IMG/VR virus record: IMGVR_UViG_3300027740_000026
Location: 1 to 60,450 of that record
Reading direction: 5' to 3' (one strand)
From: a virus
Lineage: Duplodnaviria > Caudoviricetes
Length of the DNA: 60,450 nt
Shown: one piece after another, positions 1-60,450 of the stretch
Layout: the number at the start of each line of letters is the position of its first letter
How positions within the stretch are numbered: position 1 is the stretch's first letter
Notes under the pieces: model-generated
Database searches by the model: none
What the model saw: only the letters and a program-made list of their open reading frames with translations
What the model was told of the DNA's origin: nothing
Made by a program: the position numbers and the translations under genes

Positions 1-148
1 CTTCCGCTTCGGATAAAAGTTGATTTATTGCATCGTCCATGTCTTTCAAAGTTATTCTGTCCATGTCATGTCTCTTTAAATTTTCTATCGTGCCATTTTT
101 GAAACTCGTCCCATACAGGATGTTTTTCTGCAGGCTGCACCTTTTTCG
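1..148 (+). repeat. Terminal direct repeat, left copy (circular assembly overlap)
   Basis: Identical to 60304-60450 except one T in a homopolymer (gtttttc vs gttttc). Confidence 0.95.
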
Positions 149-311
149 GTTCTCCGGACGAGTTCAAAAACAAAGGGCCGAACCATGGATTAAATTCAAA
201 ATTCCACCTTCTGCCATTAACAATAACCTCCCCAAAATAACGGGAGTGGGAACATTTTTTACAGTAGTCCCCTCCGCTGCAGCCACTCAAAGAATTGCAC
301 GAATTTTTCAT
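66..311 (-). CDS. Hypothetical Cys-rich phage protein
   Basis: 81-aa ORF in an overlapping leftward operon. Confidence 0.6.
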   Translation of the reverse strand: MKNSCNSLSGCSGGDYCKKCSHSRYFGEVIVNGRRWNFEFNPWFGPLFLNSSGEPKKVQPAEKHPVWDEFQKWHDRKFKET

Positions 312-568
312 AACTTATTCGCCCAGGCCATCAGTCCTCGCTTTCTGCCACAGACAGCGATCCACTTCCAGCCGTCTGAATGCTCAGGCCTGTGCAAATC
401 AACAAAGGTCGTGTCAGGCATGCGAATCAAGCCAAACGTATGAACCCTTGTCCCGTTTGAGTGCTCCCAAACTGGACCGGCAAGCTGCTTCCATCCCGGC
501 CCAGGGTGATATTTTTTTGAATGTTCGCTCACGAAAAACATCTTAGCACGTAGTGCTTGCGGCGTCAA
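308..568 (-). CDS. Hypothetical phage protein
   Basis: ORF overlapping both neighbours in the operon; start uncertain. Confidence 0.55.
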   Translation of the reverse strand: MTPQALRAKMFFVSEHSKKYHPGPGWKQLAGPVWEHSNGTRVHTFGLIRMPDTTFVDLHRPEHSDGWKWIAVCGRKRGLMAWANKL

Positions 569-758
569 GATGTTTTTTGACCAGACATTCGATTTTTACC
601 AGAGCCAGCCCCTGCGGCTTACGGGTGCCGTATTCCCATGAGAGGACCGTCCTCATAGTCACGGAGAAAAGTTTGGCAAACCGTGCCCGTCCCTCCGTTT
701 TGTTCAGCCGAGGGTACAACTTTTCCCGTAACGCCCTGATCTCTTTATTTGTTGCCAT
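543..758 (-). CDS. XRE-type HTH protein
   Basis: FAKLFSVTMRTVLSWEYGTRKP helix-turn-helix pattern. Confidence 0.75.
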   Translation of the reverse strand: MATNKEIRALREKLYPRLNKTEGRARFAKLFSVTMRTVLSWEYGTRKPQGLALVKIECLVKKHLDAASTTC

Positions 759-1074
759 TTTTTTTCTCTCCGCTACTTTTTCCTATTTGCTGATAACACA
801 GTATCATCAGCTCTTCTTCTGTCCCAAAAATACGCTTAAATTCGGCAGGGTTTCCGTGGATCGACACCTGGCCTGTCTGATGATGCTCCAGACATAAACC
901 GAATGCCTTTTTGTGGTCCCTGTTCCCATGCCGTAAAACATGATGCAGATTGCATCCCGGCACGTCATCTGGATCTTGGCCCATGTCTGCCAGTATTTTC
1001 CGGCACACCATACAGCCATGTTCCCTAATTTTTTTGTGCCACCGTTTTTGCTCGGCGGTTGGGTTGTTTGCCAT
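745..1074 (-). CDS. Ref-like (RecA-dependent) HNH nuclease
   Basis: GCMVC...LHHV...GLCLEHHQ...SIHG...FGTEEEL pattern. Confidence 0.7.
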   Translation of the reverse strand: MANNPTAEQKRWHKKIREHGCMVCRKILADMGQDPDDVPGCNLHHVLRHGNRDHKKAFGLCLEHHQTGQVSIHGNPAEFKRIFGTEEELMILCYQQIGKSSGEKKNGNK

Positions 1075-1075
1075 T

Positions 1076-1122
1076 ATTTAACAACCGCTACACCCGACAA
1101 GCGGGTGAGCTTTTTGTTATAT
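1076..1122 (+). other. attC-like site A1 (minimal 47-bp family)
   Basis: ATTTAAC-aacc-GCT[A]CACCCG-acaag-CGGGTGAGC-ttttt-GTTATAT; near-identical copies at 7909 and 59435. Confidence 0.8.
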
Positions 1123-1233
1123 TACTCAACCAATTCAACGGCTGCGGCCATTATCATCATGACCATCATGCCATCATTTTTGTTGTCGTTGCCCATTCTC
1201 AAAGCTGCCATCAAAACAGACTCTCCTTTGGCC

Positions 1234-1257
1234 TGCCGCTTACTTCAATCGTTATGC
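1234..1257 (+). other. Truncated attC (right half only)
   Basis: CCGCTTACT-tcaatc-GTTATGC; GTTATGCCC is the exact complement of GGGCATAAC at site A2. Confidence 0.6.
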
Positions 1258-1479
1258 CCATACCCGCTTGAACTCCGGGTTAGCCAAATAAACCTTTTCA
1301 GAGTTGGAGTAACGGATATTGTCGGGCGCTATTTTCATGTAATCCTTCAGGTCTTTCGTGGCTTGGGGGACAGACAGCCCGAAATAATCAACCACTGCAC
1401 TTCGGTTGATACTCCCATATTGATGCAGTAAGAAATCAATAAAGCGGAGGCGTTGTTCAACTGCATACTTTAAGGGCAT
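1252..1479 (-). CDS. Stand-alone winged-HTH resembling the N-terminus of CapW/BrxR-type WYL regulators (cassette cargo)
   Basis: QRLRFIDFLL..YGSINRS...YFGLSVPQATKDLKDY...APDNIRY....KVY...PEFK; 75 aa, no WYL domain. Confidence 0.75.
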   Translation of the reverse strand: MPLKYAVEQRLRFIDFLLHQYGSINRSAVVDYFGLSVPQATKDLKDYMKIAPDNIRYSNSEKVYLANPEFKRVWA

Positions 1480-1562
1480 AACCAGTCATCCAAGCCGACC
1501 AGGTTGAAGCGCCGTTGCCCAGCCGTGGTCTTTCGGCTGGCGGCTTAATTAAAACGTTGGCC
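1476..1562 (+). other. attC site A2
   Basis: GCATAAC-cagtc-ATC[C]AAGCCG...CGGCTTAAT-taaaac-GTTGGCC; resembles aadA-type attC. Confidence 0.9.
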
Positions 1563-1566
1563 AGAA

Positions 1567-1755
1567 TCAAATAGGTGGCTCAGTGGATATAGGAACATTA
1601 TGGTTCTGCCCATATTCCACGACAGCCGTTTTAATTTCACCCGCAGACAACCCCGTCAAATACAACCAATCAATAACCAACTCGAAGTGGTGATCCTCTG
1701 TGGAATTTCCGGGGATCATGTCGCTACTAACTCCAGGGGGTAGATTGTCGGACAT
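1567..1755 (-). CDS. Hypothetical protein (cassette cargo)
   Basis: MSDNLPPGV..IPGN ORF between GTTGGCC and GGCCAAC core sites. Confidence 0.65.
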   Translation of the reverse strand: MSDNLPPGVSSDMIPGNSTEDHHFELVIDWLYLTGLSAGEIKTAVVEYGQNHNVPISTEPPI

Positions 1756-1772
1756 AATCAACACCATTAAAG

Positions 1773-1861
1773 GGCCAACAAATTAATTAAGCAGAAGGCG
1801 AGAAGTCCCGGTGGCCTTCGGGCAAGCTCGTTTGCGCCTCTGCTTATTAAAGCCGTTATCT
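1773..1861 (+). other. attC site A3
   Basis: GGCCAAC...TAAT[T]AAGCAGA...TCTGCTTATTA...GTTATCT; R'' complements R' of A2. Confidence 0.88.
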
Positions 1862-2179
1862 TCCCCGATTGATAAAGTACAACTCATGCCCAAGCTCGTA
1901 TAATTCGTGCTCAAGCGCGACCTGTTTATCGATCAGGGCCATTGTGTTTTTCTGCTTTTCGGCAAGGGCGAACATCCGCTTTTCTTCCTCGCCAAGTGGT
2001 TTGAGTAGCTTGACGATTGTCGCGTGGTCGTCTCCATGCTGCTGCAATATTTGCTGGGCCTCAATTCTGATTTCACATATCCGGACAAGAGGATTCGCAG
2101 AGAGCAAGGCCTTTATTGCCGCCACTTTCTTCTCTACCTGGGCTATTGCTTGCCTTACAATTTTTTCTTTTGTCGTCAT
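1856..2179 (-). CDS. Hypothetical helical protein (cassette cargo)
   Basis: 107-aa ORF whose TAA lies inside R' of A3. Confidence 0.7.
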   Translation of the reverse strand: MTTKEKIVRQAIAQVEKKVAAIKALLSANPLVRICEIRIEAQQILQQHGDDHATIVKLLKPLGEEEKRMFALAEKQKNTMALIDKQVALEHELYELGHELYFINRGR

Positions 2180-2193
2180 GGCCTAGTCCTGGA

Positions 2194-2284
2194 AGATAAC
2201 AAGCGGGTCAACTCGACCGCGTGAAGATTCCGATTTTGAATCTGGTAATTCAGTGGCGCGGTCGAGTTACCCTAGTCGTTATTT
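2194..2284 (+). other. attC site A4
   Basis: AGATAAC-aagc-GGGT[C]AACTCGACCGCG...CGCGGTCGAGTTACCC-tagtc-GTTATTT; R'' complements R' of A3. Confidence 0.92.
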
Positions 2285-2300
2285 TGAGAAATAGCGTCCA

Positions 2301-2465
2301 CTATTTCCGAGAATATTTTTCACACTTTTCCGTTATCGTCCTTGACTACAGAAGGCCAGCCAACCGCAATGACGTTGAGACAATAACTGCTGCTTTTTTC
2401 AATATGCAGCCGGGTTTTCCTTTTTGAGATCCCAGCCAAACGCATTTTTTACATGGATGATCCAT
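2301..2465 (-). pseudogene. Small Cys-rich ORF interrupted by a 48-bp insert
   Basis: Removing the insert gives MDHPCKKCVWLGSQKGKPGCILKKAAVITEKCEKYSRK; the insert adds an in-frame TAG. Confidence 0.5.
2334..2385 (+). repeat. 52-bp dispersed repeat (second copy 47182-47233)
   Basis: 51/52 identical (C at 2349 vs T at 47197). Confidence 0.93.
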
Positions 2466-2471
2466 ATCAAT

Positions 2472-2825
2472 TCACGACACGATTGTTTGATTTATGCGGT
2501 CTAAGAATCTGACTCGATCTGCTCGAACCATTTCTATTGTTCCATCATCGAACTCCACAACTGCAACGGTGTAATTACCCGTTCCAGATTCGAGTTCTTC
2601 GTAGTCGTTACCCCATCCGTGGAAATCTGCCTCCCTTGTTTCTTTTAACTCTACTTTTTTTGGGTATACTCCAACCCACTCCGTGACCATCACCCGGCGT
2701 AAGTTCTTCTTTAAATTATTGGTTTCAGCAATTTCGTCGATACACTCTTGCGCCGCATCTCTATCGATTGCACTCGCAAAACTGGCCTTGCTTACATATT
2801 GTCGCAGCCTCTTAATAGCGTCCAT
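2472..2825 (-). CDS. Hypothetical phage protein
   Basis: FHGWG.DYEE...G.GNYTVAVVEFDDGTIE..RVRFLD motif seen in phage proteins; AAGGAG RBS. Confidence 0.7.
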   Translation of the reverse strand: MDAIKRLRQYVSKASFASAIDRDAAQECIDEIAETNNLKKNLRRVMVTEWVGVYPKKVELKETREADFHGWGNDYEELESGTGNYTVAVVEFDDGTIEMVRADRVRFLDRINQTIVS

Positions 2826-2981
2826 CGGTCTCCTTTTCTACACACTCCGGGCATACCCAAAGGATTTGACCATGCTCTTTGTCAAATCTTTGCACCCACC
2901 CGTCAGCAAATGCGTTCTTCGTTTCAATGACGTGTTTTGCATTTTGGTCGCAAACACGTTCAAATTTATTTGCAACGTCAC

Positions 2982-3221
2982 TCATTTGATATTCCTGATA
3001 GCGACGAAAATAGTTTCGGCAATTTCTTTGACTTGAGAATCTGACAACAATGGAAGAATGTCGTTATCAGACCTGACGTCAATTATTTCCAACCTGATTC
3101 CGTCGTCTGCATTTACAGATGCCGGAATTTTTTCTCTCCTGCCTATGTAATCCACGTCAATGAGAACACCCTGTAATTCTATTTTCATGATTCTCCTTAG
3201 CCAGCCAGTGCCTGAAGCCAC
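2982..3221 (-). CDS. Hypothetical protein
   Basis: ORF in leftward operon; true start probably MKIELQ after AAGGAG. Confidence 0.55.
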   Translation of the reverse strand: MASGTGWLRRIMKIELQGVLIDVDYIGRREKIPASVNADDGIRLEIIDVRSDNDILPLLSDSQVKEIAETIFVAIRNIK

Positions 3222-3377
3222 ATGATGACAGCTGCGTAAAACATTGCTGCCAGAAATAGACCAGAAAAAACCTCTTTTATCATTTCAACACCCTGTCCAG
3301 GAGTTCCAAAACCTCCCGAAATTCGTTGAAACTTTGGATGGCCCTATCTCTTGCTGAAACAATGGCCAATTCACGGG

Positions 3378-3695
3378 TCAACCCTCCACAAGTTTGTCTC
3401 TCAACGCCTCATTTGCCACTTCAACAATCCTGGCGATCACGTCACCTGGATCAAACCACTCAGTTCCGACAGGATCGCCGTCCTCGGAAAAATGCTCATA
3501 ATAATACGATCCGTCAGAGCAACCCGGCTGGAGCGCAACTATTTTCTCCAGGGCCTCCCTGTATTTATTAATTATTTCAGTATTTTTGAAGCTCAAAAAT
3601 GCTCCGCACAGGTCAACACAATGGCAGCTATGCTTTTTACACCCGCTCTCGGATGTGTCGCTGTGGGGGCAGGTTTTATTCCAGCATACTTCCAT
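3378..3695 (-). CDS. Hypothetical Cys-rich protein
   Basis: ORF directly downstream of the exonuclease; AGGAG RBS. Confidence 0.6.
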   Translation of the reverse strand: MEVCWNKTCPHSDTSESGCKKHSCHCVDLCGAFLSFKNTEIINKYREALEKIVALQPGCSDGSYYYEHFSEDGDPVGTEWFDPGDVIARIVEVANEALRDKLVEG

Positions 3696-3696
3696 G

Positions 3697-4323
3697 TTAT
3701 GCTCCTATCTTTTTGATCATTTCCATTGTGTCGTACATTTCCGAAATAAAAACGTCTACTGCCTGCCGAATCTCTGCAATCACTTTCCCGTCCCTGGGAA
3801 CACGCTTAATAAAGATTGGCAGGCCGGGCCAATACGAAACAAAATCGCACCATTCGCGGTCGGCAACCCACAGCTGGCCCTGGATCTGTTTGATGTGCTC
3901 GGCTGGAACTTCGTCGCGCAAAAGACAATCAAGGTGCAGATGCGGCAGTTTTGTTTTTATCTCCAGATCCCCATCGCTCCCGATGAGACCGTCAGGAGAT
4001 GCGCCGATATCATCCCCTAACTTGATGAACCCTACTTGCTGCACTTCAGCGCCGCAGGTCAAAGAGTAGAGTTGCCGCGCTGAATCCTCCATTTCCTTCC
4101 CGCGCTCCATATGTGCGTTGGTGTGTCCATCAATCACTTCTCCAGTGAGTCGCTGCCCGACAAGGGTGAGCATATAAGTCCGGCGAGTCTTCGATTCTCC
4201 GCCGCCCCTCCCTTTGGCCATGACGGTATCAAACATTGAGGCGGTGACACAGCCGGCGCGGATAGTATGCCATTCAGGCTTTCCCTGCTCAATTTGGTCA
4301 TAGATGATCCGCTCCATTCGCAC
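3697..4323 (-). CDS. YqaJ/lambda-exonuclease family recombination nuclease
   Basis: EWHTIRAGCVTAS, MERGKEME, GASPDGL, LEIKT, QIQGQLWV, CDFVSY motifs. Confidence 0.93.
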   Translation of the reverse strand: MRMERIIYDQIEQGKPEWHTIRAGCVTASMFDTVMAKGRGGGESKTRRTYMLTLVGQRLTGEVIDGHTNAHMERGKEMEDSARQLYSLTCGAEVQQVGFIKLGDDIGASPDGLIGSDGDLEIKTKLPHLHLDCLLRDEVPAEHIKQIQGQLWVADREWCDFVSYWPGLPIFIKRVPRDGKVIAEIRQAVDVFISEMYDTMEMIKKIGA

Positions 4324-5053
4324 CTCCTTTTTTCATACGGGAGATAATGCCTTCAATCGCTGTCCGGGCTTTTTTATATTGTGTGGCCGGCAAATTCTCA
4401 AACGAATCCACTTTCAGGTATTCTCCGAGGAATTTACCGAGCCACTTCTCGTCTTTGTTGAGGTTGTTGGCGGCAACCAACTCTTCAAGTTCAAAAACCT
4501 GCTCTTCCGTGATGTACTGCTCTCCCGCTCCGTGGCCATCGTCATCCATGTCCTTCGATGAAATACCCAACAGAGCAAATCCTGTATATCGTTTCAGGTA
4601 CTCTACTGAACTTCCAACAGCCTGGATTTTGTTTTTTCCCCCTGAATCATCAGGGGAGGCAGCCAGCGATGTGGTGATGCTGTGTCCCATGGAGTGGCTG
4701 AGAATCGCCGTCACAGTGATATCTCCGTTGTCGCCCTGCTTTGTGTCCCATGTAAGAGACAGGTCACAACTACCCAAAACAGGGTTAATTTCTCCCAAGG
4801 CTGCGCCCAGAGTCGCGTGGTTGTATTGTGTCGCGCCTTTCTGCGTGGCGTATTTGACTGTTTTTTCTTTGTAGATAGTAAGCGGATGCCGCTTAAATTC
4901 GGCCAGCGCAAGATGAAAAGCTTTTCTCGCCTCGTTAGCTTCGTATTCTTTTTGTATAGCTAGCAACTCTGCCAACTTCTGCGTATCAATATTGCCGGTA
5001 ATTGCCGCCTGTACCAATGGCGAGATCCCTTGAGTCGTTTGCAGTTCGTTCAT
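4298..5053 (-). CDS. ERF-family single-strand annealing protein
   Basis: YNHATL, HSMGH, SGGKNKIQAVGSSVEYLKRY, DDDG motifs. Confidence 0.9.
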   Translation of the reverse strand: MNELQTTQGISPLVQAAITGNIDTQKLAELLAIQKEYEANEARKAFHLALAEFKRHPLTIYKEKTVKYATQKGATQYNHATLGAALGEINPVLGSCDLSLTWDTKQGDNGDITVTAILSHSMGHSITTSLAASPDDSGGKNKIQAVGSSVEYLKRYTGFALLGISSKDMDDDGHGAGEQYITEEQVFELEELVAANNLNKDEKWLGKFLGEYLKVDSFENLPATQYKKARTAIEGIISRMKKGGANGADHL

Positions 5054-5069
5054 TTTCCCCCCCTTTTAA

Positions 5070-5297
5070 TTAAAAGTTGTTAATTCCAATGAAAACCCCG
5101 GCCCCACCATCAAACCGGAAATTGTATATCTGCCCGGTTGGGTTGCTGAAAATCTCTATTCCTGGCAGGTCTTTTATTGTTTCCAGGACAAAAGCATTTA
5201 CCGGATATGCGGCTGAACCGAAAAATAAAACAGGGAAAACTGATTCAGCCTCGGGTGACAAAATTTCAGCAATTCTTTTTTCTCCACGTTCTCTCAT
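5070..5297 (-). CDS. Hypothetical protein
   Basis: ORF with AGGAGG RBS in operon. Confidence 0.55.
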   Translation of the reverse strand: MRERGEKRIAEILSPEAESVFPVLFFGSAAYPVNAFVLETIKDLPGIEIFSNPTGQIYNFRFDGGAGVFIGINNF

Positions 5298-5303
5298 CCT
5301 CCT

Positions 5304-5768
5304 CTACTCAAAACCCTCTCCTTCTTTACAGCACGGGACCAATGTCACCATATATTGAGGCTCGTATTTTTTGCAGATTTTAAAGGGGTTTTTTCTTTTG
5401 CAAATATTCCCCCGGTTAATCAGGGTGAGCGCCTTTTTTATTGGCTGTTCTTTTGGTATGCAGCTTTTTTTCTTTGGTATTACTTGGCGTTTCTTCCTTT
5501 CAATCGTCAAATTTTCGACGTGGTAATCAACGCCGTCGATAAAATATATTTTGTCTGGCATTGTACCGTAATGCCACAGCCAGATTAATTTTGACAACAA
5601 ATACGATTTGTAGTTTATATGGACCCGAATATGCCCATATTTGTTCGAGACACCGCCTGCGGCTTTACCTTCCGTTATGGAGTTGTTTCTGGAATGGTTT
5701 CTGTAAACCAACCGGCCACCAGAATAATCAAACAGGTCTTTTATTTCTTTTTGTGTTATCATTTTCAA
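5304..5768 (-). CDS. Degenerate HNH homing-endonuclease-like protein
   Basis: ITQKEIKDLFDY..GRLVYR...AG...YGHIRV...YLLSKLIWLWHYG; expected DHIDG reads YFIDG. Confidence 0.65.
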   Translation of the reverse strand: MKMITQKEIKDLFDYSGGRLVYRNHSRNNSITEGKAAGGVSNKYGHIRVHINYKSYLLSKLIWLWHYGTMPDKIYFIDGVDYHVENLTIERKKRQVIPKKKSCIPKEQPIKKALTLINRGNICKRKNPFKICKKYEPQYMVTLVPCCKEGEGFE

Positions 5769-5958
5769 CCAGTTTTTCCAGGATTTTGCTCAGTCTTTGA
5801 TTCTGAGCATCTTGATTCATGTGTGCCTTTTCCCAATATGCGACAAGCTCAGGGGCAATTTTTCTGTCTTTTGCAACCCTCCACCCCATTGCAGAAATTC
5901 CGACCATGCAAACCAGGAAAGAAGCGGACACCCCAACGCAAAATCCAATCCAAAACAT
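5728..5958 (-). CDS. Small membrane protein
   Basis: N-terminal hydrophobic helix; AGGAGG RBS. Confidence 0.55.
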   Translation of the reverse strand: MFWIGFCVGVSASFLVCMVGISAMGWRVAKDRKIAPELVAYWEKAHMNQDAQNQRLSKILEKLVENDNTKRNKRPV

Positions 5959-5975
5959 AATGTACCTCCTATGGT

Positions 5976-6194
5976 TTAGCCTTTAATATCAATTCGCAGT
6001 CGGGCAGCAATTCTTTTGAACAACTCATGTTGCTTCTCCTTTGCATTAGTTGTTGTCTGGACACCCCTTGATATCACGGGTGCCACAAATCCAATTTTTT
6101 GACCGGAATCTGTATCCTTGCCCCTGGGTAAATACGCCGGGATCTTGTCTCGGCCAGTAGCAAGGCCGGTTCGGGCAGTCTTTGTCACAGACAT
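5976..6194 (-). CDS. Hypothetical protein (alternative frame MKIKDKEL... 6046-6230 may be the real gene)
   Basis: Two overlapping minus-strand ORFs; ambiguous. Confidence 0.3.
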   Translation of the reverse strand: MSVTKTARTGLATGRDKIPAYLPRGKDTDSGQKIGFVAPVISRGVQTTTNAKEKQHELFKRIAARLRIDIKG

Positions 6195-6412
6195 CGACCA
6201 GCTTTTTTAACTCTTTGTCTTTGATTTTCATAGTTGCAAAGCTCCCCTCTCCACGAGTATTTAGCACCGATGCCGGTCCTTGCGAATCCGGCTTCCCTGT
6301 GTATCCCTTTTGGGCGAGCGGGGAGAGACTCGCCACAACTGATCTTCGCGGAAATTTGCTGCACAGGCTGTCTTTCTGGCGATCCGTTTCACCGGGCAAG
6401 AAGCTCTGAATG

Positions 6413-6548
6413 AAAAATGCCCAAGCAGAACACCGCAAGTCTTTTCGCGTGGCAGCTGAAAGGAGGGAACGGTGCCCTACTTGGGCAAAGTGTGTTTTGA
6501 GTTGTCGTCTGCTGCCACGCTGACTTAGCATTACTGCTTCCCTCCTTT
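6413..6548 (-). promoter_or_regulatory. Leader RNA element: 17-bp stem whose loop is complementary to an upstream RBS and target
   Basis: Stem 6419-6435/6470-6486; loop TTCCCTCCTTT and GCTGCCACGC pair with upstream AAAGGAGGGAA (6538-6548) and GCGTGGCAGC (6511-6520); U-run follows. Confidence 0.6.
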
Positions 6549-6581
6549 TTACCACCATAAATTAAAAATGCAATAGAAATT

Positions 6582-6869
6582 TTACTCTTCTTTGGCATTA
6601 TCTTCTGCTTCTTTTAAGCAGATTGGGCACGGGTCAACATGAACAGACAATCTCCCTCGTTTTTCCTTTGTCGTGCTGAGGTTGCAGAGACCAGTTCCGC
6701 AACGATCACAATACACGTCAAATTCTACGTCAATTCTATCCGGCTGTATTTCAAAAGTTGGCATTTCATCCCCCCACGCATTGCCGACGAAGCATCGACT
6801 GCCACCCGGCAACAATAAAATCGGCATAAATTTGATATTGTGACAACTTCCCGTACCAACCAATGGCAT
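6582..6869 (-). CDS. Zn-ribbon-like small protein
   Basis: CDRCG...CPIC; likely start MPTFEI. Confidence 0.6.
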   Translation of the reverse strand: MPLVGTGSCHNIKFMPILLLPGGSRCFVGNAWGDEMPTFEIQPDRIDVEFDVYCDRCGTGLCNLSTTKEKRGRLSVHVDPCPICLKEAEDNAKEE

Positions 6870-7377
6870 ACGGATCGTTGACCTCTACAAGCAGGAATCG
6901 GCCATCAACGTTCAGACCAAAATCAATGGCCGCCGTAATTGTTTCAGGTATAGTCCATGGGAAGGCGGGTGAATAATCCCGCTCAAAATCCGAGTAGCAA
7001 AAAATACCCAGAATTTGACCATCGACAACATACGCCCGCCATTCTGCTACAAAATCCAGTATTTCAGAGGCGACCCATGGCCAGGGAGCAGGTTCAGAAA
7101 GGATTTCGCTTGCAAATCTCTTTGGGATGTCTGCTGGTTTGTAAAACAGTGGTCCAGGGGGGGCAAAGTCCCGGTAAATTCTTCTTCCCATTGGCCGTAT
7201 CCAATCGGGGTAAGGATCGCATGCCGGCCATGGGTGAAGTTTCCGGCAATATTTTACTGATCCGATAAGAATAGCCTCTGGGTCTGGATCATAGATCAAT
7301 TTGCATTTTAACCCGGCAAGTGCAAGGGCTTTATGCTCATCAGAGTTTTCCCATGATGGTTCTACGTTGACAATCAT
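6766..7377 (-). CDS. ATP-grasp protein, R2K/DUF4343-like
   Basis: EWRAYVVDGQILG, AIDFG, LLVEVND.YAIGWYG motifs. Confidence 0.75.
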   Translation of the reverse strand: MIVNVEPSWENSDEHKALALAGLKCKLIYDPDPEAILIGSVKYCRKLHPWPACDPYPDWIRPMGRRIYRDFAPPGPLFYKPADIPKRFASEILSEPAPWPWVASEILDFVAEWRAYVVDGQILGIFCYSDFERDYSPAFPWTIPETITAAIDFGLNVDGRFLLVEVNDPYAIGWYGKLSQYQIYADFIVAGWQSMLRRQCVGG

Positions 7378-7599
7378 CTTGTTTCTCCGTCGTTCCCAGG
7401 CCATTCCGGGTCGCTTGGGTCCGGGTGCCTAATCAGTTTCCGCTGATACCGGTTGTAGGCCTCGACCTCTTGCTGCAGCATTATCCGATAGTCTTGGTCA
7501 AAAACGAAATCTTCTTCGGTCATCCGGAAAACCTCTGGAGCCAAAGGCCAACAGCACAGATGATCGTGGCGCCGATGATTAATCCTGCGATTATGTCCT

Positions 7600-7878
7600 T
7601 CATTGCAGCACCCTATCCAGGAGTTCTACAATTTTTTGCAGAGCTTCAATGTCCTGCATCGCCTTTCCACGGGCCACAGCTATTGCCTCATTCTTCGTTC
7701 TCCCCACACCCCCAACATACGGGAGATATTCTTTTCCTTGGGAAAGAATGCGGCACTGATAACCGTCTTGTTTCGGATAGCCCCATCCCATGGGCCATAT
7801 TTTTCCTATGTCTTCCCCTTCAAAATTAATTCTTTCAACTTCTTTTTCCGCTTCTCGTTCTCGCGTATACTCCAGCAT
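7600..7878 (-). CDS. Hypothetical protein
   Basis: 92-aa ORF with GGAGG RBS. Confidence 0.6.
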   Translation of the reverse strand: MLEYTREREAEKEVERINFEGEDIGKIWPMGWGYPKQDGYQCRILSQGKEYLPYVGGVGRTKNEAIAVARGKAMQDIEALQKIVELLDRVLQ

Positions 7879-7908
7879 TATCGTTCCTCCAGTAAGAATT
7901 TTGTCCGC

Positions 7909-7955
7909 TCCTAACTATCGCTGCACCCGACAAGCGGGTGAGCTTTTTGTTATGG
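7909..7955 (+). other. attC-like site A5 (minimal 47-bp family)
   Basis: TCCTAAC-tatc-GCT[G]CACCCG-acaag-CGGGTGAGC-ttttt-GTTATGG. Confidence 0.82.
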
Positions 7956-7956
7956 A

Positions 7957-8634
7957 TCACGAATGGTAGTCCACGGTAACGCACAGCCAATCTGGTTTCG
8001 GGGTTATTTGCGCGGCGTAATCCTCGCGATACGTCGCGGCTTTCTCAATAAATTGATTAACTGCTGTCTTGGCTAACCCATCCCAATTTATCGGCATGTG
8101 GTTAACTCCGTTCCACTGTCCATCGCATAGCATAAACTTGGCCTCAGTGGTAGCCCCGTCATGAGATGGGGCAGCGATAATCACCCTGTGACATTTAAGG
8201 GTCTCAGGGATCTCATCAACCCTGCAAATGTCACAGGCCAGCAGGTCATTCCCGTCATACTGATTCTGAGAGTGGGCAAAGATCGGGCATGGGGTGATCT
8301 CACCGTTTTCAGTTGGGAACAGGTCGTTCCACATTTTGTCAACCATGGGGATCTGGCTGGCTGGTGAAAGCTCTTGTTTGCCACATCGCAGCCCGGAGAC
8401 CTTAACCTCTGCCGCTTTCAGGTCTTTGTAAAATTGTTCTAATTTGCTGGGGTCATATCTGCAAGACTCCTTGCTACCGGCCCATCGCCCTCCAACAACA
8501 AACCAGTCCCAGAAGGCATGGCCGGAAGCGTCTTCATCGTCGCGTTTGTTTTCATCAAAAGGATCAAGAATAGCTTCCAATGTTGCCTGGATGTTGCTTG
8601 ATGGCGGCATAATTACTTCGCAATGGTAGTGCAT
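7957..8634 (-). CDS. Conserved phage protein with WDWFVVGGRW motif (cassette cargo)
   Basis: MHY...WDW..GGRW.G...VDYH pattern; bracketed by GTTATGGA/TCCATAAC. Confidence 0.75.
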   Translation of the reverse strand: MHYHCEVIMPPSSNIQATLEAILDPFDENKRDDEDASGHAFWDWFVVGGRWAGSKESCRYDPSKLEQFYKDLKAAEVKVSGLRCGKQELSPASQIPMVDKMWNDLFPTENGEITPCPIFAHSQNQYDGNDLLACDICRVDEIPETLKCHRVIIAAPSHDGATTEAKFMLCDGQWNGVNHMPINWDGLAKTAVNQFIEKAATYREDYAAQITPKPDWLCVTVDYHS

Positions 8635-8641
8635 AGAATCT

Positions 8642-8734
8642 CCATAACAATCGGTTCAACGCAGATGGCGGGATCTGCTGTTGAGTTTTAAATTTTCTTC
8701 GGTGGCCCGCCACTGGTTAACCGAAGCGTTAGGA
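8642..8734 (+). other. attC site A6
   Basis: CCATAAC-aat-CGGTT[C]AAC[G]CAG...CTGGTTAACCG-aagc-GTTAGGA; two extrahelical bases. Confidence 0.92.
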
Positions 8735-9184
8735 GGAGCAATGCCCCGTTCCGCCTCCACAATGCCCGGCCATGGCCTGAATAAATTTGTCCATCTTGCG
8801 CAACAACCTTGTGTATCTCTCAACAAGATTTATCCCGTCAAGGTGTTCAATCAGAGCGTAGAAGGTGTCTTTCCGATCGTGGCATATCTCCGGCACTGAG
8901 GTCGTCACAAAAACCTTCAGCTCCGTCTTGGCTTTTATCTGCCTCACACAGGCTAATAGTTCGTCAAGGTATAGGCACGGTTCGCCGCCCAAAAACAGCA
9001 CGTCGTCTAGCCCCTTGGCGTTGCTTACAACCGTTTCTACTATCGCCGCAACATCGGGCTTTGTGAGGCCCAGCCCATCGAAGCGACGGTCAATGCAGTG
9101 GGCGCATTTGTTGTCGCACGCACTCGTAAAATGGACATCAAACGAGTTATATATTCCGTCGCAACAGTTACAACTAAGTTTCAT
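8729..9184 (-). CDS. Radical SAM protein, probably truncated (cassette cargo)
   Basis: CDNKCAHC (CxxxCxxC) and FLGGEP; only 151 aa; TAA inside R' of A6. Confidence 0.8.
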   Translation of the reverse strand: MKLSCNCCDGIYNSFDVHFTSACDNKCAHCIDRRFDGLGLTKPDVAAIVETVVSNAKGLDDVLFLGGEPCLYLDELLACVRQIKAKTELKVFVTTSVPEICHDRKDTFYALIEHLDGINLVERYTRLLRKMDKFIQAMAGHCGGGTGHCSS

Positions 9185-9191
9185 AAAAACC

Positions 9192-9278
9192 TCCTAACAA
9201 TAAAATTAACCTGACGGGGTTGATCCGTCCGTTTTTTGCGGGTAGTTCTCGGCCCGCAGGTTATTTAAAGCGTTATGC
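9192..9278 (+). other. attC site A7
   Basis: TCCTAAC...AAAT[T]AACCTG...CAGGTTATTT-aaagc-GTTATGC; CCTCCTAAC complements GTTAGGAGG of A6. Confidence 0.9.
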
Positions 9279-9358
9279 TCTAAACACCACTATCGCCATT
9301 GGCATCCAAAGGCCGTTTAATTGCCCCTTAAAAGTCACTTTAAAATATCTTGCCTCCA

Positions 9359-9387
9359 TTTGTACGACATAAAATACAGCGTGTCAA
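9359..9387 (-). promoter_or_regulatory. Leftward sigma70-type early promoter
   Basis: TTGACA-17-TACAAA on the minus strand. Confidence 0.65.
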
Positions 9388-9451
9388 CAAAAAAAACACT
9401 GGGTATGCAAAAAAATATATTTCACGCAAAATTTCGTTCAGTTTTTTTGCC

Positions 9452-9480
9452 TTGACTTTTTTGCCAAACGAGTTTTTAAT
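9452..9480 (+). promoter_or_regulatory. Rightward sigma70-type early promoter
   Basis: TTGACT-17-TTTAAT. Confidence 0.55.
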
Positions 9481-9569
9481 ATTATGTAATCATTGGTGCG
9501 TGGCTGCCGACCCTGTGCAAGTCGGCGGTGCAAAAAAGAGAGAGCAAAATGCCTTTATCTATACAGATT

Positions 9570-9672
9570 CAATCCTCCGTAATTCTGAGTTGCGCTCGCG
9601 GCGTTTCGGTTATGGGTTTTTCTCTCTGGCCCACAATCTGCATGGCAGAATTACGGAGGATTGTTCTTTTTT
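9570..9672 (+). promoter_or_regulatory. Leader hairpin/attenuator before the replication initiator
   Basis: Perfect 18-bp inverted repeat 9570-9587/9646-9663 followed by a T-run. Confidence 0.7.
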
Positions 9673-9687
9673 CTGTTGAATCAAACA

Positions 9688-9954
9688 ATGGATAAGAAAT
9701 TAAAATCTATCTTTGATAACCACACGTTAGGACCAACAACTAAATTGGTCTATATTTATTTAGTACAAATGGCAAACAAAGACGGTGAGTGCTGGCCAAA
9801 TTACGAGCATATCATGGCTGCGTGTGGAATTACGAGTAAGGCCACTGTATCTAAATCACTTAAAGAGCTGACTTCCGCAGGGGAAATTGTGGTATTCAGA
9901 AAATCAAACGGTTTTAGGCATTCAAACAGGTATGGAATATTGCCGTGTCGATAG
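9688..9954 (+). CDS. Winged-HTH replication initiator-like protein
   Basis: KLVYIYL...ANKDGECWPNYEHI...CGI.SKATVSKSLKEL...G...SNRY; adjacent to iterons. Confidence 0.8.
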   Translation: MDKKLKSIFDNHTLGPTTKLVYIYLVQMANKDGECWPNYEHIMAACGITSKATVSKSLKELTSAGEIVVFRKSNGFRHSNRYGILPCR

Positions 9955-10063
9955 TTCATTTTTTGAACCTTCGATAGTTCATTTTTTGAACTATCGAAGG
10001 TTCATTTTTTGAACCTTCGATAGTTCATTTTTTGTGCGATTGGATAGTTCATTTTTTGAACCG
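9948..10063. repeat. Putative replication origin: five ~23-bp iterons
   Basis: TCGATAGTTCATTTTTTGAACCT-like units at 9948, 9971, 9994, 10017, 10041 with a GTTCA/TGAAC dyad (degenerate in copy 4); followed by AT-rich TATATAAAGACCT repeats. Confidence 0.85.
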
Positions 10064-10132
10064 TATATATAAAGACCTTATATAAAGACCTAAAGACAGG
10101 CTAGCCAAGGAAGAAAATTTTAAGAGGGCCAA

Positions 10133-11680
10133 GTGAAACAATTTCGGATCGAGCATACAATTTTATCATCTGGCCCTGGATTCAATTTGAGGGACTACCA
10201 GAAAAGGGCCGTTGCCGAAATACGTTCTTCTTTGGCTGCTGGATCTCGGCGTGTTGTGATGGTAATGCCTACGGGCTCGGGCAAGAGCGCGACTTTTGCC
10301 GAAATAACCAAGCTGGCCCTGGCGAAAGGCAAGCGTGTTCTGTTCCTGGTTCACAGGAGAAATTTGGTTGATCAGACCCGGCAGGCGTTTGCCTATCATG
10401 GCGTGACAGAGACAGGCATAATCATGTCAGGCTATGAAACTGCACTGAATGAGCCTGTCCAGTTGGCGACCTACCAAACCTACGGGCGGCGGATCAAGTT
10501 GGAAGACGGCGAAACGGCGTTTAATTTCCCAGCCGACCTGATTTTAGTCGATGAAGTCCATAGGGGCGTGTCTCAGGGATACGTGGACATTTTCAGCCAT
10601 TATCCAGAAGCCGTTATTGTCGGATGCACAGCAACTCCGACGAGAGCAGACGGTCGGGGTCTGGGTGAAGTGTTTGACTCATTGGTTGATGTCGTTGACA
10701 CACAATCGCTGACTGACAACGGATATCTCGCCCCATGCCGTTATTTTGCCCCAAGTGTTCCCAATCTTGATCAGATTAAAATAGTCAGGGGTGATTACGA
10801 CGTTAAAGAGTTGGATAAACGGATGAACCAGGCCAAGCTTGTTGGCGATGTGGTGCAAAACTGGTTGCGGCTGGCAGCAGATAGGAAAACTATAGTGTTT
10901 GCCGTGTCTGTCGCCCATTCAAAAGCCCTTGCCGCTGAATTTAACAGACACGGCATATCGGCATATCATCTGTCCGCCAAAAGTACCGACGAGCAACGGG
11001 ACTACGCATTCAGAGAGATGGAGCGTGGAAATATCCAGGTGATTTGCAACTGCGCTTTGTATCAGGAGGGCATGGATGTGCCTGACATATCCTGTGTTGT
11101 GATGGCAAGGCCGACAAAAAGCCTGGGGCTCTGGCGCCAATGTGGCGGACGAGGTTTGAGACCAGCACCAGGAAAGGACCTGATGTTATTGGATCATGGC
11201 GGTTGCATCGAGGAAAACGGGTTACTGACTGACCCTGTGGAATGGAGTTTGGACGGGAAAAAGAAGGCATGGAGAAAAGCAAAAAAAAGGAAACCGGCGG
11301 AGAAAAAAGACCTCATTTGTTCGGCCTGCTCCCTGATTTTCTCCGGGTCCGCGAAATGCCCTGACTGCGGCAATGAAGCAAAAAGTTTTGGGAAAAAAGT
11401 TGAGGTAATTGACGCGGATCTGTCCGAAATTGGCGGCAAAAAAAAGGCCACAATGGAAGAAAAGCTCAAATTTTACGGGATGTTGCGTCATTATGCGAAA
11501 TTGAAGGGGTATAAAGACGGATGGTGTTATCACAAATACAAAGAGCGGTTCGGGGTGGCTCCGAAAAACGGTATCAGCCCGCCATGTATCCAACCTGATC
11601 ATGCGTTTTACTCGTGGATGAAACATTTGACGATAAAATACCTGAAAAGTAAGGAGCGTCATGCCGAGAATCGAATTTGA
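10133..11680 (+). CDS. SF2 (DEAD-like) DNA helicase with C-terminal Zn ribbon
   Basis: LRDYQ, PTGSGKS, DEVH, TATP, EGMDVP, QCGGRGLR, CSAC..CPDC. Confidence 0.95.
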   Translation: MKQFRIEHTILSSGPGFNLRDYQKRAVAEIRSSLAAGSRRVVMVMPTGSGKSATFAEITKLALAKGKRVLFLVHRRNLVDQTRQAFAYHGVTETGIIMSGYETALNEPVQLATYQTYGRRIKLEDGETAFNFPADLILVDEVHRGVSQGYVDIFSHYPEAVIVGCTATPTRADGRGLGEVFDSLVDVVDTQSLTDNGYLAPCRYFAPSVPNLDQIKIVRGDYDVKELDKRMNQAKLVGDVVQNWLRLAADRKTIVFAVSVAHSKALAAEFNRHGISAYHLSAKSTDEQRDYAFREMERGNIQVICNCALYQEGMDVPDISCVVMARPTKSLGLWRQCGGRGLRPAPGKDLMLLDHGGCIEENGLLTDPVEWSLDGKKKAWRKAKKRKPAEKKDLICSACSLIFSGSAKCPDCGNEAKSFGKKVEVIDADLSEIGGKKKATMEEKLKFYGMLRHYAKLKGYKDGWCYHKYKERFGVAPKNGISPPCIQPDHAFYSWMKHLTIKYLKSKERHAENRI

Positions 11681-12590
11681 AAAAATCAAGGACGAGGCTC
11701 GGGGCCGCTGGCGTGGAATTTTCGCGCATCTCGGGATCGAAGTTGGCGACGGCAGACATACAATATGCCCGATATGTCAGAAGGCCTCTAAATTTCGCTG
11801 TGACGATAAAACAGGGGCTGGGGAATGGATCTGTACCTGTGGGGCTGGAGACGGCTTAAAATTGATTATGGAGGCCTTAAACGTCGATTTTGTGACTGCC
11901 GTCGAAATGATCATCCCGATAGTCGGGATAGTCGAGCCCACCGAGCGGGAGGAGAAAAAAACATTTTCGGCGGAACAGGCCCGGAAAATATTTGTGGGCG
12001 CGGTTAGGGCGTCACATCAAAATGCGGCGGGCCAATACCTACGCAATAGAGGCCTGAGGGCGTGTCCGGAAACGCTCTGGTATCACGAAAAAATGTGGAA
12101 CGTCCATTCAAAAACTCATTTGCCGGCAATGGTCGCATGCGTGACAAATAAATCCGGGCAGGTGACAAATCTACACCAGACATTTTTGACGCCGGATGGC
12201 CAAAAAGCCGGGATCGAAAAACCAAAAATCTTGACGATGAATTTTGACAAAACTGACCCAACTGGTCGGGCAATCAGACTGTTCCCCCCGGAACATGAGT
12301 GCGTTGGGATCGCTGAGGGGATTGAGACAGCCCTGGCGTGTTATGAGATGCACGGTATACCAACCTGGGCGGCTGTGTCAGCGTCATGGATGATCGGCTG
12401 GGAGCCCCCGGAAGGGATACCGTTGCGGAAAGTGTATATTTTTGGGGACCGGGACAACAGTTTTACCGGGCAGGCGGCAGCGTATCAATTGGCGCACAAG
12501 CTCAAGGTCCGGCGCAAAATTGATGTTGAGGTCCAACTGCCACCAGAGGGTGATTGGCTGGATGAGCATGTCAAGAGGACTGAAAAATAA
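11661..12590 (+). CDS. Primase (Zn-binding plus Toprim domain)
   Basis: HTICPIC..FRCDD...WICTCGAGDG; IAEGIETAL; IFGDRD; DWLD. Confidence 0.9.
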   Translation: MPRIEFEKIKDEARGRWRGIFAHLGIEVGDGRHTICPICQKASKFRCDDKTGAGEWICTCGAGDGLKLIMEALNVDFVTAVEMIIPIVGIVEPTEREEKKTFSAEQARKIFVGAVRASHQNAAGQYLRNRGLRACPETLWYHEKMWNVHSKTHLPAMVACVTNKSGQVTNLHQTFLTPDGQKAGIEKPKILTMNFDKTDPTGRAIRLFPPEHECVGIAEGIETALACYEMHGIPTWAAVSASWMIGWEPPEGIPLRKVYIFGDRDNSFTGQAAAYQLAHKLKVRRKIDVEVQLPPEGDWLDEHVKRTEK

Positions 12591-12601
12591 AGGAGGTGGA
12601 A

Positions 12602-12904
12602 ATGAGAATAGGCATGGAAATCAACATAAACGTTGATAAAATCGATAAGTCCAGGATTTTTAAAGGGAAAAAAGGGTCGTATTTAAACCTCACGGTTTTT
12701 GTCGATACCGAAAAAAAAGGTGAGTATGGGGACAATGGCACTGTATCTCAATCTGCAAGCAAAGATGACCGGGCTGCCAAAAAAAAGATGCCGATAATCG
12801 GCAATGCGAAAGTTTTTTTTATCGTTGAGTCTGCGGGAGAGGCGCAAAAAAGCGATGAACCTCCCGTGCCCGAACCCACAATGGGCGACGAAGTCCCTTT
12901 CTAA
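12602..12904 (+). CDS. Putative ssDNA-binding protein
   Basis: Follows the primase; acidic C-terminal DEVPF tail. Confidence 0.55.
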   Translation: MRIGMEININVDKIDKSRIFKGKKGSYLNLTVFVDTEKKGEYGDNGTVSQSASKDDRAAKKKMPIIGNAKVFFIVESAGEAQKSDEPPVPEPTMGDEVPF

Positions 12905-12931
12905 AAAAAACACAGCGTGTGAAAAAAACTG

Positions 12932-12960
12932 TTGACATCATATCTAGTCGGGTGTAAGAT
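12932..12960 (+). promoter_or_regulatory. Sigma70-type promoter
   Basis: TTGACA-17-TAAGAT with A-rich upstream element. Confidence 0.75.
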
Positions 12961-12993
12961 GAGTCATACTCAAAATTAACGGAGGGGGAAAAA

Positions 12994-13254
12994 ATGGCAA
13001 ATCATAAAACAGTAAACGAAATTATCGGCACAACCAGACAGCGGGTACCTCGGATTAATCTCCGAGGGGTTGCGGTGCCTCGCGGTACTGCGACTGTTTC
13101 AACCCCGATTGGCCCCGTAACCTGTGAGCTGGTTTCGTGCGGGCATCGGGGAGGGTGTCTTAAAGCCCCCCACGCGATGGCGCTGTTTTTTGTCGGCGGG
13201 GAGCGGGTAACAAAGACAGAGCTGGCAAAAATGCTTGTAAACAAAGCGGGATAA
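12994..13254 (+). CDS. Hypothetical early protein
   Basis: GGAGG RBS downstream of the promoter. Confidence 0.65.
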   Translation: MANHKTVNEIIGTTRQRVPRINLRGVAVPRGTATVSTPIGPVTCELVSCGHRGGCLKAPHAMALFFVGGERVTKTELAKMLVNKAG

Positions 13255-13391
13255 TCCCGCCGCAAATCAAAGCCAATGACCAAGCCTGCCAAACGGATTA
13301 AGTCTGTTGGCAGGCTGACTTGATTGATTAGTCAATTTATGAGAGTTGAGAGTTAAGTTTATACTAATTAATTTAAAAGGAGATTACGATT

Positions 13392-13757
13392 ATGAAAACA
13401 ACGTACCAATTGGGAGTAGCAACGATAATTTTGGAAGGGATCGGACAAGAAGACCCATGTGACGGAAATTTGGTTGTGGTTAAGGCCACAATCTGCCTTC
13501 CCTCAAAAAAGGGGTATCTGGCCGAGGAGCTGCATTTTGGTTCCCGCCTCATTCTCGCGAGGGAACAGCTCACGGGAAGCTGGGGAAGGGACATTGGGAA
13601 CAGAAATTACAGGGGAAAGTGGATAAGCTTTACTGGAAAAACCTGGAAGGAAGCTAAGTACGAAGCAGCAGAATGGGCAAGGGAAGAAGTAGGAAAACTT
13701 ACTTCTGCCCTGGCGGAAAGAGAAGCGGCACTGAAAGCCGCTGGGAACTGGGAGTGA
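13392..13757 (+). CDS. Hypothetical early protein
   Basis: AAGGAG RBS; 121 aa. Confidence 0.7.
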   Translation: MKTTYQLGVATIILEGIGQEDPCDGNLVVVKATICLPSKKGYLAEELHFGSRLILAREQLTGSWGRDIGNRNYRGKWISFTGKTWKEAKYEAAEWAREEVGKLTSALAEREAALKAAGNWE

Positions 13758-13945
13758 TCCCGACCACGAAATTAACCCCTGAGCTGGCCCGGCAGCTCTT
13801 GATCGGCGGAGACCTGGACCGGGAAGAGATCGCAAAACTCAGGGGGCGGATCGAAGACCTGCTGAGAAAGAACCCGGCTGTGCTCTACCGCATTGCCGGG
13901 GAACTGGCAGCAGACGGTCAGATCAGGATTGACGATCTGATTTAA
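13754..13945 (+). CDS. Hypothetical protein
   Basis: GTGA start/stop overlap with the previous gene. Confidence 0.6.
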   Translation: MIPTTKLTPELARQLLIGGDLDREEIAKLRGRIEDLLRKNPAVLYRIAGELAADGQIRIDDLI

Positions 13946-13966
13946 GAAAAAAAGGAGGAAACGGCA

Positions 13967-14284
13967 ATGGGAGAAATGATAGACAGTGCTATGCGTTTGC
14001 GCTCAGCGGATTTTGTAGTCCGCTGGGAACAAGAATGGGATGTCTGCGCTGTGCAGGCATGGATGCAACCGAAGCAGATGAGCTATGTCGGTAATGTGCA
14101 ATGTACCGATCACGCAGTTTACATGGAGGGTCCCGCTGTAGAAAGGATTTTGTCTGAGTTCCCAAGTGCTATCCCCCGGCGTGGCTGGGGCGGCGCGTAC
14201 TGCCCTGGGATTGTTGACAAAACAACCGGACGGTGGATGTCGGGTTTTGGTTTGACCCAGAGCCGGGCAATCGGGGATATCTGA
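13967..14284 (+). CDS. Hypothetical protein
   Basis: AGGAGG RBS. Confidence 0.6.
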   Translation: MGEMIDSAMRLRSADFVVRWEQEWDVCAVQAWMQPKQMSYVGNVQCTDHAVYMEGPAVERILSEFPSAIPRRGWGGAYCPGIVDKTTGRWMSGFGLTQSRAIGDI

Positions 14285-14365
14285 TCTGAGCCGCCAAGAG
14301 TCAAGTTTGCTCATAAAGAGCACGGCATAAGCCCGAAAGTCAACCTGGATTGATATGAAGCGAGC

Positions 14366-14455
14366 AGACTACGACCAGGGTGAGCTGACCGGGCCACTCA
14401 AACTACAATAAAAAAACAGGCGGTTCCCCGGTTCTGCTCTACCCGCTTGTTATGC
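14366..14455 (-). other. Degenerate attC site B1
   Basis: Minus strand GCATAAC-aagc-GGGT[A]GAGC...GCTCACCC-tggtc-GTAGTCT (R' has lost a T). Confidence 0.7.
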
Positions 14456-14498
14456 GGCGGTTGCCGGTAAAATTATTTTCCAACCCCTTTTATTTTGC

Positions 14499-14527
14499 TT
14501 GCAATTCCGAACAATGTACGGTAAGGT
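14499..14527 (+). promoter_or_regulatory. Cassette promoter with palindromic operator
   Basis: TTGCAA-17-TAAGGT; CCGAACAATGTACGG in the spacer. Confidence 0.7.
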
Positions 14528-14600
14528 GTATTTAACAAAGGCGGCAGTTAACCGCCGTCGGACTTGGCCGAACCAAGGAATGAGTATCTGGAGAAATGAC

Positions 14601-14801
14601 ATGAAAATCGGTGATCGATTTGACGGTCAAACCAGAGACGGTGGGATTGAAAACCCGACCTCCCAGCCGATGGTATTTACCACATACCAGGGCTGGGAGG
14701 CGGGGGACCAGGAGCTAACGCTCCCTCCCCACAGCGCAACCAAACTGGTGAGTAGTGGATCACCGGCTTGTTGCGCACGTCTCGAAGTCGTAGCTCTGTA
14801 A
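14601..14801 (+). CDS. Small unknown protein (candidate anti-defence, cassette cargo)
   Basis: GGAG RBS; lies between promoter and HTH gene. Confidence 0.65.
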   Translation: MKIGDRFDGQTRDGGIENPTSQPMVFTTYQGWEAGDQELTLPPHSATKLVSSGSPACCARLEVVAL

Positions 14802-14916
14802 AGAGTCACGACTTCGGCCACTGAATAAGATTCGGGGCGATACCTGGCCTGGCAACAGAACGAAGGTTTTAAAAGTTATTTTTATAGCAGCGCCTGACCC
14901 GACTAGAGGGGATTAC

Positions 14917-15120
14917 ATGACCAACAAGGAGTTTCAGGCCCAGCAATCACGGCTGGGCCTCACGAATGAACAGACAGCCGCCATTCTCCGCGTGTCGATC
15001 AGGACTGTGGAGAAATGGCGGCAGGGAGTGCGGGGCGAGATACCAGGGCCGGTGGTCGTGGTTTTTTCCCTGCTTGAGCATTACCGCAGTGCAATTTCAT
15101 GGCTGCGGGGTGACACATAA
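14917..15120 (+). CDS. XRE HTH autoregulator (Aca-like)
   Basis: LGLTNEQTAAILRVSIRTVEKWRQG..IPGPV; paralogue of 15571-15774; TAA inside attC B2. Confidence 0.85.
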   Translation: MTNKEFQAQQSRLGLTNEQTAAILRVSIRTVEKWRQGVRGEIPGPVVVVFSLLEHYRSAISWLRGDT

Positions 15121-15176
15121 CGACCAGCATCACCGGACCGCTGCTTTTGCGGTTCCGCGTGCATGCGAGGTTATGT
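15115..15176 (-). other. attC site B2
   Basis: Minus strand ACATAAC-ctcg-CAT[G]CAC[G]CGG...CCGGTGATG-ctggtc-GTTATGT. Confidence 0.85.
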
Positions 15177-15218
15177 GGCGGGTGCCGATAAATTATTTTT
15201 CAACCCCATTTTATTTGC

Positions 15219-15248
15219 TTGACACAACCGTACATTGTGCGGTATAAA
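15219..15248 (+). promoter_or_regulatory. Cassette promoter with palindromic operator
   Basis: TTGACA-18-TATAAA; CCGTACATTGTGCGG matches the inverted operator at 14507 at 14/15. Confidence 0.75.
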
Positions 15249-15313
15249 GAATGAAAGAGCGGCAATCACGCCGCCCACAAACAGCCGGTTTTATCCGGCG
15301 AAAGGAGAACGAC

Positions 15314-15574
15314 ATGAGTACAGATAAAAGATTTTTTGACGTAGCGTCCAGCATGGCCGCGAGAAGAATTTCCTCCCTCTTCACGAGGGGGGAGCTGGTC
15401 ACATCCCATGATGGGATGGTGGACCAGTACCGGGGAAACACCCCGGTGAGGTCTTTTGGTGACCTCGGTCAAATTTTCCCGGTATTTCACCGGGAAGCAT
15501 ACCGGGAACTCCGAATACGGGCCGGAGTTCCCGCCAGTAAAGCCACGTGGGAGTGGCACCAGGTGGTAAAATGA
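15314..15574 (+). CDS. Small unknown protein (candidate anti-defence, cassette cargo)
   Basis: AAGGAG RBS; ATGA-coupled to the HTH gene. Confidence 0.7.
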   Translation: MSTDKRFFDVASSMAARRISSLFTRGELVTSHDGMVDQYRGNTPVRSFGDLGQIFPVFHREAYRELRIRAGVPASKATWEWHQVVK

Positions 15575-15774
15575 CACCGGACGAGTTCAAGGCCAAGCAA
15601 GCCGCGCTTGGCCTGACCAACTTCGACGCCGCCACAGTCCTCCGTGTTTCCGTGCGGACGGTGGAGAAATGGCGGCAGGGCACAAGAGCAGTGCCGGGGC
15701 CAGTGGTAGTGATTTTCTTCCTGCTGGCCAAATATAAAGGGGCGATCCGGTACCTACTGGATCGAGACACATAA
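15571..15774 (+). CDS. XRE HTH autoregulator (Aca-like)
   Basis: LGLTNFDAATVLRVSVRTVEKWRQG..VPGPV; TAA inside attC B3. Confidence 0.85.
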   Translation: MTPDEFKAKQAALGLTNFDAATVLRVSVRTVEKWRQGTRAVPGPVVVIFFLLAKYKGAIRYLLDRDT

Positions 15775-15833
15775 CGCTCCGGCTCACTGGTGCCGCGCAG
15801 TTTGCGGCTTCCGCGTGTAGCCGGTTGTTACCC
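15769..15833 (-). other. attC site B3
   Basis: Minus strand GGGTAAC-aa-CCGGCT[A]CAC[G]CGG...CCAGTGAGCCGG-agc-GTTATGT. Confidence 0.9.
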
Positions 15834-15889
15834 TGGCTAGCCACAAAACCAGGGCAACAAAAAATAATTAATTAATATCATTTTTTCTA

Positions 15890-15917
15890 TTGACTCCCTC
15901 TGATATTGTGGTATTAT
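15890..15917 (+). promoter_or_regulatory. Cassette promoter
   Basis: TTGACT-16-TATTAT with extended TG. Confidence 0.65.
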
Positions 15918-15967
15918 TAAATCAAAGGGAGGGCAATAAAGCACTCTCACAAAACAGGGAGCAAAAC

Positions 15968-16159
15968 ATGAAAACTTACAAAGAAATGTACGAAGAAGCT
16001 GCTGCTAAAACAAACTTTGTATACAAAGGGTATACAAAAGGCAACGCCCTTTCTCTGTACGTTGACGAAAAATACGGGGTGAATGCGGCGGCGGACAATG
16101 CCGCTCATGACGCTCTTTGTGAAGTTGTATCAACAATGAGTTTTGACGATGAAGAGTAA
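15968..16159 (+). CDS. Small protein with acidic tail (candidate anti-defence, cassette cargo)
   Basis: GGGAG RBS; 63 aa ending FDDEE. Confidence 0.7.
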   Translation: MKTYKEMYEEAAAKTNFVYKGYTKGNALSLYVDEKYGVNAAADNAAHDALCEVVSTMSFDDEE

Positions 16160-16340
16160 GAAAGGCGGCAATAGACCAGGGGCCGGGAGACCGGCCCTAA
16201 AACCCGACGAAAAGCCGAAAGATATTTCCCTTCGCTTGCCCCGCGATCTGGTCGAAAAGCTGGACGCGATGGAAGGAAGCCGGGCAAAGCTGATAATTGC
16301 AGCCTGTCGAGCCTACTACAAGATTCGCCCGGCAGGGTAA
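16149..16340 (+). CDS. Ribbon-helix-helix DNA-binding protein
   Basis: GGNRPGAGRP + ISLRLPRDLVEKLD...SRAKLI; TAA inside attC B4. Confidence 0.8.
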   Translation: MKSKKGGNRPGAGRPALKPDEKPKDISLRLPRDLVEKLDAMEGSRAKLIIAACRAYYKIRPAG

Positions 16341-16424
16341 CATTCAGCATAATCAGCGGCGGTCTGTGAACCCCGTTAAAATCACCGCGCGTCCCCGCCG
16401 TCTGCGTTGATGCGCTTGTTAGCA
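16335..16424 (-). other. attC site B4
   Basis: Minus strand TGCTAAC-aagc-GCAT[C]AAC[G]CAG...CTGATTATGC-tgaat-GTTACCC; CAGGGTAAC complements GTTACCCTG of B3. Confidence 0.9.
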
Positions 16425-16448
16425 AGCAAAACCACGGAGGGAATATCC

Positions 16449-16973
16449 ATGGAATTTTTATACCTGGCCGCAATTGATGTGGCTAAGAGAGCGCACAAAG
16501 ACCAGCGGCGGAAGTACACCAACGAGCCGTACATTGTCCACTCATTCGCCGTGGCTGGACTGGTTGCCTCAGTGACGGAAGATGATGACATGGTTATTGC
16601 TGCCATCCTGCATGATGTCGTTGAGGATAGTCCGATAGAGCTGAAAACCATCCGTGGCATATTCGGGGTTAGGATAGCCCAAATGGTTGACGACCTTACG
16701 GACGTTTCCAGGCCAACTGATGGTAACAGGGCCAAAAGGAAAGAGCTTGATTTTGAGCACACGGCCAAAGCCAGCCCGGAAGCGAAAACGGTTAAGTTAG
16801 CTGACTTGATTGACAACACCAAGAGCATTTGGGCTTTTGATAAGAACTTTGCACGTAAGTACATGCACGAAAAAAGGCGATTACTCGAAGTGCTGCAAGA
16901 AGGGGACACCTTTCTTTACGCCTTGGCGCACGAGATGACTCAAAAATACTTTGAAACAGGTGAAATATGCTGA
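16449..16973 (+). CDS. HD-domain (p)ppGpp-hydrolase-like protein (small alarmone hydrolase/Mesh1 type)
   Basis: AH..QRRK....PYIVH, AAILHDVVED, VKLADLIDN. Confidence 0.9.
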   Translation: MEFLYLAAIDVAKRAHKDQRRKYTNEPYIVHSFAVAGLVASVTEDDDMVIAAILHDVVEDSPIELKTIRGIFGVRIAQMVDDLTDVSRPTDGNRAKRKELDFEHTAKASPEAKTVKLADLIDNTKSIWAFDKNFARKYMHEKRRLLEVLQEGDTFLYALAHEMTQKYFETGEIC

Positions 16974-17008
16974 TTGTAAAAATGCTGTTCGGTAGTCACC
17001 TGATGTGA
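16967..17008 (+). pseudogene. Orphaned original N-terminus of the nucleotidyltransferase
   Basis: MLIVKMLFGSHLM*; shares TGTTCGGTAGTCACCTG with 17643-17659. Confidence 0.75.
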
Positions 17009-17051
17009 TCCGTTGTTGACTTTTCCACCAGATTCATGTACTCATTTAAGA

Positions 17052-17630
17052 ATGAAACATAATGATAAATGGAGTTGGAACTGGTCGAAAGAACACGTTG
17101 GCATGAAAATAGGACGGCTTACGTTAATAGAGCCTCTACCTGAACGTCCTGAAAATCGTTGGAGATGTATATGCCAGTGTGGGAAAGATATCGTTGCTCG
17201 GTGGTCAGCATTGAAACGCGGAATAACTAAATCCTGCGGTTGTTTAAAGAGCGAAACTACAGTGCAAAAAAACAAGCGCGGATTTAAGGGGAGAGGGGAG
17301 TTGTCGGGGACTTACTTTAGTCAGATTCGGTACCAGGCTAAAAAAAGAAATCTTGAGTTTAGCATTACTGTTGATGATCTGTGGGACTTATTCTTGGCGC
17401 AAAAAGGAAAATGTGCAATTTCCGGCATGGACATTTTCTTAACACCAGGGACTAAGAGAGGTCACCCCACAAGTGCAAGTTTAGATAGGATCAATTCAAC
17501 TAAAGGGTACGCATTAAATAATGTCCAGTGGGTTCATAAGCATATCAATATTATGAAAAACTCTCAATCAATGGAGGAATTTCTTTATATATGCAAAAAG
17601 ATTGCTGCGTTTCAAGCAAAGAAAACATAA
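17052..17630 (+). CDS. Free-standing HNH homing endonuclease
   Basis: WRCICQCG...KSCGC N-terminus; CAISG...SLDRINSTKGY..NVQWVHKHINIMK. Confidence 0.88.
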   Translation: MKHNDKWSWNWSKEHVGMKIGRLTLIEPLPERPENRWRCICQCGKDIVARWSALKRGITKSCGCLKSETTVQKNKRGFKGRGELSGTYFSQIRYQAKKRNLEFSITVDDLWDLFLAQKGKCAISGMDIFLTPGTKRGHPTSASLDRINSTKGYALNNVQWVHKHINIMKNSQSMEEFLYICKKIAAFQAKKT

Positions 17631-18601
17631 TCATGCGTTGTGTGTTCGGTAGTCACCTGTACGGCACATCTACCCCCGCCAGCGACAAAGACTTTAAAGG
17701 GGTGTCCCTGCCAACATGGGAGCAGGTGGCGCTTGGAAGAATACCAAAGCACGCTGAGAATACCTCAACGGGGCAAGCGCACAGCAAGAACACCGCGCAA
17801 GATGTGGACACGGAAATTTTCGGATTGCATGAGTTTGTGAAACTCGCCTGTGAAGGGCAAACCGTGGCGATGGACATGCTACACGCCCCCGCCGATATGC
17901 TTATTTCTGTAACCCCGTTATGGGCCGAAATCCAGAAGCACAAGGCCAAGTTTTACAGCAAAAATATTCACTCGTTTATCGGGTACGCCATGGGCCAAGC
18001 CGCTAAATACGGGGTGAAGGGTAGCAGACTGAATGATGCAAAGGCCGTTTTAAGTTGGCTTGAAAGTCAACCAGAATCCGCGAAATTGGCAGATTGCGAC
18101 CTTGGCACATTCCCGGCGGGGGAACATATTAGGCTGATTGAGTCTGACGACCCGCTGAAACAAAACCAATACGATGTCTGTGGCAAAAAGATACAGCTTA
18201 CCAGTCGGGTGCAATATGCGTATAACATTGTGTCGCATTTTTATAAGAACTACGGCGAAAGAGCAAGGCAAGCAGCCTGTGACGAAGGGGTTGATTGGAA
18301 GGCAATAAGCCACGCATTTAGAGCCGCTTACCAAATGCGAGAACTTTTTGTCTCTGGGACGATAACTTTCCCACGCCCAGAAGCGAAACTGCTGACAGAT
18401 ATAAAAACTGGCAACATGAAATACCGTGATGCGGCCCCAATGCTGGAAGACATTATTGACGAAGTAAAGGGGCTGAAAGATCGGTGTGAGTTCCCTGAAC
18501 AGCCGGATAGGAACTTTTGGGATTCTTTCATTTTGCGCATTGTAGAGGAGGTCATTGTTCCGAATCTTCGCAAGGCTGATAGCGGAATTTCTGCTTGCTA
18601 A
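17591..18601 (+). CDS. Pol-beta superfamily nucleotidyltransferase (phage type)
   Basis: FGSHLYGTSTPASDKDFKGV (GS..DxD); DWKAISHAFR; ITFPRP; start may be 17633; TAA inside attC B5. Confidence 0.88.
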   Translation: MQKDCCVSSKENIIMRCVFGSHLYGTSTPASDKDFKGVSLPTWEQVALGRIPKHAENTSTGQAHSKNTAQDVDTEIFGLHEFVKLACEGQTVAMDMLHAPADMLISVTPLWAEIQKHKAKFYSKNIHSFIGYAMGQAAKYGVKGSRLNDAKAVLSWLESQPESAKLADCDLGTFPAGEHIRLIESDDPLKQNQYDVCGKKIQLTSRVQYAYNIVSHFYKNYGERARQAACDEGVDWKAISHAFRAAYQMRELFVSGTITFPRPEAKLLTDIKTGNMKYRDAAPMLEDIIDEVKGLKDRCEFPEQPDRNFWDSFILRIVEEVIVPNLRKADSGISAC

Positions 18602-18685
18602 CGCCAATGGTAACCAGCGGCGGCCACGGAGCTTGACGACGAGCAACGCTGCTCCCCGCCGTCTGCGTTTACCCGCTTGTTAGTC
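18596..18685 (-). other. attC site B5
   Basis: Minus strand GACTAAC-aagcg-GGT[A]AAC[G]CAG...CTGGTTACC-attggc-GTTAGCA; TGCTTGCTAAC complements GTTAGCAAGCA of B4. Confidence 0.9.
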
Positions 18686-18695
18686 TGCCCGACCG

Positions 18696-18730
18696 CCGAC
18701 AACTCAGAGATGGGTTGATCGGCCTTTTTT
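18696..18730 (+). terminator. Rho-independent terminator closing the cassette array
   Basis: GCCGACAACTC/GGGTTGATCGGC hairpin plus T6. Confidence 0.65.
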
Positions 18731-18779
18731 ATTTGTATTTTGCTGTAAAATGTTATAATATTTTAAAAAAGGTCAAAAA

Positions 18780-18893
18780 ATGGACGAATATAGCGGCACA
18801 ACATTCATTTTATTTTATATTTTGGCCGTCCTGCTGGCGGTTTTATTCCTAATTTATTTTGCAGATCCGGCTGAGGCGATTGCCCTGGTGTGA
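18780..18893 (+). CDS. 37-aa membrane peptide
   Basis: MDEYSGTTFILFYILAVLLAVLFLIYFADPAEAIALV downstream of TGnTATAAT; GTGA overlap with next gene. Confidence 0.5.
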   Translation: MDEYSGTTFILFYILAVLLAVLFLIYFADPAEAIALV

Positions 18894-19141
18894 GTCGGGA
18901 TGCAGAGGTGCAAAAATATCTCGGTGATATTCTGCAGTTTCAAAATTTCCGGGGAGATCCGGTCCTGATTGCAATCAAAAAATGTCTGACGGATGAGGAA
19001 CGGTATATCTATTTTGCTCATTATCTCGATTGCAGGACGCAGGGAGACATAGGCAGAGAGTACGGAGTATCAGCGAGCAGCATCAGTCAAAAAATTGCCG
19101 GGATGAATCGGCGGATTTCGAGAGAGGTACGGAGAAAGTGA
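18890..19141 (+). CDS. Sigma70 region-4-like HTH protein (possible late regulator)
   Basis: LTDEERYIY...YL...TQGDIGREYGVSASSISQ. Confidence 0.7.
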   Translation: MSRDAEVQKYLGDILQFQNFRGDPVLIAIKKCLTDEERYIYFAHYLDCRTQGDIGREYGVSASSISQKIAGMNRRISREVRRK

Positions 19142-19401
19142 GCTACACCCCTGCAGACAGAGTTACGTTGGAAAAAGTGTGGAACTGGTGCGAAAAGAAT
19201 GAGTCGGACGCTCTGGCAGAAGCATATTTTGAGGTATGTACGACAGTTGGGGCGTTAGATCCTCAGGTTTTGTGCCACAGGGCGGCAAAACCATATTGGG
19301 CGAAGGCCTATGCTATTAAAAGGGCCGCGATAAAAACGAGAGATTTGATCGGAGAGCTTATTTTGCGTGAGATCAAAATAGAGTCGAAGCAGGGGGCCTG
19401 A
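19138..19401 (+). CDS. Hypothetical protein
   Basis: GTGA overlap; directly precedes terS. Confidence 0.55.
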   Translation: MSYTPADRVTLEKVWNWCEKNESDALAEAYFEVCTTVGALDPQVLCHRAAKPYWAKAYAIKRAAIKTRDLIGELILREIKIESKQGA

Positions 19402-19404
19402 CAC

Positions 19405-20016
19405 ATGGGTGAAAATAAAAAAAGGAGAACGAAACCAGGGACGAAGCCAGAGCACAGGTACGAGGCATTTGCAAATTTTTATATCGCTAATGGCGAAAAT
19501 GCTACCCAGGCCGCTATCTCAGCAGGGTACAGTCCGAAAACCGCATATTCGCTGGGCCAGAGACTGCTGAAACACGTTGAGGTGCGGGCAATGATCGAGT
19601 CAAGACGGGAAGAGTTGCGGCAAAAATATCGGCTCACATCAGATGATGTTATCAGGTCGATTCACAACGAGCTCTATTTCGACCCGGCAAAACTTTACGA
19701 CGAAAACGGCGATTTTCTGGCAATCAAGGATTTGCCGGAAAACATACGCCTCGTTTTGTCAGGCATAGAGCAGACCTCGGCGACAAAAGGGCTGGGCGAG
19801 AAAGCCATGATTGAGTATATCACCAAATTGAGATGGCCGCCTAAATTTCAGGCTAGGGAACAGGCCATGAAATTCCTGGGCATGTTCGAAAAAGACAACC
19901 AGCAGAAGCACATTTTCACTGAGATCAGCCGGGAAAAACTAAAACTAATGGCTGAACAGATCGAATCCCACCTGCATAATTCAGAACTAAAACTCATCAA
20001 GGGCGGGAATGGATAA
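19405..20016 (+). CDS. terS: Terminase small subunit
   Basis: NATQAAISAGYSPKTAYSLGQRLL. Confidence 0.92.
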   Translation: MGENKKRRTKPGTKPEHRYEAFANFYIANGENATQAAISAGYSPKTAYSLGQRLLKHVEVRAMIESRREELRQKYRLTSDDVIRSIHNELYFDPAKLYDENGDFLAIKDLPENIRLVLSGIEQTSATKGLGEKAMIEYITKLRWPPKFQAREQAMKFLGMFEKDNQQKHIFTEISREKLKLMAEQIESHLHNSELKLIKGGNG

Positions 20017-21451
20017 CCCAGCGATAGCAGCGCAAGACCCTGCGGAATTAAGGGAGCTTTTGCATGCGATCCGGTCGCAGCTATCTCGCGAGGTGATTGC
20101 CGATTTTAAACCCTACAAAAAACAAGCTGATTTTTTTAGGGAGGGGTCCACGCACAGAGAAAGACTGCTGCGGGCTGGCAATCAGTGTGGGAAAACATAT
20201 GCCATGGGCGCAGAGGTATCCTATCACCTGACCGGCGAATACCCGGAATGGTGGGAAGGAAAGAAATTCCCGCGAAGCATAGTTTGTTGGGCAAGCGGGG
20301 AAACTGGCGAGATGGTCCGTGATAATGCTCAGAGAGTTCTTTTGGGCCAGGTTGATGAAATGGGAACAGGAATGGTTCCGGAAAGGTGTCTGACAAATAA
20401 TTTTGGCCGAGCGAGCGGTATTTCAGATTTGTTTGATTATATAAAGGTCAAGCATGTCAGTGGTGGTCACTCATTACTCAGATTCAAATTTTACGCCCAG
20501 GGTAGGAAAAAATGGCAGGGGCCTCCTGTTGATCTGGTTTGGTTTGATGAGGAGCCCCCGGAGGATATTTACGACGAGGGATTGGCTCGGACTATCGCAA
20601 CTGGAGGCATAGTGGCACTCACATTTACGCCCCTGCTGGGCATGTCCTCGGTTGTGTTGAGATTTTTGGACGCAAAGCACAGAACTGCGGCGCGGTCTGA
20701 CACTAATATGACCATCCACGACGCTGAGCATATTCCGGAAAAGGAGCGCCAGGAGAAAATCGATTCTTTTCCGGATCATGAGCGGGAGGCACGGGCAAAA
20801 GGAACTCCAGTCATGGGTTCAGGCCGCATTTTTCCAATAGCGGAAAGCAGGATTATTGTCGCTCCATTTCAATGTCCTGATTTGTGGCCGGTGATCGGCG
20901 GCATAGATTTCGGGTGGGAACATCCAACAGCTGCTGTGAAACTCGTCTGGGACAGAGATTCTGATGTCGTCTACGTGGTCCAGGCGTATAGGGAGAAGGA
21001 AAAACCAGTTGTTCTTCATGCCCACGCCCTGAAAGCGTGGGGTCCTCTTCCGTGGGCCTGGCCGCATGATGGACTACAGCACGACAAAGGTGCAGGAATT
21101 CAGCTCGCAGCTCAATATAGAGCTGAAGGGTTGGAGATGATAGAGCACCATGCTAAGTTTTCAAAGGAATCAGACGAGACCAAAAACAACAAGGTCAGCG
21201 CAACGAGCGTAGAGGCCGGGTTGTCGATGATGTTGGATAGAATGCAGACCGGAAGGTTAAAGGTTTTTTCTCATCTGGAAGATTGGTTCGGAGAGTTCAG
21301 GCTATATCACCGAAAGGATGGGAAGGTCGTGAAGTTGGCGGAGGATCTGATTTCAGCTACTCGCTACGCAATGATGATGCTGCGGTATGCTAAGGTGATG
21401 GAAGAGAAAAAACATTCTCCGAGACCACCCCGGAACTGGCGCGTCGCGTAG
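20009..21451 (+). CDS. terL: Terminase large subunit (P22 gp2-like)
   Basis: AGNQCGKT, VWFDEEPP, TFTPLLG, GIDFGWEHP, WPHDG, DLISATRYA. Confidence 0.95.
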   Translation: MDNPAIAAQDPAELRELLHAIRSQLSREVIADFKPYKKQADFFREGSTHRERLLRAGNQCGKTYAMGAEVSYHLTGEYPEWWEGKKFPRSIVCWASGETGEMVRDNAQRVLLGQVDEMGTGMVPERCLTNNFGRASGISDLFDYIKVKHVSGGHSLLRFKFYAQGRKKWQGPPVDLVWFDEEPPEDIYDEGLARTIATGGIVALTFTPLLGMSSVVLRFLDAKHRTAARSDTNMTIHDAEHIPEKERQEKIDSFPDHEREARAKGTPVMGSGRIFPIAESRIIVAPFQCPDLWPVIGGIDFGWEHPTAAVKLVWDRDSDVVYVVQAYREKEKPVVLHAHALKAWGPLPWAWPHDGLQHDKGAGIQLAAQYRAEGLEMIEHHAKFSKESDETKNNKVSATSVEAGLSMMLDRMQTGRLKVFSHLEDWFGEFRLYHRKDGKVVKLAEDLISATRYAMMMLRYAKVMEEKKHSPRPPRNWRVA

Positions 21452-21578
21452 TATGCGAAATTACATACGAGATGGAAGGAAAAAGATTGTGTCCACCCGG
21501 TGGACATAGCTGACTAATTGCATGAAATTATTAACCTTTTCAAAAGTATGCTTTTAGGCATAAAAGGGACTGGAAATC

Positions 21579-22085
21579 ATGAGAATTGGGCTGGCAGGAA
21601 GCGGTGGAACAGGAAAAACTGAGTTGAGCAGGGCGTTGTCTCGCGGGTTGAAAGTATCGAGGATAAAAGATGGCGTGAGGGTCTGGGCGGGCGAGAACAG
21701 AAGGATGCAGACAGAAATTCTTGAGCAAAAAATCAACCAGGAGTTGGCGACAGAATCCTACGTTGCGGACGGAACCAGCATAGACGCAATGGCCTGCGCG
21801 TTACGTTGGCTGGGCAGAGAGCCTGATATTAACGAGTGGATGTCTGAGTACGTTCCGAAGTGCTTACGGCATGCAGTTGAGGCATACGATATGATTTTTG
21901 TTCTGCCGTGGGGCGTGTTCCCAGCTGATATGCCGTGGTATCAACTGGAGATCCAGTTGTTGATTGAGGGGACTATTTTGAATCATCCAGTGTTGCATAG
22001 CAAATCGAGGGTAGTTCTTGAAAAATCGGTTGCCGGGCGGTATGATGAGATTATTTCTTTGATTTCATCGCCAAACCTCCGATAA
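21579..22085 (+). CDS. P-loop NTPase/kinase (AAA_28/NadR-like)
   Basis: RIGLAGSGGTGKT Walker A; YDMIFVLP. Confidence 0.7.
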   Translation: MRIGLAGSGGTGKTELSRALSRGLKVSRIKDGVRVWAGENRRMQTEILEQKINQELATESYVADGTSIDAMACALRWLGREPDINEWMSEYVPKCLRHAVEAYDMIFVLPWGVFPADMPWYQLEIQLLIEGTILNHPVLHSKSRVVLEKSVAGRYDEIISLISSPNLR

Positions 22086-22093
22086 GATTATAG

Positions 22094-24178
22094 ATGAACT
22101 ATTATCAAATGTCAGGATATCCGGACCCATCTGAAACGGGCAGCGAGTTGCAGCTGTCAACGTTCACGAAATGGTTTGACGAGATCAGCAACCAGCCCGC
22201 ATGGAGAGCAAAAGCGGACCGCGAGGCCGATTACTACGACGGCAACCAGCTGGATTCCGAAATTCTGGCGGCTCAAAAGCTGCTGGGAATTCCATCGTCT
22301 ATAGAGCCGCTGATTGGACCGACGATTGACGCTGTTCTGGGCATGGAGGTCAAAAGTAGATCTGACTGGCGCGTTGTTCCAGAAATTGGCGGGGACGAAA
22401 TAGCCCTGGCATGCAATGAAAAACTCAATAAGGCCGAAAAAAGAAGCCATGCAGATGCAGCATGCTCTGAAGCGTATGCGTCTCAGATTAAGGTTGGTCT
22501 CGGATGGGTCGAGGTAAGCAGAGACCCTGATCCGTTTAATTTTCCATATCGCTGTGAAAGCATCCACCGCAATGAAATCTGGTGGGACTGGCTGGCAAAA
22601 AAAAGAGACCTGACAGACGCACGGTATCTCATTCGGAGGAAATGGCTGAACGTATCGCAAGCGAAGCTGATGTTTCCAGGAAAAACCGATCTGCTGGATA
22701 CGGTTGGCAATGGCTGGGCCGGGATTGATCTCGGGCAGATTTCTGAGGGCGGCTCATCGACTGATTTAGCGATGAGCTACACGCATGAAAGAGGTTGGTC
22801 GATCGAAGAAATGGAGTGGCTGGACACACTGAACCGGAGAATATGTTTGTTCGAGGTCTGGTATCGGGTTTGGGAGCGGGTAATCTGTCTCAAAGCTCCC
22901 GATGGCAGGGTGATTGAGTATGACCCAAACAATCCGAATCATGTGGTAGTGGTGGCAAATGGACTCGTTACACCAGTTGAGGCGATTGTGGGCCGTGTTC
23001 GGCAGGCATGGTTTGCCGGGCCGCATAAATTGTCAGATGAGCCGTCACCATATAAGCACAGATATTTCCAATATGTCCCCTTTTGGGGTAAACGAGAAGA
23101 CAGGACAAACGTACCATATGGGATAATCCGGGGGATGATGTATCTCCAAGATGAGGTCAACGCTCGGATCTCAAAAATGCAATGGATACTGTCAGCTGTT
23201 AGAGTAGAGAAGACAGACGGCGTTGTCAAGGATATGAGCGATCATGAGCTGGCAAACGAAATTTCCAGGCCTGACGCTATTATCACGCTGGATGCAAATG
23301 AAATGGCACGGCCAGGAGCAAGATTTGACGTAAGCCGTGACGTGCAGCTGAACCAGCAGCAATATCAGCGTTTGGTTGATGCAAGAGAGGGGATTCGGCG
23401 GACTGGTGGAGTTTTCAATGCTTTTTCTGGCAACTCAGAAGGGCAACCTGATTCTGGAGTTGCACTCAACACACTGGTTCAGCAGAGCATCCAAACGTTG
23501 GCTGACATCAACGATAATTTTAAAGACGCCAGGGCGCAAGTTGGCGACATGCTGTTGTCTATGATTTTGGAGGATATCGGGAAAAACCGAGAGGAAGTCC
23601 GGATCAAAGGTGATATGGTCCGCGATGAAATGGTCGTCGTCTTAAACGAAGAAGTAGACGGCAAACTGAATAACGATGTCCAGAGGGCAAAACTGAAGGT
23701 TGAGATCGAAGAAGTCCCGAGCACATCAACATTCAGAGCCCAGCAGTTGCAGGTTGTAACAGCGGCGCTGAAACATATGCCGCCTAAATATCAAGCGGCG
23801 ATCATGCCGTTCATGTTTGCTCTGATGGATTTGCCAGACCGGGATCAACTAATTGAGGCAATTAAAAAAGTTGATGAGCAAATGACTCCTGAACGATTAC
23901 AGGAAGTAATAGACCAGGCCGTTGAGGAGGCATTGCTGAAAGCTCAGATACAGCTCAAGCAAGGCGACCTGGAAATAAAAAACAGACAGGTTGATCTCTC
24001 TGAGCGGAAAGTTGTTCTGGAAGAGATGGCGGCATTGAAAGACGAGGTATTCAAAGGGATGCAGGCGTTGAAAACATCGATTGAGGCTGGAAACATTGTT
24101 GCAATGAACCCGGCTTCTGCAATAATTGGAGATAGGTTGATTGATGCGGCGCAAAATTTGAACGAAAGAGGACAATAA
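22094..24178 (+). CDS. Portal protein (P22-like)
   Basis: 694 aa after terL; DYYDGNQL, GLGWVEV, YVPFWG.RED..VPYG.IR. Confidence 0.9.
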   Translation: MNYYQMSGYPDPSETGSELQLSTFTKWFDEISNQPAWRAKADREADYYDGNQLDSEILAAQKLLGIPSSIEPLIGPTIDAVLGMEVKSRSDWRVVPEIGGDEIALACNEKLNKAEKRSHADAACSEAYASQIKVGLGWVEVSRDPDPFNFPYRCESIHRNEIWWDWLAKKRDLTDARYLIRRKWLNVSQAKLMFPGKTDLLDTVGNGWAGIDLGQISEGGSSTDLAMSYTHERGWSIEEMEWLDTLNRRICLFEVWYRVWERVICLKAPDGRVIEYDPNNPNHVVVVANGLVTPVEAIVGRVRQAWFAGPHKLSDEPSPYKHRYFQYVPFWGKREDRTNVPYGIIRGMMYLQDEVNARISKMQWILSAVRVEKTDGVVKDMSDHELANEISRPDAIITLDANEMARPGARFDVSRDVQLNQQQYQRLVDAREGIRRTGGVFNAFSGNSEGQPDSGVALNTLVQQSIQTLADINDNFKDARAQVGDMLLSMILEDIGKNREEVRIKGDMVRDEMVVVLNEEVDGKLNNDVQRAKLKVEIEEVPSTSTFRAQQLQVVTAALKHMPPKYQAAIMPFMFALMDLPDRDQLIEAIKKVDEQMTPERLQEVIDQAVEEALLKAQIQLKQGDLEIKNRQVDLSERKVVLEEMAALKDEVFKGMQALKTSIEAGNIVAMNPASAIIGDRLIDAAQNLNERGQ

Positions 24179-24669
24179 TGAAAATAAGCACAGCTACGTT
24201 ACTGTTTGTATTCATTTATTCGCTGTCATTTGCAGGAATGACATGCAATGACAGCGGCAGTGTTGTGGGCGGAACGTTTGACCAGGGGACTTTCAATACC
24301 GTTCAGATGGTAACATGCAGGTTTGATACTACACCAGGAACGGCATCAACAACTATTCCGATGTCATCCTTTTTAAGGATGCACGATAGATGGGTCTATT
24401 CATTTTTCATTGATCCGTTAACGCCAGGCCCGACAAATGATAGCGATGTCAGTATTGTTGATAGTCGAGGCGTTACAATAATTTCTGCAACGGGCAATGG
24501 GGCTGATGTCCTGGACAATACAGCAACAAATGGCCCAATATTTGGGGATGGTCCAGGCGGCACAAATTATTATCCATGGGTTCATCAGTCATTCCCGTGG
24601 ACAATTTCAGTGATAAATAACGCTGTCAACAATTCCGGTTTTCTGTTATACATGGAAGCTGGTAAATAA
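24178..24669 (+). CDS. Virion-module protein with signal peptide
   Basis: MKISTATLLFVFIYSLSFA; beta-rich body. Confidence 0.65.
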   Translation: MKISTATLLFVFIYSLSFAGMTCNDSGSVVGGTFDQGTFNTVQMVTCRFDTTPGTASTTIPMSSFLRMHDRWVYSFFIDPLTPGPTNDSDVSIVDSRGVTIISATGNGADVLDNTATNGPIFGDGPGGTNYYPWVHQSFPWTISVINNAVNNSGFLLYMEAGK

Positions 24670-24707
24670 GCGGTAAGCGCGAGAAAACTTAAAAATAGGA
24701 GAAAGAA

Positions 24708-25742
24708 ATGAAAACAAAACTCGCAGTAATGTTGTCCGTGCTTATTTCCATATGCACTGGGATGAGCGCGCAGGCCTTGGAATTAACAAGGGGAACAAGT
24801 CTCGCTGTCTATGATGATGCGACAGCGGCAACAACTGAGCCGGTATTCAACGTGTCGTGGCGTGACAACGTATTTACAAACGAATACGGAGATCAAAAGG
24901 TTGTGCCAGGTGGCAATCGCGGATCTCTCACTGGAACGACAGCGGTTACAATGGCAGCTGCCCCTGGAGCTGATTATGTAACAAGGACCATTGAAAGCAT
25001 CACTGTTTTCAACTCCGACACTGCAAGCAGGCGGGTGTCAGTTCGTGCGGTCAATAGCAGCACCAACTACAAAATTGTAACCGTAACCCTGGCGGCAAAC
25101 GATTCATTGCAGTACAGCCGGTCTGCTGGATGGTCTGTTGTCATTCCGGTTGACAACGATATCAGCGCCGACCAGCTACTTACGACTGATACACAGCTGC
25201 AACTCAGGGACACTGCTATTTATATCAACTCCGGGGCTGATGGCCGGATGAATTTGGTCGCAGACGGGGAGATTGATATTTCCGGTGGCCTGATTGATAT
25301 TAACGGCGGAACAAATGAATCAGTGCAAATCACTCCAGGCTCCGGTGCCATTTTGGATCTGGACTCCTCTGTTATTGCCAGACCACAGGCAGGCCCGACC
25401 GCAAAAACAACTGCGGCAACCCTGACGGCATCTGAGATGCTAAGTGGGATCATCACTGGGACATTCAGCGGGAGCGGAATTGAGGCGTATACCATGCCAG
25501 CCGGAACCGACATGGATGCAGGAATCCATTCTGATTTTGGTATAAACGATTCGTTTGAGTTGACATTTCTGAATTTGAGCACCAACAACAACGACACGAT
25601 TGCGCTGACCGCAAACACCGGGTTTTCGCTGGTCGGCAACACAAATGTTTATTCGGCAAACGATTCGACAAATGACAGCAGCGCCACCCTGAGGGTCAGG
25701 AAGTCTGCCGCGAACACGTTTATCGGGTACAGGATCGACTAA
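24708..25742 (+). CDS. Virion-module (decoration/fibre-like) protein with signal peptide
   Basis: MKTKLAVMLSVLISICTGMSAQA; Thr/Ala/Gly-rich. Confidence 0.65.
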   Translation: MKTKLAVMLSVLISICTGMSAQALELTRGTSLAVYDDATAATTEPVFNVSWRDNVFTNEYGDQKVVPGGNRGSLTGTTAVTMAAAPGADYVTRTIESITVFNSDTASRRVSVRAVNSSTNYKIVTVTLAANDSLQYSRSAGWSVVIPVDNDISADQLLTTDTQLQLRDTAIYINSGADGRMNLVADGEIDISGGLIDINGGTNESVQITPGSGAILDLDSSVIARPQAGPTAKTTAATLTASEMLSGIITGTFSGSGIEAYTMPAGTDMDAGIHSDFGINDSFELTFLNLSTNNNDTIALTANTGFSLVGNTNVYSANDSTNDSSATLRVRKSAANTFIGYRID

Positions 25743-25859
25743 ATGACACCGGAAGAACAACGGGAAGTCATTGAAACGCTGAAAATACTGGAGAGCATTA
25801 AACGTAGACTGTTGAAACTGTTAAATAAATAGCCTAAATTCCAAGGTTGAAATGGAAAC

Positions 25860-25896
25860 AAAGGCCCACCTGGGAGAAATCCCGGTGGGCCTTTTT
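25860..25896 (+). terminator. Hairpin terminator before the scaffold gene
   Basis: AAGGCCCACC...GGTGGGCCTTTTT. Confidence 0.65.
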
Positions 25897-25910
25897 GCGT
25901 TTCTGGCAAC

Positions 25911-25978
25911 CGCTCCCCGGCGATAAGGGGTGTTAGAAACGATAAAAACTCCTACCACGCTCCCCGGCGATAAGGGGT
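25911..25978 (+). repeat. 21-bp direct repeat in the scaffold leader
   Basis: CGCTCCCCGGCGATAAGGGGT at 25911 and 25958. Confidence 0.85.
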
Positions 25979-25991
25979 AAAAGGAGAAACG

Positions 25992-26957
25992 ATGAAAGAT
26001 ATAGATTACTACCTGGACCCAGAGCATGCAGAAGAATGGGAAAAACTGACAGAAGAAGAGCAAGCCGCCATTTATACCGGCAGCGCAACAGAAGAAAATC
26101 AAGAACCAGCGCCTGAGTCAGAAGAAGAGCCCACGGAAGAAAAACCGGCTGGGATTCAGGCGAAGAATGGGAAGGACATTATCCCGTTTTCCCGTCTTGA
26201 AGAGCAGACAGAGAAGGCGAAGGCGGCAGAAGCAAAGATTGCTGATCTTCAGCAGACTATTTCTCAGCAAAGCGAAATGCTGAAAGCATTGCAGCAAGCC
26301 GAAGAGAAACCGGCCGAAGAAAGGAAGGAATCTGTTGTCTCTGTCCTCGACAAGTATGAAGGAGAATATCCCGAGCTTGTCGAAGACCTGCGACCGTTGC
26401 TGGAGAGCAGCATTTCGTCTGTCGTAGCAACACTCCGAGAGGAAATCAACGGGCTTAAAAATCAGTTGCAGGAAACGAATTCCAAGGTGGCAAGGAGCGA
26501 AAGTGAACAAGAAGCAGAACGTGCCGCCGAATGGAACAGGACGCTGGAAGAGTTCTGGGCTGACAAAAAAAATGATGTTTTCAGGAAAGATGTCAACCCT
26601 GGATTATTCAACATGCTCGATGCGACTGTAAAAGCCCTTGCTCAGGAGGATGTTTCCTTTGATACCCCCATTCAATACATGGAAGAGGGTGTCAGAAGGG
26701 TAAAGGAAAGTTTTCCGTCTTTTTCTGCGCTTTTTGAGGTTACAAATCCTGCTTTGAACGTCAAGGAAAAGGCTGAAGAAAAAATATCAGCTGTCAGCAG
26801 GAAACATCCTGTCAGCTTGTCAGATGCTCCAGGATCTACGTCTATTCATCATGACGAAACAGAAGCAATGTTGCAGATGAGTTTTTCTGAGGCAGAGCGA
26901 AATTTTGCAAATCTAACACCCGACCAGATTGACGAAAGACTTTCTCGGGTACTGTAA
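25992..26957 (+). CDS. Capsid scaffolding protein
   Basis: Acidic coiled-coil directly before the capsid gene; KNGKDIIPFSRL. Confidence 0.75.
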   Translation: MKDIDYYLDPEHAEEWEKLTEEEQAAIYTGSATEENQEPAPESEEEPTEEKPAGIQAKNGKDIIPFSRLEEQTEKAKAAEAKIADLQQTISQQSEMLKALQQAEEKPAEERKESVVSVLDKYEGEYPELVEDLRPLLESSISSVVATLREEINGLKNQLQETNSKVARSESEQEAERAAEWNRTLEEFWADKKNDVFRKDVNPGLFNMLDATVKALAQEDVSFDTPIQYMEEGVRRVKESFPSFSALFEVTNPALNVKEKAEEKISAVSRKHPVSLSDAPGSTSIHHDETEAMLQMSFSEAERNFANLTPDQIDERLSRVL

Positions 26958-26969
26958 GGAGAAAAGAAA

Positions 26970-28268
26970 ATGGCTTTAACAAACGTAGCATACGGGAGCG
27001 ATCAGGCTCTCACACTTCAAAGCGCCGGGCTTTTTGCATCGTGCATGCAGAGACCGACAACCCTCAATCGACTGGCCGGCAAGATGCCACAGCAGGCACA
27101 GGCTGAGTCAGACTTGAGATTTCAGTCAAAAGGGACGTATCCCATCGTTCGCGTCAAAGATCTTCAGCGGATGGCTGGTGACAACGTGACGTTCGATCTC
27201 ATTTACCCCATGGGCGGAAAGCCGATCATGGGTAGCAACTATGCCGAAGGGCGTGGGTATGCGATGAAGTTTGACCAGGATTCCTGCAAAATCAACCAGA
27301 CGCGTTACCCCATTTCAGCTGGCGACACCATGAGCCAGCAGAGGACAGTACACCAACTGCGCAGTCTGGCCCGGAATCAGGGGTACAATTATATGGCACG
27401 TCTTGATGATCAGAAGTTGATGGTGCATCTTGCCGGCGCTCGCGGTTTTCATGAAGGCGGCGAGTGGGTTGTTCCGCTCGCGTCCGATTCTGATTTTGCG
27501 ACGATCATGGTTAATACGGTTCGCGCTCCGTCTAACAACAGGCATTTTTTGTCAACCGGATCAAGCATTGAGTCGTTCAATGCCAATGGTGCTGAGGTAG
27601 GTATACAGTCAACTGATGTTATGAATACCACCGTTATTGACGCTGTGCGGACATGGCTGGACGGTACGCATTTCCCGCCTCCGCCTGTTGTGTTCGAGGG
27701 CGACCAAATGGCGCAGGACGCACCTATCCGGGTACTGTTGGTGTCCAGTGAGCAGTACACATCAATCGTACAATCAACCAATTTCCGGTCTTTGCAGGCA
27801 ACGGCCATGAGTCGTGCGGCGGCTGCGAAGAACAACCCTATTTTTATGGGCGAAGCCGGTTTGTGGAATGGCATCCTGATTGTTAAAATGCCGAAGCCAA
27901 TCAGGTTTTATGCCGGAAACGCCATTAACTGGTGTGCCTCAGCGACATCTTCGACCGAAACGACAACCGATCTTGTTCCCGCTGCTTTCGGAACTGACTA
28001 TGCCGTTGATCGCGCCCTGTTGTTGGGTGGGCAGGCTGTAGTTCAGGCGTTTGGTAATTACCGAACCACGGACGGCAAGAAGATGAATGGCCCGTATTTT
28101 ATGAGCGAAAAGTCTCTTGACCATGGAGACAAGCTGGAAATTCTGCTGGGGGCAATCGACGGCATCTCCAAGATTCGGTTTACATTCGACCATGGAGACC
28201 AGGAAGAACCAACAGATTTCGGAGTCGTGGCCATTGATACGGCTGTCAGGCTGTTGAACGGCGTGTAA
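26970..28268 (+). CDS. Major capsid protein, N4-gp56/DUF4043-like
   Basis: DLQRMAGDNVTFDL, HLAGARG, NPIFMGEAGLWNGIL, RALLLGGQA, DFGVVAID. Confidence 0.9.
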   Translation: MALTNVAYGSDQALTLQSAGLFASCMQRPTTLNRLAGKMPQQAQAESDLRFQSKGTYPIVRVKDLQRMAGDNVTFDLIYPMGGKPIMGSNYAEGRGYAMKFDQDSCKINQTRYPISAGDTMSQQRTVHQLRSLARNQGYNYMARLDDQKLMVHLAGARGFHEGGEWVVPLASDSDFATIMVNTVRAPSNNRHFLSTGSSIESFNANGAEVGIQSTDVMNTTVIDAVRTWLDGTHFPPPPVVFEGDQMAQDAPIRVLLVSSEQYTSIVQSTNFRSLQATAMSRAAAAKNNPIFMGEAGLWNGILIVKMPKPIRFYAGNAINWCASATSSTETTTDLVPAAFGTDYAVDRALLLGGQAVVQAFGNYRTTDGKKMNGPYFMSEKSLDHGDKLEILLGAIDGISKIRFTFDHGDQEEPTDFGVVAIDTAVRLLNGV

Positions 28269-28302
28269 TTCACCTCAAAAGAGCATTAAAGGAGTAAAAA
28301 TC

Positions 28303-28791
28303 ATGGCAGATATCAAAAAGGACAATATCAGTCCTACCAATCAGAAAATGTTTGGCGGCGCTCAATACGGGAACGCTACCAAACTTGAATTCCACCTGGA
28401 GTCGAATTCAAGTGGTGTTATTTTGAACAGCGATACCGCGACAGCGGCTCAGATTGCCGATGTCATCGTGCTTGGCCTTGTGCAGGCAGGAACCAGACTC
28501 CTCGATTCGCTGGCGATCATATCCAACGCATTCACTGCGGCAGCGACCGGCGACATTGGATTCAGGTATGCGGATGGGGTTGATGATTCTGGCGTTCCGG
28601 AAGATGACGACTATTTCAACAACAACCTCGACCTGGCAACAGCCGGAAGAACGCGGGCCGCAAACACAGCGGTAACACCAGTAACCCTGCCTAAGGATGC
28701 ACATATTATCCTGACGTTGGCCGGGGCCGCCTTAGATGAGGTCGGGGTTCTCGATCTCGTTTTAGATGTTGAGTTGAAAGGCGCGCCGTAA
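28303..28791 (+). CDS. Capsid cement/decoration protein
   Basis: Position after MCP; beta-rich 162 aa. Confidence 0.6.
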   Translation: MADIKKDNISPTNQKMFGGAQYGNATKLEFHLESNSSGVILNSDTATAAQIADVIVLGLVQAGTRLLDSLAIISNAFTAAATGDIGFRYADGVDDSGVPEDDDYFNNNLDLATAGRTRAANTAVTPVTLPKDAHIILTLAGAALDEVGVLDLVLDVELKGAP

Positions 28792-28801
28792 AAAAAACAA
28801 T

Positions 28802-28833
28802 CCGCTCCCGGATTACATGCCGGGAGCGGCTTT
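28802..28833. terminator. Hairpin after the capsid genes
   Basis: CCGCTCCCGG/CCGGGAGCGG flanked by an A-run and TTT. Confidence 0.6.
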
Positions 28834-28849
28834 GATAAAGGAGTTGCAA

Positions 28850-29455
28850 ATGTTTAAAAGAATAGAACCAATCAAAGCACTCATCATTGGCGGCAACAAG
28901 GTGGAGAATGTCGTTGCGACAATGGTAAACGAGCAAGGTGCCGTTGCCCACATTGTAAACGACGATTCGGTTTATAGGTTGTTCATAGAAAAAGACGGGG
29001 CAGTGGAGCAGGCCCACGACATTTTTGTTGAAGCTGTTGTCGCAATGGCGGAACATTCCGGGATGACGCAGAAGAGGGCGGATTTCGTTCAGGTTAAACA
29101 TATCGGGAAAAGAACTCAGCAGTTTGACCCATTGTTCGATACCGGATACTGGACAAAGGATCAGGTCAAAAATGTCCCGGCTGATAAAGCAATCAAGATG
29201 TGCGGTGCGTTCAGGGGCGTTTTTGAAATTGTAAGGCAAAGAGCTTCTGAGAGCGTCGAGGATGTTGCCGTTATCCATAATAAGCCGGTCGTTGATAATG
29301 AGGCCCTTGATTTCATCAGTCACCAGACGGATGTGAAGGTTTTACGGGAGTATGTCTGGAATAATTTCCAACAGAAATTAGATCACAGGATGGGTCTTGC
29401 AAAAGCCAAGGAAAAAGCAATCATGCTGCTTGACCAGTACGGACTGCCTGAATGA
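28850..29455 (+). CDS. Hypothetical virion morphogenesis protein
   Basis: AAGGAG RBS; operon position. Confidence 0.6.
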   Translation: MFKRIEPIKALIIGGNKVENVVATMVNEQGAVAHIVNDDSVYRLFIEKDGAVEQAHDIFVEAVVAMAEHSGMTQKRADFVQVKHIGKRTQQFDPLFDTGYWTKDQVKNVPADKAIKMCGAFRGVFEIVRQRASESVEDVAVIHNKPVVDNEALDFISHQTDVKVLREYVWNNFQQKLDHRMGLAKAKEKAIMLLDQYGLPE

Positions 29456-30063
29456 AAGCAAGCGAACTGTTAGAAAAAATTATTCCTCGGATTTCCAAAA
29501 TGGAAAACACGAGTGGGTTTTCTTTTCTTGATGCTGTTAATAGGACAGCGGATATTTTTTTCGACAGGCTGCACAGGCGGAAGTCTGAACTGGCAACGGC
29601 AAGGTTTGAGGATGAAACGTTTGATGAAGAATTCCACTATTTCGGATCTGATTTCAGGGGGTTTGTTACTCCGGTAAAAATAGAAGATGAGTCCGAGAAC
29701 AAGATCGAACTCACAGAAACTAAATACGGGAGCGAAGAGACAGAAGGAAACGCTCCTGAAACATACCGGCTTTCAGGCCCTTTTGAAGTTCAGTTCTCCC
29801 CGAAACCTGAATCCGATACATACGACCAGGAATATTTGTTTCTTGGATCGTATTACTCTCATCCGGGCAGTTTTTCTTTGTCGGACGAACTCCCGTGGGA
29901 AGGACTATTTGATACAGAATTTGAAGATGCTGTAATTTTGATCCTGTCTCTTGCAAATCAGCAATTATTGACTGACGCAGTTATTGAAGAGATAGGGAAA
30001 AAGACAGATCTGCGCATTTCAAACCGCAGGGAAACGCCACGCCACTCAAAATGCTACTGGTAA
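29452..30063 (+). CDS. Putative head-tail adaptor
   Basis: Size and synteny. Confidence 0.45.
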   Translation: MKASELLEKIIPRISKMENTSGFSFLDAVNRTADIFFDRLHRRKSELATARFEDETFDEEFHYFGSDFRGFVTPVKIEDESENKIELTETKYGSEETEGNAPETYRLSGPFEVQFSPKPESDTYDQEYLFLGSYYSHPGSFSLSDELPWEGLFDTEFEDAVILILSLANQQLLTDAVIEEIGKKTDLRISNRRETPRHSKCYW

Positions 30064-30066
30064 CCC

Positions 30067-30684
30067 ATGGCCATAACAGCACAGAACGTAATCGATAGGA
30101 CAGAGGATCTGTTGAATGATTCCCAAAACGACAGGTGGACCGTTGAGTTTCATCTTAATGGGGTAAACGAAGCCCAGAGAGAAATAGTCAAACTTGACCT
30201 GAGCGCAAATGCTGTCAGGGAAAACCTCAAGCTTGTCGAGGGCGTACACCAAGCTCTGCCGGCAGACAGTCTTGGACTGGTTGCAATCGTTCGGAATATG
30301 GGTCAGACAGGATATACTCCTGGCAAGAGACCGTATCCTGTTACGAGAAAATTCATTGAGGATATGTTCCCTGATTGGTACGAGCAAGACGCCGACGTCC
30401 CGGTATTATTTTACTCCTACTCAAAGGAAGATGAGCGATACAGTTTTGATGTGTTTCCGCCTGCACCTGCTCCAGGGTTGAAGGACTGGTATGTTGAAAT
30501 CAAGCATGGCGAAATTCCAGCCACTATTTCCGAAAGTGGAAGTATTTTGAACGACAGATATGATCTCGCAATAATCGAATACCTTTTATATCGGGCGAAA
30601 TCAAAACTCACCGAGACTCAAAGCGTGGCTGAGGCAGTGTTGCATCTTGAGAGATTTGAAAAGCTTGTGATTTCAAGGGTGTAA
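30067..30684 (+). CDS. Putative adaptor/tail tubular protein (DUF6682-like)
   Basis: LLND....RWT......NEAQREIV...L..GVHQALP....VRN; FDVFPP; YLLYRA. Confidence 0.65.
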   Translation: MAITAQNVIDRTEDLLNDSQNDRWTVEFHLNGVNEAQREIVKLDLSANAVRENLKLVEGVHQALPADSLGLVAIVRNMGQTGYTPGKRPYPVTRKFIEDMFPDWYEQDADVPVLFYSYSKEDERYSFDVFPPAPAPGLKDWYVEIKHGEIPATISESGSILNDRYDLAIIEYLLYRAKSKLTETQSVAEAVLHLERFEKLVISRV

Positions 30685-30685
30685 A

Positions 30686-31240
30686 ATGCCGGTAACGCAT
30701 AGGGGTAGCAATGTCACTTGGCGAGATGCCAACGTAATACACCGGCCATCAAGCAGAACTTTTTATATGCCGTACCCTATTATGCTGGGTATCGACATGG
30801 AAATAGTAAGCGCCGAGATGAGTATCCTTGGCACTGTTGATGAGAGAACGAATAAAAATGACAGAGATCCAGGTGACGGAATGATAAGACTGGCGCAAAA
30901 AGTAAGGCAGAACGCACACTGTTTCCCATATGTGATTCCGAAAGACAGAGACGGAGATGCACTCTCTGTTGACGCCATAGAATCTGTTACATGGTCAATT
31001 TTTGATAGTGACGATGTCGTCGTTGGGACTGAGGACAATGCGATAACGGCTCCTGACGATCAAGGCAGATGGGTGGCAAATGTGACACCAACCTACACCG
31101 ACCTGACAGGAACACGAGCTGAAAGGAAGGTAATAGTCTTCACTGTAACATTTTCGGGAACAATAGGTGGGGTCAACTACACAGACCTGACTGCAAAAAT
31201 TCAGGGTAAATTTACGGTAACGCCAGTCACAGGAGAATAA
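30686..31240 (+). CDS. Hypothetical virion protein
   Basis: Operon position; beta-rich C-terminus. Confidence 0.55.
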   Translation: MPVTHRGSNVTWRDANVIHRPSSRTFYMPYPIMLGIDMEIVSAEMSILGTVDERTNKNDRDPGDGMIRLAQKVRQNAHCFPYVIPKDRDGDALSVDAIESVTWSIFDSDDVVVGTEDNAITAPDDQGRWVANVTPTYTDLTGTRAERKVIVFTVTFSGTIGGVNYTDLTAKIQGKFTVTPVTGE

Positions 31241-31241
31241 A

Positions 31242-33644
31242 ATGAAGAAAATAGCAATGTGTATAATGCTTTTGTTAGTTTCAAAAACGTCATATGCACA
31301 AGATCCGAGTATTTACGCTGCAACTTGTTTGACTGGCGGGGCTGCATGTCTTGACGCAATTGATGTTTATTATCCTGATAGTTACAACCAGACAATCAGG
31401 CTTCAGGACGGAGATGTTGCCAGCGTAATAGCTGTGGCAAGCAATGATTCATATATGTACCGCTATGATTCAGATTCCGGCCTTTCCGAGTCAAGTCCCG
31501 ATGTGATTAAGCCTGACTACACAAATGCTGTTGCTTATTCTGGAGCCGGGCGTTGGCTTCTGGTTGGATTCACGGCGAAAAATATTACTGTTAGAGACAG
31601 CTTGAGCACTGTCGATGCGACAATTTCCGGGACTGCTGATATTACTACAGGTTTCTTTGATAGTCTTAACAACGCTGTACTGCTATCTCAAAAATATCCA
31701 TCTGGAATATGTTCAGCTGTAACCGGTATTGGATCAACAGAGACAACCGTTTTTATTGATTCAGTTGTGAATGATTCAGGCAGTTGCACAATCCCGTCAA
31801 CAATGGAAATAATTCCAATAAATGGCGGATATCTCGGGGGAGCAGGAACGGTCAATTTTGACGGCGGGAAAATAACAGCCGGAAATGTTCGCGTTTTTGG
31901 TGACAATCTGACTATAAGTGGAAACGCGGATATCCAGTGGGCATCTCCAGCATGGTTTGGATCGACATGCAACGACTCAACGAATGACTCAGCCGCTTTG
32001 AACGCTGTTCTTTCTTTTAACAAAGCTGTAATGATACCTCCAGATTGCGTATATGACTACAACGAAAACCTGACTGTTCAGAATGGACAACGCTTATTAG
32101 GGTCTGGCGGATCTGTTTTGAATAAACAAGGAACATATTTCCTATCTATTGGTGGCGCTGTTGGGAACAAGAATGATGTCGGTGTGGATAATATCCATTT
32201 CCGGCATGAAGGATCTTATGCCGCAGGATCTTATGCGATAGGCTGCGGGCAATGCGATGATGTTGTAATACAAAATTGCAAGTTTTCAGGGGATAACCAA
32301 TATCATCTTTATTTTGCAGATAACGGAGAAACAAGAAACCCTGATAAGACATACACTTCTAATATCAGCGTTCTTAACAATTTATTTGAAGGGAATAACA
32401 ATAGCCGTGCCATCCCCATATTTTTCCAAGGGGTATATGGCGGAGAGATTGCTTGGAATAGAATCAGTGATCAGGGAGAATCAGGACTTGCCGCCTCATC
32501 GCAACCGTTCGGGACGCAACTTTTATGGACTTGGAATGTAAGTGTCCATGATAACACATATACTCATGTGGGTCGTGAAGCAATTCAGGTCGGGTCGAAT
32601 TGCAGATACAATGCTATCTCAGGCAATCACATAGACAGAGTTGGAGATGGTGGAATTGTATTTGCTCAAGAACATAATTGGGATGGTACCGAATATGATT
32701 TTCTTGGTGCGACTGCAGGTGTTGACGATGCTTCTAGATACAACGCTGTCTTTGGCAACACAATAACAAAGACAGCAGCAGCTGGCATATCATTCAATTA
32801 CGCAAGTCCATACAATTCAGTTTCCAGCAATGTTGTCATTAACTACGGCACAGATTTGAGTTTTGATGATGCTTCTATGGGTGTAAGTTCGATTTTCCAT
32901 TCTGGTGTTTATTTCGGAACAATTATGGGAAACACTGTGACAGGAAATGTCTTTATCCACGATAACGATTCTTCAGTGTCTACTAAGCATGGCATTTATA
33001 TCGGTTCGAGTGAGGATACCTACCAAAGTGCCAACGCATACCATCCGGCAGGAATGATATCAGGGAATATATACAGAGGTCTTTCAAATAACATAAAAAT
33101 TGCAGCGCCGGTCAGCTCTCGTGTTTCGTGGGTTGATATCCGAGAAGGCCCAAAAATAAACGTAGCCAGCGCTGATTTTGATACATGGTCAGCTGGGCTG
33201 CCTGGAGTTGATAATGATGCCGGGATTGTCAGCTGGCAAGAATCAGGGTATTTTGAAAGAAAAGCCGATTGTATGTATATTGGGGATAACTGCTCTCAGA
33301 CAAATGACTCCGGTTATGGTCAGATGGTTCTAACGATAAAAGAGAATCAGAATAAATCTGTTATAGAGGCCGGATGTTGGACAAAGATAGTCGATAACGA
33401 TTCTTCTCCAACTGGTGTTCTTACTTTGTTCTACCAATCCCCAGGTGATGATATAAACCCCGGAGTCGTAACGGTGTTTACGAATACATCATGGGAGTGG
33501 AAAAATATACGCTTATTAACGGACGCTGCCCCTGACACAAACAGGACAATTTTCAGGATGGGAGCAGGGGCAGGGGATAAAGTAAAATTTGACGATTGCA
33601 CGGTAACCCTCAGAAAATATAACGACAATCAAACTGGCGAATGA
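31242..33644 (+). CDS. Tailspike-like parallel beta-helix protein with signal peptide
   Basis: WFG...D..NDSAALNA entry motif; repeated ISGN/VFGN/VTGN rungs; N-terminus MKKIAMCIMLLLVSKTSYA. Confidence 0.8.
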   Translation: MKKIAMCIMLLLVSKTSYAQDPSIYAATCLTGGAACLDAIDVYYPDSYNQTIRLQDGDVASVIAVASNDSYMYRYDSDSGLSESSPDVIKPDYTNAVAYSGAGRWLLVGFTAKNITVRDSLSTVDATISGTADITTGFFDSLNNAVLLSQKYPSGICSAVTGIGSTETTVFIDSVVNDSGSCTIPSTMEIIPINGGYLGGAGTVNFDGGKITAGNVRVFGDNLTISGNADIQWASPAWFGSTCNDSTNDSAALNAVLSFNKAVMIPPDCVYDYNENLTVQNGQRLLGSGGSVLNKQGTYFLSIGGAVGNKNDVGVDNIHFRHEGSYAAGSYAIGCGQCDDVVIQNCKFSGDNQYHLYFADNGETRNPDKTYTSNISVLNNLFEGNNNSRAIPIFFQGVYGGEIAWNRISDQGESGLAASSQPFGTQLLWTWNVSVHDNTYTHVGREAIQVGSNCRYNAISGNHIDRVGDGGIVFAQEHNWDGTEYDFLGATAGVDDASRYNAVFGNTITKTAAAGISFNYASPYNSVSSNVVINYGTDLSFDDASMGVSSIFHSGVYFGTIMGNTVTGNVFIHDNDSSVSTKHGIYIGSSEDTYQSANAYHPAGMISGNIYRGLSNNIKIAAPVSSRVSWVDIREGPKINVASADFDTWSAGLPGVDNDAGIVSWQESGYFERKADCMYIGDNCSQTNDSGYGQMVLTIKENQNKSVIEAGCWTKIVDNDSSPTGVLTLFYQSPGDDINPGVVTVFTNTSWEWKNIRLLTDAAPDTNRTIFRMGAGAGDKVKFDDCTVTLRKYNDNQTGE

Positions 33645-35662
33645 TTTTATTAAATATACAAGTCCCACGAGGGACAATGCCGCGACTTGAAGGCAGTCTT
33701 ATACCGGCAAACTACGCGCAGGAAGCGCAGAATTGCATTCTTTCAAACGGGACGGTAACCCCTTTTGACGGGACAACATCAGTAGACACTCCGACAAAAG
33801 CCGGGACAAAAGAGACAATCTATAAGTTTAATGATTCATTTTGGTTTCACTGGACAGATATCATTGATTGCGTCAGGGGGCCTGTTTCTGACGATGATGA
33901 CGAGGTAACATACTGGACAGGCGACGGCGTTCCAAAGCTTACAGACACGTCCATAGCGACAGCAGGTGCCGGGACAGACTATCCGAATGATTCTTATACC
34001 CTTGGCGTTCCGCAGCCTGACACGCCATCAGCGGCAGTAAGCGGGACTCTTGATTCAGTAAGCATAGCGATAGACAGGTCATATCTGGTTACGTTTGTGT
34101 GTGAGGCCGGGATATCTTCTCCGGAAGAAATGGAAGGTCCGCCCAGCCTTCCCAGCAATATTGTCCTGGCTGATGACGCTCTTGATGCTGCAATTCTCCT
34201 GGCGAACGAAATACGGTCCGACTTCATCAACCATGCCGCAAGCGCACGGCATGGAGCAGGAAATCAAAGCACTGCAGCAATGCCTGTCGCAGCATATAGC
34301 ATTACCTCTCTTCTCGCTTTGGGGGCTGTTGAACTTACTCTCTACGCAGCGCACAATGCTGACGCTATAGCTGCTGCTCCTACATGGCACTCAGCGCAAG
34401 AACTTCCGAGCAACGCATTGACATCCGCAGTCGCTCCGACGACTTTGGAGGAATGCGTTGCAAGGTTGAACGATCTTAAGGCAAAACACAACACCCATGA
34501 AGCATTAGCGACAGCGCATACAGGCGCATCGGTAACGGCGGATCAGGTTTCAACAAATAACGCGACCTACGTCACAGTGACGATTCCTGAATTCCCGTCC
34601 GGTGACTACAATTTTACGGCGAAAAGAATTTACAGAACCCAGGACACCGGCCAAGCAGGGACAACGGAATATCAATACGTTGGTGAAGTCACTGGAGATA
34701 TTCTTACTTACGATGATTATATCCCGTCGATATCGCTTGGTGACGAAATCAAAACAACAGAATGGGATGGCCCGCCTTCCGGGATGCACAGCATAAGAAT
34801 TCATCCGAACGGTTTTGGCGTGGGCGCGGACGGGATGGCCTTATGCACTTCAGTCGCCTATCAACTCCATGCCTGGCCGACATCCTATCAAAGGAAAGTA
34901 GATTACCCGATAGTTGGGATAGAAATATTCGGGAGCTCCATCTTGGTTGTTACGACAGCCAAACCGTATATTTTTACTGGATCTGAACCAGACAATTTGG
35001 CGAAAGAAAAGACAGAGATCATGGAATCTTGCACAAGCAAGAAAAGCATTACTGCCGGAAGGGGTGTTGCCTTTTACGCATCCCCATCAGGGATTATGAT
35101 GATTGGCCCTGGCGCGGCAAAAAATATTACAGAAGACGTGATGGGAACAGAAGCGTGGACAGACCTTGATCCAACATCAATCATCGGAGCATTTCATGAC
35201 GGAAGGTATCATGGTTTTTATGACAACGGCACAGAACAGGGCGGGTTTATTTTAGACCCAGCCACGGAAGAATTGACGTGGACAGATACCTACGCAACAG
35301 CAGCTTTTGTTGATGAGGAAGATGACACGCTCTATTTGATGGTTGGAAATAATATAGTTTCATGGAATACAAACTCAAATTCTCCAATGACTGCTACTTG
35401 GAAAAGCCGAAAAGAAATAGTAAGTGCTCCCGTTAATCCTGGTGTTGCACAGGTCAGGTCAAACGCTTATCCGGTCACTTTTAAATTGTATGCCGAAACA
35501 AACGGCTCTATGACTCTCAAAAAAACAAAAACAGTGTCTGACAGTCAGCCTTTTTGGTTGCCTTCTGGATATCTGTCGGACACTTTCGAGGTCGAAATAA
35601 CAGGGAGCTTCAAATCTTGTTATGTCGCTGAAACGATCAGAGACTTGAAAGGTGTAAAGTGA
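33641..35662 (+). CDS. Tail tubular/nozzle protein
   Basis: YWTGDGVPK, EGPPS.PS, KRIYRT, HAWP..Y, YASPSG, TWKSR, PFWLPSG. Confidence 0.75.
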   Translation: MILLNIQVPRGTMPRLEGSLIPANYAQEAQNCILSNGTVTPFDGTTSVDTPTKAGTKETIYKFNDSFWFHWTDIIDCVRGPVSDDDDEVTYWTGDGVPKLTDTSIATAGAGTDYPNDSYTLGVPQPDTPSAAVSGTLDSVSIAIDRSYLVTFVCEAGISSPEEMEGPPSLPSNIVLADDALDAAILLANEIRSDFINHAASARHGAGNQSTAAMPVAAYSITSLLALGAVELTLYAAHNADAIAAAPTWHSAQELPSNALTSAVAPTTLEECVARLNDLKAKHNTHEALATAHTGASVTADQVSTNNATYVTVTIPEFPSGDYNFTAKRIYRTQDTGQAGTTEYQYVGEVTGDILTYDDYIPSISLGDEIKTTEWDGPPSGMHSIRIHPNGFGVGADGMALCTSVAYQLHAWPTSYQRKVDYPIVGIEIFGSSILVVTTAKPYIFTGSEPDNLAKEKTEIMESCTSKKSITAGRGVAFYASPSGIMMIGPGAAKNITEDVMGTEAWTDLDPTSIIGAFHDGRYHGFYDNGTEQGGFILDPATEELTWTDTYATAAFVDEEDDTLYLMVGNNIVSWNTNSNSPMTATWKSRKEIVSAPVNPGVAQVRSNAYPVTFKLYAETNGSMTLKKTKTVSDSQPFWLPSGYLSDTFEVEITGSFKSCYVAETIRDLKGVK

Positions 35663-36369
35663 GTTTAAAACCTGAACTCGCAAGATTGTCTCAGCACCCG
35701 AAACCACACGAGATTGCTGATAGGATCAATCGTCTTATCCAATGGGTAACGAAGATAGGAAGCCTGCCGTCAAACAATGATGCTGTAACGGCGGAAAACC
35801 TTGTTAATTCAGGTTCCCACAGGTACAGAGAAAAGCAACTCGAATTTGTTTTGGCAAGCGGCGTTCCGCAAACTCCAACTGGTGTGGTTGCGGTAGGAAC
35901 ACATAACGGGATTTTCATTTATTGGAATTACCCGACATATGATGGCCATTGGTATACGCAGATAATAAGAAATACCTCGGAGAGTATTAACGGGGCGACC
36001 TTGATAGGCGTAGCAAACACGAGAACATTTGAAGACCCGCTCGTCAATGTTTCTCCTTTTTCGACATATTTTTATGGCATCAGGCATGTAAATAGGCTTG
36101 GCACTCCAGGGCCATACAGGGTTGTATCAGCAAGTTCAGTTTTTTACCCTGAATTTTTCAACAGGTTGACAATAACCTCCGTTGATTATACAGGCACACA
36201 GGTTGATCAAATAAATTACAGTGGAGGTTATAAAATAGTTATTTCTTATTATCCAGGAACGACGAAGGTGTCAACCGCTGAATACTACGATAGTGACGGT
36301 GTAACTGTGTTGGCGACATTAACGCTTACTTACTCCGGAGATGACCTGAGTACCGCTGTTTGGAGTTAA
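35659..36369 (+). CDS. Tail-associated protein (FnIII-like segment)
   Basis: PQTPTGV....IFIYW...YFYGIRHVN. Confidence 0.55.
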   Translation: MSLKPELARLSQHPKPHEIADRINRLIQWVTKIGSLPSNNDAVTAENLVNSGSHRYREKQLEFVLASGVPQTPTGVVAVGTHNGIFIYWNYPTYDGHWYTQIIRNTSESINGATLIGVANTRTFEDPLVNVSPFSTYFYGIRHVNRLGTPGPYRVVSASSVFYPEFFNRLTITSVDYTGTQVDQINYSGGYKIVISYYPGTTKVSTAEYYDSDGVTVLATLTLTYSGDDLSTAVWS

Positions 36370-36373
36370 AATA

Positions 36374-37174
36374 ATGGACGCCGTAATTCTTGCATATCTA
36401 GTTCAGATTCTTGGAAGATCAACAAGTAACGATTATTTGGCAAGCATAGTCTCTTCTGTCCTTGGCGTTTTATCTTTATATGGTGACGGATCAGATGGCG
36501 ACAGCACCATAGCAGCAAGCGCTAATATATCTGGCGGGATATACCAATACGAAAACCTGACCATCGATGCAAACCAGACTTTATCTGTAACCCCGTCAAC
36601 TGGATCATTGATACTTTTTGTCAATGACACGCTGACGCTTGGCGCGAATGCGGTAATATCAGTAAAAGGAGCGCAAAATAATGGTGGGAATACCTCTAAC
36701 GGTGGGGCTGGTATCTGCGAAGTATGCGGATGTGGAGGAAGCGATGGCACCCGTACTGGGGGGGGGATTTCCGCTAGATTTTTAGGGTACGCCGATTACC
36801 CAACAACAGGAGCAACGTCAGCCGGAGCAGCGGCAGCAGATAATTTTTCGATAATAGATCAGATAGCAACCGTATTGTGGCTAGCAAAGAACGGCAAATT
36901 ATACAGCGCGGGAGGTGGCGGAAATGGAGCTAACTCTGGTGGAGACGGGTCGTCAGCCTTAATAATTTTCGCAAGAAATTATGTGCAGGGCGCAGGTGCA
37001 TCATTAACGGCTTCAGGAAACGCTGGGGCTGGGGCAGCAGCAGCAGGTGGTGGAGGTGGAAGTTTTGTAATGTTATTTTCGCCAGGAGCAACAGCAACTC
37101 TTACAGCAAGCGGTGGCTCTGGTTTTGGGGGTGGTTATGCCGGAGGAGCAGGAACAACTTTACAGATATCATGA
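36374..37174 (+). CDS. Gly-rich tail fibre-like protein
   Basis: GDGSDG and GGGGG repeats. Confidence 0.6.
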   Translation: MDAVILAYLVQILGRSTSNDYLASIVSSVLGVLSLYGDGSDGDSTIAASANISGGIYQYENLTIDANQTLSVTPSTGSLILFVNDTLTLGANAVISVKGAQNNGGNTSNGGAGICEVCGCGGSDGTRTGGGISARFLGYADYPTTGATSAGAAAADNFSIIDQIATVLWLAKNGKLYSAGGGGNGANSGGDGSSALIIFARNYVQGAGASLTASGNAGAGAAAAGGGGGSFVMLFSPGATATLTASGGSGFGGGYAGGAGTTLQIS

Positions 37175-37554
37175 TACACGCAAAACTTGATAAAGAGTGG
37201 CAATGGATAAAACCTCGTGTCGAAAAAGCAAGGACGCGAAGTCAGAAGCATCGCTGGACCGTAGACGGGATATACAACATCATAGCTTCCGGGGAAGCGT
37301 CTTTGTATATCAACGATGCCCGCAATAGTTTTGTTGTTTTGCGCCCGGTAATTGACAGGGAAACAGGGGAAAGAGGAGCTTCTGTTGTTGTCCAGTTTTT
37401 TGAGAACATCGAAGAAGGGAAAAAACTAATCGAAGAAATGCGAGAAATTTTGAAAGAATCTGATATCCGGTTTGTCATTATGACCAGTTCGTTTCTTGGT
37501 TTCTCAAGAATGGGCTGGGAAATTGAAGAAATAGTCTACAGGCGGAGGGTTTAA
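37171..37554 (+). CDS. Hypothetical protein (GNAT-like position in podovirus tail operons)
   Basis: 127 aa before ejection genes; GFSRMGW. Confidence 0.5.
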   Translation: MIHAKLDKEWQWIKPRVEKARTRSQKHRWTVDGIYNIIASGEASLYINDARNSFVVLRPVIDRETGERGASVVVQFFENIEEGKKLIEEMREILKESDIRFVIMTSSFLGFSRMGWEIEEIVYRRRV

Positions 37555-37556
37555 AT

Positions 37557-38141
37557 ATGTGTGGCGGCGGTGATGCTCCAGAAATAAAAGAAACGGCTCA
37601 AGACAAAGCTCTTGCGGATGTGACAATGGAGCAATGGAACAGATACAAAGAGGTTTTCGTTCCTATTGAAGAAAGGTACATGGCTGAAGACATGCGCATG
37701 ACACCGGCTGATGAATCAAAAATAGCCGCCCAGGTAAGCGCTGGTGTCGGGCGGCATGTTTCTTCAGAACGTGACAAAATAATAAGCGGCATGGCCTCTC
37801 GGGGTGTTGATCCGACAAGCGGTGCCGGGAAGGCCGCTGTCGGTGATATAGGTATCGACCAAGGGAACATAGCTGGAACTGCGATGGCAAGAGGGGCGCA
37901 GGCTGTTGACGATCAAACGCTGCTCAACACGCAAAATGCGATTAATCGTGGTCGTGGTGTGGCGGAAGAGGCAACGAGAGATATGTCAACCCTGTCTCGT
38001 GATGCCACAGCAGAGGCAATAGACAGAGCATACGAAGGCGAAGAAGACAGGGACGCCGCCATAAGCACAGCTGCAACAGCGGCAGGGATGGGACTTGCCG
38101 GGTGGAAAAATATGAACAAAGGAGGTCCAGCAGGTGGATAA
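37557..38141 (+). CDS. Internal virion/ejection protein
   Basis: MCGGG start; Ala/Gly-rich helical. Confidence 0.65.
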   Translation: MCGGGDAPEIKETAQDKALADVTMEQWNRYKEVFVPIEERYMAEDMRMTPADESKIAAQVSAGVGRHVSSERDKIISGMASRGVDPTSGAGKAAVGDIGIDQGNIAGTAMARGAQAVDDQTLLNTQNAINRGRGVAEEATRDMSTLSRDATAEAIDRAYEGEEDRDAAISTAATAAGMGLAGWKNMNKGGPAGG

Positions 38142-38802
38142 AGAATTTATTCAATCGCTTATAGATTCTGGCATTGCAAAACCTCCAGAGGATACAACAA
38201 CGTCGAAAGATCCTTCCGTGTGGAATTATGGAGAAGTCGGCGGGCAAACGCCGGTTTTTAATCCGACGACAGGAAGGTGGGAACTGCCGATGTCTGGCGG
38301 AGAATATTATCAGGATAGCGACCCTGGAGAAAGCTATCAGTATAAAAATCAGACACCCCCTGTTTTCGATCAGGCCACAGGGAAATACGTCCAATATGAT
38401 CCGTTTTCTAAGTCTTTGGTCGGGTTCGGCGAGGTCGGTGGCGGCAAGGCCAGCGATATAATGGCAAAAGTCACACGGGAAGAATGGGCAGATTACATGA
38501 AAAGATTTTTCCCGTTGGAAGAAGAACTGATAGCCTCGTACAAAAACCCCGAAAAACTCGAACAGCGAGTTGGCATATCGAAAGACCTTTCAAACGCAGC
38601 TTTCGACACTGCCCAACAGACCTCAGAGCGTGAAGCGAAAAGATACGGGATTGAATTAAAAGACGATCCGACATATCAAAGGAAGTTGTCTATGGAAAAG
38701 ACAGCTGGCGAGATAGATGCTGGGAACGAAACGAGAAGGCATATGAAAACTATTGACCAAAAAATAATGACTGGCGGTCTTGGTGGGAGGGAATTAATAT
38801 GA
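38134..38802 (+). CDS. Internal virion protein
   Basis: TREEWADY..RF.P.EE.L; synteny. Confidence 0.6.
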   Translation: MDKEFIQSLIDSGIAKPPEDTTTSKDPSVWNYGEVGGQTPVFNPTTGRWELPMSGGEYYQDSDPGESYQYKNQTPPVFDQATGKYVQYDPFSKSLVGFGEVGGGKASDIMAKVTREEWADYMKRFFPLEEELIASYKNPEKLEQRVGISKDLSNAAFDTAQQTSEREAKRYGIELKDDPTYQRKLSMEKTAGEIDAGNETRRHMKTIDQKIMTGGLGGRELI

Positions 38803-39188
38803 GTCTTCTAGGTCTTGGAAGAAATTACAGGAATGTCGCCATGGGCGGGATGAGGACAATGGCGGATAACCAGACTGCAAGAGATAGAGCAAATGAAGGG
38901 ATTAAGTCCGGCAGGAAGGAAGCCAGAAACTCTATGATGTCTCAAGCAGCAGGAATGGGAATGAAATATGCTCTCGGCAGCATGGGTGCCGGTGCAGGTG
39001 CCGGTGCAGGTGCAGGTGCCGGTGCAGGTGCAGGTGCCGGTGCAGGTGCCGGTGCAGGTGCCTCGGCGGGGATGATGGCAGGTGCTCCATATATGATGAT
39101 GGCCCCAATGATAGTGAGTGCTCTTGGTGAAGACCCAAACGACATAAGGAATTACAACCTCGCATATTTTTTGTCTAATCTCTTTTAA
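38799..39188 (+). CDS. Internal virion protein with (GA)n tract
   Basis: MSLLGLG start; Gly/Ala/Met-rich. Confidence 0.6.
   Translation: MSLLGLGRNYRNVAMGGMRTMADNQTARDRANEGIKSGRKEARNSMMSQAAGMGMKYALGSMGAGAGAGAGAGAGAGAGAGAGAGAGASAGMMAGAPYMMMAPMIVSALGEDPNDIRNYNLAYFLSNLF
38985..39062 (+). repeat. Coding hexamer tandem repeat GGTGC(A/C) x13
   Basis: Directly visible; encodes (Gly-Ala)13. Confidence 0.9.
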
Positions 39189-39201
39189 ATGGAATTTAAT
39201 A

Positions 39202-40467
39202 ATGGCTAGGAATTACCTTAACGATGCTATCCGGGGATACGGAATTGTAAACGATATGTTCCGGCAAGAAACTCGTGATAAACAGTCAGAAGAAGACAGG
39301 GCCAGAGAAATAAAAAGGCAAGAGATGCTTGACAGACAAACAGAAGAAGACAGGGCAATGAAAAAAACATTGTTCGGACAACAGCAAGAACAGCTTGCCA
39401 CCACAAAAAAAGAATCTACTGCAAAAGCGTCAGGACGGGCCGCAATGTTTGACGTAATTATGCGGCAATATGGCCCGGAAATAAAAAACAATCCGAACGT
39501 AACAAGCAAGGTCAGTCACTTGCTTAACCCGGAGACCGCAGCAAAAATGAGTGTCTTGGGTGATACTATAGGCGCGAGTCTTAATTCAAAACAAATGCCT
39601 TCCCAGAAAGACATTGTTGACTACCTGAATACGGCATGGTCCCCGAATCTTTCAGCAAGGGGCGCAAGACAAGGATATTCTGAATTTAATGTCCACAGTG
39701 TCAATCAGGCACCGGTGGGCGGTAAGTTGATGATTTCTTTCGCAGGCACAGAAAAAGACGGGACAAAGAAAATTGTCCCGATGACTACCGGCGCAAGTCG
39801 TGACGATAACGATATAGCGCTGCTTGACATAGACACAATGCTGAAAGAATACGTCCAGTCTCATGCTGCTGTCAAGGATGTGCTGAAAGCTGCTGTTGAG
39901 GCTGGTGATATGACATTCCTTGATAACTTCCAGGATTACAGGAAAAAACTTATTGATGTCCGAGAAAAGCAGATTGCCAGGGCTGAAAAGGAAAAAGGAA
40001 AAAAAGAACCATCTTCTAAACCATATATAGAAACAGTTCTTCGTGACGGCAAACCAACGAAAGTAATGTTTGACCCAACAGGAAAGGAGCTCGCTGTGCT
40101 TGGCGAGGTTGAATCATCGAAGAAGTCCGAATCAGCAAAGACAGAAAAGCGAAATCTCCCGGCAAAAGTGCTTGAGGATATGTGGTCTGCATCTTATGAG
40201 GCAGCAGAAAAAGCCGCTGAAGACTTAGATGATGGAGCTTTGTGGTCAGGCACCGAAGAGGCAAAGAAAGCCTTTAAGCTTGCTGGCGGGAAAAAAATGT
40301 GGATAATGAAAGAAGCGCGGAAAAATTTTGATGCTGCTTCTTTAGAAACGCCAGGCAATTCAAACGGCAATTCAAACGGCAGTCCAAACGGCAAGATCGA
40401 CTACCGCAAGTACCTAGGACAGCAGCAAGAACAGCCTGCCATGGCCAGGGCGCACAACGGGAAATAG
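39202..40467 (+). CDS. Internal virion/ejection protein
   Basis: 421-aa charged helical protein before the giant gene. Confidence 0.6.
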   Translation: MARNYLNDAIRGYGIVNDMFRQETRDKQSEEDRAREIKRQEMLDRQTEEDRAMKKTLFGQQQEQLATTKKESTAKASGRAAMFDVIMRQYGPEIKNNPNVTSKVSHLLNPETAAKMSVLGDTIGASLNSKQMPSQKDIVDYLNTAWSPNLSARGARQGYSEFNVHSVNQAPVGGKLMISFAGTEKDGTKKIVPMTTGASRDDNDIALLDIDTMLKEYVQSHAAVKDVLKAAVEAGDMTFLDNFQDYRKKLIDVREKQIARAEKEKGKKEPSSKPYIETVLRDGKPTKVMFDPTGKELAVLGEVESSKKSESAKTEKRNLPAKVLEDMWSASYEAAEKAAEDLDDGALWSGTEEAKKAFKLAGGKKMWIMKEARKNFDAASLETPGNSNGNSNGSPNGKIDYRKYLGQQQEQPAMARAHNGK

Positions 40468-40468
40468 A

Positions 40469-43400
40469 ATGCTCGAAGAATTTGTCGAATTATATCAAGA
40501 TCCCGGTTTTAACTCCCTCTCTCAGCAAGACAAAGAGAAAGTGTTCCGTGGATACTTTGAGGATAATGTTGATCGTGAGTTTTTCAGCCTGCCACCAGAA
40601 CAACAGGAAATAGCCAGGACAAACTTTGTCAGGGAGCAAACACTTCCTGAACCAGAGCCGACCGTTCTTGGCGAGGCCGGAAAAGCTGCCAGTGCTATTG
40701 TCCCGAAGTGGCTTGGAACTTTGGGTTCTGGAGTCGAGGCTTTTGGCGAGGGTGTAAGCAAGGCCGGGGCTGAAGACATTGGAGGGAAAATATCCGACAT
40801 CGGAGCTGGGTCAAAAAAATATTGGGGCCAGAAGGTAGAAGGTCTTGCAGCTCATCCAGACATTCAAGGGGCAATTCTTGACAAACCATCCCTCGCCGTT
40901 GACCCGAAGTGGTGGGCATACAACACCATTGATATGGCAGGAAGTCTGATTCCGACCATTGCCGGTTATGCCATTGGCGGGAAACCTCTTTCCGGTGCGG
41001 TAGGCGGTTCCATGGAAGCTTCGCAAACATGGGATGACATGCGGAAAGCCGGGGTATCTCCAGAAAAAGCAGGCGCCGCAGCCTTGGCGGTTGGAGTTGG
41101 AACAGGTATCCTGAACGCTCTTGGCGTTGATAAAATGCTTACGAAAAGAGCCGGTGCTGGTTTCGCAAGCAAGGTGAAGAATTTTCTTATTTCCGGGACA
41201 TGGGAAGGCGGGACAGAATGGGCGGAAGAACCATTTGTCGCCGTTGTTGAGGGTATAACACAAGGGAAGCCGTGGCAGGAAATAGCCCAAGACGTAAAAA
41301 AGAGAACGAAAGAGGGGTTCAACGTCTTTCCTCCTTCCATGCTTCTTGGCGGTATTGGAGGGTCATCAACTAGACCAACCGAGAAGCCTAAAACAGCGGA
41401 AACAGGAGAAAAAACACAGGAAGCAAGCCGTGTTCAGCAGCCGGTGACTTCTGAAAAAATACTGTCTTCTCTCAAAGAATCTCTTTCTGAAGGGCAGATA
41501 TCACCAGATGAAGTCCGAGCCAACATCAATGAGTTCGCGGAACAAGGTGTGACTCCTGAACAGGTCGAAGCTGTTATCCGAAGTTTCAAGCCAGAACAAC
41601 CAATCCAGCAAAGAGCCGACGAGACGACACCTGCGGCCAGAAGGGCAACGGAATCTCAGTTCAAGGCACAGCAGGAACTAAAAGAGCAGCCCGGTTGGAT
41701 GCAAACCGACAAGCCAGCCAGAGACGATTCTGATTTTCTCCAACAGATGCAGAAATCGAGGGAGTATGCCAAGGCTAAAAATCAGCCCGGCGCATCGTTA
41801 AGGTTTGAGGGTGAATTTGATCCCAATCAGGTTGTATCCGGAGAAGATGGCCTGCCGCTATTATTTAAAAACCCTATCTTGGCAATTCGATATGCGCAAA
41901 AGAACGCACCAGGAGCGAAGTGGCTGAAAACAGACAATGGTGTTGTGCTTATCGGTGGGAAAAAACCGGAACAAAAATCAGTGGAAGCCACGCAACACGG
42001 GAAAATCAGACAGCAAGAGCTTCGTGACGTTGTAGACGCTGACCCGTTAAATGCGGTTGCAAGGGAAATTCAAAAAGAGGGCGGGATCAGGCTTACCGAT
42101 GATATTAAAAATACTTATAGCGCCGATACCAGGAACCAACTCAACAAGCGTTATCCCGGCCTGTTCAGCAACAACGGGAAAATTTACGGAGATGAAGCAG
42201 CGGAGAAAGCAGGCTTTGAGTCGCTTGACTCTTTCGTGGAAGCACTGAAAACCTCCAAAACAAAAAGTGAAATCGGCAAACTGGCAAGAGAACCAGATTT
42301 AAGCCATATAGACGATATTGTAAAAGCAGGGCTTGAGCCAACAGTTGACGCTTTAGGGCGCCCGGCAAAAATGAGGGCTATCGACCTTGCTCTTGGCGAT
42401 GAGGTGCAGGCCAGCGGCGATGATGTCCCGGCAGACAGATACACAGTTAAAGGGATTGACAAGGCTGGTCGCGTCGTTCTGGAAGATGGCGTTGAAGTCC
42501 GGGTTGACGCCGACACAGAACTTGACGTAGAAGGGCGCAAGCGATCTGGCAAAGATTTTGACGAAAACAACCTGCTTCCTTTGAGAAAAGGAGAGGAAGC
42601 TGAAGACCCATTTTCTTATGAACAAGGCAACATAGAACCGAATGAGAAAGAAATTACCGGTAGTGGTAGAGAAGCGGAAGGGGCGGTGGATGGTAAAAGT
42701 GTTGTGGGCGCAGTTGGAGAGAGGCCCGTTCAAAAACCTGAGCGAAGCCGTGCTGTGCGGGCTGACGATGCTCCCGGAAAGGGTGTTCAAGGCGTAGAGC
42801 CATGGCAAAACAGCGATCTTGCCACCAGTCCGAACATTTCTCCATCCAGAGTGACGGCAAAGAAACAGGCGGACGGGAAATACGGCATGGTGTTTATTGG
42901 CACCGGCAATGAGGTGTTTCCTGGTGAGCGGTTTTCTTCAGTGAAAGAAGCTCGGGATTTCTTTAAGGTTCAGCAAGCAAAAGCACAGGCCGCTACTCTC
43001 TCCGCACAGGGCGCGAGTACAGAGAGTGGCCTGACTCCACAAGGAGCTATCAAGGCCAAGCCGAGCCCGACGGGCGAATCGGCTACTTATAACCCTTTCA
43101 GAAATAAGGCTGAAAAGGCACGGAAGAAATATGAGTCAATGAGCGGGAGGACTGTGCGCGACGATGCAATGGAAAAATCGTTTCCATTAGGCGCAGGGTT
43201 TGGGCGAGGGACGCAGCGTAGCCGAGACAAAGCCATTGATTCCAGCGTTGCCCGTGCAACCCGTATAGTTGAAGCCAGGCGGGAAATGGACCAGCTTGAA
43301 GCCCAGGCCGACGCATACGACCGAGGGGAAATCACGGCGCAGGGACGAAGAACAAAAAGCGAGAAGCTTGTGGTTGCCGAGAAAGAACTTCGCAGGCGAG

Positions 43401-46400
43401 AAAAGATGTTGCCGATTATCAACCGGCCCGATGGCGCTACGGTGATCACCAGGGAGCAATGGAACAAAACCCATGCTGACTACAAAGCTATTTCCGTTTC
43501 CCGTGATGGTACATACCGATATAGAAGCATGATTATTAACGGGGCATTGACTCCGGTGTTTATGACGGATGCGAAGGAGACTGGACTACCAAAGACGAAG
43601 GCTTCCCAAGTAAACAAAACCCCGGAATCTTTAACTAAGCAACCAGTTAAGGAAAGTCAAGTGGGCTCCGACACGGATCAGGCTGCTTCGGAGACTCTGT
43701 TGAGTGCGCCTGGTTCAACAACCCAACCTCCAACGCCTGTAACAGATGGTCAGCCGGTCAGGGCAAACGAGAAACCCACCGCGTCTGTAAAGGTTCCATC
43801 GGGCGCACCAGTGGGGGTTGGGGCTGTTGCTTCGACGCCAGAAGAAACATACCCCACGTCAGGCGAAAAGGTTGATGGGCGCACGGTTAGACAAACGGTT
43901 CCCAACCTGTCGTCAATTGAATCCTCAATCCCAGATGGGGAAGAACTCGCGGGTGTCCGGGAAGTTCAAATGTCCCTGTTTACCCTTGATGAATCACCAC
44001 TTGCCACCGATGCTCGCACAAAAAAGCTCGCGGAGGAAATTAGGGCATCTGGAGAGATTTCCCCGCTGATTGTCGGGGTGGATAGCAAAGGGCCTTATAT
44101 CATTGAGGGAGCGCACAGATACGATGCGCTAAAAATCCTCAGGGCCAAGTCGTTCCCGGCAGTGGTGGTAATCGACAATGAAGCAATTGAGGCCAAGACC
44201 GTAACAGCCCCAGCAATCAAACAACAGTCAAGCAAAGAAGCCGAACCAGATCAGCAAGTTGCACCATCAACCCCAGACGATGCCGGATTAAAATCAAGTA
44301 AGCCTGCCTCCGAGATGACCGCCGCAGAGCTGCTTCGTGCCGCCGCTGATAAAATGGATGGTAAGGCAGAAAAACGCTCAGATGCTGAAACGGCCACAGA
44401 AGATACCGCCAAACAAGCCGAACAGACCGAAGAGAAAGCCGTTACCGAGAAAACGACAAAATCCGCTGCTGATTTGTCAACTAAGGATGACATAACCGGC
44501 GATAAACAGGAAGCAATCACTTTGCCGCCTGGTAATTTCAGCCGTGAAAAATTGACCATTACAAAGCGAGGCCGCAAGTGGTTCGAGGCAACTCGCGAAG
44601 GGAAAACCTACCCGGTAAAGGTTGAAATAAACGAGACAAGCACAGGTTGGGAAGTTGGGCAGACATATCCAACCCCAGCAAATATCGATGTGAACTCGTC
44701 AAGATATGGGGCAACTACGACCATATACCCGTTATCTGATAACCAAGAGCGAGAGTCAAAAAGAGTATCGACAATTCCAGAGATAAAAAAATGGCTTGCG
44801 TTTGTCGAAGAGAAAGCACCGGACTATATTTATCAGAATGGCGTTGATAAGCTGAAAAGCCTTGGGATTGACGATCATCCTGAGTTGCAAGCAAGGCTTG
44901 ACGCTGCCATCGATTCGGTGAAGGTGGCAAAGAAAAAAGCAGCGACGGCAAAGGACGAAGCCAAAAAAGCCGAGGCAGCAATACCAAGAATATACTTGAG
45001 CGTTCCATATGAAGACCGGGCTATCGCAAAACGGAACGGTGCCAAGTTTGACGGAGACAGGTCGCAATGGTATGTGACCGGCTCTGTGCCGGAAGGATTA
45101 AAAAAGTATGGCACTGACGGCCCTGGTGGGAGTGGCGTCTTGCCAGATGAGCAGTTTCGCATTGGTGGCGGGCAAGGCTATGGATGGCGTGAGATGCACC
45201 CCGGCGAGACAATGCGCAACCCCCGCGACGCAGGGCCTAAGTATATCACCATTATATCCGCATCAAAGAAGTATTTCCGGGATGACGGTATGTCGTTCGG
45301 CGTTGGAGACGAGCAAGGATATGTTTTCTCGGCGATAGCAAGGGAGGCAACCGAAGAAGAATCCGCACCGTTGCGCACGAAGGAAGCGGCAAGCGCGGAG
45401 AAAAAGAGAGCGAAGAAAGCATTACAAGGAATAGCCGCCGAAATCCAAAAAGACGGCGAGCGGCCCGATGGCTCAAATGTGACGGGAGGTACACATTACT
45501 CCGACACGCAGAACATCTATGGTGGCGGAGAATGGTTTACCATCGGCGATGAATATATCTGGTACGTCAAAAATAACGGGATGGACGGTGATAATTGGAG
45601 CAGCAACAATGTCAGCACCGGTGGGGCTGGCGGTATTGGGTGGCGAGTGCCGTTTGACGAGAAGCTGGCCGAGAGGATAAAAAAAGAGTCCGCCATAGCA
45701 TCCCCAAGCAAAGACGCTTCGCTCTATTCCCATGCCGCCCAAACCTACGCCACCACTCCCGCAGAAGTAGAAGCAGAACTCCGCAAGTCTTTCCTTGGCA
45801 AAGGCACCGACAACCTGATCAAGCGGGATAAGCTGGAAGTTGTGCGGACTGAGACCGGTTTGCCTGATTGGATCGGGCGGGCGTTGAAGAGTGTTATGCA
45901 CAGGAGATACAAAAGAGATACCCCGATGAGCGATTGGGGGCACGCTCTTTTCGCGGACGATGGCGATTCCGTTAAGCATTATGGCGACTTCCATTATACG
46001 GTTGACACCGCCAGGTTGGGCGACAAGCTGGTTTATGCTGACTCTAATGAGTTTACGAATGCCCTGCGGTCTGCCCTGGACGAGTACGGCGATGATTACG
46101 GACTTAATTCATACCAGCAGGACGGACAGACGAGAGAGGAACTTATTGAAGCTCTTGTTGACGAAGCAAACCCTGACGATATTGTAAATAGTGCCGGCAT
46201 ATGGGACTCCGATCTTGTGGAGCTGGTATGGAATAAGGTAATGGAGCCGAATGGCTGGACGGTCGTCAAGACTGATGACGGCGGCATTGCTTTTGAAGAG
46301 TCTGATATCAACCCACTCTACTCCAAAGACGGCACCATAGTCGGCGCCTACGATCCCAAGGGCGGTAAAGACGGTAAGGGTGGCAAAATCTGGTTGGTCG

Positions 46401-49400
46401 CTGATAAGATCGCCAAAGGACAAGCTGCCGGTGTTGCGTTGCACGAAGTTTCACATGCCTTACTTTTGAGCGACGAGAAGTACATGGCCGCCCGTGCCAA
46501 GATCGAAGCTGACTTTGAACGACTGGAAAAAATCGGCCACAAGGCGGTAAAGGCGGCGTTTGCTCGGGTGCCGGAAGACACCCCGGCAGAGTTCCGCACC
46601 ACGGAAGGCATAGGGTATTTCCTCGAAAATGCCGCGAACAAGCCGCAACCCCTTTACAAGCGCATCATTTCCGCAATCAAGATGGCCCTTATGAGGCTTG
46701 GAATCCCCACCACCAGGATGACCGAGGCTGATTTTGTGACGCTCTTCACGGCTGGCGCAAGAAATTGGGCCAGGAAGACCGACCAATTTGCCGAAGCCGG
46801 GAATATGGTCGGCGATACCGTCCCGGCAATGTTGAGCCAGATGGCAAAAGAGTTCGGTATCAGTATTGAAGAGGCGCGGAGTCTTAAAGCTGGGTGGACC
46901 GATAGGCGAGTAGACAACGAGATCCAATATGCGGCATATGATGACGGGAGGACGAAAGCCGTTATAGGCTTTGTAAACCCGCAAGATTTTGTTTTAGCAA
47001 CAACGCCGAGCAAAACGTCAGCGGCCTCTATTTCAGAGTCAGCGAAGCCGCTTGACATCGACAAGATGAGGAAAGAATCCCAATCCCCATATCTGGTTGT
47101 TGAAGAAGACGAACATATCATCGACCACGAAGGGCGTCACAGGATGTCAGCACTGGCAAAAGCCGGTGTTACTTCTGCCCCTATCGTCCTTGACTATAGA
47201 AGGCCAGCCAACCGCAATGACGTTGAGACAATAGAACTTGAGGGGCAGTCTTTCGAGTTTGGCGGGACCGGCAAGACCTTAACGGTCTCCGGCGTTATTC
47301 CCCTTACGTTTGAAAACAAAACCCGCCTGAAACAGTTAATGGGAGAAACCGACATCCGGTACAGCAAGCAGCGAACAGAATCAGAAATGAAAGAACTCGG
47401 ACTAAGGAGGCACAATGGACATCAACCTTTGGCGGAAAAACTTGGCAAAATTATCGGGCAAAAGGTCACGGCCTGGCGTTTGCCTGACGCCATTTATCGA
47501 CAAGATCGCAAGGGGCGAGTTGACACTACAGGAAGTCCTCGGGGGGAACATGAATTCGCCGGGAGACTTGCCGACATCTTCAAAAAGAGAATCGTCTGGG
47601 TAGAAATCACAGGAGGGATAAACGGGGTTGTATTGATGCGTGATAAATTGATGCGCGACACGATCTTCGTAAACGTCTTTGCCGACAAACCAGCTCATGT
47701 AATCTTTGGGCATGAACTGTCACACCATATCGAGCAAGACACCCCTGAATTATTTGACGCCCTTTACGAAGCTATTGAGCCCCTCATAAAAAATACCGAA
47801 ACGTACAAGACAACACGGGATATCAACCTCAGCGACAAGGGTGTGAAAAAAGAGATCATAGGCGATCTGCTTGGTGACAATTTCAATAATCCTGCATTTT
47901 GGCAAGCGGTGGAAGCTCATACCGAGAAGGGAAAATTTAGGCGGCTGATTGACAAGGTGGTTGCGTGGTTGGATGGGGTGCTGGCTCATTTTACCGACTT
48001 TGGGTCTTCGCAGTTTGTAGATGATACTCAAGAGGCGAGGGACTCCCTTGCTTTTATCGTTGCAGAATACGGCGTTTCCCGGCGCGAAGATGGCAGGTGG
48101 GGTAACGGAGAAGTCCGGTACAGCCAAGCCGAAATACAGGAAGCGGCCAAAGCCATCTATTCCAAGCTCGAACAGGTAGCAGCCTCAGCATTCCAAGGTA
48201 TGAAAGCGCAGTCCGTTTTGAACTTCCTCAACAAGCAAGGTGTGAAGAAAACTGAAATCGAAGCGACCGGGCTTGACGCATGGATCAAAGCCAAGAAGCC
48301 TGCCGACAAGGTAAGCCGTGGCGAACTCCTGGACTTCGTGAAGGCCAACACCGTTGAGCTTGAGGACGTGGTGCTGGGGGGAGGTTTAACAGCGGATGAG
48401 CAGAAAGAACGAAAAAGCCTAATCGCGGAGGAGCAAAATCTTGGCAGGGAGATAGGAAAGATAGAGAGAGAGCAAGATGAATTAATTGACGATCAAGAAG
48501 AGGTCGTAGTTAATGGTGTTGGTTTTGCCGTTGGAAGATCTGGTCAGGTGTTATACGACAACAAAATGTTCGAGTACAATAAGGCCGAGGAAGAGTATGT
48601 AAACTCTTTGGGCGAAGATAATATTGACAGCATACAGGCGAGTATTTTTAGGGAAAAAGGTGGAGCCAAGAAAGACCATCGCAGGGAGGCAGAAGAAAGA
48701 CAAAAAACATATTCGACAGAGCGTTATCGGGAACGCTTTGAAGCGAGAAATAAAAAACCGAAAAAGTCAGATCTATTTAATTACAATATTGTGCCGGAAA
48801 AGATATTGCGAGAAACCCTCGCCAAAAATGAACTATCCCGTCTATTGAATCTTGCACAAAAAGAAAAAGATTTGCTGACTCGCAAAGAAAATCTCATACG
48901 GAAAAAGACTCAAATATCGCGCAAAATAGGGTCGTTCAAGGAAGACGACACCCACTTCTCCCAGTATGTCGAGCCGGGGGGAGTTGAAGGCTCGTACCGG
49001 GAGATGTTTGTCACGGCACCCCCAAGTAATGCCGAAGGAACAAGGAGTGATTTAAGAAAACTCAGAGAGTCATTTGAAGAAAAATATGGGGAAGATTTCA
49101 CAGTATCCATGTTGTCGGCTACCGAAAAAACTGAATATGAGTCACTTGGTAGAACAGCAGGCAGGCGGCAATCCACTTGGCAAGACGGCCACTCCCAATA
49201 TTCGGACGTAAAAAATCCTGTAATAAGAATTAGATTTAACACGGTAGAGGCGGACGGCAAGAAAATTCTCCGCATCGAGGAAATGCAGGGGCCTAACCCG
49301 GACAACCAAGCCAAGATGCCCACACACCTCCTGGACAACATCTACAACTTGGGAGTCAAGCGCATCCTGGCCTACGCCAAGGAGAACGGCTTTGACGGGG

Positions 49401-52366
49401 TGGCTCTTGCTACCAAAGACAATCTTTCACCGGGTGAGACTCAGGCTGCAAGGTGGGGGACAGAACGAGTTGACTGGAAAAAGGACGGAGATGGCTTCAT
49501 TGTCAGCGTAAAAGAACAGGAAGGCGGTGACGCTGGAGGGATAGACATAGAAGGGGAGGCCAGGCGGCGCGGTGTGCTTTTGGAAAAGAAAGGCATCACG
49601 GTTACTTCAAAAGAAGAGTTGATGTCTGCCCTAAAAAGAGGCTTGCGTGAAGATAAATCTCAAAAGGTAGCCGACGCGATATGGTCAAGGATGCAAGCGG
49701 AGAAAGAGGGTACTTACAAGCCGCGCCTTGAATCGTTTAAGAAGCTTTATGACGAAGGGATTATCCCCATGCTGGAAGCCTACGGCAAAGGGAAGATGGA
49801 GGAGGCGGAAGTCGTTCTTGAAAAAGGCGGGATGAGGCCCCACCCAGACGGGATGATGGTAGAGACAGCGGAAGAGCGCGTTACCATGCCATACCTGCCA
49901 ATCAGCCCGGCAACCCCGTCAAGATTCCCGATGTTTTCCAGGCAGAAACAAGGACCGCTCGACCGATATAAAGAGCTTGTCAAAACCTTGCGAGACGATA
50001 AGGTAGATATCTACGAGAAGCAAAAAGCACTTGAAACCCACATCAAGAAAGCATTGCCTCCTGTTGAGCGATTTCGGGTAATCCATCTTATCAAGAACAT
50101 TGCCAAACCAGAGACAAAAGAGGGCCGAGAAAAAGCCCTTGCCTTGGCGATTGAGAAGGTTGAAGAGGCCCACGAGAAAAAACAAAGCGTGCTGTCAAAG
50201 ATTCTTGACGACAAAGCTATTCTTGCCAGGCGCCGGGAGAACATTAAAAACATCCGTGACTATCTTGGTCTGACCGATAACGACATGAAAAAGGTCAGCA
50301 AAAAAGATATCCGGTTGATGAGTGACCCTGAATTCAAGAAGTTCAAGATTGATCTTTACAATCTGGCTGTTGACTTCGCAGAGCACAAACAGGCAAAACT
50401 CGAACTGATGGATATTATCTACCGGAAGCAGTTAAGGGATGTGGAGAATCTTCAGAAAGCAATGGAACTGCCGACCATCTCAAAGATGACAAAAGAGCAG
50501 CTTGAAGAGTTTGCCGAAATCCTTGACCGGTATGAAATAGACGACAGGTTTCTAACCCAAAGACAGCTTGAGACTGTAGACGCTACTGATTTGAAGGGAA
50601 TTAAGACGTGGCGCGAAGCAATGGAAAAGCTTGCGGAAGAGACCGGTCATTCCGTTGAAGAATTGAGCAAGATAAAAGTTGATGGATGGGACGGGTTCAC
50701 CTGGGACACCCGTCTTGCCATGAAGAATCCGTTTTATAAAATGATGGTTGAGGAGATCCACAAAAACCTGCTTAATGCACAGGCCGCTTCATTTGGCGTG
50801 GAAGACAGGTTCCGCAAGCTCTATAAAGCAGCATGGAAAAGCAGACCACGAAAGCTGATTGACCGCCTTATTCCAACAGATGAGCGTGTTTTTGATTTCA
50901 TTGAATCTGGGATGGCGAACAGTGAAGACATGACGCCGGCAGAAATTGACCTGGCTCATTTCATCCAGAAATACTTTGCTGACGCTCTCACCAACCTCAT
51001 TGAGACCAAAGTCCTTGAAAAAGGCCGGGAGAATTACTTTGTCCACATGAGGCGGTCGTTTCTTGAGACATGGAAAGACGATGGCCTGATGTCCGCATTC
51101 AAGAATATGTTCAAGTCTCAGGAGCAAGACCAGGCTGTCTTTGAAATTCTTGATGACGATACCGGGAACATCCTTCCGCTACAAAAGTTTTTTCAGTTTA
51201 GCCTGCGGAGAACTGGAGCCTTAACGCCTACAAAGAATATCGGCAAGGCATTCATGACTTACGTCCATACTTTCGAGAAGAAAAAAGCATTGGACGCCAC
51301 TTTCCCAAAAATGATGATTTACGCTCAATCTTTAACCCCTGAGACTTACACACCAAGAGGCCTTGAAACAGACAGGAGCCTGCTTAAATTCACCAAGCAA
51401 TGGCTGAATAACAAGAAGGGCAGGCGCTTGAGTTTTGACGGCAGGATCAAGCAGGGCGGCAGACTGGACACGACCATAGTCGGCATGAGAACATTTACCA
51501 CACTGCTCGATCTTGGCTTAAATATTCCGGTCGGGGTTGCTTCGTTCGTCGGAGAGCAGACCACAAACTTTGCCATGATGGGAACAAAGGCATGGGCTAA
51601 GGGCGCGGCCAGGATGAACACCACGAAGGGCAAGCTCTTCTTGATGAAATATAAGAACTTCACGGGCCGGTCAATGTGGGAAGAATTCACAGATCCAGGA
51701 AAGGAAATAACCGAACGGTTGTCAACTGGAATATTCGGACTTTTCCACACTGCTTCCGTGGCTGCAAACAAGCAGTATTTGCTCGGAATGATTACCGATG
51801 AAGAATACAACAGCGGGAAAATCAGCGACAAAAGACTGGCGCAACTCAAAATAGATATGGGCCGACTGAGAATGGTGCCTGGAACTTCTTCTCTGGTTGG
51901 TTCAACATCTTTGGGTAGTGCTGGCGTACAATACAAGAAGTGGGCGGTGCCCATTCTCGGTCAAACCGTAGAAGATGCCAGCAAGTTGATAAAGGACATT
52001 AAAGGAAGGAAGAAAGGAGCCTTGTCAACAACTGAGGCAAAAGAGCTTTACAGGATTATAGGTTTAACATCAACCGTCCTTATTGCATTGTCTATGCTTA
52101 GTGGCGACGATGACGATGATTTTATGGGGCAAATCGGGTCAAAGACTCAAAGAGAATCGTTGACACTACTGCAAGCTTTAGACCCGAAAATATGGCTTTC
52201 CACGCCAAGAACGTTGAAATTCTTGAATGATCTTGGTAATAATATACATGCCGTCATCAAGATGGAAAAATATAAAACAAAAGAAGGATATAAAGGCGTT
52301 GAAGGCTTAAAACGCCAGCTTTCTCCGCACATCTACAAGCAAATTAAAAAAGGACTGGAGGAATAA
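40469..52366 (+). CDS. Giant (3965 aa) polyvalent internal virion/ejection protein
   Basis: Two ParB-like motifs (IIEGAHRY; DHEGRHRM), DUF5710-like (YLSVPYEDR..AK..GAKFD...WYV), two HExxH motifs (HEVSH, HELSH). Confidence 0.85.
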   Translation: MLEEFVELYQDPGFNSLSQQDKEKVFRGYFEDNVDREFFSLPPEQQEIARTNFVREQTLPEPEPTVLGEAGKAASAIVPKWLGTLGSGVEAFGEGVSKAGAEDIGGKISDIGAGSKKYWGQKVEGLAAHPDIQGAILDKPSLAVDPKWWAYNTIDMAGSLIPTIAGYAIGGKPLSGAVGGSMEASQTWDDMRKAGVSPEKAGAAALAVGVGTGILNALGVDKMLTKRAGAGFASKVKNFLISGTWEGGTEWAEEPFVAVVEGITQGKPWQEIAQDVKKRTKEGFNVFPPSMLLGGIGGSSTRPTEKPKTAETGEKTQEASRVQQPVTSEKILSSLKESLSEGQISPDEVRANINEFAEQGVTPEQVEAVIRSFKPEQPIQQRADETTPAARRATESQFKAQQELKEQPGWMQTDKPARDDSDFLQQMQKSREYAKAKNQPGASLRFEGEFDPNQVVSGEDGLPLLFKNPILAIRYAQKNAPGAKWLKTDNGVVLIGGKKPEQKSVEATQHGKIRQQELRDVVDADPLNAVAREIQKEGGIRLTDDIKNTYSADTRNQLNKRYPGLFSNNGKIYGDEAAEKAGFESLDSFVEALKTSKTKSEIGKLAREPDLSHIDDIVKAGLEPTVDALGRPAKMRAIDLALGDEVQASGDDVPADRYTVKGIDKAGRVVLEDGVEVRVDADTELDVEGRKRSGKDFDENNLLPLRKGEEAEDPFSYEQGNIEPNEKEITGSGREAEGAVDGKSVVGAVGERPVQKPERSRAVRADDAPGKGVQGVEPWQNSDLATSPNISPSRVTAKKQADGKYGMVFIGTGNEVFPGERFSSVKEARDFFKVQQAKAQAATLSAQGASTESGLTPQGAIKAKPSPTGESATYNPFRNKAEKARKKYESMSGRTVRDDAMEKSFPLGAGFGRGTQRSRDKAIDSSVARATRIVEARREMDQLEAQADAYDRGEITAQGRRTKSEKLVVAEKELRRREKMLPIINRPDGATVITREQWNKTHADYKAISVSRDGTYRYRSMIINGALTPVFMTDAKETGLPKTKASQVNKTPESLTKQPVKESQVGSDTDQAASETLLSAPGSTTQPPTPVTDGQPVRANEKPTASVKVPSGAPVGVGAVASTPEETYPTSGEKVDGRTVRQTVPNLSSIESSIPDGEELAGVREVQMSLFTLDESPLATDARTKKLAEEIRASGEISPLIVGVDSKGPYIIEGAHRYDALKILRAKSFPAVVVIDNEAIEAKTVTAPAIKQQSSKEAEPDQQVAPSTPDDAGLKSSKPASEMTAAELLRAAADKMDGKAEKRSDAETATEDTAKQAEQTEEKAVTEKTTKSAADLSTKDDITGDKQEAITLPPGNFSREKLTITKRGRKWFEATREGKTYPVKVEINETSTGWEVGQTYPTPANIDVNSSRYGATTTIYPLSDNQERESKRVSTIPEIKKWLAFVEEKAPDYIYQNGVDKLKSLGIDDHPELQARLDAAIDSVKVAKKKAATAKDEAKKAEAAIPRIYLSVPYEDRAIAKRNGAKFDGDRSQWYVTGSVPEGLKKYGTDGPGGSGVLPDEQFRIGGGQGYGWREMHPGETMRNPRDAGPKYITIISASKKYFRDDGMSFGVGDEQGYVFSAIAREATEEESAPLRTKEAASAEKKRAKKALQGIAAEIQKDGERPDGSNVTGGTHYSDTQNIYGGGEWFTIGDEYIWYVKNNGMDGDNWSSNNVSTGGAGGIGWRVPFDEKLAERIKKESAIASPSKDASLYSHAAQTYATTPAEVEAELRKSFLGKGTDNLIKRDKLEVVRTETGLPDWIGRALKSVMHRRYKRDTPMSDWGHALFADDGDSVKHYGDFHYTVDTARLGDKLVYADSNEFTNALRSALDEYGDDYGLNSYQQDGQTREELIEALVDEANPDDIVNSAGIWDSDLVELVWNKVMEPNGWTVVKTDDGGIAFEESDINPLYSKDGTIVGAYDPKGGKDGKGGKIWLVADKIAKGQAAGVALHEVSHALLLSDEKYMAARAKIEADFERLEKIGHKAVKAAFARVPEDTPAEFRTTEGIGYFLENAANKPQPLYKRIISAIKMALMRLGIPTTRMTEADFVTLFTAGARNWARKTDQFAEAGNMVGDTVPAMLSQMAKEFGISIEEARSLKAGWTDRRVDNEIQYAAYDDGRTKAVIGFVNPQDFVLATTPSKTSAASISESAKPLDIDKMRKESQSPYLVVEEDEHIIDHEGRHRMSALAKAGVTSAPIVLDYRRPANRNDVETIELEGQSFEFGGTGKTLTVSGVIPLTFENKTRLKQLMGETDIRYSKQRTESEMKELGLRRHNGHQPLAEKLGKIIGQKVTAWRLPDAIYRQDRKGRVDTTGSPRGEHEFAGRLADIFKKRIVWVEITGGINGVVLMRDKLMRDTIFVNVFADKPAHVIFGHELSHHIEQDTPELFDALYEAIEPLIKNTETYKTTRDINLSDKGVKKEIIGDLLGDNFNNPAFWQAVEAHTEKGKFRRLIDKVVAWLDGVLAHFTDFGSSQFVDDTQEARDSLAFIVAEYGVSRREDGRWGNGEVRYSQAEIQEAAKAIYSKLEQVAASAFQGMKAQSVLNFLNKQGVKKTEIEATGLDAWIKAKKPADKVSRGELLDFVKANTVELEDVVLGGGLTADEQKERKSLIAEEQNLGREIGKIEREQDELIDDQEEVVVNGVGFAVGRSGQVLYDNKMFEYNKAEEEYVNSLGEDNIDSIQASIFREKGGAKKDHRREAEERQKTYSTERYRERFEARNKKPKKSDLFNYNIVPEKILRETLAKNELSRLLNLAQKEKDLLTRKENLIRKKTQISRKIGSFKEDDTHFSQYVEPGGVEGSYREMFVTAPPSNAEGTRSDLRKLRESFEEKYGEDFTVSMLSATEKTEYESLGRTAGRRQSTWQDGHSQYSDVKNPVIRIRFNTVEADGKKILRIEEMQGPNPDNQAKMPTHLLDNIYNLGVKRILAYAKENGFDGVALATKDNLSPGETQAARWGTERVDWKKDGDGFIVSVKEQEGGDAGGIDIEGEARRRGVLLEKKGITVTSKEELMSALKRGLREDKSQKVADAIWSRMQAEKEGTYKPRLESFKKLYDEGIIPMLEAYGKGKMEEAEVVLEKGGMRPHPDGMMVETAEERVTMPYLPISPATPSRFPMFSRQKQGPLDRYKELVKTLRDDKVDIYEKQKALETHIKKALPPVERFRVIHLIKNIAKPETKEGREKALALAIEKVEEAHEKKQSVLSKILDDKAILARRRENIKNIRDYLGLTDNDMKKVSKKDIRLMSDPEFKKFKIDLYNLAVDFAEHKQAKLELMDIIYRKQLRDVENLQKAMELPTISKMTKEQLEEFAEILDRYEIDDRFLTQRQLETVDATDLKGIKTWREAMEKLAEETGHSVEELSKIKVDGWDGFTWDTRLAMKNPFYKMMVEEIHKNLLNAQAASFGVEDRFRKLYKAAWKSRPRKLIDRLIPTDERVFDFIESGMANSEDMTPAEIDLAHFIQKYFADALTNLIETKVLEKGRENYFVHMRRSFLETWKDDGLMSAFKNMFKSQEQDQAVFEILDDDTGNILPLQKFFQFSLRRTGALTPTKNIGKAFMTYVHTFEKKKALDATFPKMMIYAQSLTPETYTPRGLETDRSLLKFTKQWLNNKKGRRLSFDGRIKQGGRLDTTIVGMRTFTTLLDLGLNIPVGVASFVGEQTTNFAMMGTKAWAKGAARMNTTKGKLFLMKYKNFTGRSMWEEFTDPGKEITERLSTGIFGLFHTASVAANKQYLLGMITDEEYNSGKISDKRLAQLKIDMGRLRMVPGTSSLVGSTSLGSAGVQYKKWAVPILGQTVEDASKLIKDIKGRKKGALSTTEAKELYRIIGLTSTVLIALSMLSGDDDDDFMGQIGSKTQRESLTLLQALDPKIWLSTPRTLKFLNDLGNNIHAVIKMEKYKTKEGYKGVEGLKRQLSPHIYKQIKKGLEE

Positions 52367-52370
52367 AAAA

Positions 52371-53207
52371 ATGTTGAAAACTTTGGCAATGCTGCCGGTT
52401 GTTCTTTTTCTTGCGACAACTTCTTTAGCGGGGATGTTGCCTGGAATGCCTCCGCAACCATATGTTATGGGGGCTGATTTTGATTCCCATGTCGCAGAGC
52501 AAGCAAATGACAGCAACACGGGACATATCCAAACCGCAACCGCCGCTCAGGCAACGACAGGAACAAACGATAGCGTTGCTTTGGTTCCTTCCAATATCGG
52601 CTCAATATCCCACAACGGCCTTGCCAATGTTAAAGATGCCAACGACACTGTTTCTGGCCATATTCAAACCGCCACAGACGCACAAACAGCCGCAGGGACA
52701 AACGATTCTGTGGCTGTAACGCCAGCAGGTTTAGCATCGGTAGGATTTATAACAGCGGTATCAAATGATACTACCCCTCAAGCTGGCGGCAATCTTGATA
52801 TGCAAAGTTTTAATATTGATAATGCTGGTATTGTTGATGCAGACCGCTATAAGTCAGGCTCAGGCAGCGTCATCAACAAAAGTGAAAACGACTCAGTAGA
52901 CGCTGCTTACGACGGTGCCTTTGTCCAGATCGGAAATGATTCACCCGACAACATGCGCCTGACATGGATAGTGTCAGAGTTTCATGCCGGTTCACAGGGT
53001 ATCTTCTGCCCACCAGACAAAGACCTTACCCTATACTACGATATCACCGGGGGAAACTTTAATTACAACGGAACCCCACTGGATGATAATGACGCCCTCC
53101 AGCACAGCAACGACAGCCGGGAGTGCATAGGCTGGATCTTTAATGATTCTAACACATGCCTTATCAAATCAGGTCAGGGTGGCCTGGCCGATGCAGGGGC
53201 GATATAA
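52371..53207 (+). CDS. Tail fibre-like protein with signal peptide
   Basis: MLKTLAMLPVVLFLATTSLA; twice GHIQTAT.AQ..GTNDSVA; DTTPQAGGNLD. Confidence 0.7.
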   Translation: MLKTLAMLPVVLFLATTSLAGMLPGMPPQPYVMGADFDSHVAEQANDSNTGHIQTATAAQATTGTNDSVALVPSNIGSISHNGLANVKDANDTVSGHIQTATDAQTAAGTNDSVAVTPAGLASVGFITAVSNDTTPQAGGNLDMQSFNIDNAGIVDADRYKSGSGSVINKSENDSVDAAYDGAFVQIGNDSPDNMRLTWIVSEFHAGSQGIFCPPDKDLTLYYDITGGNFNYNGTPLDDNDALQHSNDSRECIGWIFNDSNTCLIKSGQGGLADAGAI

Positions 53208-53956
53208 TGAGAATATTATCCATAATCCTTGCAGTCCTTCTTTTCTGCTCCAATGCAGATGCCGGGGTCCTGACAAGAAATTTCTCCCTGTTCATGGGGG
53301 GAACAGGTGGCAATGACGAGTATACAATGCTCTTACTCCCCATGGATGGAACAGATGGATCAATTTCTTTCCCTGATTCATCCTTTGGCGGGGTTAATTC
53401 ACCCCATACTGTAACCGCTGCTGGTAACGCTCAGGTAGATACGGCCATAGCCGAGCCGTGGGGGACAAATAATGGGGTTGGGCTGTTTGACGGGACTGGT
53501 GACTATTTAAGCATTCCGGATAGTGCGGATTTTACTTTTACTTCAGATTTTACGATTGATTTTTGGGCGTATGTATCTTCAAGTTTTCCAAGTGCAAACC
53601 CTTATTTGATACATTCTCTTAATGGCATCAGTGATGTTGCAATACAGTATAGGAATTCAGACACCCCCGATCATTTAAGCTTTATCATAGATGGAGTTCA
53701 GACGGATTGTACTGCTCCATCTTTAAATGCGTGGCATCATATCGCCCTAGTTCGTAGTGGTGGAATAAATACTCTTTATTCTGACGGGGTGGCATTGGGC
53801 AGTATAGCAGACTCAGATACTCTGATTATGACTTCCATACACATAGGCTCTAATGTAAATCCGGTATCCAATAATTTTAACGGTAAACTTGATGAATTTC
53901 GTGTTTCAAAAGGGATTGCTCGGGAAATAAAAGTGCAGTCTTACCCCTATGATTAA
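53207..53956 (+). CDS. LamG/concanavalin-like fibre domain protein with signal peptide
   Basis: LLLPMDG.DGS..F.D, FDGTGDYL, FTIDFW, WHHIALVR, LDEFRVSKGIAR; MRILSIILAVLLFCSNADA. Confidence 0.8.
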   Translation: MRILSIILAVLLFCSNADAGVLTRNFSLFMGGTGGNDEYTMLLLPMDGTDGSISFPDSSFGGVNSPHTVTAAGNAQVDTAIAEPWGTNNGVGLFDGTGDYLSIPDSADFTFTSDFTIDFWAYVSSSFPSANPYLIHSLNGISDVAIQYRNSDTPDHLSFIIDGVQTDCTAPSLNAWHHIALVRSGGINTLYSDGVALGSIADSDTLIMTSIHIGSNVNPVSNNFNGKLDEFRVSKGIAREIKVQSYPYD

Positions 53957-53965
53957 GGAGAAAAT

Positions 53966-54583
53966 ATGAAAAAAGTAATGTTGAAAATAATGTTCGTCAT
54001 TTTGCTGATAGCAACCCCGGCATGGGCTGAGTTTTGCACCGTCGATGACGTGTGTTATCAGTCCGGTAAAACTGTGCAAGTCGGTAAGCACAAGTACACC
54101 AAGGAGGCCGCAAACCAGATAGGGCTCTATGAAGTAAGCCGAGTATGCGAGTATCCTGAGTGCAGCACTGTCGTAGAATCATCCAGCCTGGTCGGGAACA
54201 AGATTGTGAAGAAATTCGCCCAGAAGCCATGGGCCGAGATTGTGTCACAGAAGACAGCGGAGAATAAAACCGCCTGCGACGCTGTAATCTTCCAATCGTG
54301 GGTTGACACCGAGACTGGAGTTGTTTTACCGAACTCCACGGTGAACCAGCTTGGAATCCTAGCAACCGGCCAAGGGAATACCGATCATGTGGTCGAACGC
54401 CTCGACGGAACAACCAGCCGATGGGACGTGAAAATCACTCCAGGCAAGGCCAAGGCGGTCATTGAGGAGTATCGGGTCTTTACCGATACTAACCAGACAA
54501 CACTTGATACCAAGAATGAGGCATGTCGTGCGTGTGCGGCATATGATTATAACTGTCTGAGTGCATGTACCTGGGAGCCGTAA
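53966..54583 (+). CDS. Cys-rich fibre-assembly-like protein with signal peptide
   Basis: MKKVMLKIMFVILLIATPAWA; several Cys pairs. Confidence 0.6.
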   Translation: MKKVMLKIMFVILLIATPAWAEFCTVDDVCYQSGKTVQVGKHKYTKEAANQIGLYEVSRVCEYPECSTVVESSSLVGNKIVKKFAQKPWAEIVSQKTAENKTACDAVIFQSWVDTETGVVLPNSTVNQLGILATGQGNTDHVVERLDGTTSRWDVKITPGKAKAVIEEYRVFTDTNQTTLDTKNEACRACAAYDYNCLSACTWEP

Positions 54584-54588
54584 ATACT

Positions 54589-54903
54589 ATGAATGCCCCC
54601 TTTTATAATTTCCTATTAACAGTTATGCGAGAATTTGGCCCTTACGCATTGGTATGTATCGGACTATGTATCGTTGTCTGGTATCAAGAAAGGAAGATTG
54701 GTAGTATTTTCAAAGCGTTTCTCGCCATGCAGAATAAACACGATGCCGACAGGGATGATTGGTTCTCCTCAAAAGAAAAGGGTGGGGAGCTACACGCTGA
54801 TAGATTAACAGAACTTCACAAAACAACTCTTGACCACATAAAGGAAAGTGCGACCAAAATTTCAGAATTGACGGTTGCGGTAAATGCCTGTTCAAGGAGA
54901 TGA
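54589..54903 (+). CDS. Putative holin
   Basis: Single TM helix; immediately upstream of the endolysin. Confidence 0.55.
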   Translation: MNAPFYNFLLTVMREFGPYALVCIGLCIVVWYQERKIGSIFKAFLAMQNKHDADRDDWFSSKEKGGELHADRLTELHKTTLDHIKESATKISELTVAVNACSRR

Positions 54904-55310
54904 AAAGAGTTGCGATACTTGCGCTCATAATCATTTTCGTTGGGATGCCTGTCGTGACGCAGAAACAAAACTTGTTTGTTGGAGATATAGACTTGATAAC
55001 ACAGAAAAAACAGAGCAAATTCGCAAGGATGTACGCCAGGCTGATACTTCACGCAGAGATCCTTGGATATGAAGTAACTCTTGGGGATACTTTCAGAGAT
55101 GACAGGGCAACGTTCCCTTATGAAGAAGCTCCGAGATTGCACCACTTGAAGTTAGCGGGGGATTTAAACCTATTCAAAGATGGCGTTTATCTCTCGACAT
55201 TTGACGATCATTTGCCACTTGGTTTATATTGGGAATCTATAGGGGGCTCGTGGGGAGGACGGTTCCATGACCCTAATCACTACTCACTTGAGCATGAGGG
55301 AATGAAATGA
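54900..55310 (+). CDS. Endolysin, M15 metallopeptidase with N-terminal anchor
   Basis: LHHLKLAGDLNLF, WESIGGSWGGRF.DPNHYS. Confidence 0.85.
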   Translation: MKRVAILALIIIFVGMPVVTQKQNLFVGDIDLITQKKQSKFARMYARLILHAEILGYEVTLGDTFRDDRATFPYEEAPRLHHLKLAGDLNLFKDGVYLSTFDDHLPLGLYWESIGGSWGGRFHDPNHYSLEHEGMK

Positions 55311-55621
55311 AGACTTGGTTTGTTTTATATGTTTGTGCTTGTTTTGTAATTTCAGGATGTTCAACAAAACTCGCTGGCTACTGCGAACCGGGAGAGAAAA
55401 AATTGATCGATGTCCTAAACCCATTGAATGGGGAAACTTACACAGTTGACGACTGCTTGAAGGCTGAGAGGGCATTCTCAGCAGATGGCGAGATTTTCAT
55501 CTATGACAATCGCCAACAGGCTACGCCGATTGAGGAGACCAACGCAGTCCAGAGGGCGTTGAGAATAATCGTTCCTGTTGGCATTACCGGGGCCGCTGGA
55601 GTTGCTGCTGCAGGGATGTAA
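55307..55621 (+). CDS. Lipoprotein, candidate unimolecular spanin
   Basis: Lipobox ISGC plus hydrophobic C-terminus IIVPVGITGAAGVAAAGM. Confidence 0.55.
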   Translation: MKTWFVLYVCACFVISGCSTKLAGYCEPGEKKLIDVLNPLNGETYTVDDCLKAERAFSADGEIFIYDNRQQATPIEETNAVQRALRIIVPVGITGAAGVAAAGM

Positions 55622-55622
55622 A

Positions 55623-56042
55623 GTGATCGACCGCAAGCATATCCATTACCGGAAGGGCTACAAATATCAGTCGGCAGAAAGTTTCATCTGCCACGTCAAT
55701 ATATTCCCAGACTTTGATATTATCACAGAATTTATTCAGCTCCGCACAGATGGAACTTTGTTTATCCGCAAAGGTTATGCTTGGGATGGAGCAAGCGGCC
55801 CAACATATGACGACAGGTACAACATGCGAGGGAGTCTGGTACATGATGCTTTGTACCAGCTTATTCGTCATGGTTTAATCAGAATTGAGAATAGGGAAGT
55901 TGTTGATGAGGAGTTTTACCTTATCATCATTGAAGATGGCATGAACAGTTTTCGGGCTTGGTACTATTGGAAAGCTGTTGGATTGTTTGGCAACAGCTCC
56001 GCAGATAAAAAAGCGATCAAAAAGATTTACGAGGCTCCTTGA
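55623..56042 (+). CDS. DUF1353-like protein
   Basis: GYAWDGASGP, SLVHDALYQ, RAWYYWKAV..FG. Confidence 0.75.
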   Translation: MIDRKHIHYRKGYKYQSAESFICHVNIFPDFDIITEFIQLRTDGTLFIRKGYAWDGASGPTYDDRYNMRGSLVHDALYQLIRHGLIRIENREVVDEEFYLIIIEDGMNSFRAWYYWKAVGLFGNSSADKKAIKKIYEAP

Positions 56043-56108
56043 TTTCCCGCCACTCCATTTTTGGTTCAATCAGGTTTCAGCACGGCAAACCACGTTTTTT
56101 TCGTTTCG

Positions 56109-56315
56109 TTACGCCTCATAGAGAAGTGGGTACTTCGGTACATCGCAGAATGACTTTTTGGGACATACCGAGCACATTTCTTCGTTAAAAATCGGTCCAC
56201 CGTCGCATGCGCAATCTGGCTGACTTTCTGGGCCGGTTAGTTGCCCACAGTCCAAACAACAGCAATCGATTTTCACATATTCATCTTTTATATTCCGGTC
56301 ACTCATAATCACCAT
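56109..56315 (-). CDS. Small Cys-rich protein
   Basis: ORF at the end of the leftward arm. Confidence 0.5.
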   Translation of the reverse strand: MVIMSDRNIKDEYVKIDCCCLDCGQLTGPESQPDCACDGGPIFNEEMCSVCPKKSFCDVPKYPLLYEA

Positions 56316-56623
56316 CCAGTGAACTCAGGAAATTTAGCAAGCTTCTTTAGTGGAATGCAAATGCAATATTCCCATTCTGGTTCTTCGCTATCGTCAGAAA
56401 TGAATGGATTGAAAATTCCAACAAACTCCACTCCGCTTGGGTCATTTTTATTCTCTTTCAGCAAGATAAACCAGCCGGAATATTCTTCTTCGACAGAGAG
56501 GTTGTTTATGTCCGTGAGCACATTCCTCAGAGATCTTTGGACATTCATAATCTTTATGCGGTCCTGCTTTCTTTCTTCTTTCTCTTGCAGCAAAGCAAGT
56601 TGGAGCGCTATTTTTTGATTCAT
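56309..56623 (-). CDS. Hypothetical protein
   Basis: ATGA-coupled operon. Confidence 0.55.
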   Translation of the reverse strand: MNQKIALQLALLQEKEERKQDRIKIMNVQRSLRNVLTDINNLSVEEEYSGWFILLKENKNDPSGVEFVGIFNPFISDDSEEPEWEYCICIPLKKLAKFPEFTGW

Positions 56624-56820
56624 GTCTTTTCCTCTAAAATTTTTGTTGAAAGATAATGCCTACAAATTTTGTCGTGAAATACTGGCCTGGTCATGCCCCC
56701 GTAAGTGGCTTTACGAAATGAACAAACTACTAGATGAACACATCTTGTGCAAGAAGCAATAGTCTGGCTTGCTACTTTATCGGTTCCCTCTATCCCTATT
56801 GCCACCTCTATCCCTGCCAT
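56620..56820 (-). CDS. Small Cys-containing protein
   Basis: GGAGG RBS; CxxC..C motif. Confidence 0.55.
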   Translation of the reverse strand: MAGIEVAIGIEGTDKVASQTIASCTRCVHLVVCSFRKATYGGMTRPVFHDKICRHYLSTKILEEKT

Positions 56821-57136
56821 ATCTCCACCTCCGTTGTTATTTTGTTGAAAAATACTTGACTTTTAAAGAGGTCACGAAGTAGATTTATTTTATTCTCCAT
56901 TCCCTCCCGTTAAGCCCCCGGTGTGCAAATGCTGGGGGCTTTTTAATTCCCATCCACGTTTTACAATTTTTGCCCGATACCCTTCTGTACTGCATGCATC
57001 GAGGTGGAGATTAACTATCCTTCTTATCGCTGCCTCCCGCGTTTTTTCGCTGGGTGCAATACCAAACAGCATATATACCAAATACGCCGCCACATATACC
57101 CCCTACAATATAGAACATAACGAAAACGAGGAAACC

Positions 57137-57670
57137 ATGACTGAAAATACTATCGCCGCTATCATCGGAGGCATGGTTGGAGGGCTTACTGGAGGGCTTT
57201 TCGGCATCGCTGGAACACTGATAGGTGTTTATTGGGGGAATATAAAATCCCGACAAACATCTTTGGAATCTATTTCGGCTTCCAACAAAAACGCCATCGA
57301 TATTATGCGGAGGGAAAATTTTAACACCGCCGCCGCCAAGCTCCGAGCCGCCTTCGCCCCAGCACAATCGAAGATCATTACCGAATTCTACGCCGATGGA
57401 CGCAAGCTCAGGGATTTTTTCTATGAGGAGATTTCTATCCACGCTGCGGCAATTGAGGAGTTCAGGCCGTTCGTCAGCGATAACATTGCTTACCAAAAAG
57501 CATGGGATGATTATCAAAAGACAATAAACCATGAAAGAGGGACCAATAACGAAGAATATCTTTGGACATCCAATGTGTTTGAAACCGAAGAAGGGATTAT
57601 CCCCCCGAATTTTACGGGAGCCATTATTGATAAGATTGAAAAAATTCTTCATATTGCATCTCCAAATTAA
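57137..57670 (+). CDS. Membrane-anchored unknown protein, opposite strand to neighbours (moron-like)
   Basis: GAGG RBS; N-terminal Gly-rich TM helix; followed by an attC left arm. Confidence 0.75.
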   Translation: MTENTIAAIIGGMVGGLTGGLFGIAGTLIGVYWGNIKSRQTSLESISASNKNAIDIMRRENFNTAAAKLRAAFAPAQSKIITEFYADGRKLRDFFYEEISIHAAAIEEFRPFVSDNIAYQKAWDDYQKTINHERGTNNEEYLWTSNVFETEEGIIPPNFTGAIIDKIEKILHIASPN

Positions 57671-57682
57671 ATGAACTTCATC

Positions 57683-57855
57683 ACCCAACAAGCGGGTAGA
57701 GAGGGACGCGGGGAAACGTCCGATTTCCAAGCGGGGTTCATTGGCCCGCGCTCGCCCCCTCCGGGGGCTTGCCTCCCCCGAGGGCTCACTGCGCGGTTTT
57801 AGGGTTATAATTCTACTCCAAGCAAGGCGGCAACCGGTGATGCTGGTCGTTATAT
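57683..57855 (+). other. Chimeric/degenerate attC site C1
   Basis: Left arm ACCCAAC-aagc-GGGT[A]GAG (B1-type) and right arm CCGGTGATG-ctggtc-GTTATAT (B2-type) do not pair with each other. Confidence 0.65.
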
Positions 57856-58053
57856 TTTCACCCACCCTGGACAATCGGGCTTGGTGTATTTGTTGACACT
57901 GTTGCGCCTCGGCATATCTCCGCGATAGTCACCAAAGCAATGAGGCAGCGCCACCTCCGGGTAGTTGCACTTGGCAGATGATTCCAGTTTCCTTTTGCCG
58001 CTGGCCGTCCTCTGCCACTCCGAATAACCACAATTCACACAGTTTTTAACCAT
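57850..58053 (-). CDS. Small Cys-rich protein (cassette cargo)
   Basis: Bracketed by GTTATATTTT/AAAATATAAC; TAA inside R'. Confidence 0.7.
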   Translation of the reverse strand: MVKNCVNCGYSEWQRTASGKRKLESSAKCNYPEVALPHCFGDYRGDMPRRNSVNKYTKPDCPGWVKI

Positions 58054-58070
58054 CTTCGGTGCCTCCCAAA

Positions 58071-58120
58071 ATATAACAATGCCAATTAACGCAGACGCCT
58101 AGCTGGTTATGGCGCTACGA
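58071..58120 (+). other. Degenerate attC site C2
   Basis: ATATAAC...GCCAATTAACGCAG/CTGGTTATGGC; R' missing. Confidence 0.55.
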
Positions 58121-58392
58121 ATACGGTCAAGGCGACCAAGGACGCTTCTCGTAGAGACAAAGCTGTCTTTGAGCCACGCGCCTTTATCGTCATACTGCGC
58201 TTTAATGTAGTAACACCCGATTCTGTCGGCCCTTACCGCTTCTTCGAGGTCTTTAAGGGCTTTACCCATGGCCCCGCAGTCAGAAGCATCTCCGGCTATA
58301 AAACCCGCCCGGAATATCGCTCGCACCATGTCATTGAACGATAATGGCAGCCTGCGAAAATCGTTGCATTGCTCGTCTGTCAACATATTCAA
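58099..58392 (-). CDS. Hypothetical protein
   Basis: LTDEQCNDFRRLPLSFNDMVRAI. Confidence 0.6.
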   Translation of the reverse strand: MNMLTDEQCNDFRRLPLSFNDMVRAIFRAGFIAGDASDCGAMGKALKDLEEAVRADRIGCYYIKAQYDDKGAWLKDSFVSTRSVLGRLDRIRSAITS

Positions 58393-58778
58393 TCTCCTGT
58401 AAATCTAATTCTTACCTCTCCGCCCTTGACAACTTCATCACGTAAAAAAGGGTGGCCGACAAAACGCCTGTCATTGACCCCTATGGCGTCGGCTATTCCA
58501 TCCATCAAGTTTTTGCAGGCACTATAGCAATTGTCGGCATCACGGAGCCGCTTGTCTGGTGGGTAAAAATCAATAAACAAATGTATTTTACCATCTCCAA
58601 AAATGACCGGACTTTTCGCAAATGCAACCTTCGTCAACAACTCCCCTGTTCGCCTGTATGCCTTCGCTGCCCTGCTTTTTACAGCCCAATGGCACCGTGA
58701 ATTAGGGCTCAACTCTTTTGGAAACCACGGATATGAGATTTCAATCAAAACAAGTTCCCTTTTTTTTCTCGTTTTCAA
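58389..58778 (-). CDS. RusA-like Holliday junction resolvase
   Basis: LSPNSR.HW, FYPPDKRLRDADN...K...DGIADAIGVND. Confidence 0.85.
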   Translation of the reverse strand: MKTRKKRELVLIEISYPWFPKELSPNSRCHWAVKSRAAKAYRRTGELLTKVAFAKSPVIFGDGKIHLFIDFYPPDKRLRDADNCYSACKNLMDGIADAIGVNDRRFVGHPFLRDEVVKGGEVRIRFTGD

Positions 58779-58781
58779 GCT

Positions 58782-58964
58782 TCAATGTTTTGTCTTCCCT
58801 AAAACCTTGTCACAAAGACTGACAACATGCTCTGGGACAAGGGTTTTACATTCAGGATAATAGTCAATATCGAACTTTGCCCATGTCCTGATTACTTTCA
58901 AGGCACTCTCATAATTACGTGCCTTTTTTTGTTGCCTTTTCCAATACGCTTTATTTATGATCAT
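58782..58964 (-). CDS. Hypothetical protein
   Basis: 60-aa ORF in operon. Confidence 0.5.
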   Translation of the reverse strand: MIINKAYWKRQQKKARNYESALKVIRTWAKFDIDYYPECKTLVPEHVVSLCDKVLGKTKH

Positions 58965-58966
58965 TT

Positions 58967-59428
58967 TTATGCCGGATCTCCGCGAAGCATTCTTTTTTTT
59001 GCTTCAATTACCATCTCTTCAACTGTCAGTCCAATTTGATCGGCGCACCACTGGAAAAATTTCGTCATCCATTCTTGCCGGTCATTTCCTTTTAATTTGT
59101 CAAACGCCATCGACCTGTACTGCAATTGCACGCCGCCATCAGGCCTAACAAATACCATGGACGGATCAACAAAATGTGTGCCAACCTTACACGACATTTT
59201 CACACCGTCGAATGTTTGGTGGCATGGATTGTTCGAGTTTTCGAGAACCAGCTTGTAACACGCATGTAAAAGTCCAGACTGCTCTATGATTTTCCGTGTT
59301 GGTTTTGATACGGATGTTATGCGGACCTTCACAAGTTGATTCGTTGCCAATTCAGAAGCAAGAATTCTTTCATCTTCTTCTGAAAAAGGCTTCAAATAGC
59401 CTCTATACTGACAAATGAATGGTTCCAT
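58967..59428 (-). CDS. NinB/DUF1367-like protein
   Basis: R...Q..LLHA, RSMAFDKL; located beside the RusA-like gene. Confidence 0.55.
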   Translation of the reverse strand: MEPFICQYRGYLKPFSEEDERILASELATNQLVKVRITSVSKPTRKIIEQSGLLHACYKLVLENSNNPCHQTFDGVKMSCKVGTHFVDPSMVFVRPDGGVQLQYRSMAFDKLKGNDRQEWMTKFFQWCADQIGLTVEEMVIEAKKRMLRGDPA

Positions 59429-59434
59429 CGTTTT

Positions 59435-59481
59435 TCCCAACGACCGCTGCACCCGACAAGCGGGTGAGCTTTTTGTTAGAT
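59435..59481 (+). other. attC-like site C3 (minimal 47-bp family)
   Basis: TCCCAAC-gacc-GCT[G]CACCCG-acaag-CGGGTGAGC-ttttt-GTTAGAT. Confidence 0.82.
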
Positions 59482-60018
59482 GCGAGAAATACCAAAATCC
59501 CGCGCCTTGATTTTCACCATACGCCCGTCGTCGCGCCACCAGACAACGCCCTCGATATCCCGGCAAGCCCCGAACCATTCTCGCAGGGCATCGAACGTCC
59601 GGGGGGCGTCAACCGTTCGTGTCCCGTGAGGAATCAAGGTGTGCTTCTCGAAGCGTTCAGGGTTCCCCTGCACCTTCGGCCCGACAAGCTCATACGTCCC
59701 GTCCGCTTCGTTGCCGTGAAATGCCTCGCGGTGCCAACGGTCTTCCGGGCCGTCACCAACCGGCAACCATCCCTGCTGCTTCCCCGTCACCTCGTCTACG
59801 TCGTTCGCGGGCTCGAAGTCCGGCGGGGGCGTCTTGCCCGGCTTCACCTCGAACCGCTTGAACAGTTTCCCGCCGCGCACCATGCAGCACGTTCCGTCCC
59901 ACTTGCGGGTTGCGCGGCCTTCGCCAGCGATTACCCATTCGGCACCGGGCACAACCTCATTGCGCACGTTCCGGTCGCCATCGTAGTTTCGAGCGAAAAG
60001 AGAAATGATCTTCTTCAT
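59476..60018 (-). CDS. RNA-ligase-like protein (DUF5565-like), GC-rich cassette cargo
   Basis: ATRKWDGT (KxDG), TYELVG, EGVVW, KIK motifs; TAA inside R' of C3. Confidence 0.75.
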   Translation of the reverse strand: MKKIISLFARNYDGDRNVRNEVVPGAEWVIAGEGRATRKWDGTCCMVRGGKLFKRFEVKPGKTPPPDFEPANDVDEVTGKQQGWLPVGDGPEDRWHREAFHGNEADGTYELVGPKVQGNPERFEKHTLIPHGTRTVDAPRTFDALREWFGACRDIEGVVWWRDDGRMVKIKARDFGISRI

Positions 60019-60044
60019 GCCAATCCTCCGTTGTTGTGCTGGGC

Positions 60045-60100
60045 ATCTAACCCAGCGTTGTAGCTGACGGCTTCGCCGCAGCTAAACTTTTTTGTTAGCA
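60045..60100 (+). other. attC site C4
   Basis: ATCTAAC-ccagc-GTT[G]TAGCTG-acggcttcgccg-CAGCTAAAC-tttttt-GTTAGCA; GCATCTAAC complements GTTAGATGC of C3. Confidence 0.92.
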
Positions 60101-60367
60101 ATCATTCATCCGCTTATTGATCAGTTCCATCACCTGGGACAAACCGTGTTCCCGGCCCCGTTCAAATTCATCCTGGTCCTCAACCGGGCTGTCAGCATAA
60201 AGCAGGTCAGTTTGGGCTCTAAGCCCCAAATAAGCGCGGTTCCGCCAGCGAATTAGACGTTTGGCCAACTCGGTGCATTCTTTATCAAATCCGGGTTGTG
60301 GCGCTTCCGCTTCGGATAAAAGTTGATTTATTGCATCGTCCATGTCTTTCAAAGTTATTCTGTCCAT
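60095..60367 (-). CDS. Hypothetical protein
   Basis: MDRITLKDMDD...; TAA inside R' of C4. Confidence 0.6.
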   Translation of the reverse strand: MDRITLKDMDDAINQLLSEAEAPQPGFDKECTELAKRLIRWRNRAYLGLRAQTDLLYADSPVEDQDEFERGREHGLSQVMELINKRMNDC

Positions 60368-60450
60368 GTCATGTCTCTTTAAATTTTCTATCGTGCCATT
60401 TTTGAAACTCGTCCCATACAGGATGTTTTCTGCAGGCTGCACCTTTTTCG
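60304..60450 (+). repeat. Terminal direct repeat, right copy
   Basis: Matches 1-148. Confidence 0.95.

Follow-up and report, generated by a model that had tools for sequence, protein, structure and literature searches.

The DNA analysed here, which we call the window, is a virus record of 60,450 bp that represents a complete or near-complete phage genome (CheckV, 100% complete). It encodes a helicase, a primase and a P22-type large terminase, together with a leftward early operon for an Erf recombinase, a YqaJ exonuclease, an HNH protein, an ATP-grasp protein, a radical-SAM protein and a Ref-like RecA-dependent nuclease. Inside this early recombination operon lies a small gene for a winged HTH (wHTH) protein, separated by 87 nt from the 66-aa ORF upstream and by 177 nt from the Ref-like gene downstream. 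The gene, its neighbours and the repeat in which its ends lie are the following.

1252-1479, minus strand: complete gene for a stand-alone CapW/BrxR-type wHTH protein (ORF list, ATG to TAA, 75 aa)
1486-1491, minus strand: possible, weak Shine-Dalgarno-like GGATGA, 6 nt 5' of the ATG, from a reading of the sequence only
745-1074, minus strand: Ref-like RecA-dependent nuclease, the next gene downstream (Pfam PF16786, phrog_1588)
1567-1767, minus strand: 66-aa protein with no family match, the next gene upstream (ORF list, Pfam and PHROGs scans)
1251-1259, no strand assigned: stop-side arm of an exact 9-bp inverted repeat, GTTATGCCC on the plus strand, which extends to 1238-1262
1474-1482, no strand assigned: start-side arm of the 9-bp inverted repeat, the complement of GTTATGCCC, which holds the ATG and extends to 1471-1495

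No integrase or CI-type repressor was found among the 23 window ORFs scanned, a minority of all ORFs, and these 23 give no support for a temperate lifestyle of the phage. Several other features of the genome deserve mention in their own right. The ATP-grasp protein, of the R2K clade, and the small radical-SAM/4Fe-4S protein (6766-7404 and 8729-9184) are unusual accessories for an early region, and the structural arm contains a single ORF of 3,965 aa (40469-52366). A 42-nt repeat, 93% identical between its copies at 1079-1120 and 7912-7953, contains a GC hairpin and, after it, a T-run, both read on the plus strand and thus opposite to the surrounding genes; one of the copies is immediately 5' of the Ref-like gene. 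Where the leftward and rightward operons diverge, the control region has a perfect 18-bp inverted repeat (9570-9587 and 9646-9663, arms 58 nt apart) and a 23-nt repeat in two tandem copies (9948-9993), which are candidate operators or a candidate origin.

Comparison of the 75-aa protein with the PDB sequences by phmmer gave seven matches at E≤10, of which five were significant. All five are wHTH-WYL-WCX regulators, and each was aligned via its N-terminal residues, about 10-90.

7tb5, P. aeruginosa CapW: E 7.6e-16 (best)
7tb6, S. maltophilia CapW: E 5.4e-14
9c5g, R. leguminosarum CapW: E 1e-7
7qfz, BrxR: E 2.9e-6
7t8k, BrxR: E 7.6e-4

A profile of 77 short homologues recovered the same five CapW/BrxR sequences, and no others at E≤0.01, from the PDB sequences. 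The AlphaFold2 model of the protein, built on 77 homologues, has a pLDDT of 95.7 and the topology H-H-H-beta hairpin, with these elements.

Residues 5-21, 26-33 and 37-50: helices
Residues 37-50: recognition helix, S-V-P-Q-A-T-K-D
Residues 55-58 and 63-66: strands of the wing
C-terminal end: F-K-R-V-W-A, specific to the family

When this model was used as a Foldseek query, CapW and BrxR chains came out at the top (TMq 0.84-0.95, rmsd 0.4-1.1 Å, 31-46% identity), and the remaining folds lay below them at a TM of about 0.6. Scans against Pfam (a copy without PF26109), PHROGs, PADLOC and NCBIfam were empty even at E≤10. The 75-aa protein is a CapW/BrxR-type winged helix, complete and free-standing. 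The initial annotation had recognised it as the N-terminal wHTH of CapW-type regulators and had proposed a structural comparison; PDB matches confined to WYL regulators and the Foldseek ranking bear the recognition out, and in the comparison, now run, CapW overlays the model with a TM of 0.93 and an rmsd of 0.5 Å.

The residues by which CapW touches DNA have been retained. Operator binding by S. maltophilia CapW is abolished by mutation of R32, or by the triple mutation of S42, Q45 and S47, as described in the available text of PMC9122588. In the phmmer alignment these positions correspond to R26, S36, Q39 and T41 of the 75-aa protein, three of them identical and one changed from Ser to Thr, and R26 and S36 are at least 90% conserved among the 77 short homologues. 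The DNA-contact positions given for BrxR in the available text of PMC9122589 map to conserved R10, S36, Q39, Y57, K62 and Y64 of the short family. With the CapW contacts kept and the positions equivalent to the BrxR contacts conserved in the family, the DNA-binding surface is predicted to be intact.

Nothing follows the winged helix. The protein ends directly after it, with zero residues beyond residue 75, and the proposal that it lacks a sensor is thereby upheld: the WYL domain that senses its ligand, single-stranded DNA (ssDNA), and the C-terminal WCX domain are both absent. The next minus-strand ORF 3' of the gene, after the 177-nt gap, encodes the Ref-like nuclease and not a WYL domain. 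Induction through a WYL pocket cannot occur in this protein. Also absent are the linker helices equivalent to residues 71-119 of BrxR, which form the core of the BrxR homodimer in the available text of PMC9122589; CapW and BrxR dimers are additionally held by swapped WYL and WCX domains, according to the same text and that of PMC9122588. Since all of the described dimer-holding elements lie beyond residue 75, the protein would not be expected to enter a CapW dimer as a subunit, and the suggestion that it could be a dominant-negative, at least by heterodimerisation, is for this reason unlikely.

The start and the stop of the gene lie inside the exact 9-bp inverted repeat, of which there are two exact copies only in the window, and the gene had been described as a cassette bounded by recombination core sites. 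The data do not support this description. On the coding strand, the stop-side arm is made up of one extra base and the conserved codons TGG GCA TAA (Trp-Ala-stop). When extended, the arms reach 25 nt and are 72% complementary, which is within the chance range: our own binomial estimate for such a pair within 300 nt is about 0.3 chance matches per kb, and the first 10 kb of the window contain 49 imperfect inverted pairs of ≥16 nt. As RNA, the unit folds no better than shuffles of it do (z -0.34). Among 12 related loci the same 9-mers occur in L007 only, in a different register, and the flanks are unconserved in 11 of the 12. An integron-type cassette was likewise rejected, since there is no attC-like structured site, the stop-side arm is coding, the extended repeat is within the chance range and the flanks are unconserved. 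The accompanying argument, that a gene running from one core site to the other is not an accidental fragment, keeps its conclusion and loses its premise: family conservation indicates that the gene is complete, but the core sites are not good evidence for completeness.

Repeats of another kind surround the neighbouring gene. The 66-aa ORF at 1567-1767 is flanked by a 20-nt, 85% inverted repeat (1543-1562 and 1773-1792), whose arms pair to close a long-range stem when the RNA is folded in silico, with a z of only -1.5. A 28-nt motif related to this repeat occurs three times in the early operon (1230-1257, 1535-1562 and 9251-9278). The 20-nt repeat and the 28-nt motif may represent transcript or regulatory punctuation of the early operon, or shuffling sites, in a manner comparable to the T4 'PeSL' cassettes.

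A word-indexed search at E≤5e-13 found at least 71 short homologues, of 41-132 aa, that end at the same point. Most of them are 73-78 aa long, with 48-85% identity, and PF26109 is the precomputed family of all 71. An exhaustive search at E≤1e-3 gave 904 representatives; among the best 150 of these, the winged helix is the last part of 55 proteins, another 37 are full-length (≥260 aa), and the remaining 58 have intermediate lengths, many of these probably being cut by contig ends. The short proteins have the fixed C-terminus F-K-R-V-W-A, directly followed by the stop, and the 75-aa query fits the general pattern of the family, which is a length of about 72-80 aa (or an N-terminal extension) and a wing followed by F-x-R-x-W/F-x. 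From 39 to 64% GC, the phages show almost no variation in the recognition helix. In comparisons with three homologues, pN was 0.10-0.21 and pS about 0.9, with synonymous sites saturated; these values point to strong purifying selection on the gene.

A FastTree domain tree of 177 rows and 75 columns, in which every third close relative was kept, is weakly resolved and unrooted. In this tree 74 of the 81 short rows lie on one side of a branch that has none of the 38 full-length rows on that side. The query's group comprises 77 rows (74 short, 3 of 82-92 aa and no full-length protein) with a branch support of 82. The other seven short rows lie at scattered positions between full-length proteins; separate truncations or partial gene calls may account for them. 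The short form may be either a truncation or the ancestral module. Some relatives have additional parts: in P0072, P0073 and P0075, of 145 aa each, the CapW-type winged helix is fused to an Xre-type HTH (PF01381/PF12844), and others, such as P0057, have Cys-rich N-terminal extensions. The short forms are a conserved phage and prophage family of PF26109-only proteins. In the literature searched, including passages of the CapW and BrxR founding papers, we found no mention of phage-encoded or WYL-less CapW/BrxR homologues, and no published name for a family of stand-alone CapW-type wHTH proteins. The DNA-binding head itself was already known; what is new is its conserved, phage-borne and sensor-less form.

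Homologues are present on five further IMG/VR viral contigs and in named phages. Gp088 of Stenotrophomonas phage Sonora has 75 aa and 59% identity (tblastn) and is annotated as hypothetical; gp136c of Salmonella phage Arash, of 330 nt, has 41% identity (tblastn) and is annotated as 'WYL domain-containing'; and the BFVD fold-mate is A0A411AW77 of Pantoea phage LIET2, with 97 aa and a TMq of 0.87. None of these three has been assigned a function in its annotation. The host of Sonora, S. maltophilia, is also the source species of one characterised CapW (PMC9122588, available text). A search of bacterial genomes, one per species for 185,579 species, yielded nine loci, of which three are full-length and six short. 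The neighbours were examined for each of the six short copies, and five of these adjoin ORFs matching PHROG families; the PHROG-type neighbours include a primase, a Mu-type transposase, a baseplate protein, a reverse-transcriptase PHROG, a Lar-like domain and a thymidylate synthase, the last (at L012) being not phage-specific. The JGI metagenomes contributed 46 loci, of which 35 are short, 9 long and 2 cut.

The genes around these homologues have little in common. Fifteen other proteins from the early region of the window were compared with seven homologue loci, whose GC content ranges over 39-64%, and none was matched there. Our neighbour survey, from which three duplicates (L094, L099 and L113, of L093, L008 and L111 respectively) as well as nine full-length and two cut loci were dropped, covered 145 neighbour ORFs in 44 elements; these represent 96 PHROG families, the commonest of which, phrog_2045, occurs in 3 ORFs, and no partner gene is conserved. 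As there are no shared neighbours and no fixed partner, the gene appears to move on its own among unrelated phages. It is often found in replication or recombination modules, with a primase near it in L004, L006 and L009 and with Erf and YqaJ in the window. A Ref-like nuclease of phrog_1588 lies directly 3' of the homologue in L007 as well (L007:1899-2237), and thus in two of 13 elements; a two-sequence HMM of this neighbour found it in L007 alone among 12 loci.

That the wHTH gene is paired with a Ref-like gene in two elements with nothing else in common is a hint of a link between DNA damage made by the phage and the silencing of ssDNA-sensing regulators. One metagenome contig of 109.5 kb carries identical copies of the gene and its neighbours 66.1 kb apart (L111 and L113), and the simplest explanation is that a circular genome of about 66 kb was assembled as a concatemer. 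Just upstream of the short wHTH gene of L010, in a Paraburkholderia region that resembles a prophage, the genes include one for a Lar-like restriction-alleviation domain protein and one for a match to a reverse-transcriptase PHROG (L010:6936-7718 and L010:5547-6917).

If the head has kept its DNA-binding surface, it is of interest where its sites might be. The nine full-length genes closest to the query (L024-L032, from Burkholderiales and one Xanthomonadales) have a recurrent palindrome upstream, GCGTATA-N5-TATACGC, present in 8 of the 9 at ≤3 mismatches. There are often two or three sites, 15-17 bp apart, beside or overlapping a -10-like TATACT or TCTACT (e.g., L027), and the palindrome is a candidate operator of one CapW subclade. 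As a universal CapW operator it was rejected, because it is present in none of 29 other gammaproteobacterial CapW/BrxR loci (L062-L090), which have different T-rich repeats. With the motif in 8 of 9 loci of one set and 0 of 29 of the other, operators evidently differ by CapW subclade. CBASS operons (patatin effector, cyclase and E1-E2) adjoin L015 and L017 in the canonical arrangement, and L016 adjoins an E1-E2/JAB plus MBL operon; two CapW genes of the close full-length set are found beside CBASS.

The phages themselves have few such sites. In the 60-kb window the palindrome occurs once at ≤3 mismatches, against 2.5 times in shuffles; this copy, at 57069, has 2 mismatches, and by a binomial estimate about 0.2 such copies are expected by chance. 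It occurs once across 12 related phage and prophage loci. No palindrome common to the 13 elements exceeded shuffles, no common inverted repeat was found upstream of the short gene across the loci compared, and no CapW-type operator was found near the window gene, whose neighbours are phage recombination and nuclease genes and include no defence operon. Any CapW-like specificity of the protein would therefore have its sites outside the phage DNA examined. Counts of the palindrome in the short-copy bacterial genomes are uninformative, being below the reversed-pattern control in all five of five. A full-length CapW-type gene, sought with the family profile, is present in none of six short-copy genomes, a small sample against a baseline of 47 of 401 sampled Burkholderiales genomes with any family-profile match.

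Among known regulators, CapW (7tb5, 7tb6 and 9c5g), a repressor of CBASS, resembles the protein throughout the winged helix (42-46% identity, TM 0.92-0.93, rmsd 0.4-0.5 Å), and its Arg32, Ser42 and Gln45 are kept, with Ser47 conservatively replaced by Thr. However, the 75-aa protein is without the linker helices, the WYL ssDNA sensor and WCX, it is encoded by a phage and not beside a defence operon, and the short family is on its own branch. BrxR (7qfz and 7t8k), a WYL repressor of BREX and other defence islands, shares the fold (TMq 0.91-0.95, 31% identity) and has DNA-contact positions that map to conserved residues of the short family, whereas its recognition helix has S-R-Q-Q where that of the phage protein is CapW-type, S-x-P-Q-A-S/T, and its dimerising segment 71-119 and sensor domains are absent here. 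Aca (anti-CRISPR-associated) HTH autorepressors, which phages and mobile elements encode downstream of small anti-defence genes and behind a promoter whose inverted-repeat operators they bind, are small and conserved while their neighbours vary. The 75-aa protein is likewise small, conserved, phage-borne, predicted to bind DNA and variable in its neighbours, but it belongs to another fold family, no conserved operator repeats were found with it and its upstream genes are heterogeneous. Orphan antitoxin-like phage counter-defence genes, as described in the available text of PMC11825919, offer a parallel in that a detached component of a host defence module neutralises that module; there it is an enzyme that reverses the action of the toxin, whereas here it would be the DNA-binding head of a regulator, proposed to act on transcription.

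What such a head does for a phage can be explained in several ways. Because it is a truncated form of a longer architecture, it might be a functionless, decaying remnant of a captured capW gene. The signature of strong purifying selection, the C-terminus fixed in at least 71 homologues, the pLDDT of 95.7 and the separate branch of the family make this exceedingly improbable. Small HTH proteins of phage early regions are usually phage regulators, and the protein may be a transcription factor of the phage's own, such as a timing switch or, like Aca, the autorepressor of an accessory operon with strong expression, sharing ancestry with the CapW head and having no relation to host defence. The combination of a conserved wHTH gene with variable neighbours, as for Aca proteins, is in keeping with this, and so are the Xre-type HTH fusions of P0072, P0073 and P0075, an architecture typical of phage regulators. 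Nevertheless, neither upstream of the gene nor across the 13 elements does any inverted repeat or palindrome go beyond shuffles. In L002, L004, L006, L008 and L014 there is little or no gap to the preceding gene, or an overlap with it, and hence no room for a promoter of the gene's own. The upstream neighbours range from 69-aa proteins to primases and are not uniformly small. Phage immunity regulators, moreover, normally diversify together with their operators, whereas this recognition helix is nearly invariant in phages of 39-64% GC. On balance we consider a role as the phage's own regulator a fair possibility, somewhat less likely than the reading that we favour.

Two other explanations place the target in the host. 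The main packing partner of each CapW WYL domain is the wHTH of the opposite protomer (PMC9122588, available text), and a free head therefore has a natural docking surface: on the WYL domain of a host regulator of the CapW/BrxR type it might take the position of that regulator's own head, with the result that ssDNA sensing or DNA binding is disturbed. This would be another version of the dominant-negative suggested at first. We regard such protein-protein action as very unlikely, since without dimerisation elements the head would not enter the dimer as a subunit, the most conserved residues of the family are those that contact DNA, and there is no conserved partner gene. It is also conceivable that the targets are host WYL regulons other than defence, such as the DNA-damage responses of DriD and PafBC type, and that the phage reshapes the damage response at the time of replication. 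The phrog_1588 nuclease gene that adjoins the wHTH gene on its 3' side, both in the window and in L007, would suit this explanation, as would the frequent location of the wHTH gene in replication or recombination modules. It is quite improbable nonetheless, as the nearest full-length relatives are CapW and BrxR, significant PDB matches are to CapW and BrxR only, and the pairing with Ref is seen in just two of 13 elements.

The reading that we favour, as a real possibility short of a probable one, is that the 75-aa protein acts as a non-inducible occupant of host CapW-type operators and serves anti-defence. It would bind operators of the kind occupied by host CapW-like repressors. CapW leaves double-stranded DNA once ssDNA is bound by its WYL domain, and this activation through CapW is important if CBASS is to stop the induction of a lambda prophage (both from the available text of PMC11662680). 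A head that does not sense ssDNA would remain on the operator when the host repressor lets go, and would blunt the rise in expression of CBASS-like operons that DNA damage or infection triggers. The pay-off might be largest upon prophage induction, or when ssDNA arises from the phage's own nucleases (Ref-type) and recombinases; such a protein would be of most use to temperate phages or to phages with their own ssDNA-making recombination functions or nucleases. The available text of a preprint on V. cholerae reports that WYL-mediated derepression is not required against a first infection and raises the levels of defence proteins for later ones. As derepression is not required to block the first infection, any gain within a single lytic cycle is uncertain.

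Several results are consistent with occupation of host operators. The DNA-contact residues of CapW are kept in a phage-borne protein; the CapW-type operator is no commoner than in shuffles in the window and occurs once in 12 loci; and the family is under selection and independently mobile in phages. Against it, all known dimerisation elements are absent, and because of this the protein may bind a palindromic operator weakly. Operators are specific to subclades and the short family is on its own branch, and one DNA specificity can therefore not fit all hosts. None of the six carrier genomes has a full-length CapW-type gene, a weak point given the baseline of 47 in 401, and there is no lysogeny gene among the 23 scanned ORFs of the window.

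WYL repressors, that is CapW, BrxR and their relatives, are now viewed as a general switch that raises anti-phage defences upon the appearance of ssDNA. The counter-defences known to us act on defence proteins or on their signals, and we know of none that acts on the WYL transcriptional switch. A conserved, phage-borne, operator-binding head alone is what such a counter-measure would be expected to look like. The wider proposal, that these widespread phage 'repressor heads', with the ssDNA sensor removed, are non-inducible super-repressors that silence CBASS-like abortive-infection operons at times when these would be turned up by DNA damage, prophage induction or replication of the phage, is put forward tentatively and with some doubt, from sequence and predicted structure. 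If true, it would represent counter-defence at the level of transcription by regulatory mimicry, and would provide a guilt-by-homology route to the defence regulators that phages target. Even if the protein is a regulator of the phage itself, the head of CapW circulates among phages as an independent module, and the existence of this module bears on how wHTH-WYL-WCX regulators were assembled.

Follow-up and report, generated by a model that had tools for sequence, protein, structure and literature searches.

Anatomy of three tandem units in a soil phage

What do three small gene units lying side by side in a soil phage encode, and how did they come to be there? The window analyzed here, the whole stretch of 60,450 bp, is a complete phage genome, and its positions 14449 to 16341 hold three tandem units, each made of a promoter, a structured leader, a small open reading frame (ORF), and a terminal DNA-binding gene. 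A sequence-only reading had described them as self-contained cassettes with an acr-aca-like layout. That three-cassette anatomy is confirmed directly, as the ORFs, the 5' leader hairpins, and the terminal DNA-binding genes are all present between these limits. The small ORFs, called cargo here, are mutually unrelated and encode 66, 86, and 63 aa. The features are as follows.

14499-14527, plus strand: cassette 1 promoter, TTGCAA, 17-nt spacer, TAAGGT; same layout in L003, L004, and L008
14507-14521: cassette 1 operator, 15-bp palindrome between -35 and -10
14540-14577, plus strand: cassette 1 leader, hairpin 1 (GGCGG/CCGCC) and hairpin 2 (CTTGG/CCAAG)
14601-14801, plus strand: cargo1, 66 aa, pI 4.75, of no known family
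14917-15120, plus strand: HTH1, 67-aa candidate repressor of the XRE type, whose closing Thr and stop codons supply the 5' box ACATAAC of junction J1
15219-15248, plus strand: cassette 2 promoter, TTGACA, 18-nt spacer, TATAAA
15228-15242: cassette 2 operator, 15-bp palindrome between -35 and -10
15259-15299, plus strand: cassette 2 leader, hairpin 1 (GCGGC, loop AATCAC, GCCGC) and hairpin 2 (GCCGG/CCGGC), fold z -3.0
15314-15574, plus strand: cargo2, 86 aa, basic (pI 10.1), of no known family or fold
15571-15774, plus strand: HTH2, 67 aa, paralog of HTH1, also ending in ACATAAC
15890-15931, plus strand: cassette 3 promoter, TTGACT, 16-nt spacer, TATTAT
15894-15904 and 15921-15931: candidate operator for the cassette 3 regulator, an 11-nt inverted repeat bracketing the -10 element
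15927-15948, plus strand: cassette 3 leader hairpin (GAGGGC, loop AATAAA, GCACTC), fold z -3.7
15968-16159, plus strand: cargo3, 63 aa, pI 4.5, overlapping the repressor gene
16149-16340, plus strand: 63-aa basic protein with a Gly/Arg-rich arm, probable ribbon-helix-helix (RHH) regulator, ending in the box GGGTAAC

Promoters, operators, and leaders

Each unit had been credited with its own sigma-70 promoter. That of cassette 3 passes a strict scan (10/12, with TG), but those of cassettes 1 and 2 fail it, and the scan of the region finds no excess of sites (7, versus 7.0 in shuffled sequence). Support for the promoters of cassettes 1 and 2 (TTGCAA-N17-TAAGGT and TTGACA-N18-TATAAA) comes from their positional conservation in other phages. 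The upstream block shared by these two cassettes, said to be near-identical, is indeed common to both, although at 85% over 53 nt (14449-14501 versus 15170-15221) and 68/92 over a longer block.

The inverted 15-bp operator was read correctly, one copy agreeing at 14/15 positions with the other's reverse complement. The copies at 14507-14521 and 15228-15242 are the only matches with two mismatches or fewer to the idealized palindrome in 60,450 nt; at three or fewer there are 5 matches versus 1.0 expected, and 5 was reached in 0/100 shuffles. Operators lie between -35 and -10 in both window cassettes (W_c1 and W_c2) and in L003, L004, L008, and L012, the last of which departs in both recognition helix and palindrome. 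The HTH cassette of L009 has no canonical operator and no clear promoter. As predicted sites, then, inverted-repeat operators lie inside or overlap the operon promoters.

Leader hairpins occur in all three units, as had been noted, but the fold of cassette 1 (z -0.5) is no better than that of shuffled sequence. In an alignment of hairpin 1 from 7 cassettes, 79.6% of cells pair versus 67.4% when shuffled (0/500), and 4/7 pairs change on both sides; this alignment and that of the junction hairpins below were hand-picked, at 7 sequences each. The cassette 3 hairpin belongs to the type seen as hairpin 1 in the HTH cassettes. Hairpin 2 of cassette 2 sits directly 5' of the ribosome-binding site and has an identical sequence in L003, L004, L008, and L009. 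The leader hairpin is also found in L016, a unit devoid of any regulator, and is thus not regulator specific.

Terminal regulators

HTH1 and HTH2 are paralogs, as claimed (39/63 residues identical, 62%; E 2e-28). Their family is rare, with 8 clusters in 5.8 billion proteins. Searches of 50,697 cultured phage records and 72,556 plasmids gave no match, so that guilt by association has to draw on architecture alone. The sequence-only reading had proposed inspecting the neighborhoods of HTH homologs, and none was seen adjoining a known inhibitor.

The nearest solved relatives of the HTH family are the DNA-binding domain of HigA-2 and Aca10. Against solved structures, a broad HTH profile gave E values of 5e-11 for HigA-2, 1.5e-9 for Aca10 (PDB 7xi5, assigned to Aca10 via PMC9410881), 8e-7 for Aca2, 8e-5 for Aca3, and 5e-3 for Aca1; MqsA also scores. 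The match to Aca10 is E 0.16 with a single sequence and 0.0076 with a narrow profile, and HigA-2 outscores Aca10 with all three queries. Aca10 is described as a dimeric 65-aa protein that binds a palindrome inside a TTGCAA-N16 promoter, with Arg44 as a DNA-binding residue (PMC9410881). This Arg44 aligns with Arg39 of the HTH family, which is invariant in a 10-sequence alignment.

The assignment of the third regulator to the RHH class drew a weak match, with Pfam RHH_1 at E 0.068, below the cutoff. A 4-sequence RHH profile finds its best solved relative in the RHH antitoxin EndoAI, at E 0.0049.

These similarities bear on the alternative that the units are type II toxin-antitoxin cassettes, with the first ORF coding for a toxin and the HTH or RHH protein serving as both antitoxin and autorepressor. 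Two-gene units with their own promoter and the larger gene first are the arrangement of higBA and mqsRA, the best solved match of the HTH is an antitoxin, NCBIfam gives weak MqsA-family matches for 45/61 HTH family members, and promoter-bearing toxin-antitoxin cassettes are reported from a phage-borne integron (PMC9892861). The proteins themselves, however, are bare DNA-binding domains. Positions 3 to 62 of the profile of the 67-aa HTH family align to residues 41 to 100 of the 103-aa HigA-2, which leaves the HTH no extra segment able to neutralize a toxin, and the RHH protein stops 7 residues past helix 2, with no C-terminal tail.

Cargo exchanged within a conserved frame

Comparison of 7 HTH cassettes, from this and other uncultured phages, shows directly that the regulatory frame is conserved around unrelated cargo. 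Promoter, operator, leader, and HTH are kept (HTH identity up to 57/67, upstream frame up to 79%), while the cargos fall into 6 unrelated families whose pairs share 0 to 23 identical residues, except for cargo2 and its L009 counterpart at 53/86. A 59% identical homolog of cargo1 occurs on viral contig L015, with a 65-aa HTH of the XRE type ~370 bp downstream; in cassette 1 itself, cargo1 and HTH1 are separated by a 115-bp gap. The cargo2 stop codon overlaps the HTH2 start (ATGA) and cargo3 likewise overlaps its repressor gene, which probably couples translation of the two genes in both of these cassettes. A 171-kb phage shares the cargo3 cassette with the 60-kb phage studied here.

The toxin-antitoxin reading fares poorly on this evidence also. 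HTHs that are 53-57/67 identical follow unrelated cargos of 66, 112, and 117 aa; cargo3 is kept at 92% identity beside an RHH gene truncated and broken by deletions; and in L017 and L018 cargo3 stands without any regulator. Partners are thus not kept together, nor do they covary. Cargo2, at 86 aa and basic, would suit a toxin, but 5/7 cargos listed are acidic (pI <5), none of the cargos matches a toxin family, and neither cargo2 nor cargo3 gave a significant fold match. We therefore regard the toxin-antitoxin alternative, which the sequence-only reading had kept beside its own, as weakened to the point of being improbable.

The cargo2 family comprises four clusters, its own included, and the cargo3 family comprises 32, none of which has a name. 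For cargo3, AF2 predicts a three-helix plus beta-hairpin fold with confidence (pLDDT 91, all five models at least 86), and for cargo2 the best model has a pLDDT of 90 and the other four 46 to 71. Fold searches gave no significant match for either, the best for cargo3 being winged-helix-like at E 1.7, and none of the cargos matched a known Acr, antidefense, toxin, or defense protein in Pfam, PHROGs, PDB sequences, or PADLOC. The proposal that these ORFs are new anti-CRISPR or antidefense proteins accordingly draws on layout and finds no direct support in protein sequence or fold. The layout itself is well borne out, with a terminal autorepressor-type HTH, a palindrome inside the promoter, and unrelated cargo between conserved flanks elsewhere. 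A presumed early burst and shut-off, a conserved regulator, and small, freely exchanged, mostly acidic cargo together make up a design known from acr-aca operons and further counterdefense operons under Aca control, from which we infer function. By this analogy, the cargo proteins are most likely inhibitors of host defense or other host-interference factors.

Alternatively, the cassettes may be mobile and autoregulated but carry cargo unrelated to defense, which might serve in host takeover, in competition between phages, or in superinfection exclusion, or might be neutral baggage. No cargo was linked to any defense system in our searches, the promoter-plus-leader design also precedes regulator-less genes in L016, the neighboring unit holds housekeeping-like enzymes (HD, HNH, and RlaP), and fewer than half of Aca1- and Aca2-regulated genes have assigned functions, as reported in PMC13551039. 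By the same report, tiny, fast-swapping, mostly acidic proteins tightly autorepressed by Aca-like regulators are mostly counterdefensive where they have been characterized, an analogy that would speak against a role outside defense. We consider such a role rather unlikely, though more credible than the toxin-antitoxin alternative.

Integron-type hairpins at the cassette borders

Every unit is bounded by an attC-type hairpin, which opens with ...TAAC, continues in an imperfect stem with compensatory changes, and closes with GTTA.... The sites and the unit that follows cassette 3 are as follows; bit scores are from a covariance model of the family, R1.

14367-14455, plus strand: J0, before cassette 1; 3' box GTTATGC at 14449-14455, 5' box degenerate; 42.6 bits, E 2.8e-9, outside the training set
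15115-15176, plus strand: J1, 62 nt, ACATAAC...GTTATGT; single-stranded DNA fold z -3.2; 22.4 bits, E 0.0022, outside the training set
15769-15833, plus strand: J2, ACATAAC...GTTACCC; single-stranded DNA fold z -3.3; 34 bits, E 9e-7, outside the training set
16335-16424, plus strand: J3, 90 nt, GGGTAAC...GTTAGCA
16425-18601, plus strand: unit after cassette 3, with GTTAGCA at one border and the exact complement of this box, TGCTAAC, at the other, encoding an HD_4 hydrolase (16449-16973), an HNH endonuclease (17013-17630), and an RlaP nucleotidyltransferase (17591-18601)
18596-18685, plus strand: J4, 90 nt, TGCTAAC...GTTAGTC
1773-1861 and 2194-2284, minus strand: two sites of the same family, co-oriented with minus-strand genes; 46 and 69.9 bits, the training set having included 2194-2284; boxes match exactly
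8642-8734 and 9192-9278, minus strand: two more sites; 57.5 and 43.5 bits, neither in the training set; boxes match exactly
57683-57774, minus strand: weaker site, 24.2 bits, E 6e-4

R1 found 39 matches at E<=1 in 113,114 nt, and 7 window sites at E<=0.0022 lie outside its training set. The window holds 10 sites at E<=0.0022 and two weaker ones, on both strands and across all accessory regions. Site length is 58 to 130 nt among the 34 matches listed.

Three observations indicate that these are recombination sites. In the alignment of 7 junctions, 86.8% of cells pair versus 74.2% when shuffled (0/500), 7/19 pairs change on both sides (4/500), and covariation is 0.343 versus 0.100 (0/500); the TAAC and GTTA ends are invariant in 7/7, and boxes such as ACATAAC and GGGTAAC match only part of the full RYYYAAC consensus. 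Second, the 3' box of a cassette is the exact complement of its own 5'-border box in 17/25 consecutive site pairs and agrees at 6/7 or more positions in 21/25, whereas the partner box of the same hairpin agrees at 7/7 in 1/25; in 10,000 permutations none reached the observed count, the maximum being 8. Third, variant metagenome contigs diverge directly after 16342, in J3 (3 runs, 2 studies), and other natural breakpoints lie at 14371/14377 and 14451 (J0), 15169 (J1), and 18597/18602 (J4).

One might instead take the hairpins for terminators or RNA-processing elements spread by homologous recombination. They follow stop codons immediately and fold well, weak terminator activity is ascribed to attC sites themselves (PMC9892861), and the phage encodes no recombinase. 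However, this would leave unexplained the perfect agreement with far-border boxes over same-hairpin boxes, the invariant ends, and the breaks of variant contigs at the boxes; moreover, no T-run follows the stems, and a terminator scan listed none on the plus strand. We hold this explanation to be very improbable. Rfam returned no match for the junction hairpins.

We thus lean toward the view that each unit is a mobile gene cassette of an integrase-less, integron-like array and carries a complete self-limiting operon. Self-regulated operons flanked by integron-type recombination hairpins are probably exchanged between phages as ready-to-run units. The notion that the units were mobilized as cassettes thereby gains a more literal sense than was proposed, since attC-type sites with a crossover signature bound them, and the limits first drawn for the locus, 14449 and 16341, coincide exactly with recombination-site boxes that went unrecognized at the time.

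No tyrosine or serine recombinase was detected in the complete genome (controls matched in 14/14 and 12/14 genomes), and PF00589 had no match there or in 4 incomplete related records. Without an integrase the array is CALIN-type at most, and the recombinase must come in trans. On the gene-sense strand, predicted folds and alignment A13 put the bulged bases in the 3' arm, across from AAC. In the canonical polarity, as described in PMC5027507, genes lie on the top strand and extrahelical bases on the same arm as AAC. Unpaired bases opposite AAC correspond to the canonical bottom-strand geometry, and the genes would therefore run reversed through the sites.

Comparison with known systems

The Aca10 operon of Pseudomonas citronellolis (acrIC7-acrIC6-aca10) shares with the HTH cassettes a 65- to 67-aa helical HTH at its 3' end, a palindromic operator inside a strong promoter with a TTGCAA -35 element, a DNA-contacting arginine (R44 there, R39 here) (PMC9410881), and a structured leader directly after the predicted transcription start (PMC13551039). 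It differs in that the HTH relationship is distant, making a separate family; its palindrome is 21 bp rather than 15 bp; and the cargo here is not a known Acr, and each operon comes as a cassette bounded by attC-type sites. PMC13551039 describes operons under Aca control standing in tandem, RNA motifs in the 5' leaders of Aca10 operons, and an RHH Aca. That RHH protein, Aca14, is a terminal regulator like the weakly supported RHH of cassette 3, with an inverted repeat overlapping the -10 region common to both, and several regulated operons, antidefense ones in that case, stand side by side in both.

Phage CALINs (Qi et al. 2023, PMC9892861) likewise have attC-like hairpins between co-oriented small genes in integrase-less phages, with GTTRRRY-type boxes and site lengths within 57-141 nt. 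In contrast, sites here occur on both strands across all accessory regions, genes appear to run the other way through them, and each cassette brings a promoter, operator, and repressor of its own.

The higBA-2 locus lies in the Vibrio cholerae superintegron. Cassettes of this type, from sedentary chromosomal integrons, also have two genes, an autoregulated promoter of their own, and the partner gene first, and the HTH here is related to the HigA-2 C-terminal domain (structures 5jaa and 5j9i). The present units differ from them in lacking a toxin-neutralizing segment; their partner proteins are related neither among themselves nor to known toxins, and one partner persists after loss of its regulator.

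Proposed mechanism and implications

On entry, host sigma-70 RNA polymerase would fire the strong cassette promoter to give an mRNA that begins with the conserved stem-loop and continues with the small cargo and then the small repressor (a 67-aa Aca10/HigA-2-like HTH or an RHH). A repressor dimer would bind the palindrome between -35 and -10, shutting the operon off. As the recognition helices and operators of HTH1 and HTH2 are almost identical, the two probably cross-repress each other's cassettes. The terminal boxes indicate that units are cut and joined inside the ...TAAC/GTTA... box, presumably by a recombinase supplied in trans.

A broader possibility, to which we give appreciably less credence than to the cassette nature of the units, is that such phages keep, across their accessory regions, an integrase-less, mirror-oriented, integron-like bank that circulates complete antidefense cassettes, moved in trans by a host integron integrase or another recombinase. 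One recombination unit would then comprise hairpin, promoter, operator, leader, inhibitor gene, and Aca-like repressor, with the recombination box built into the repressor's last codons, where the invariant Thr-stop gives ACATAAC. With genes against canonical polarity, the integron Pc promoter would be unusable, which would explain why each cassette has its own autoregulated promoter.

A literature search, judged on titles and the starts of abstracts, found no paper treating acr-aca operons as integron cassettes. If the interpretation is right, two separately studied fields would be joined, with Aca-regulated counterdefense operons traveling as integron-type cassettes, and rapid shuffling of antidefense genes between unrelated phages would have a concrete mechanism. 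A further question would be which enzyme can recombine sites through which the genes run with reversed polarity. Finally, any small gene flanked by an attC-type box on one side and an Aca-like repressor on the other would become a candidate, a search handle independent of homology to known inhibitors. Here it yields nine candidate protein families: six cargos with an HTH, cargo3 and a 60-aa L009 ORF with an RHH, and an 85-aa ORF before a fused form of the RHH.

Architecture of the three cassettes

Each of the three cassettes pairs a small cargo gene with a terminal gene for a putative DNA-binding protein, and the six open reading frames were recovered where the sequence-only reading had placed them:

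14601-14801, cargo1
14917-15120, HTH1, a 67-aa candidate XRE-type repressor
15314-15574, cargo2
15571-15774, HTH2, a second 67-aa candidate XRE-type repressor
15968-16159, cargo3
16149-16340, RHH, a 63-aa probable ribbon-helix-helix protein

HTH1 and HTH2 are indeed paralogous (39/63 identical; E = 2e-28), and cassettes 1 and 2 each carry a 15-bp near-palindrome between the -10 hexamer and the -35 hexamer (TTGCAA and TTGACA, respectively). These two operators are the only genome matches with at most two mismatches to the ideal palindrome; at up to three mismatches, the 60,450-nt genome holds five matches versus 1.0 expected, a number reached in 0 of 100 shuffles. Other elements of the same reading needed adjustment. 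The upstream block of cassettes 1 and 2 is shared, but at 85% identity over 53 nt it is not "near-identical." A sigma-70 promoter for every cassette was borne out by a strict scan for cassette 3, but not for cassettes 1 and 2, and the number of strict sites in the region does not exceed expectation. The ribbon-helix-helix assignment is softened to probable (Pfam E = 0.068; profile match to the RHH antitoxin EndoAI, E = 0.0049). The layout is also less uniform than described: cargo and regulator genes overlap in cassettes 2 and 3, whereas in cassette 1 they are separated by 115 noncoding bp (14802-14916). This gap has no similarity to any locus fetched and may be a leftover of cargo exchange.

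Unit borders have the features of attC-type sites

Every unit ends in a 7-nt box (...TAAC) overlapping the stop codon, followed by an imperfect hairpin and a GTTA... box. The junction hairpins are as follows:

14367-14455, J0 (3' box at 14449)
15115-15176, J1
15769-15833, J2
16335-16424, J3
18596-18685, J4

Single-stranded DNA folds of J1 and J2 are much more stable than those of shuffles (z about -3.2). This is not so for J3 and J4 (z = -0.2 and -1.1), but in their minimum-energy folds the two ends still pair. Seven sites were aligned, four of them from other contigs and three from the window. TAAC and GTTA are invariant among them, and 86.8% of pairing cells are paired, versus 74.2% in shuffles (0/500) and 34 to 54% in slid controls. 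Both sides have changed in 7 of 19 pairs (4/500), with 16 compensatory cells (0/500). A covariance model trained on the seven aligned sites replaced attC scans that combined box pattern and folding energy, which were too stringent in one form, with 12 candidates, and in another lacked specificity because long windows dominated. The covariance model returned 39 matches at E <= 1 in 113,114 nt, including five to eight sites in each of three related viral or metagenome contigs (L003, L008, and L016). On both strands, the sites point the same way as the genes. In the window, the following matches had not been used for training:

8642-8734, minus strand, 57.5 bits
1773-1861, minus strand, 46 bits
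9192-9278, minus strand, 43.5 bits
J0, 42.6 bits
J2, 34 bits
57683-57774, minus strand, 24.2 bits
J1, 22.4 bits

The boxes follow a rule that spans the gene unit rather than the hairpin. The 34 matches listed gave 25 consecutive pairs on the same strand of the same source, and in 17 of these a site's 5' box is perfectly reverse complementary to the 3' box that closes the site before it, across the gene unit (at least 6/7 positions in 21 of 25). Between the 5' and 3' boxes of one hairpin, the match is perfect just once in 25 cases, and permuting partners never reached 17 in 10,000 trials (maximum, 8). In the window, the matching boxes are GTTATGT/ACATAAC for cassette 2, GTTACCC/GGGTAAC for cassette 3, and GTTAGCA/TGCTAAC for the downstream unit, with 6/7 positions for cassette 1. 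Of four clear failures, three extend over 1.9, 6.4, and 48 kb, and sites in between were probably overlooked there; the fourth (contig L020) spans 1.2 kb. The rule is what would be expected if crossover inside the box excises and inserts units, as with integron cassettes, and because of it the reading of the junction hairpins as pure terminators fails. Neither a Phage_integrase nor a Resolvase domain is encoded in the genome, and no Phage_integrase domain was found in four related, incomplete viral records.

The unit after cassette 3 (16425-18685; 2.26 kb) encodes an HD_4 (SpoT-like HD) hydrolase, an HNH endonuclease, and an RlaP-family nucleotidyltransferase; its flanking boxes match perfectly, and no internal site was detected. 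Two further observations concern hairpin arms. Compared with window positions 15768-15850, L016 positions 2860-2900 keep the J2 5' box and first arm while ~60 nt of hairpin is absent, and this stretch is preceded by a 105-aa open reading frame ending in the same Asp-Thr-stop. Also, 29 to 30 nt of the first arm of J1 (15108-15136) recur at 90% identity on the minus strand at 57834-57863, near the weak site at 57683-57774.

Natural variants and cassette polarity

Assembled contigs, not reads, from three DNA runs were compared with positions 13800-19200; the runs represent two samples and two studies, and one of them may be the source. In 3/3 runs, contigs sharing the RHH gene (13 to 21 differences) diverge right after 16342, the end of GGGTAAC. 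In other contigs, the points of divergence are 18597 and 18602 (either edge of TGCTAAC), 14371/14377 (the J0 5' box), 15169 (immediately 5' of GTTATGT), and 14451. One break lies off the boxes, at 15901 within the cassette 3 promoter. One joint links 15897 to 16178 through 432 nt of other sequence, which would point to replacement of the cargo between this promoter and the RHH gene; with flanks as short as 24 and 21 nt, it was not counted.

In attC sites, extrahelical bases are reported on the AAC arm of the top strand, which normally carries the cassette genes, and on the arm opposite AAC in the bottom strand, the one that recombines (PMC5027507). On the gene-sense strand of our predicted folds and alignment, it is the 3' arm, facing AAC, that holds the bulged bases (e.g., T in CCGCCG-T-CTG), and the breakpoints cluster at the box on the stop codon side. 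Together, these features suggest that the genes run against canonical attC polarity. A reversal of this kind would account for each cassette bringing its own promoter.

Regulator homologues lie behind unrelated cargos

Scanning IMG/VR and JGI metagenome contigs yielded seven informative HTH cassettes, with these cargos preceding the regulator:

66 aa, cargo1 (window)
86 aa, cargo2 (window), with a 62% identical homologue in L009-L011
112 aa, L003/L007, unrelated to the others
117 aa, L008, unrelated to the others
206 aa, L004, unrelated to the others
51 aa, L012, unrelated to the others

Across these cassettes the HTHs are up to 57/67 identical and the 120 nt upstream up to 79% identical, while cargo pairs share only 0 to 23 identical residues, except for the cargo2 pair (53/86). 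An operator with half-sites CCGTAC/GTACGG lies between -35 and -10 in both window cassettes, L003, L004, and L008. The L012 regulator has another recognition helix, and another, perfect palindrome occupies the same promoter position; the L009 cassette departs from this layout, having no canonical operator and no clear promoter. Among the cargos listed, five of seven are acidic; cargo2 has a pI of 10.1. The only cargo1 homologue (59% identical; L015) has another small XRE-type HTH ~370 bp downstream. RHH homologues follow a different 60-aa open reading frame in L009-L011 and, in L020-L024, an 85-aa one. In the latter, the RHH is fused to an N-terminal 55-aa domain; it forms the C-terminal half of 117- to 119-aa proteins (L020, 573-926; L021, 2309-2662; L024, 2303-2662) whose N-terminal ~55 aa are conserved. 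None of the associations found includes a known inhibitor.

These neighborhoods also bear on the possibility that the units are classical toxin-antitoxin pairs, which is a serious rival and has precedent in the promoter-bearing toxin-antitoxin cassettes reported from integron arrays (PMC9892861). Against such pairing, the regulators are bare DNA-binding domains, and HTHs identical at 53 to 57 of 67 positions sit behind unrelated cargos. Moreover, cargo3 occurs without any regulator in L017/L018, and the cargo3 cassette of L016 keeps promoter, leader, and cargo at 92% identity even though its RHH gene has decayed through two 1-nt deletions, one 15-nt deletion, and a 3' truncation. In L016, a 171-kb viral contig, another promoter and hairpin unit follows the decayed RHH gene (3196-3330 and 3370-3450 together), and the start of its transcribed region resembles that of cassette 1.

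The HTH regulators and their nearest relatives

The HTH family is rare, with eight clusters in a search of 5.8 billion proteins. A wider profile search of 1.84 billion representatives added 1,281 small HTH proteins that are more distantly related (E <= 0.001), only 23 of them at E <= 1e-10. By tblastn, HTH1 had no match in 50,697 cultured phage records or in 72,556 plasmid records, and the sole return from a scan of genome contigs was a stretch of 24 residues resembling an HTH, in a Streptomyces contig. The broad HTH alignment was too diverse for locus scanning; a closer subset gave one extra locus, L027, which along with L005 is a distant member, and L006 and L014 were excluded from the family.

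Against solved structures, a 61-sequence HTH profile matched the HigA-2 antitoxin (5e-11; aligned to residues 41-100 of 103), 7xi5 (1.5e-9), Aca2 (8e-7), Aca3 (8e-5), MqsA (8e-4), and Aca1 (5e-3). The nearest solved relatives of both the HTH and the RHH regulators are antitoxins, a point in favor of the toxin-antitoxin reading. The second match, 7xi5, is Aca10, reported as a dimeric, four-helix protein of 65 aa whose operator is a 21-bp palindrome within the promoter TTGCAA-N16-TATTCT and for which R44 is critical (PMC9410881). In the narrow-profile alignment, R44 aligns to Arg39 of the HTH family, which is invariant among 10 aligned sequences. Since Aca10 is matched weakly by the narrow profile (E = 0.0076) and by a single sequence (E = 0.16), we regard the HTH family as separate from Aca10 within the same XRE subgroup.

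Some distant relatives have unusual architectures. P0009 (283 aa) and P0012 (183 aa) contain four and three tandem whole-HTH copies per polypeptide, and P0018 (122 aa) and P0020 (131 aa) carry a 67- to 75-aa N-terminal extension, being either cargo-HTH fusions or gene-calling read-through.

Leader hairpins

The 5' hairpins named in the sequence-only reading are present in all three cassettes, although in cassette 1 the leader is no more stable than shuffled sequence (z = -0.5, compared with -3.0 and -3.7 for cassettes 2 and 3). In every cassette, the RHH one included, the stem-loop starts a few bases past the -10 hexamer, and L016 has such a stem-loop twice, once in its 92% identical copy of the RHH cassette and once in a unit that lacks a regulator. 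Across seven hand-aligned copies of this first hairpin, 79.6% of cells pair, versus 67.4% in shuffles (0/500) and 31 to 57% when the 3' partner is slid by one to three columns, and both sides have changed in four of seven pairs. A second hairpin (GCCGG/CCGGC) lies directly 5' of the ribosome-binding site and is identical in sequence in five HTH cassettes; cassette 1 has a different 5-bp stem in its place. An IMG/VR DNA-pattern scan with hairpin 2 returned only the already known L003 contig, and Rfam gave only a subthreshold rteR match in 14300-16500 and nothing at gathering score across the window.

Covarying hairpins right after the predicted start are reported for the Aca10 and Aca12 operons, with binding not demonstrated (PMC13551039). 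We rejected, as a main reading, the idea that the leader hairpin is an RNA target of the HTH, as for Aca2, because the hairpin has no half-site in common with the operator and because it also occurs in the RHH cassette and the regulator-less unit.

Cargo proteins and proposed working of the cassettes

The cargo proteins belong to no family found by Pfam, PHROGs, PADLOC, or PDB sequence searches. Cargos 1 to 3 had nothing below E = 0.28 among PDB sequences, and PADLOC gave no families for eight cargos and two regulators. PHROGs gave none for five foreign cargos or for four of five neighboring window open reading frames; the fifth (12596-12904) had two weak matches, to families of unknown function. 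The best ESM Atlas scores of cargo2 (0.88) and cargo1 (0.77) are within the shuffled-protein range. For cargo2 (four sequences in), the best model reached a pLDDT of 90 and the other four 46 to 71; its predicted fold of one alpha helix, three beta strands, and two alpha helices had no significant match (best Foldseek E = 0.63; best VIA-align Z = 5.0). Cargo3 falls in 32 clusters, none named, and its model is robust (pLDDT, 86 to 91 in 5/5 models), with no significant Foldseek match (best, winged-helix-like; TM, 0.58; E = 1.7). Any family, toxins and Acrs included, is still compatible with these fold results. The analogy to Aca-regulated operons (PMC13551039) makes counter-defence the most likely cargo function, although the cargos may instead play an accessory role unrelated to defence.

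We propose that each cassette would act as a plug-in operon, whose strong promoter gives an immediate burst of transcription and whose 5' stem-loop is stabilizing or regulatory; the cargo would be made, and the repressor would then shut the promoter. In cassettes 2 and 3, repressor translation is probably coupled to that of the cargo, because the genes overlap. As the recognition helices and operators of HTH1 and HTH2 are nearly the same, the two likely cross-repress each other's cassettes. The junction hairpins would mark unit borders, might double as weak terminators, and would be acted on by a recombinase supplied in trans.

Earlier publications cover phage CALINs, autoregulation of the Aca type, Acas with an RHH fold, and regulated operons in tandem. 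Judged by titles and abstract openings, none of the papers found combines autoregulated Aca-like operons as integron-type cassettes with a recombination box within the regulator's last codons and reversed polarity.

Genome setting

The window is a complete virus record (60,450 bp; CheckV completeness, 100), best represented in a soil-metagenome run that is its possible source. An Erf-type annealing protein is encoded among the leftward early genes, and the rightward genes run from helicase and primase through a stretch of small unknown open reading frames and the cassette region to the small and then the large terminase:

10133-11680, rightward, helicase
11661-12590, rightward, primase
19405, rightward, small terminase
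20009, rightward, large terminase

No close cultured phage was found, megablast of 12000-19000 against cultured phages giving no match; the best terminase match is 54% identical (Xylella phage Xfas53). Another near-consensus sigma-70 promoter (12932-12960; TTGACA-17-TAAGAT) lies 5' of an 86-aa open reading frame at 12994-13254. A 3,965-aa open reading frame (40469-52366), whose only Pfam matches are DUF5710 and a subthreshold phage ProQ-C-like domain, may encode a giant virion or polyvalent protein. Finally, a folding-energy scan brought up a tandem array of ~20-nt direct and inverted repeats (...CGATAGTTCATTTTTTGAAC...) just 5' of the helicase gene, at 9903-10029, which looks like an iteron-type replication origin.
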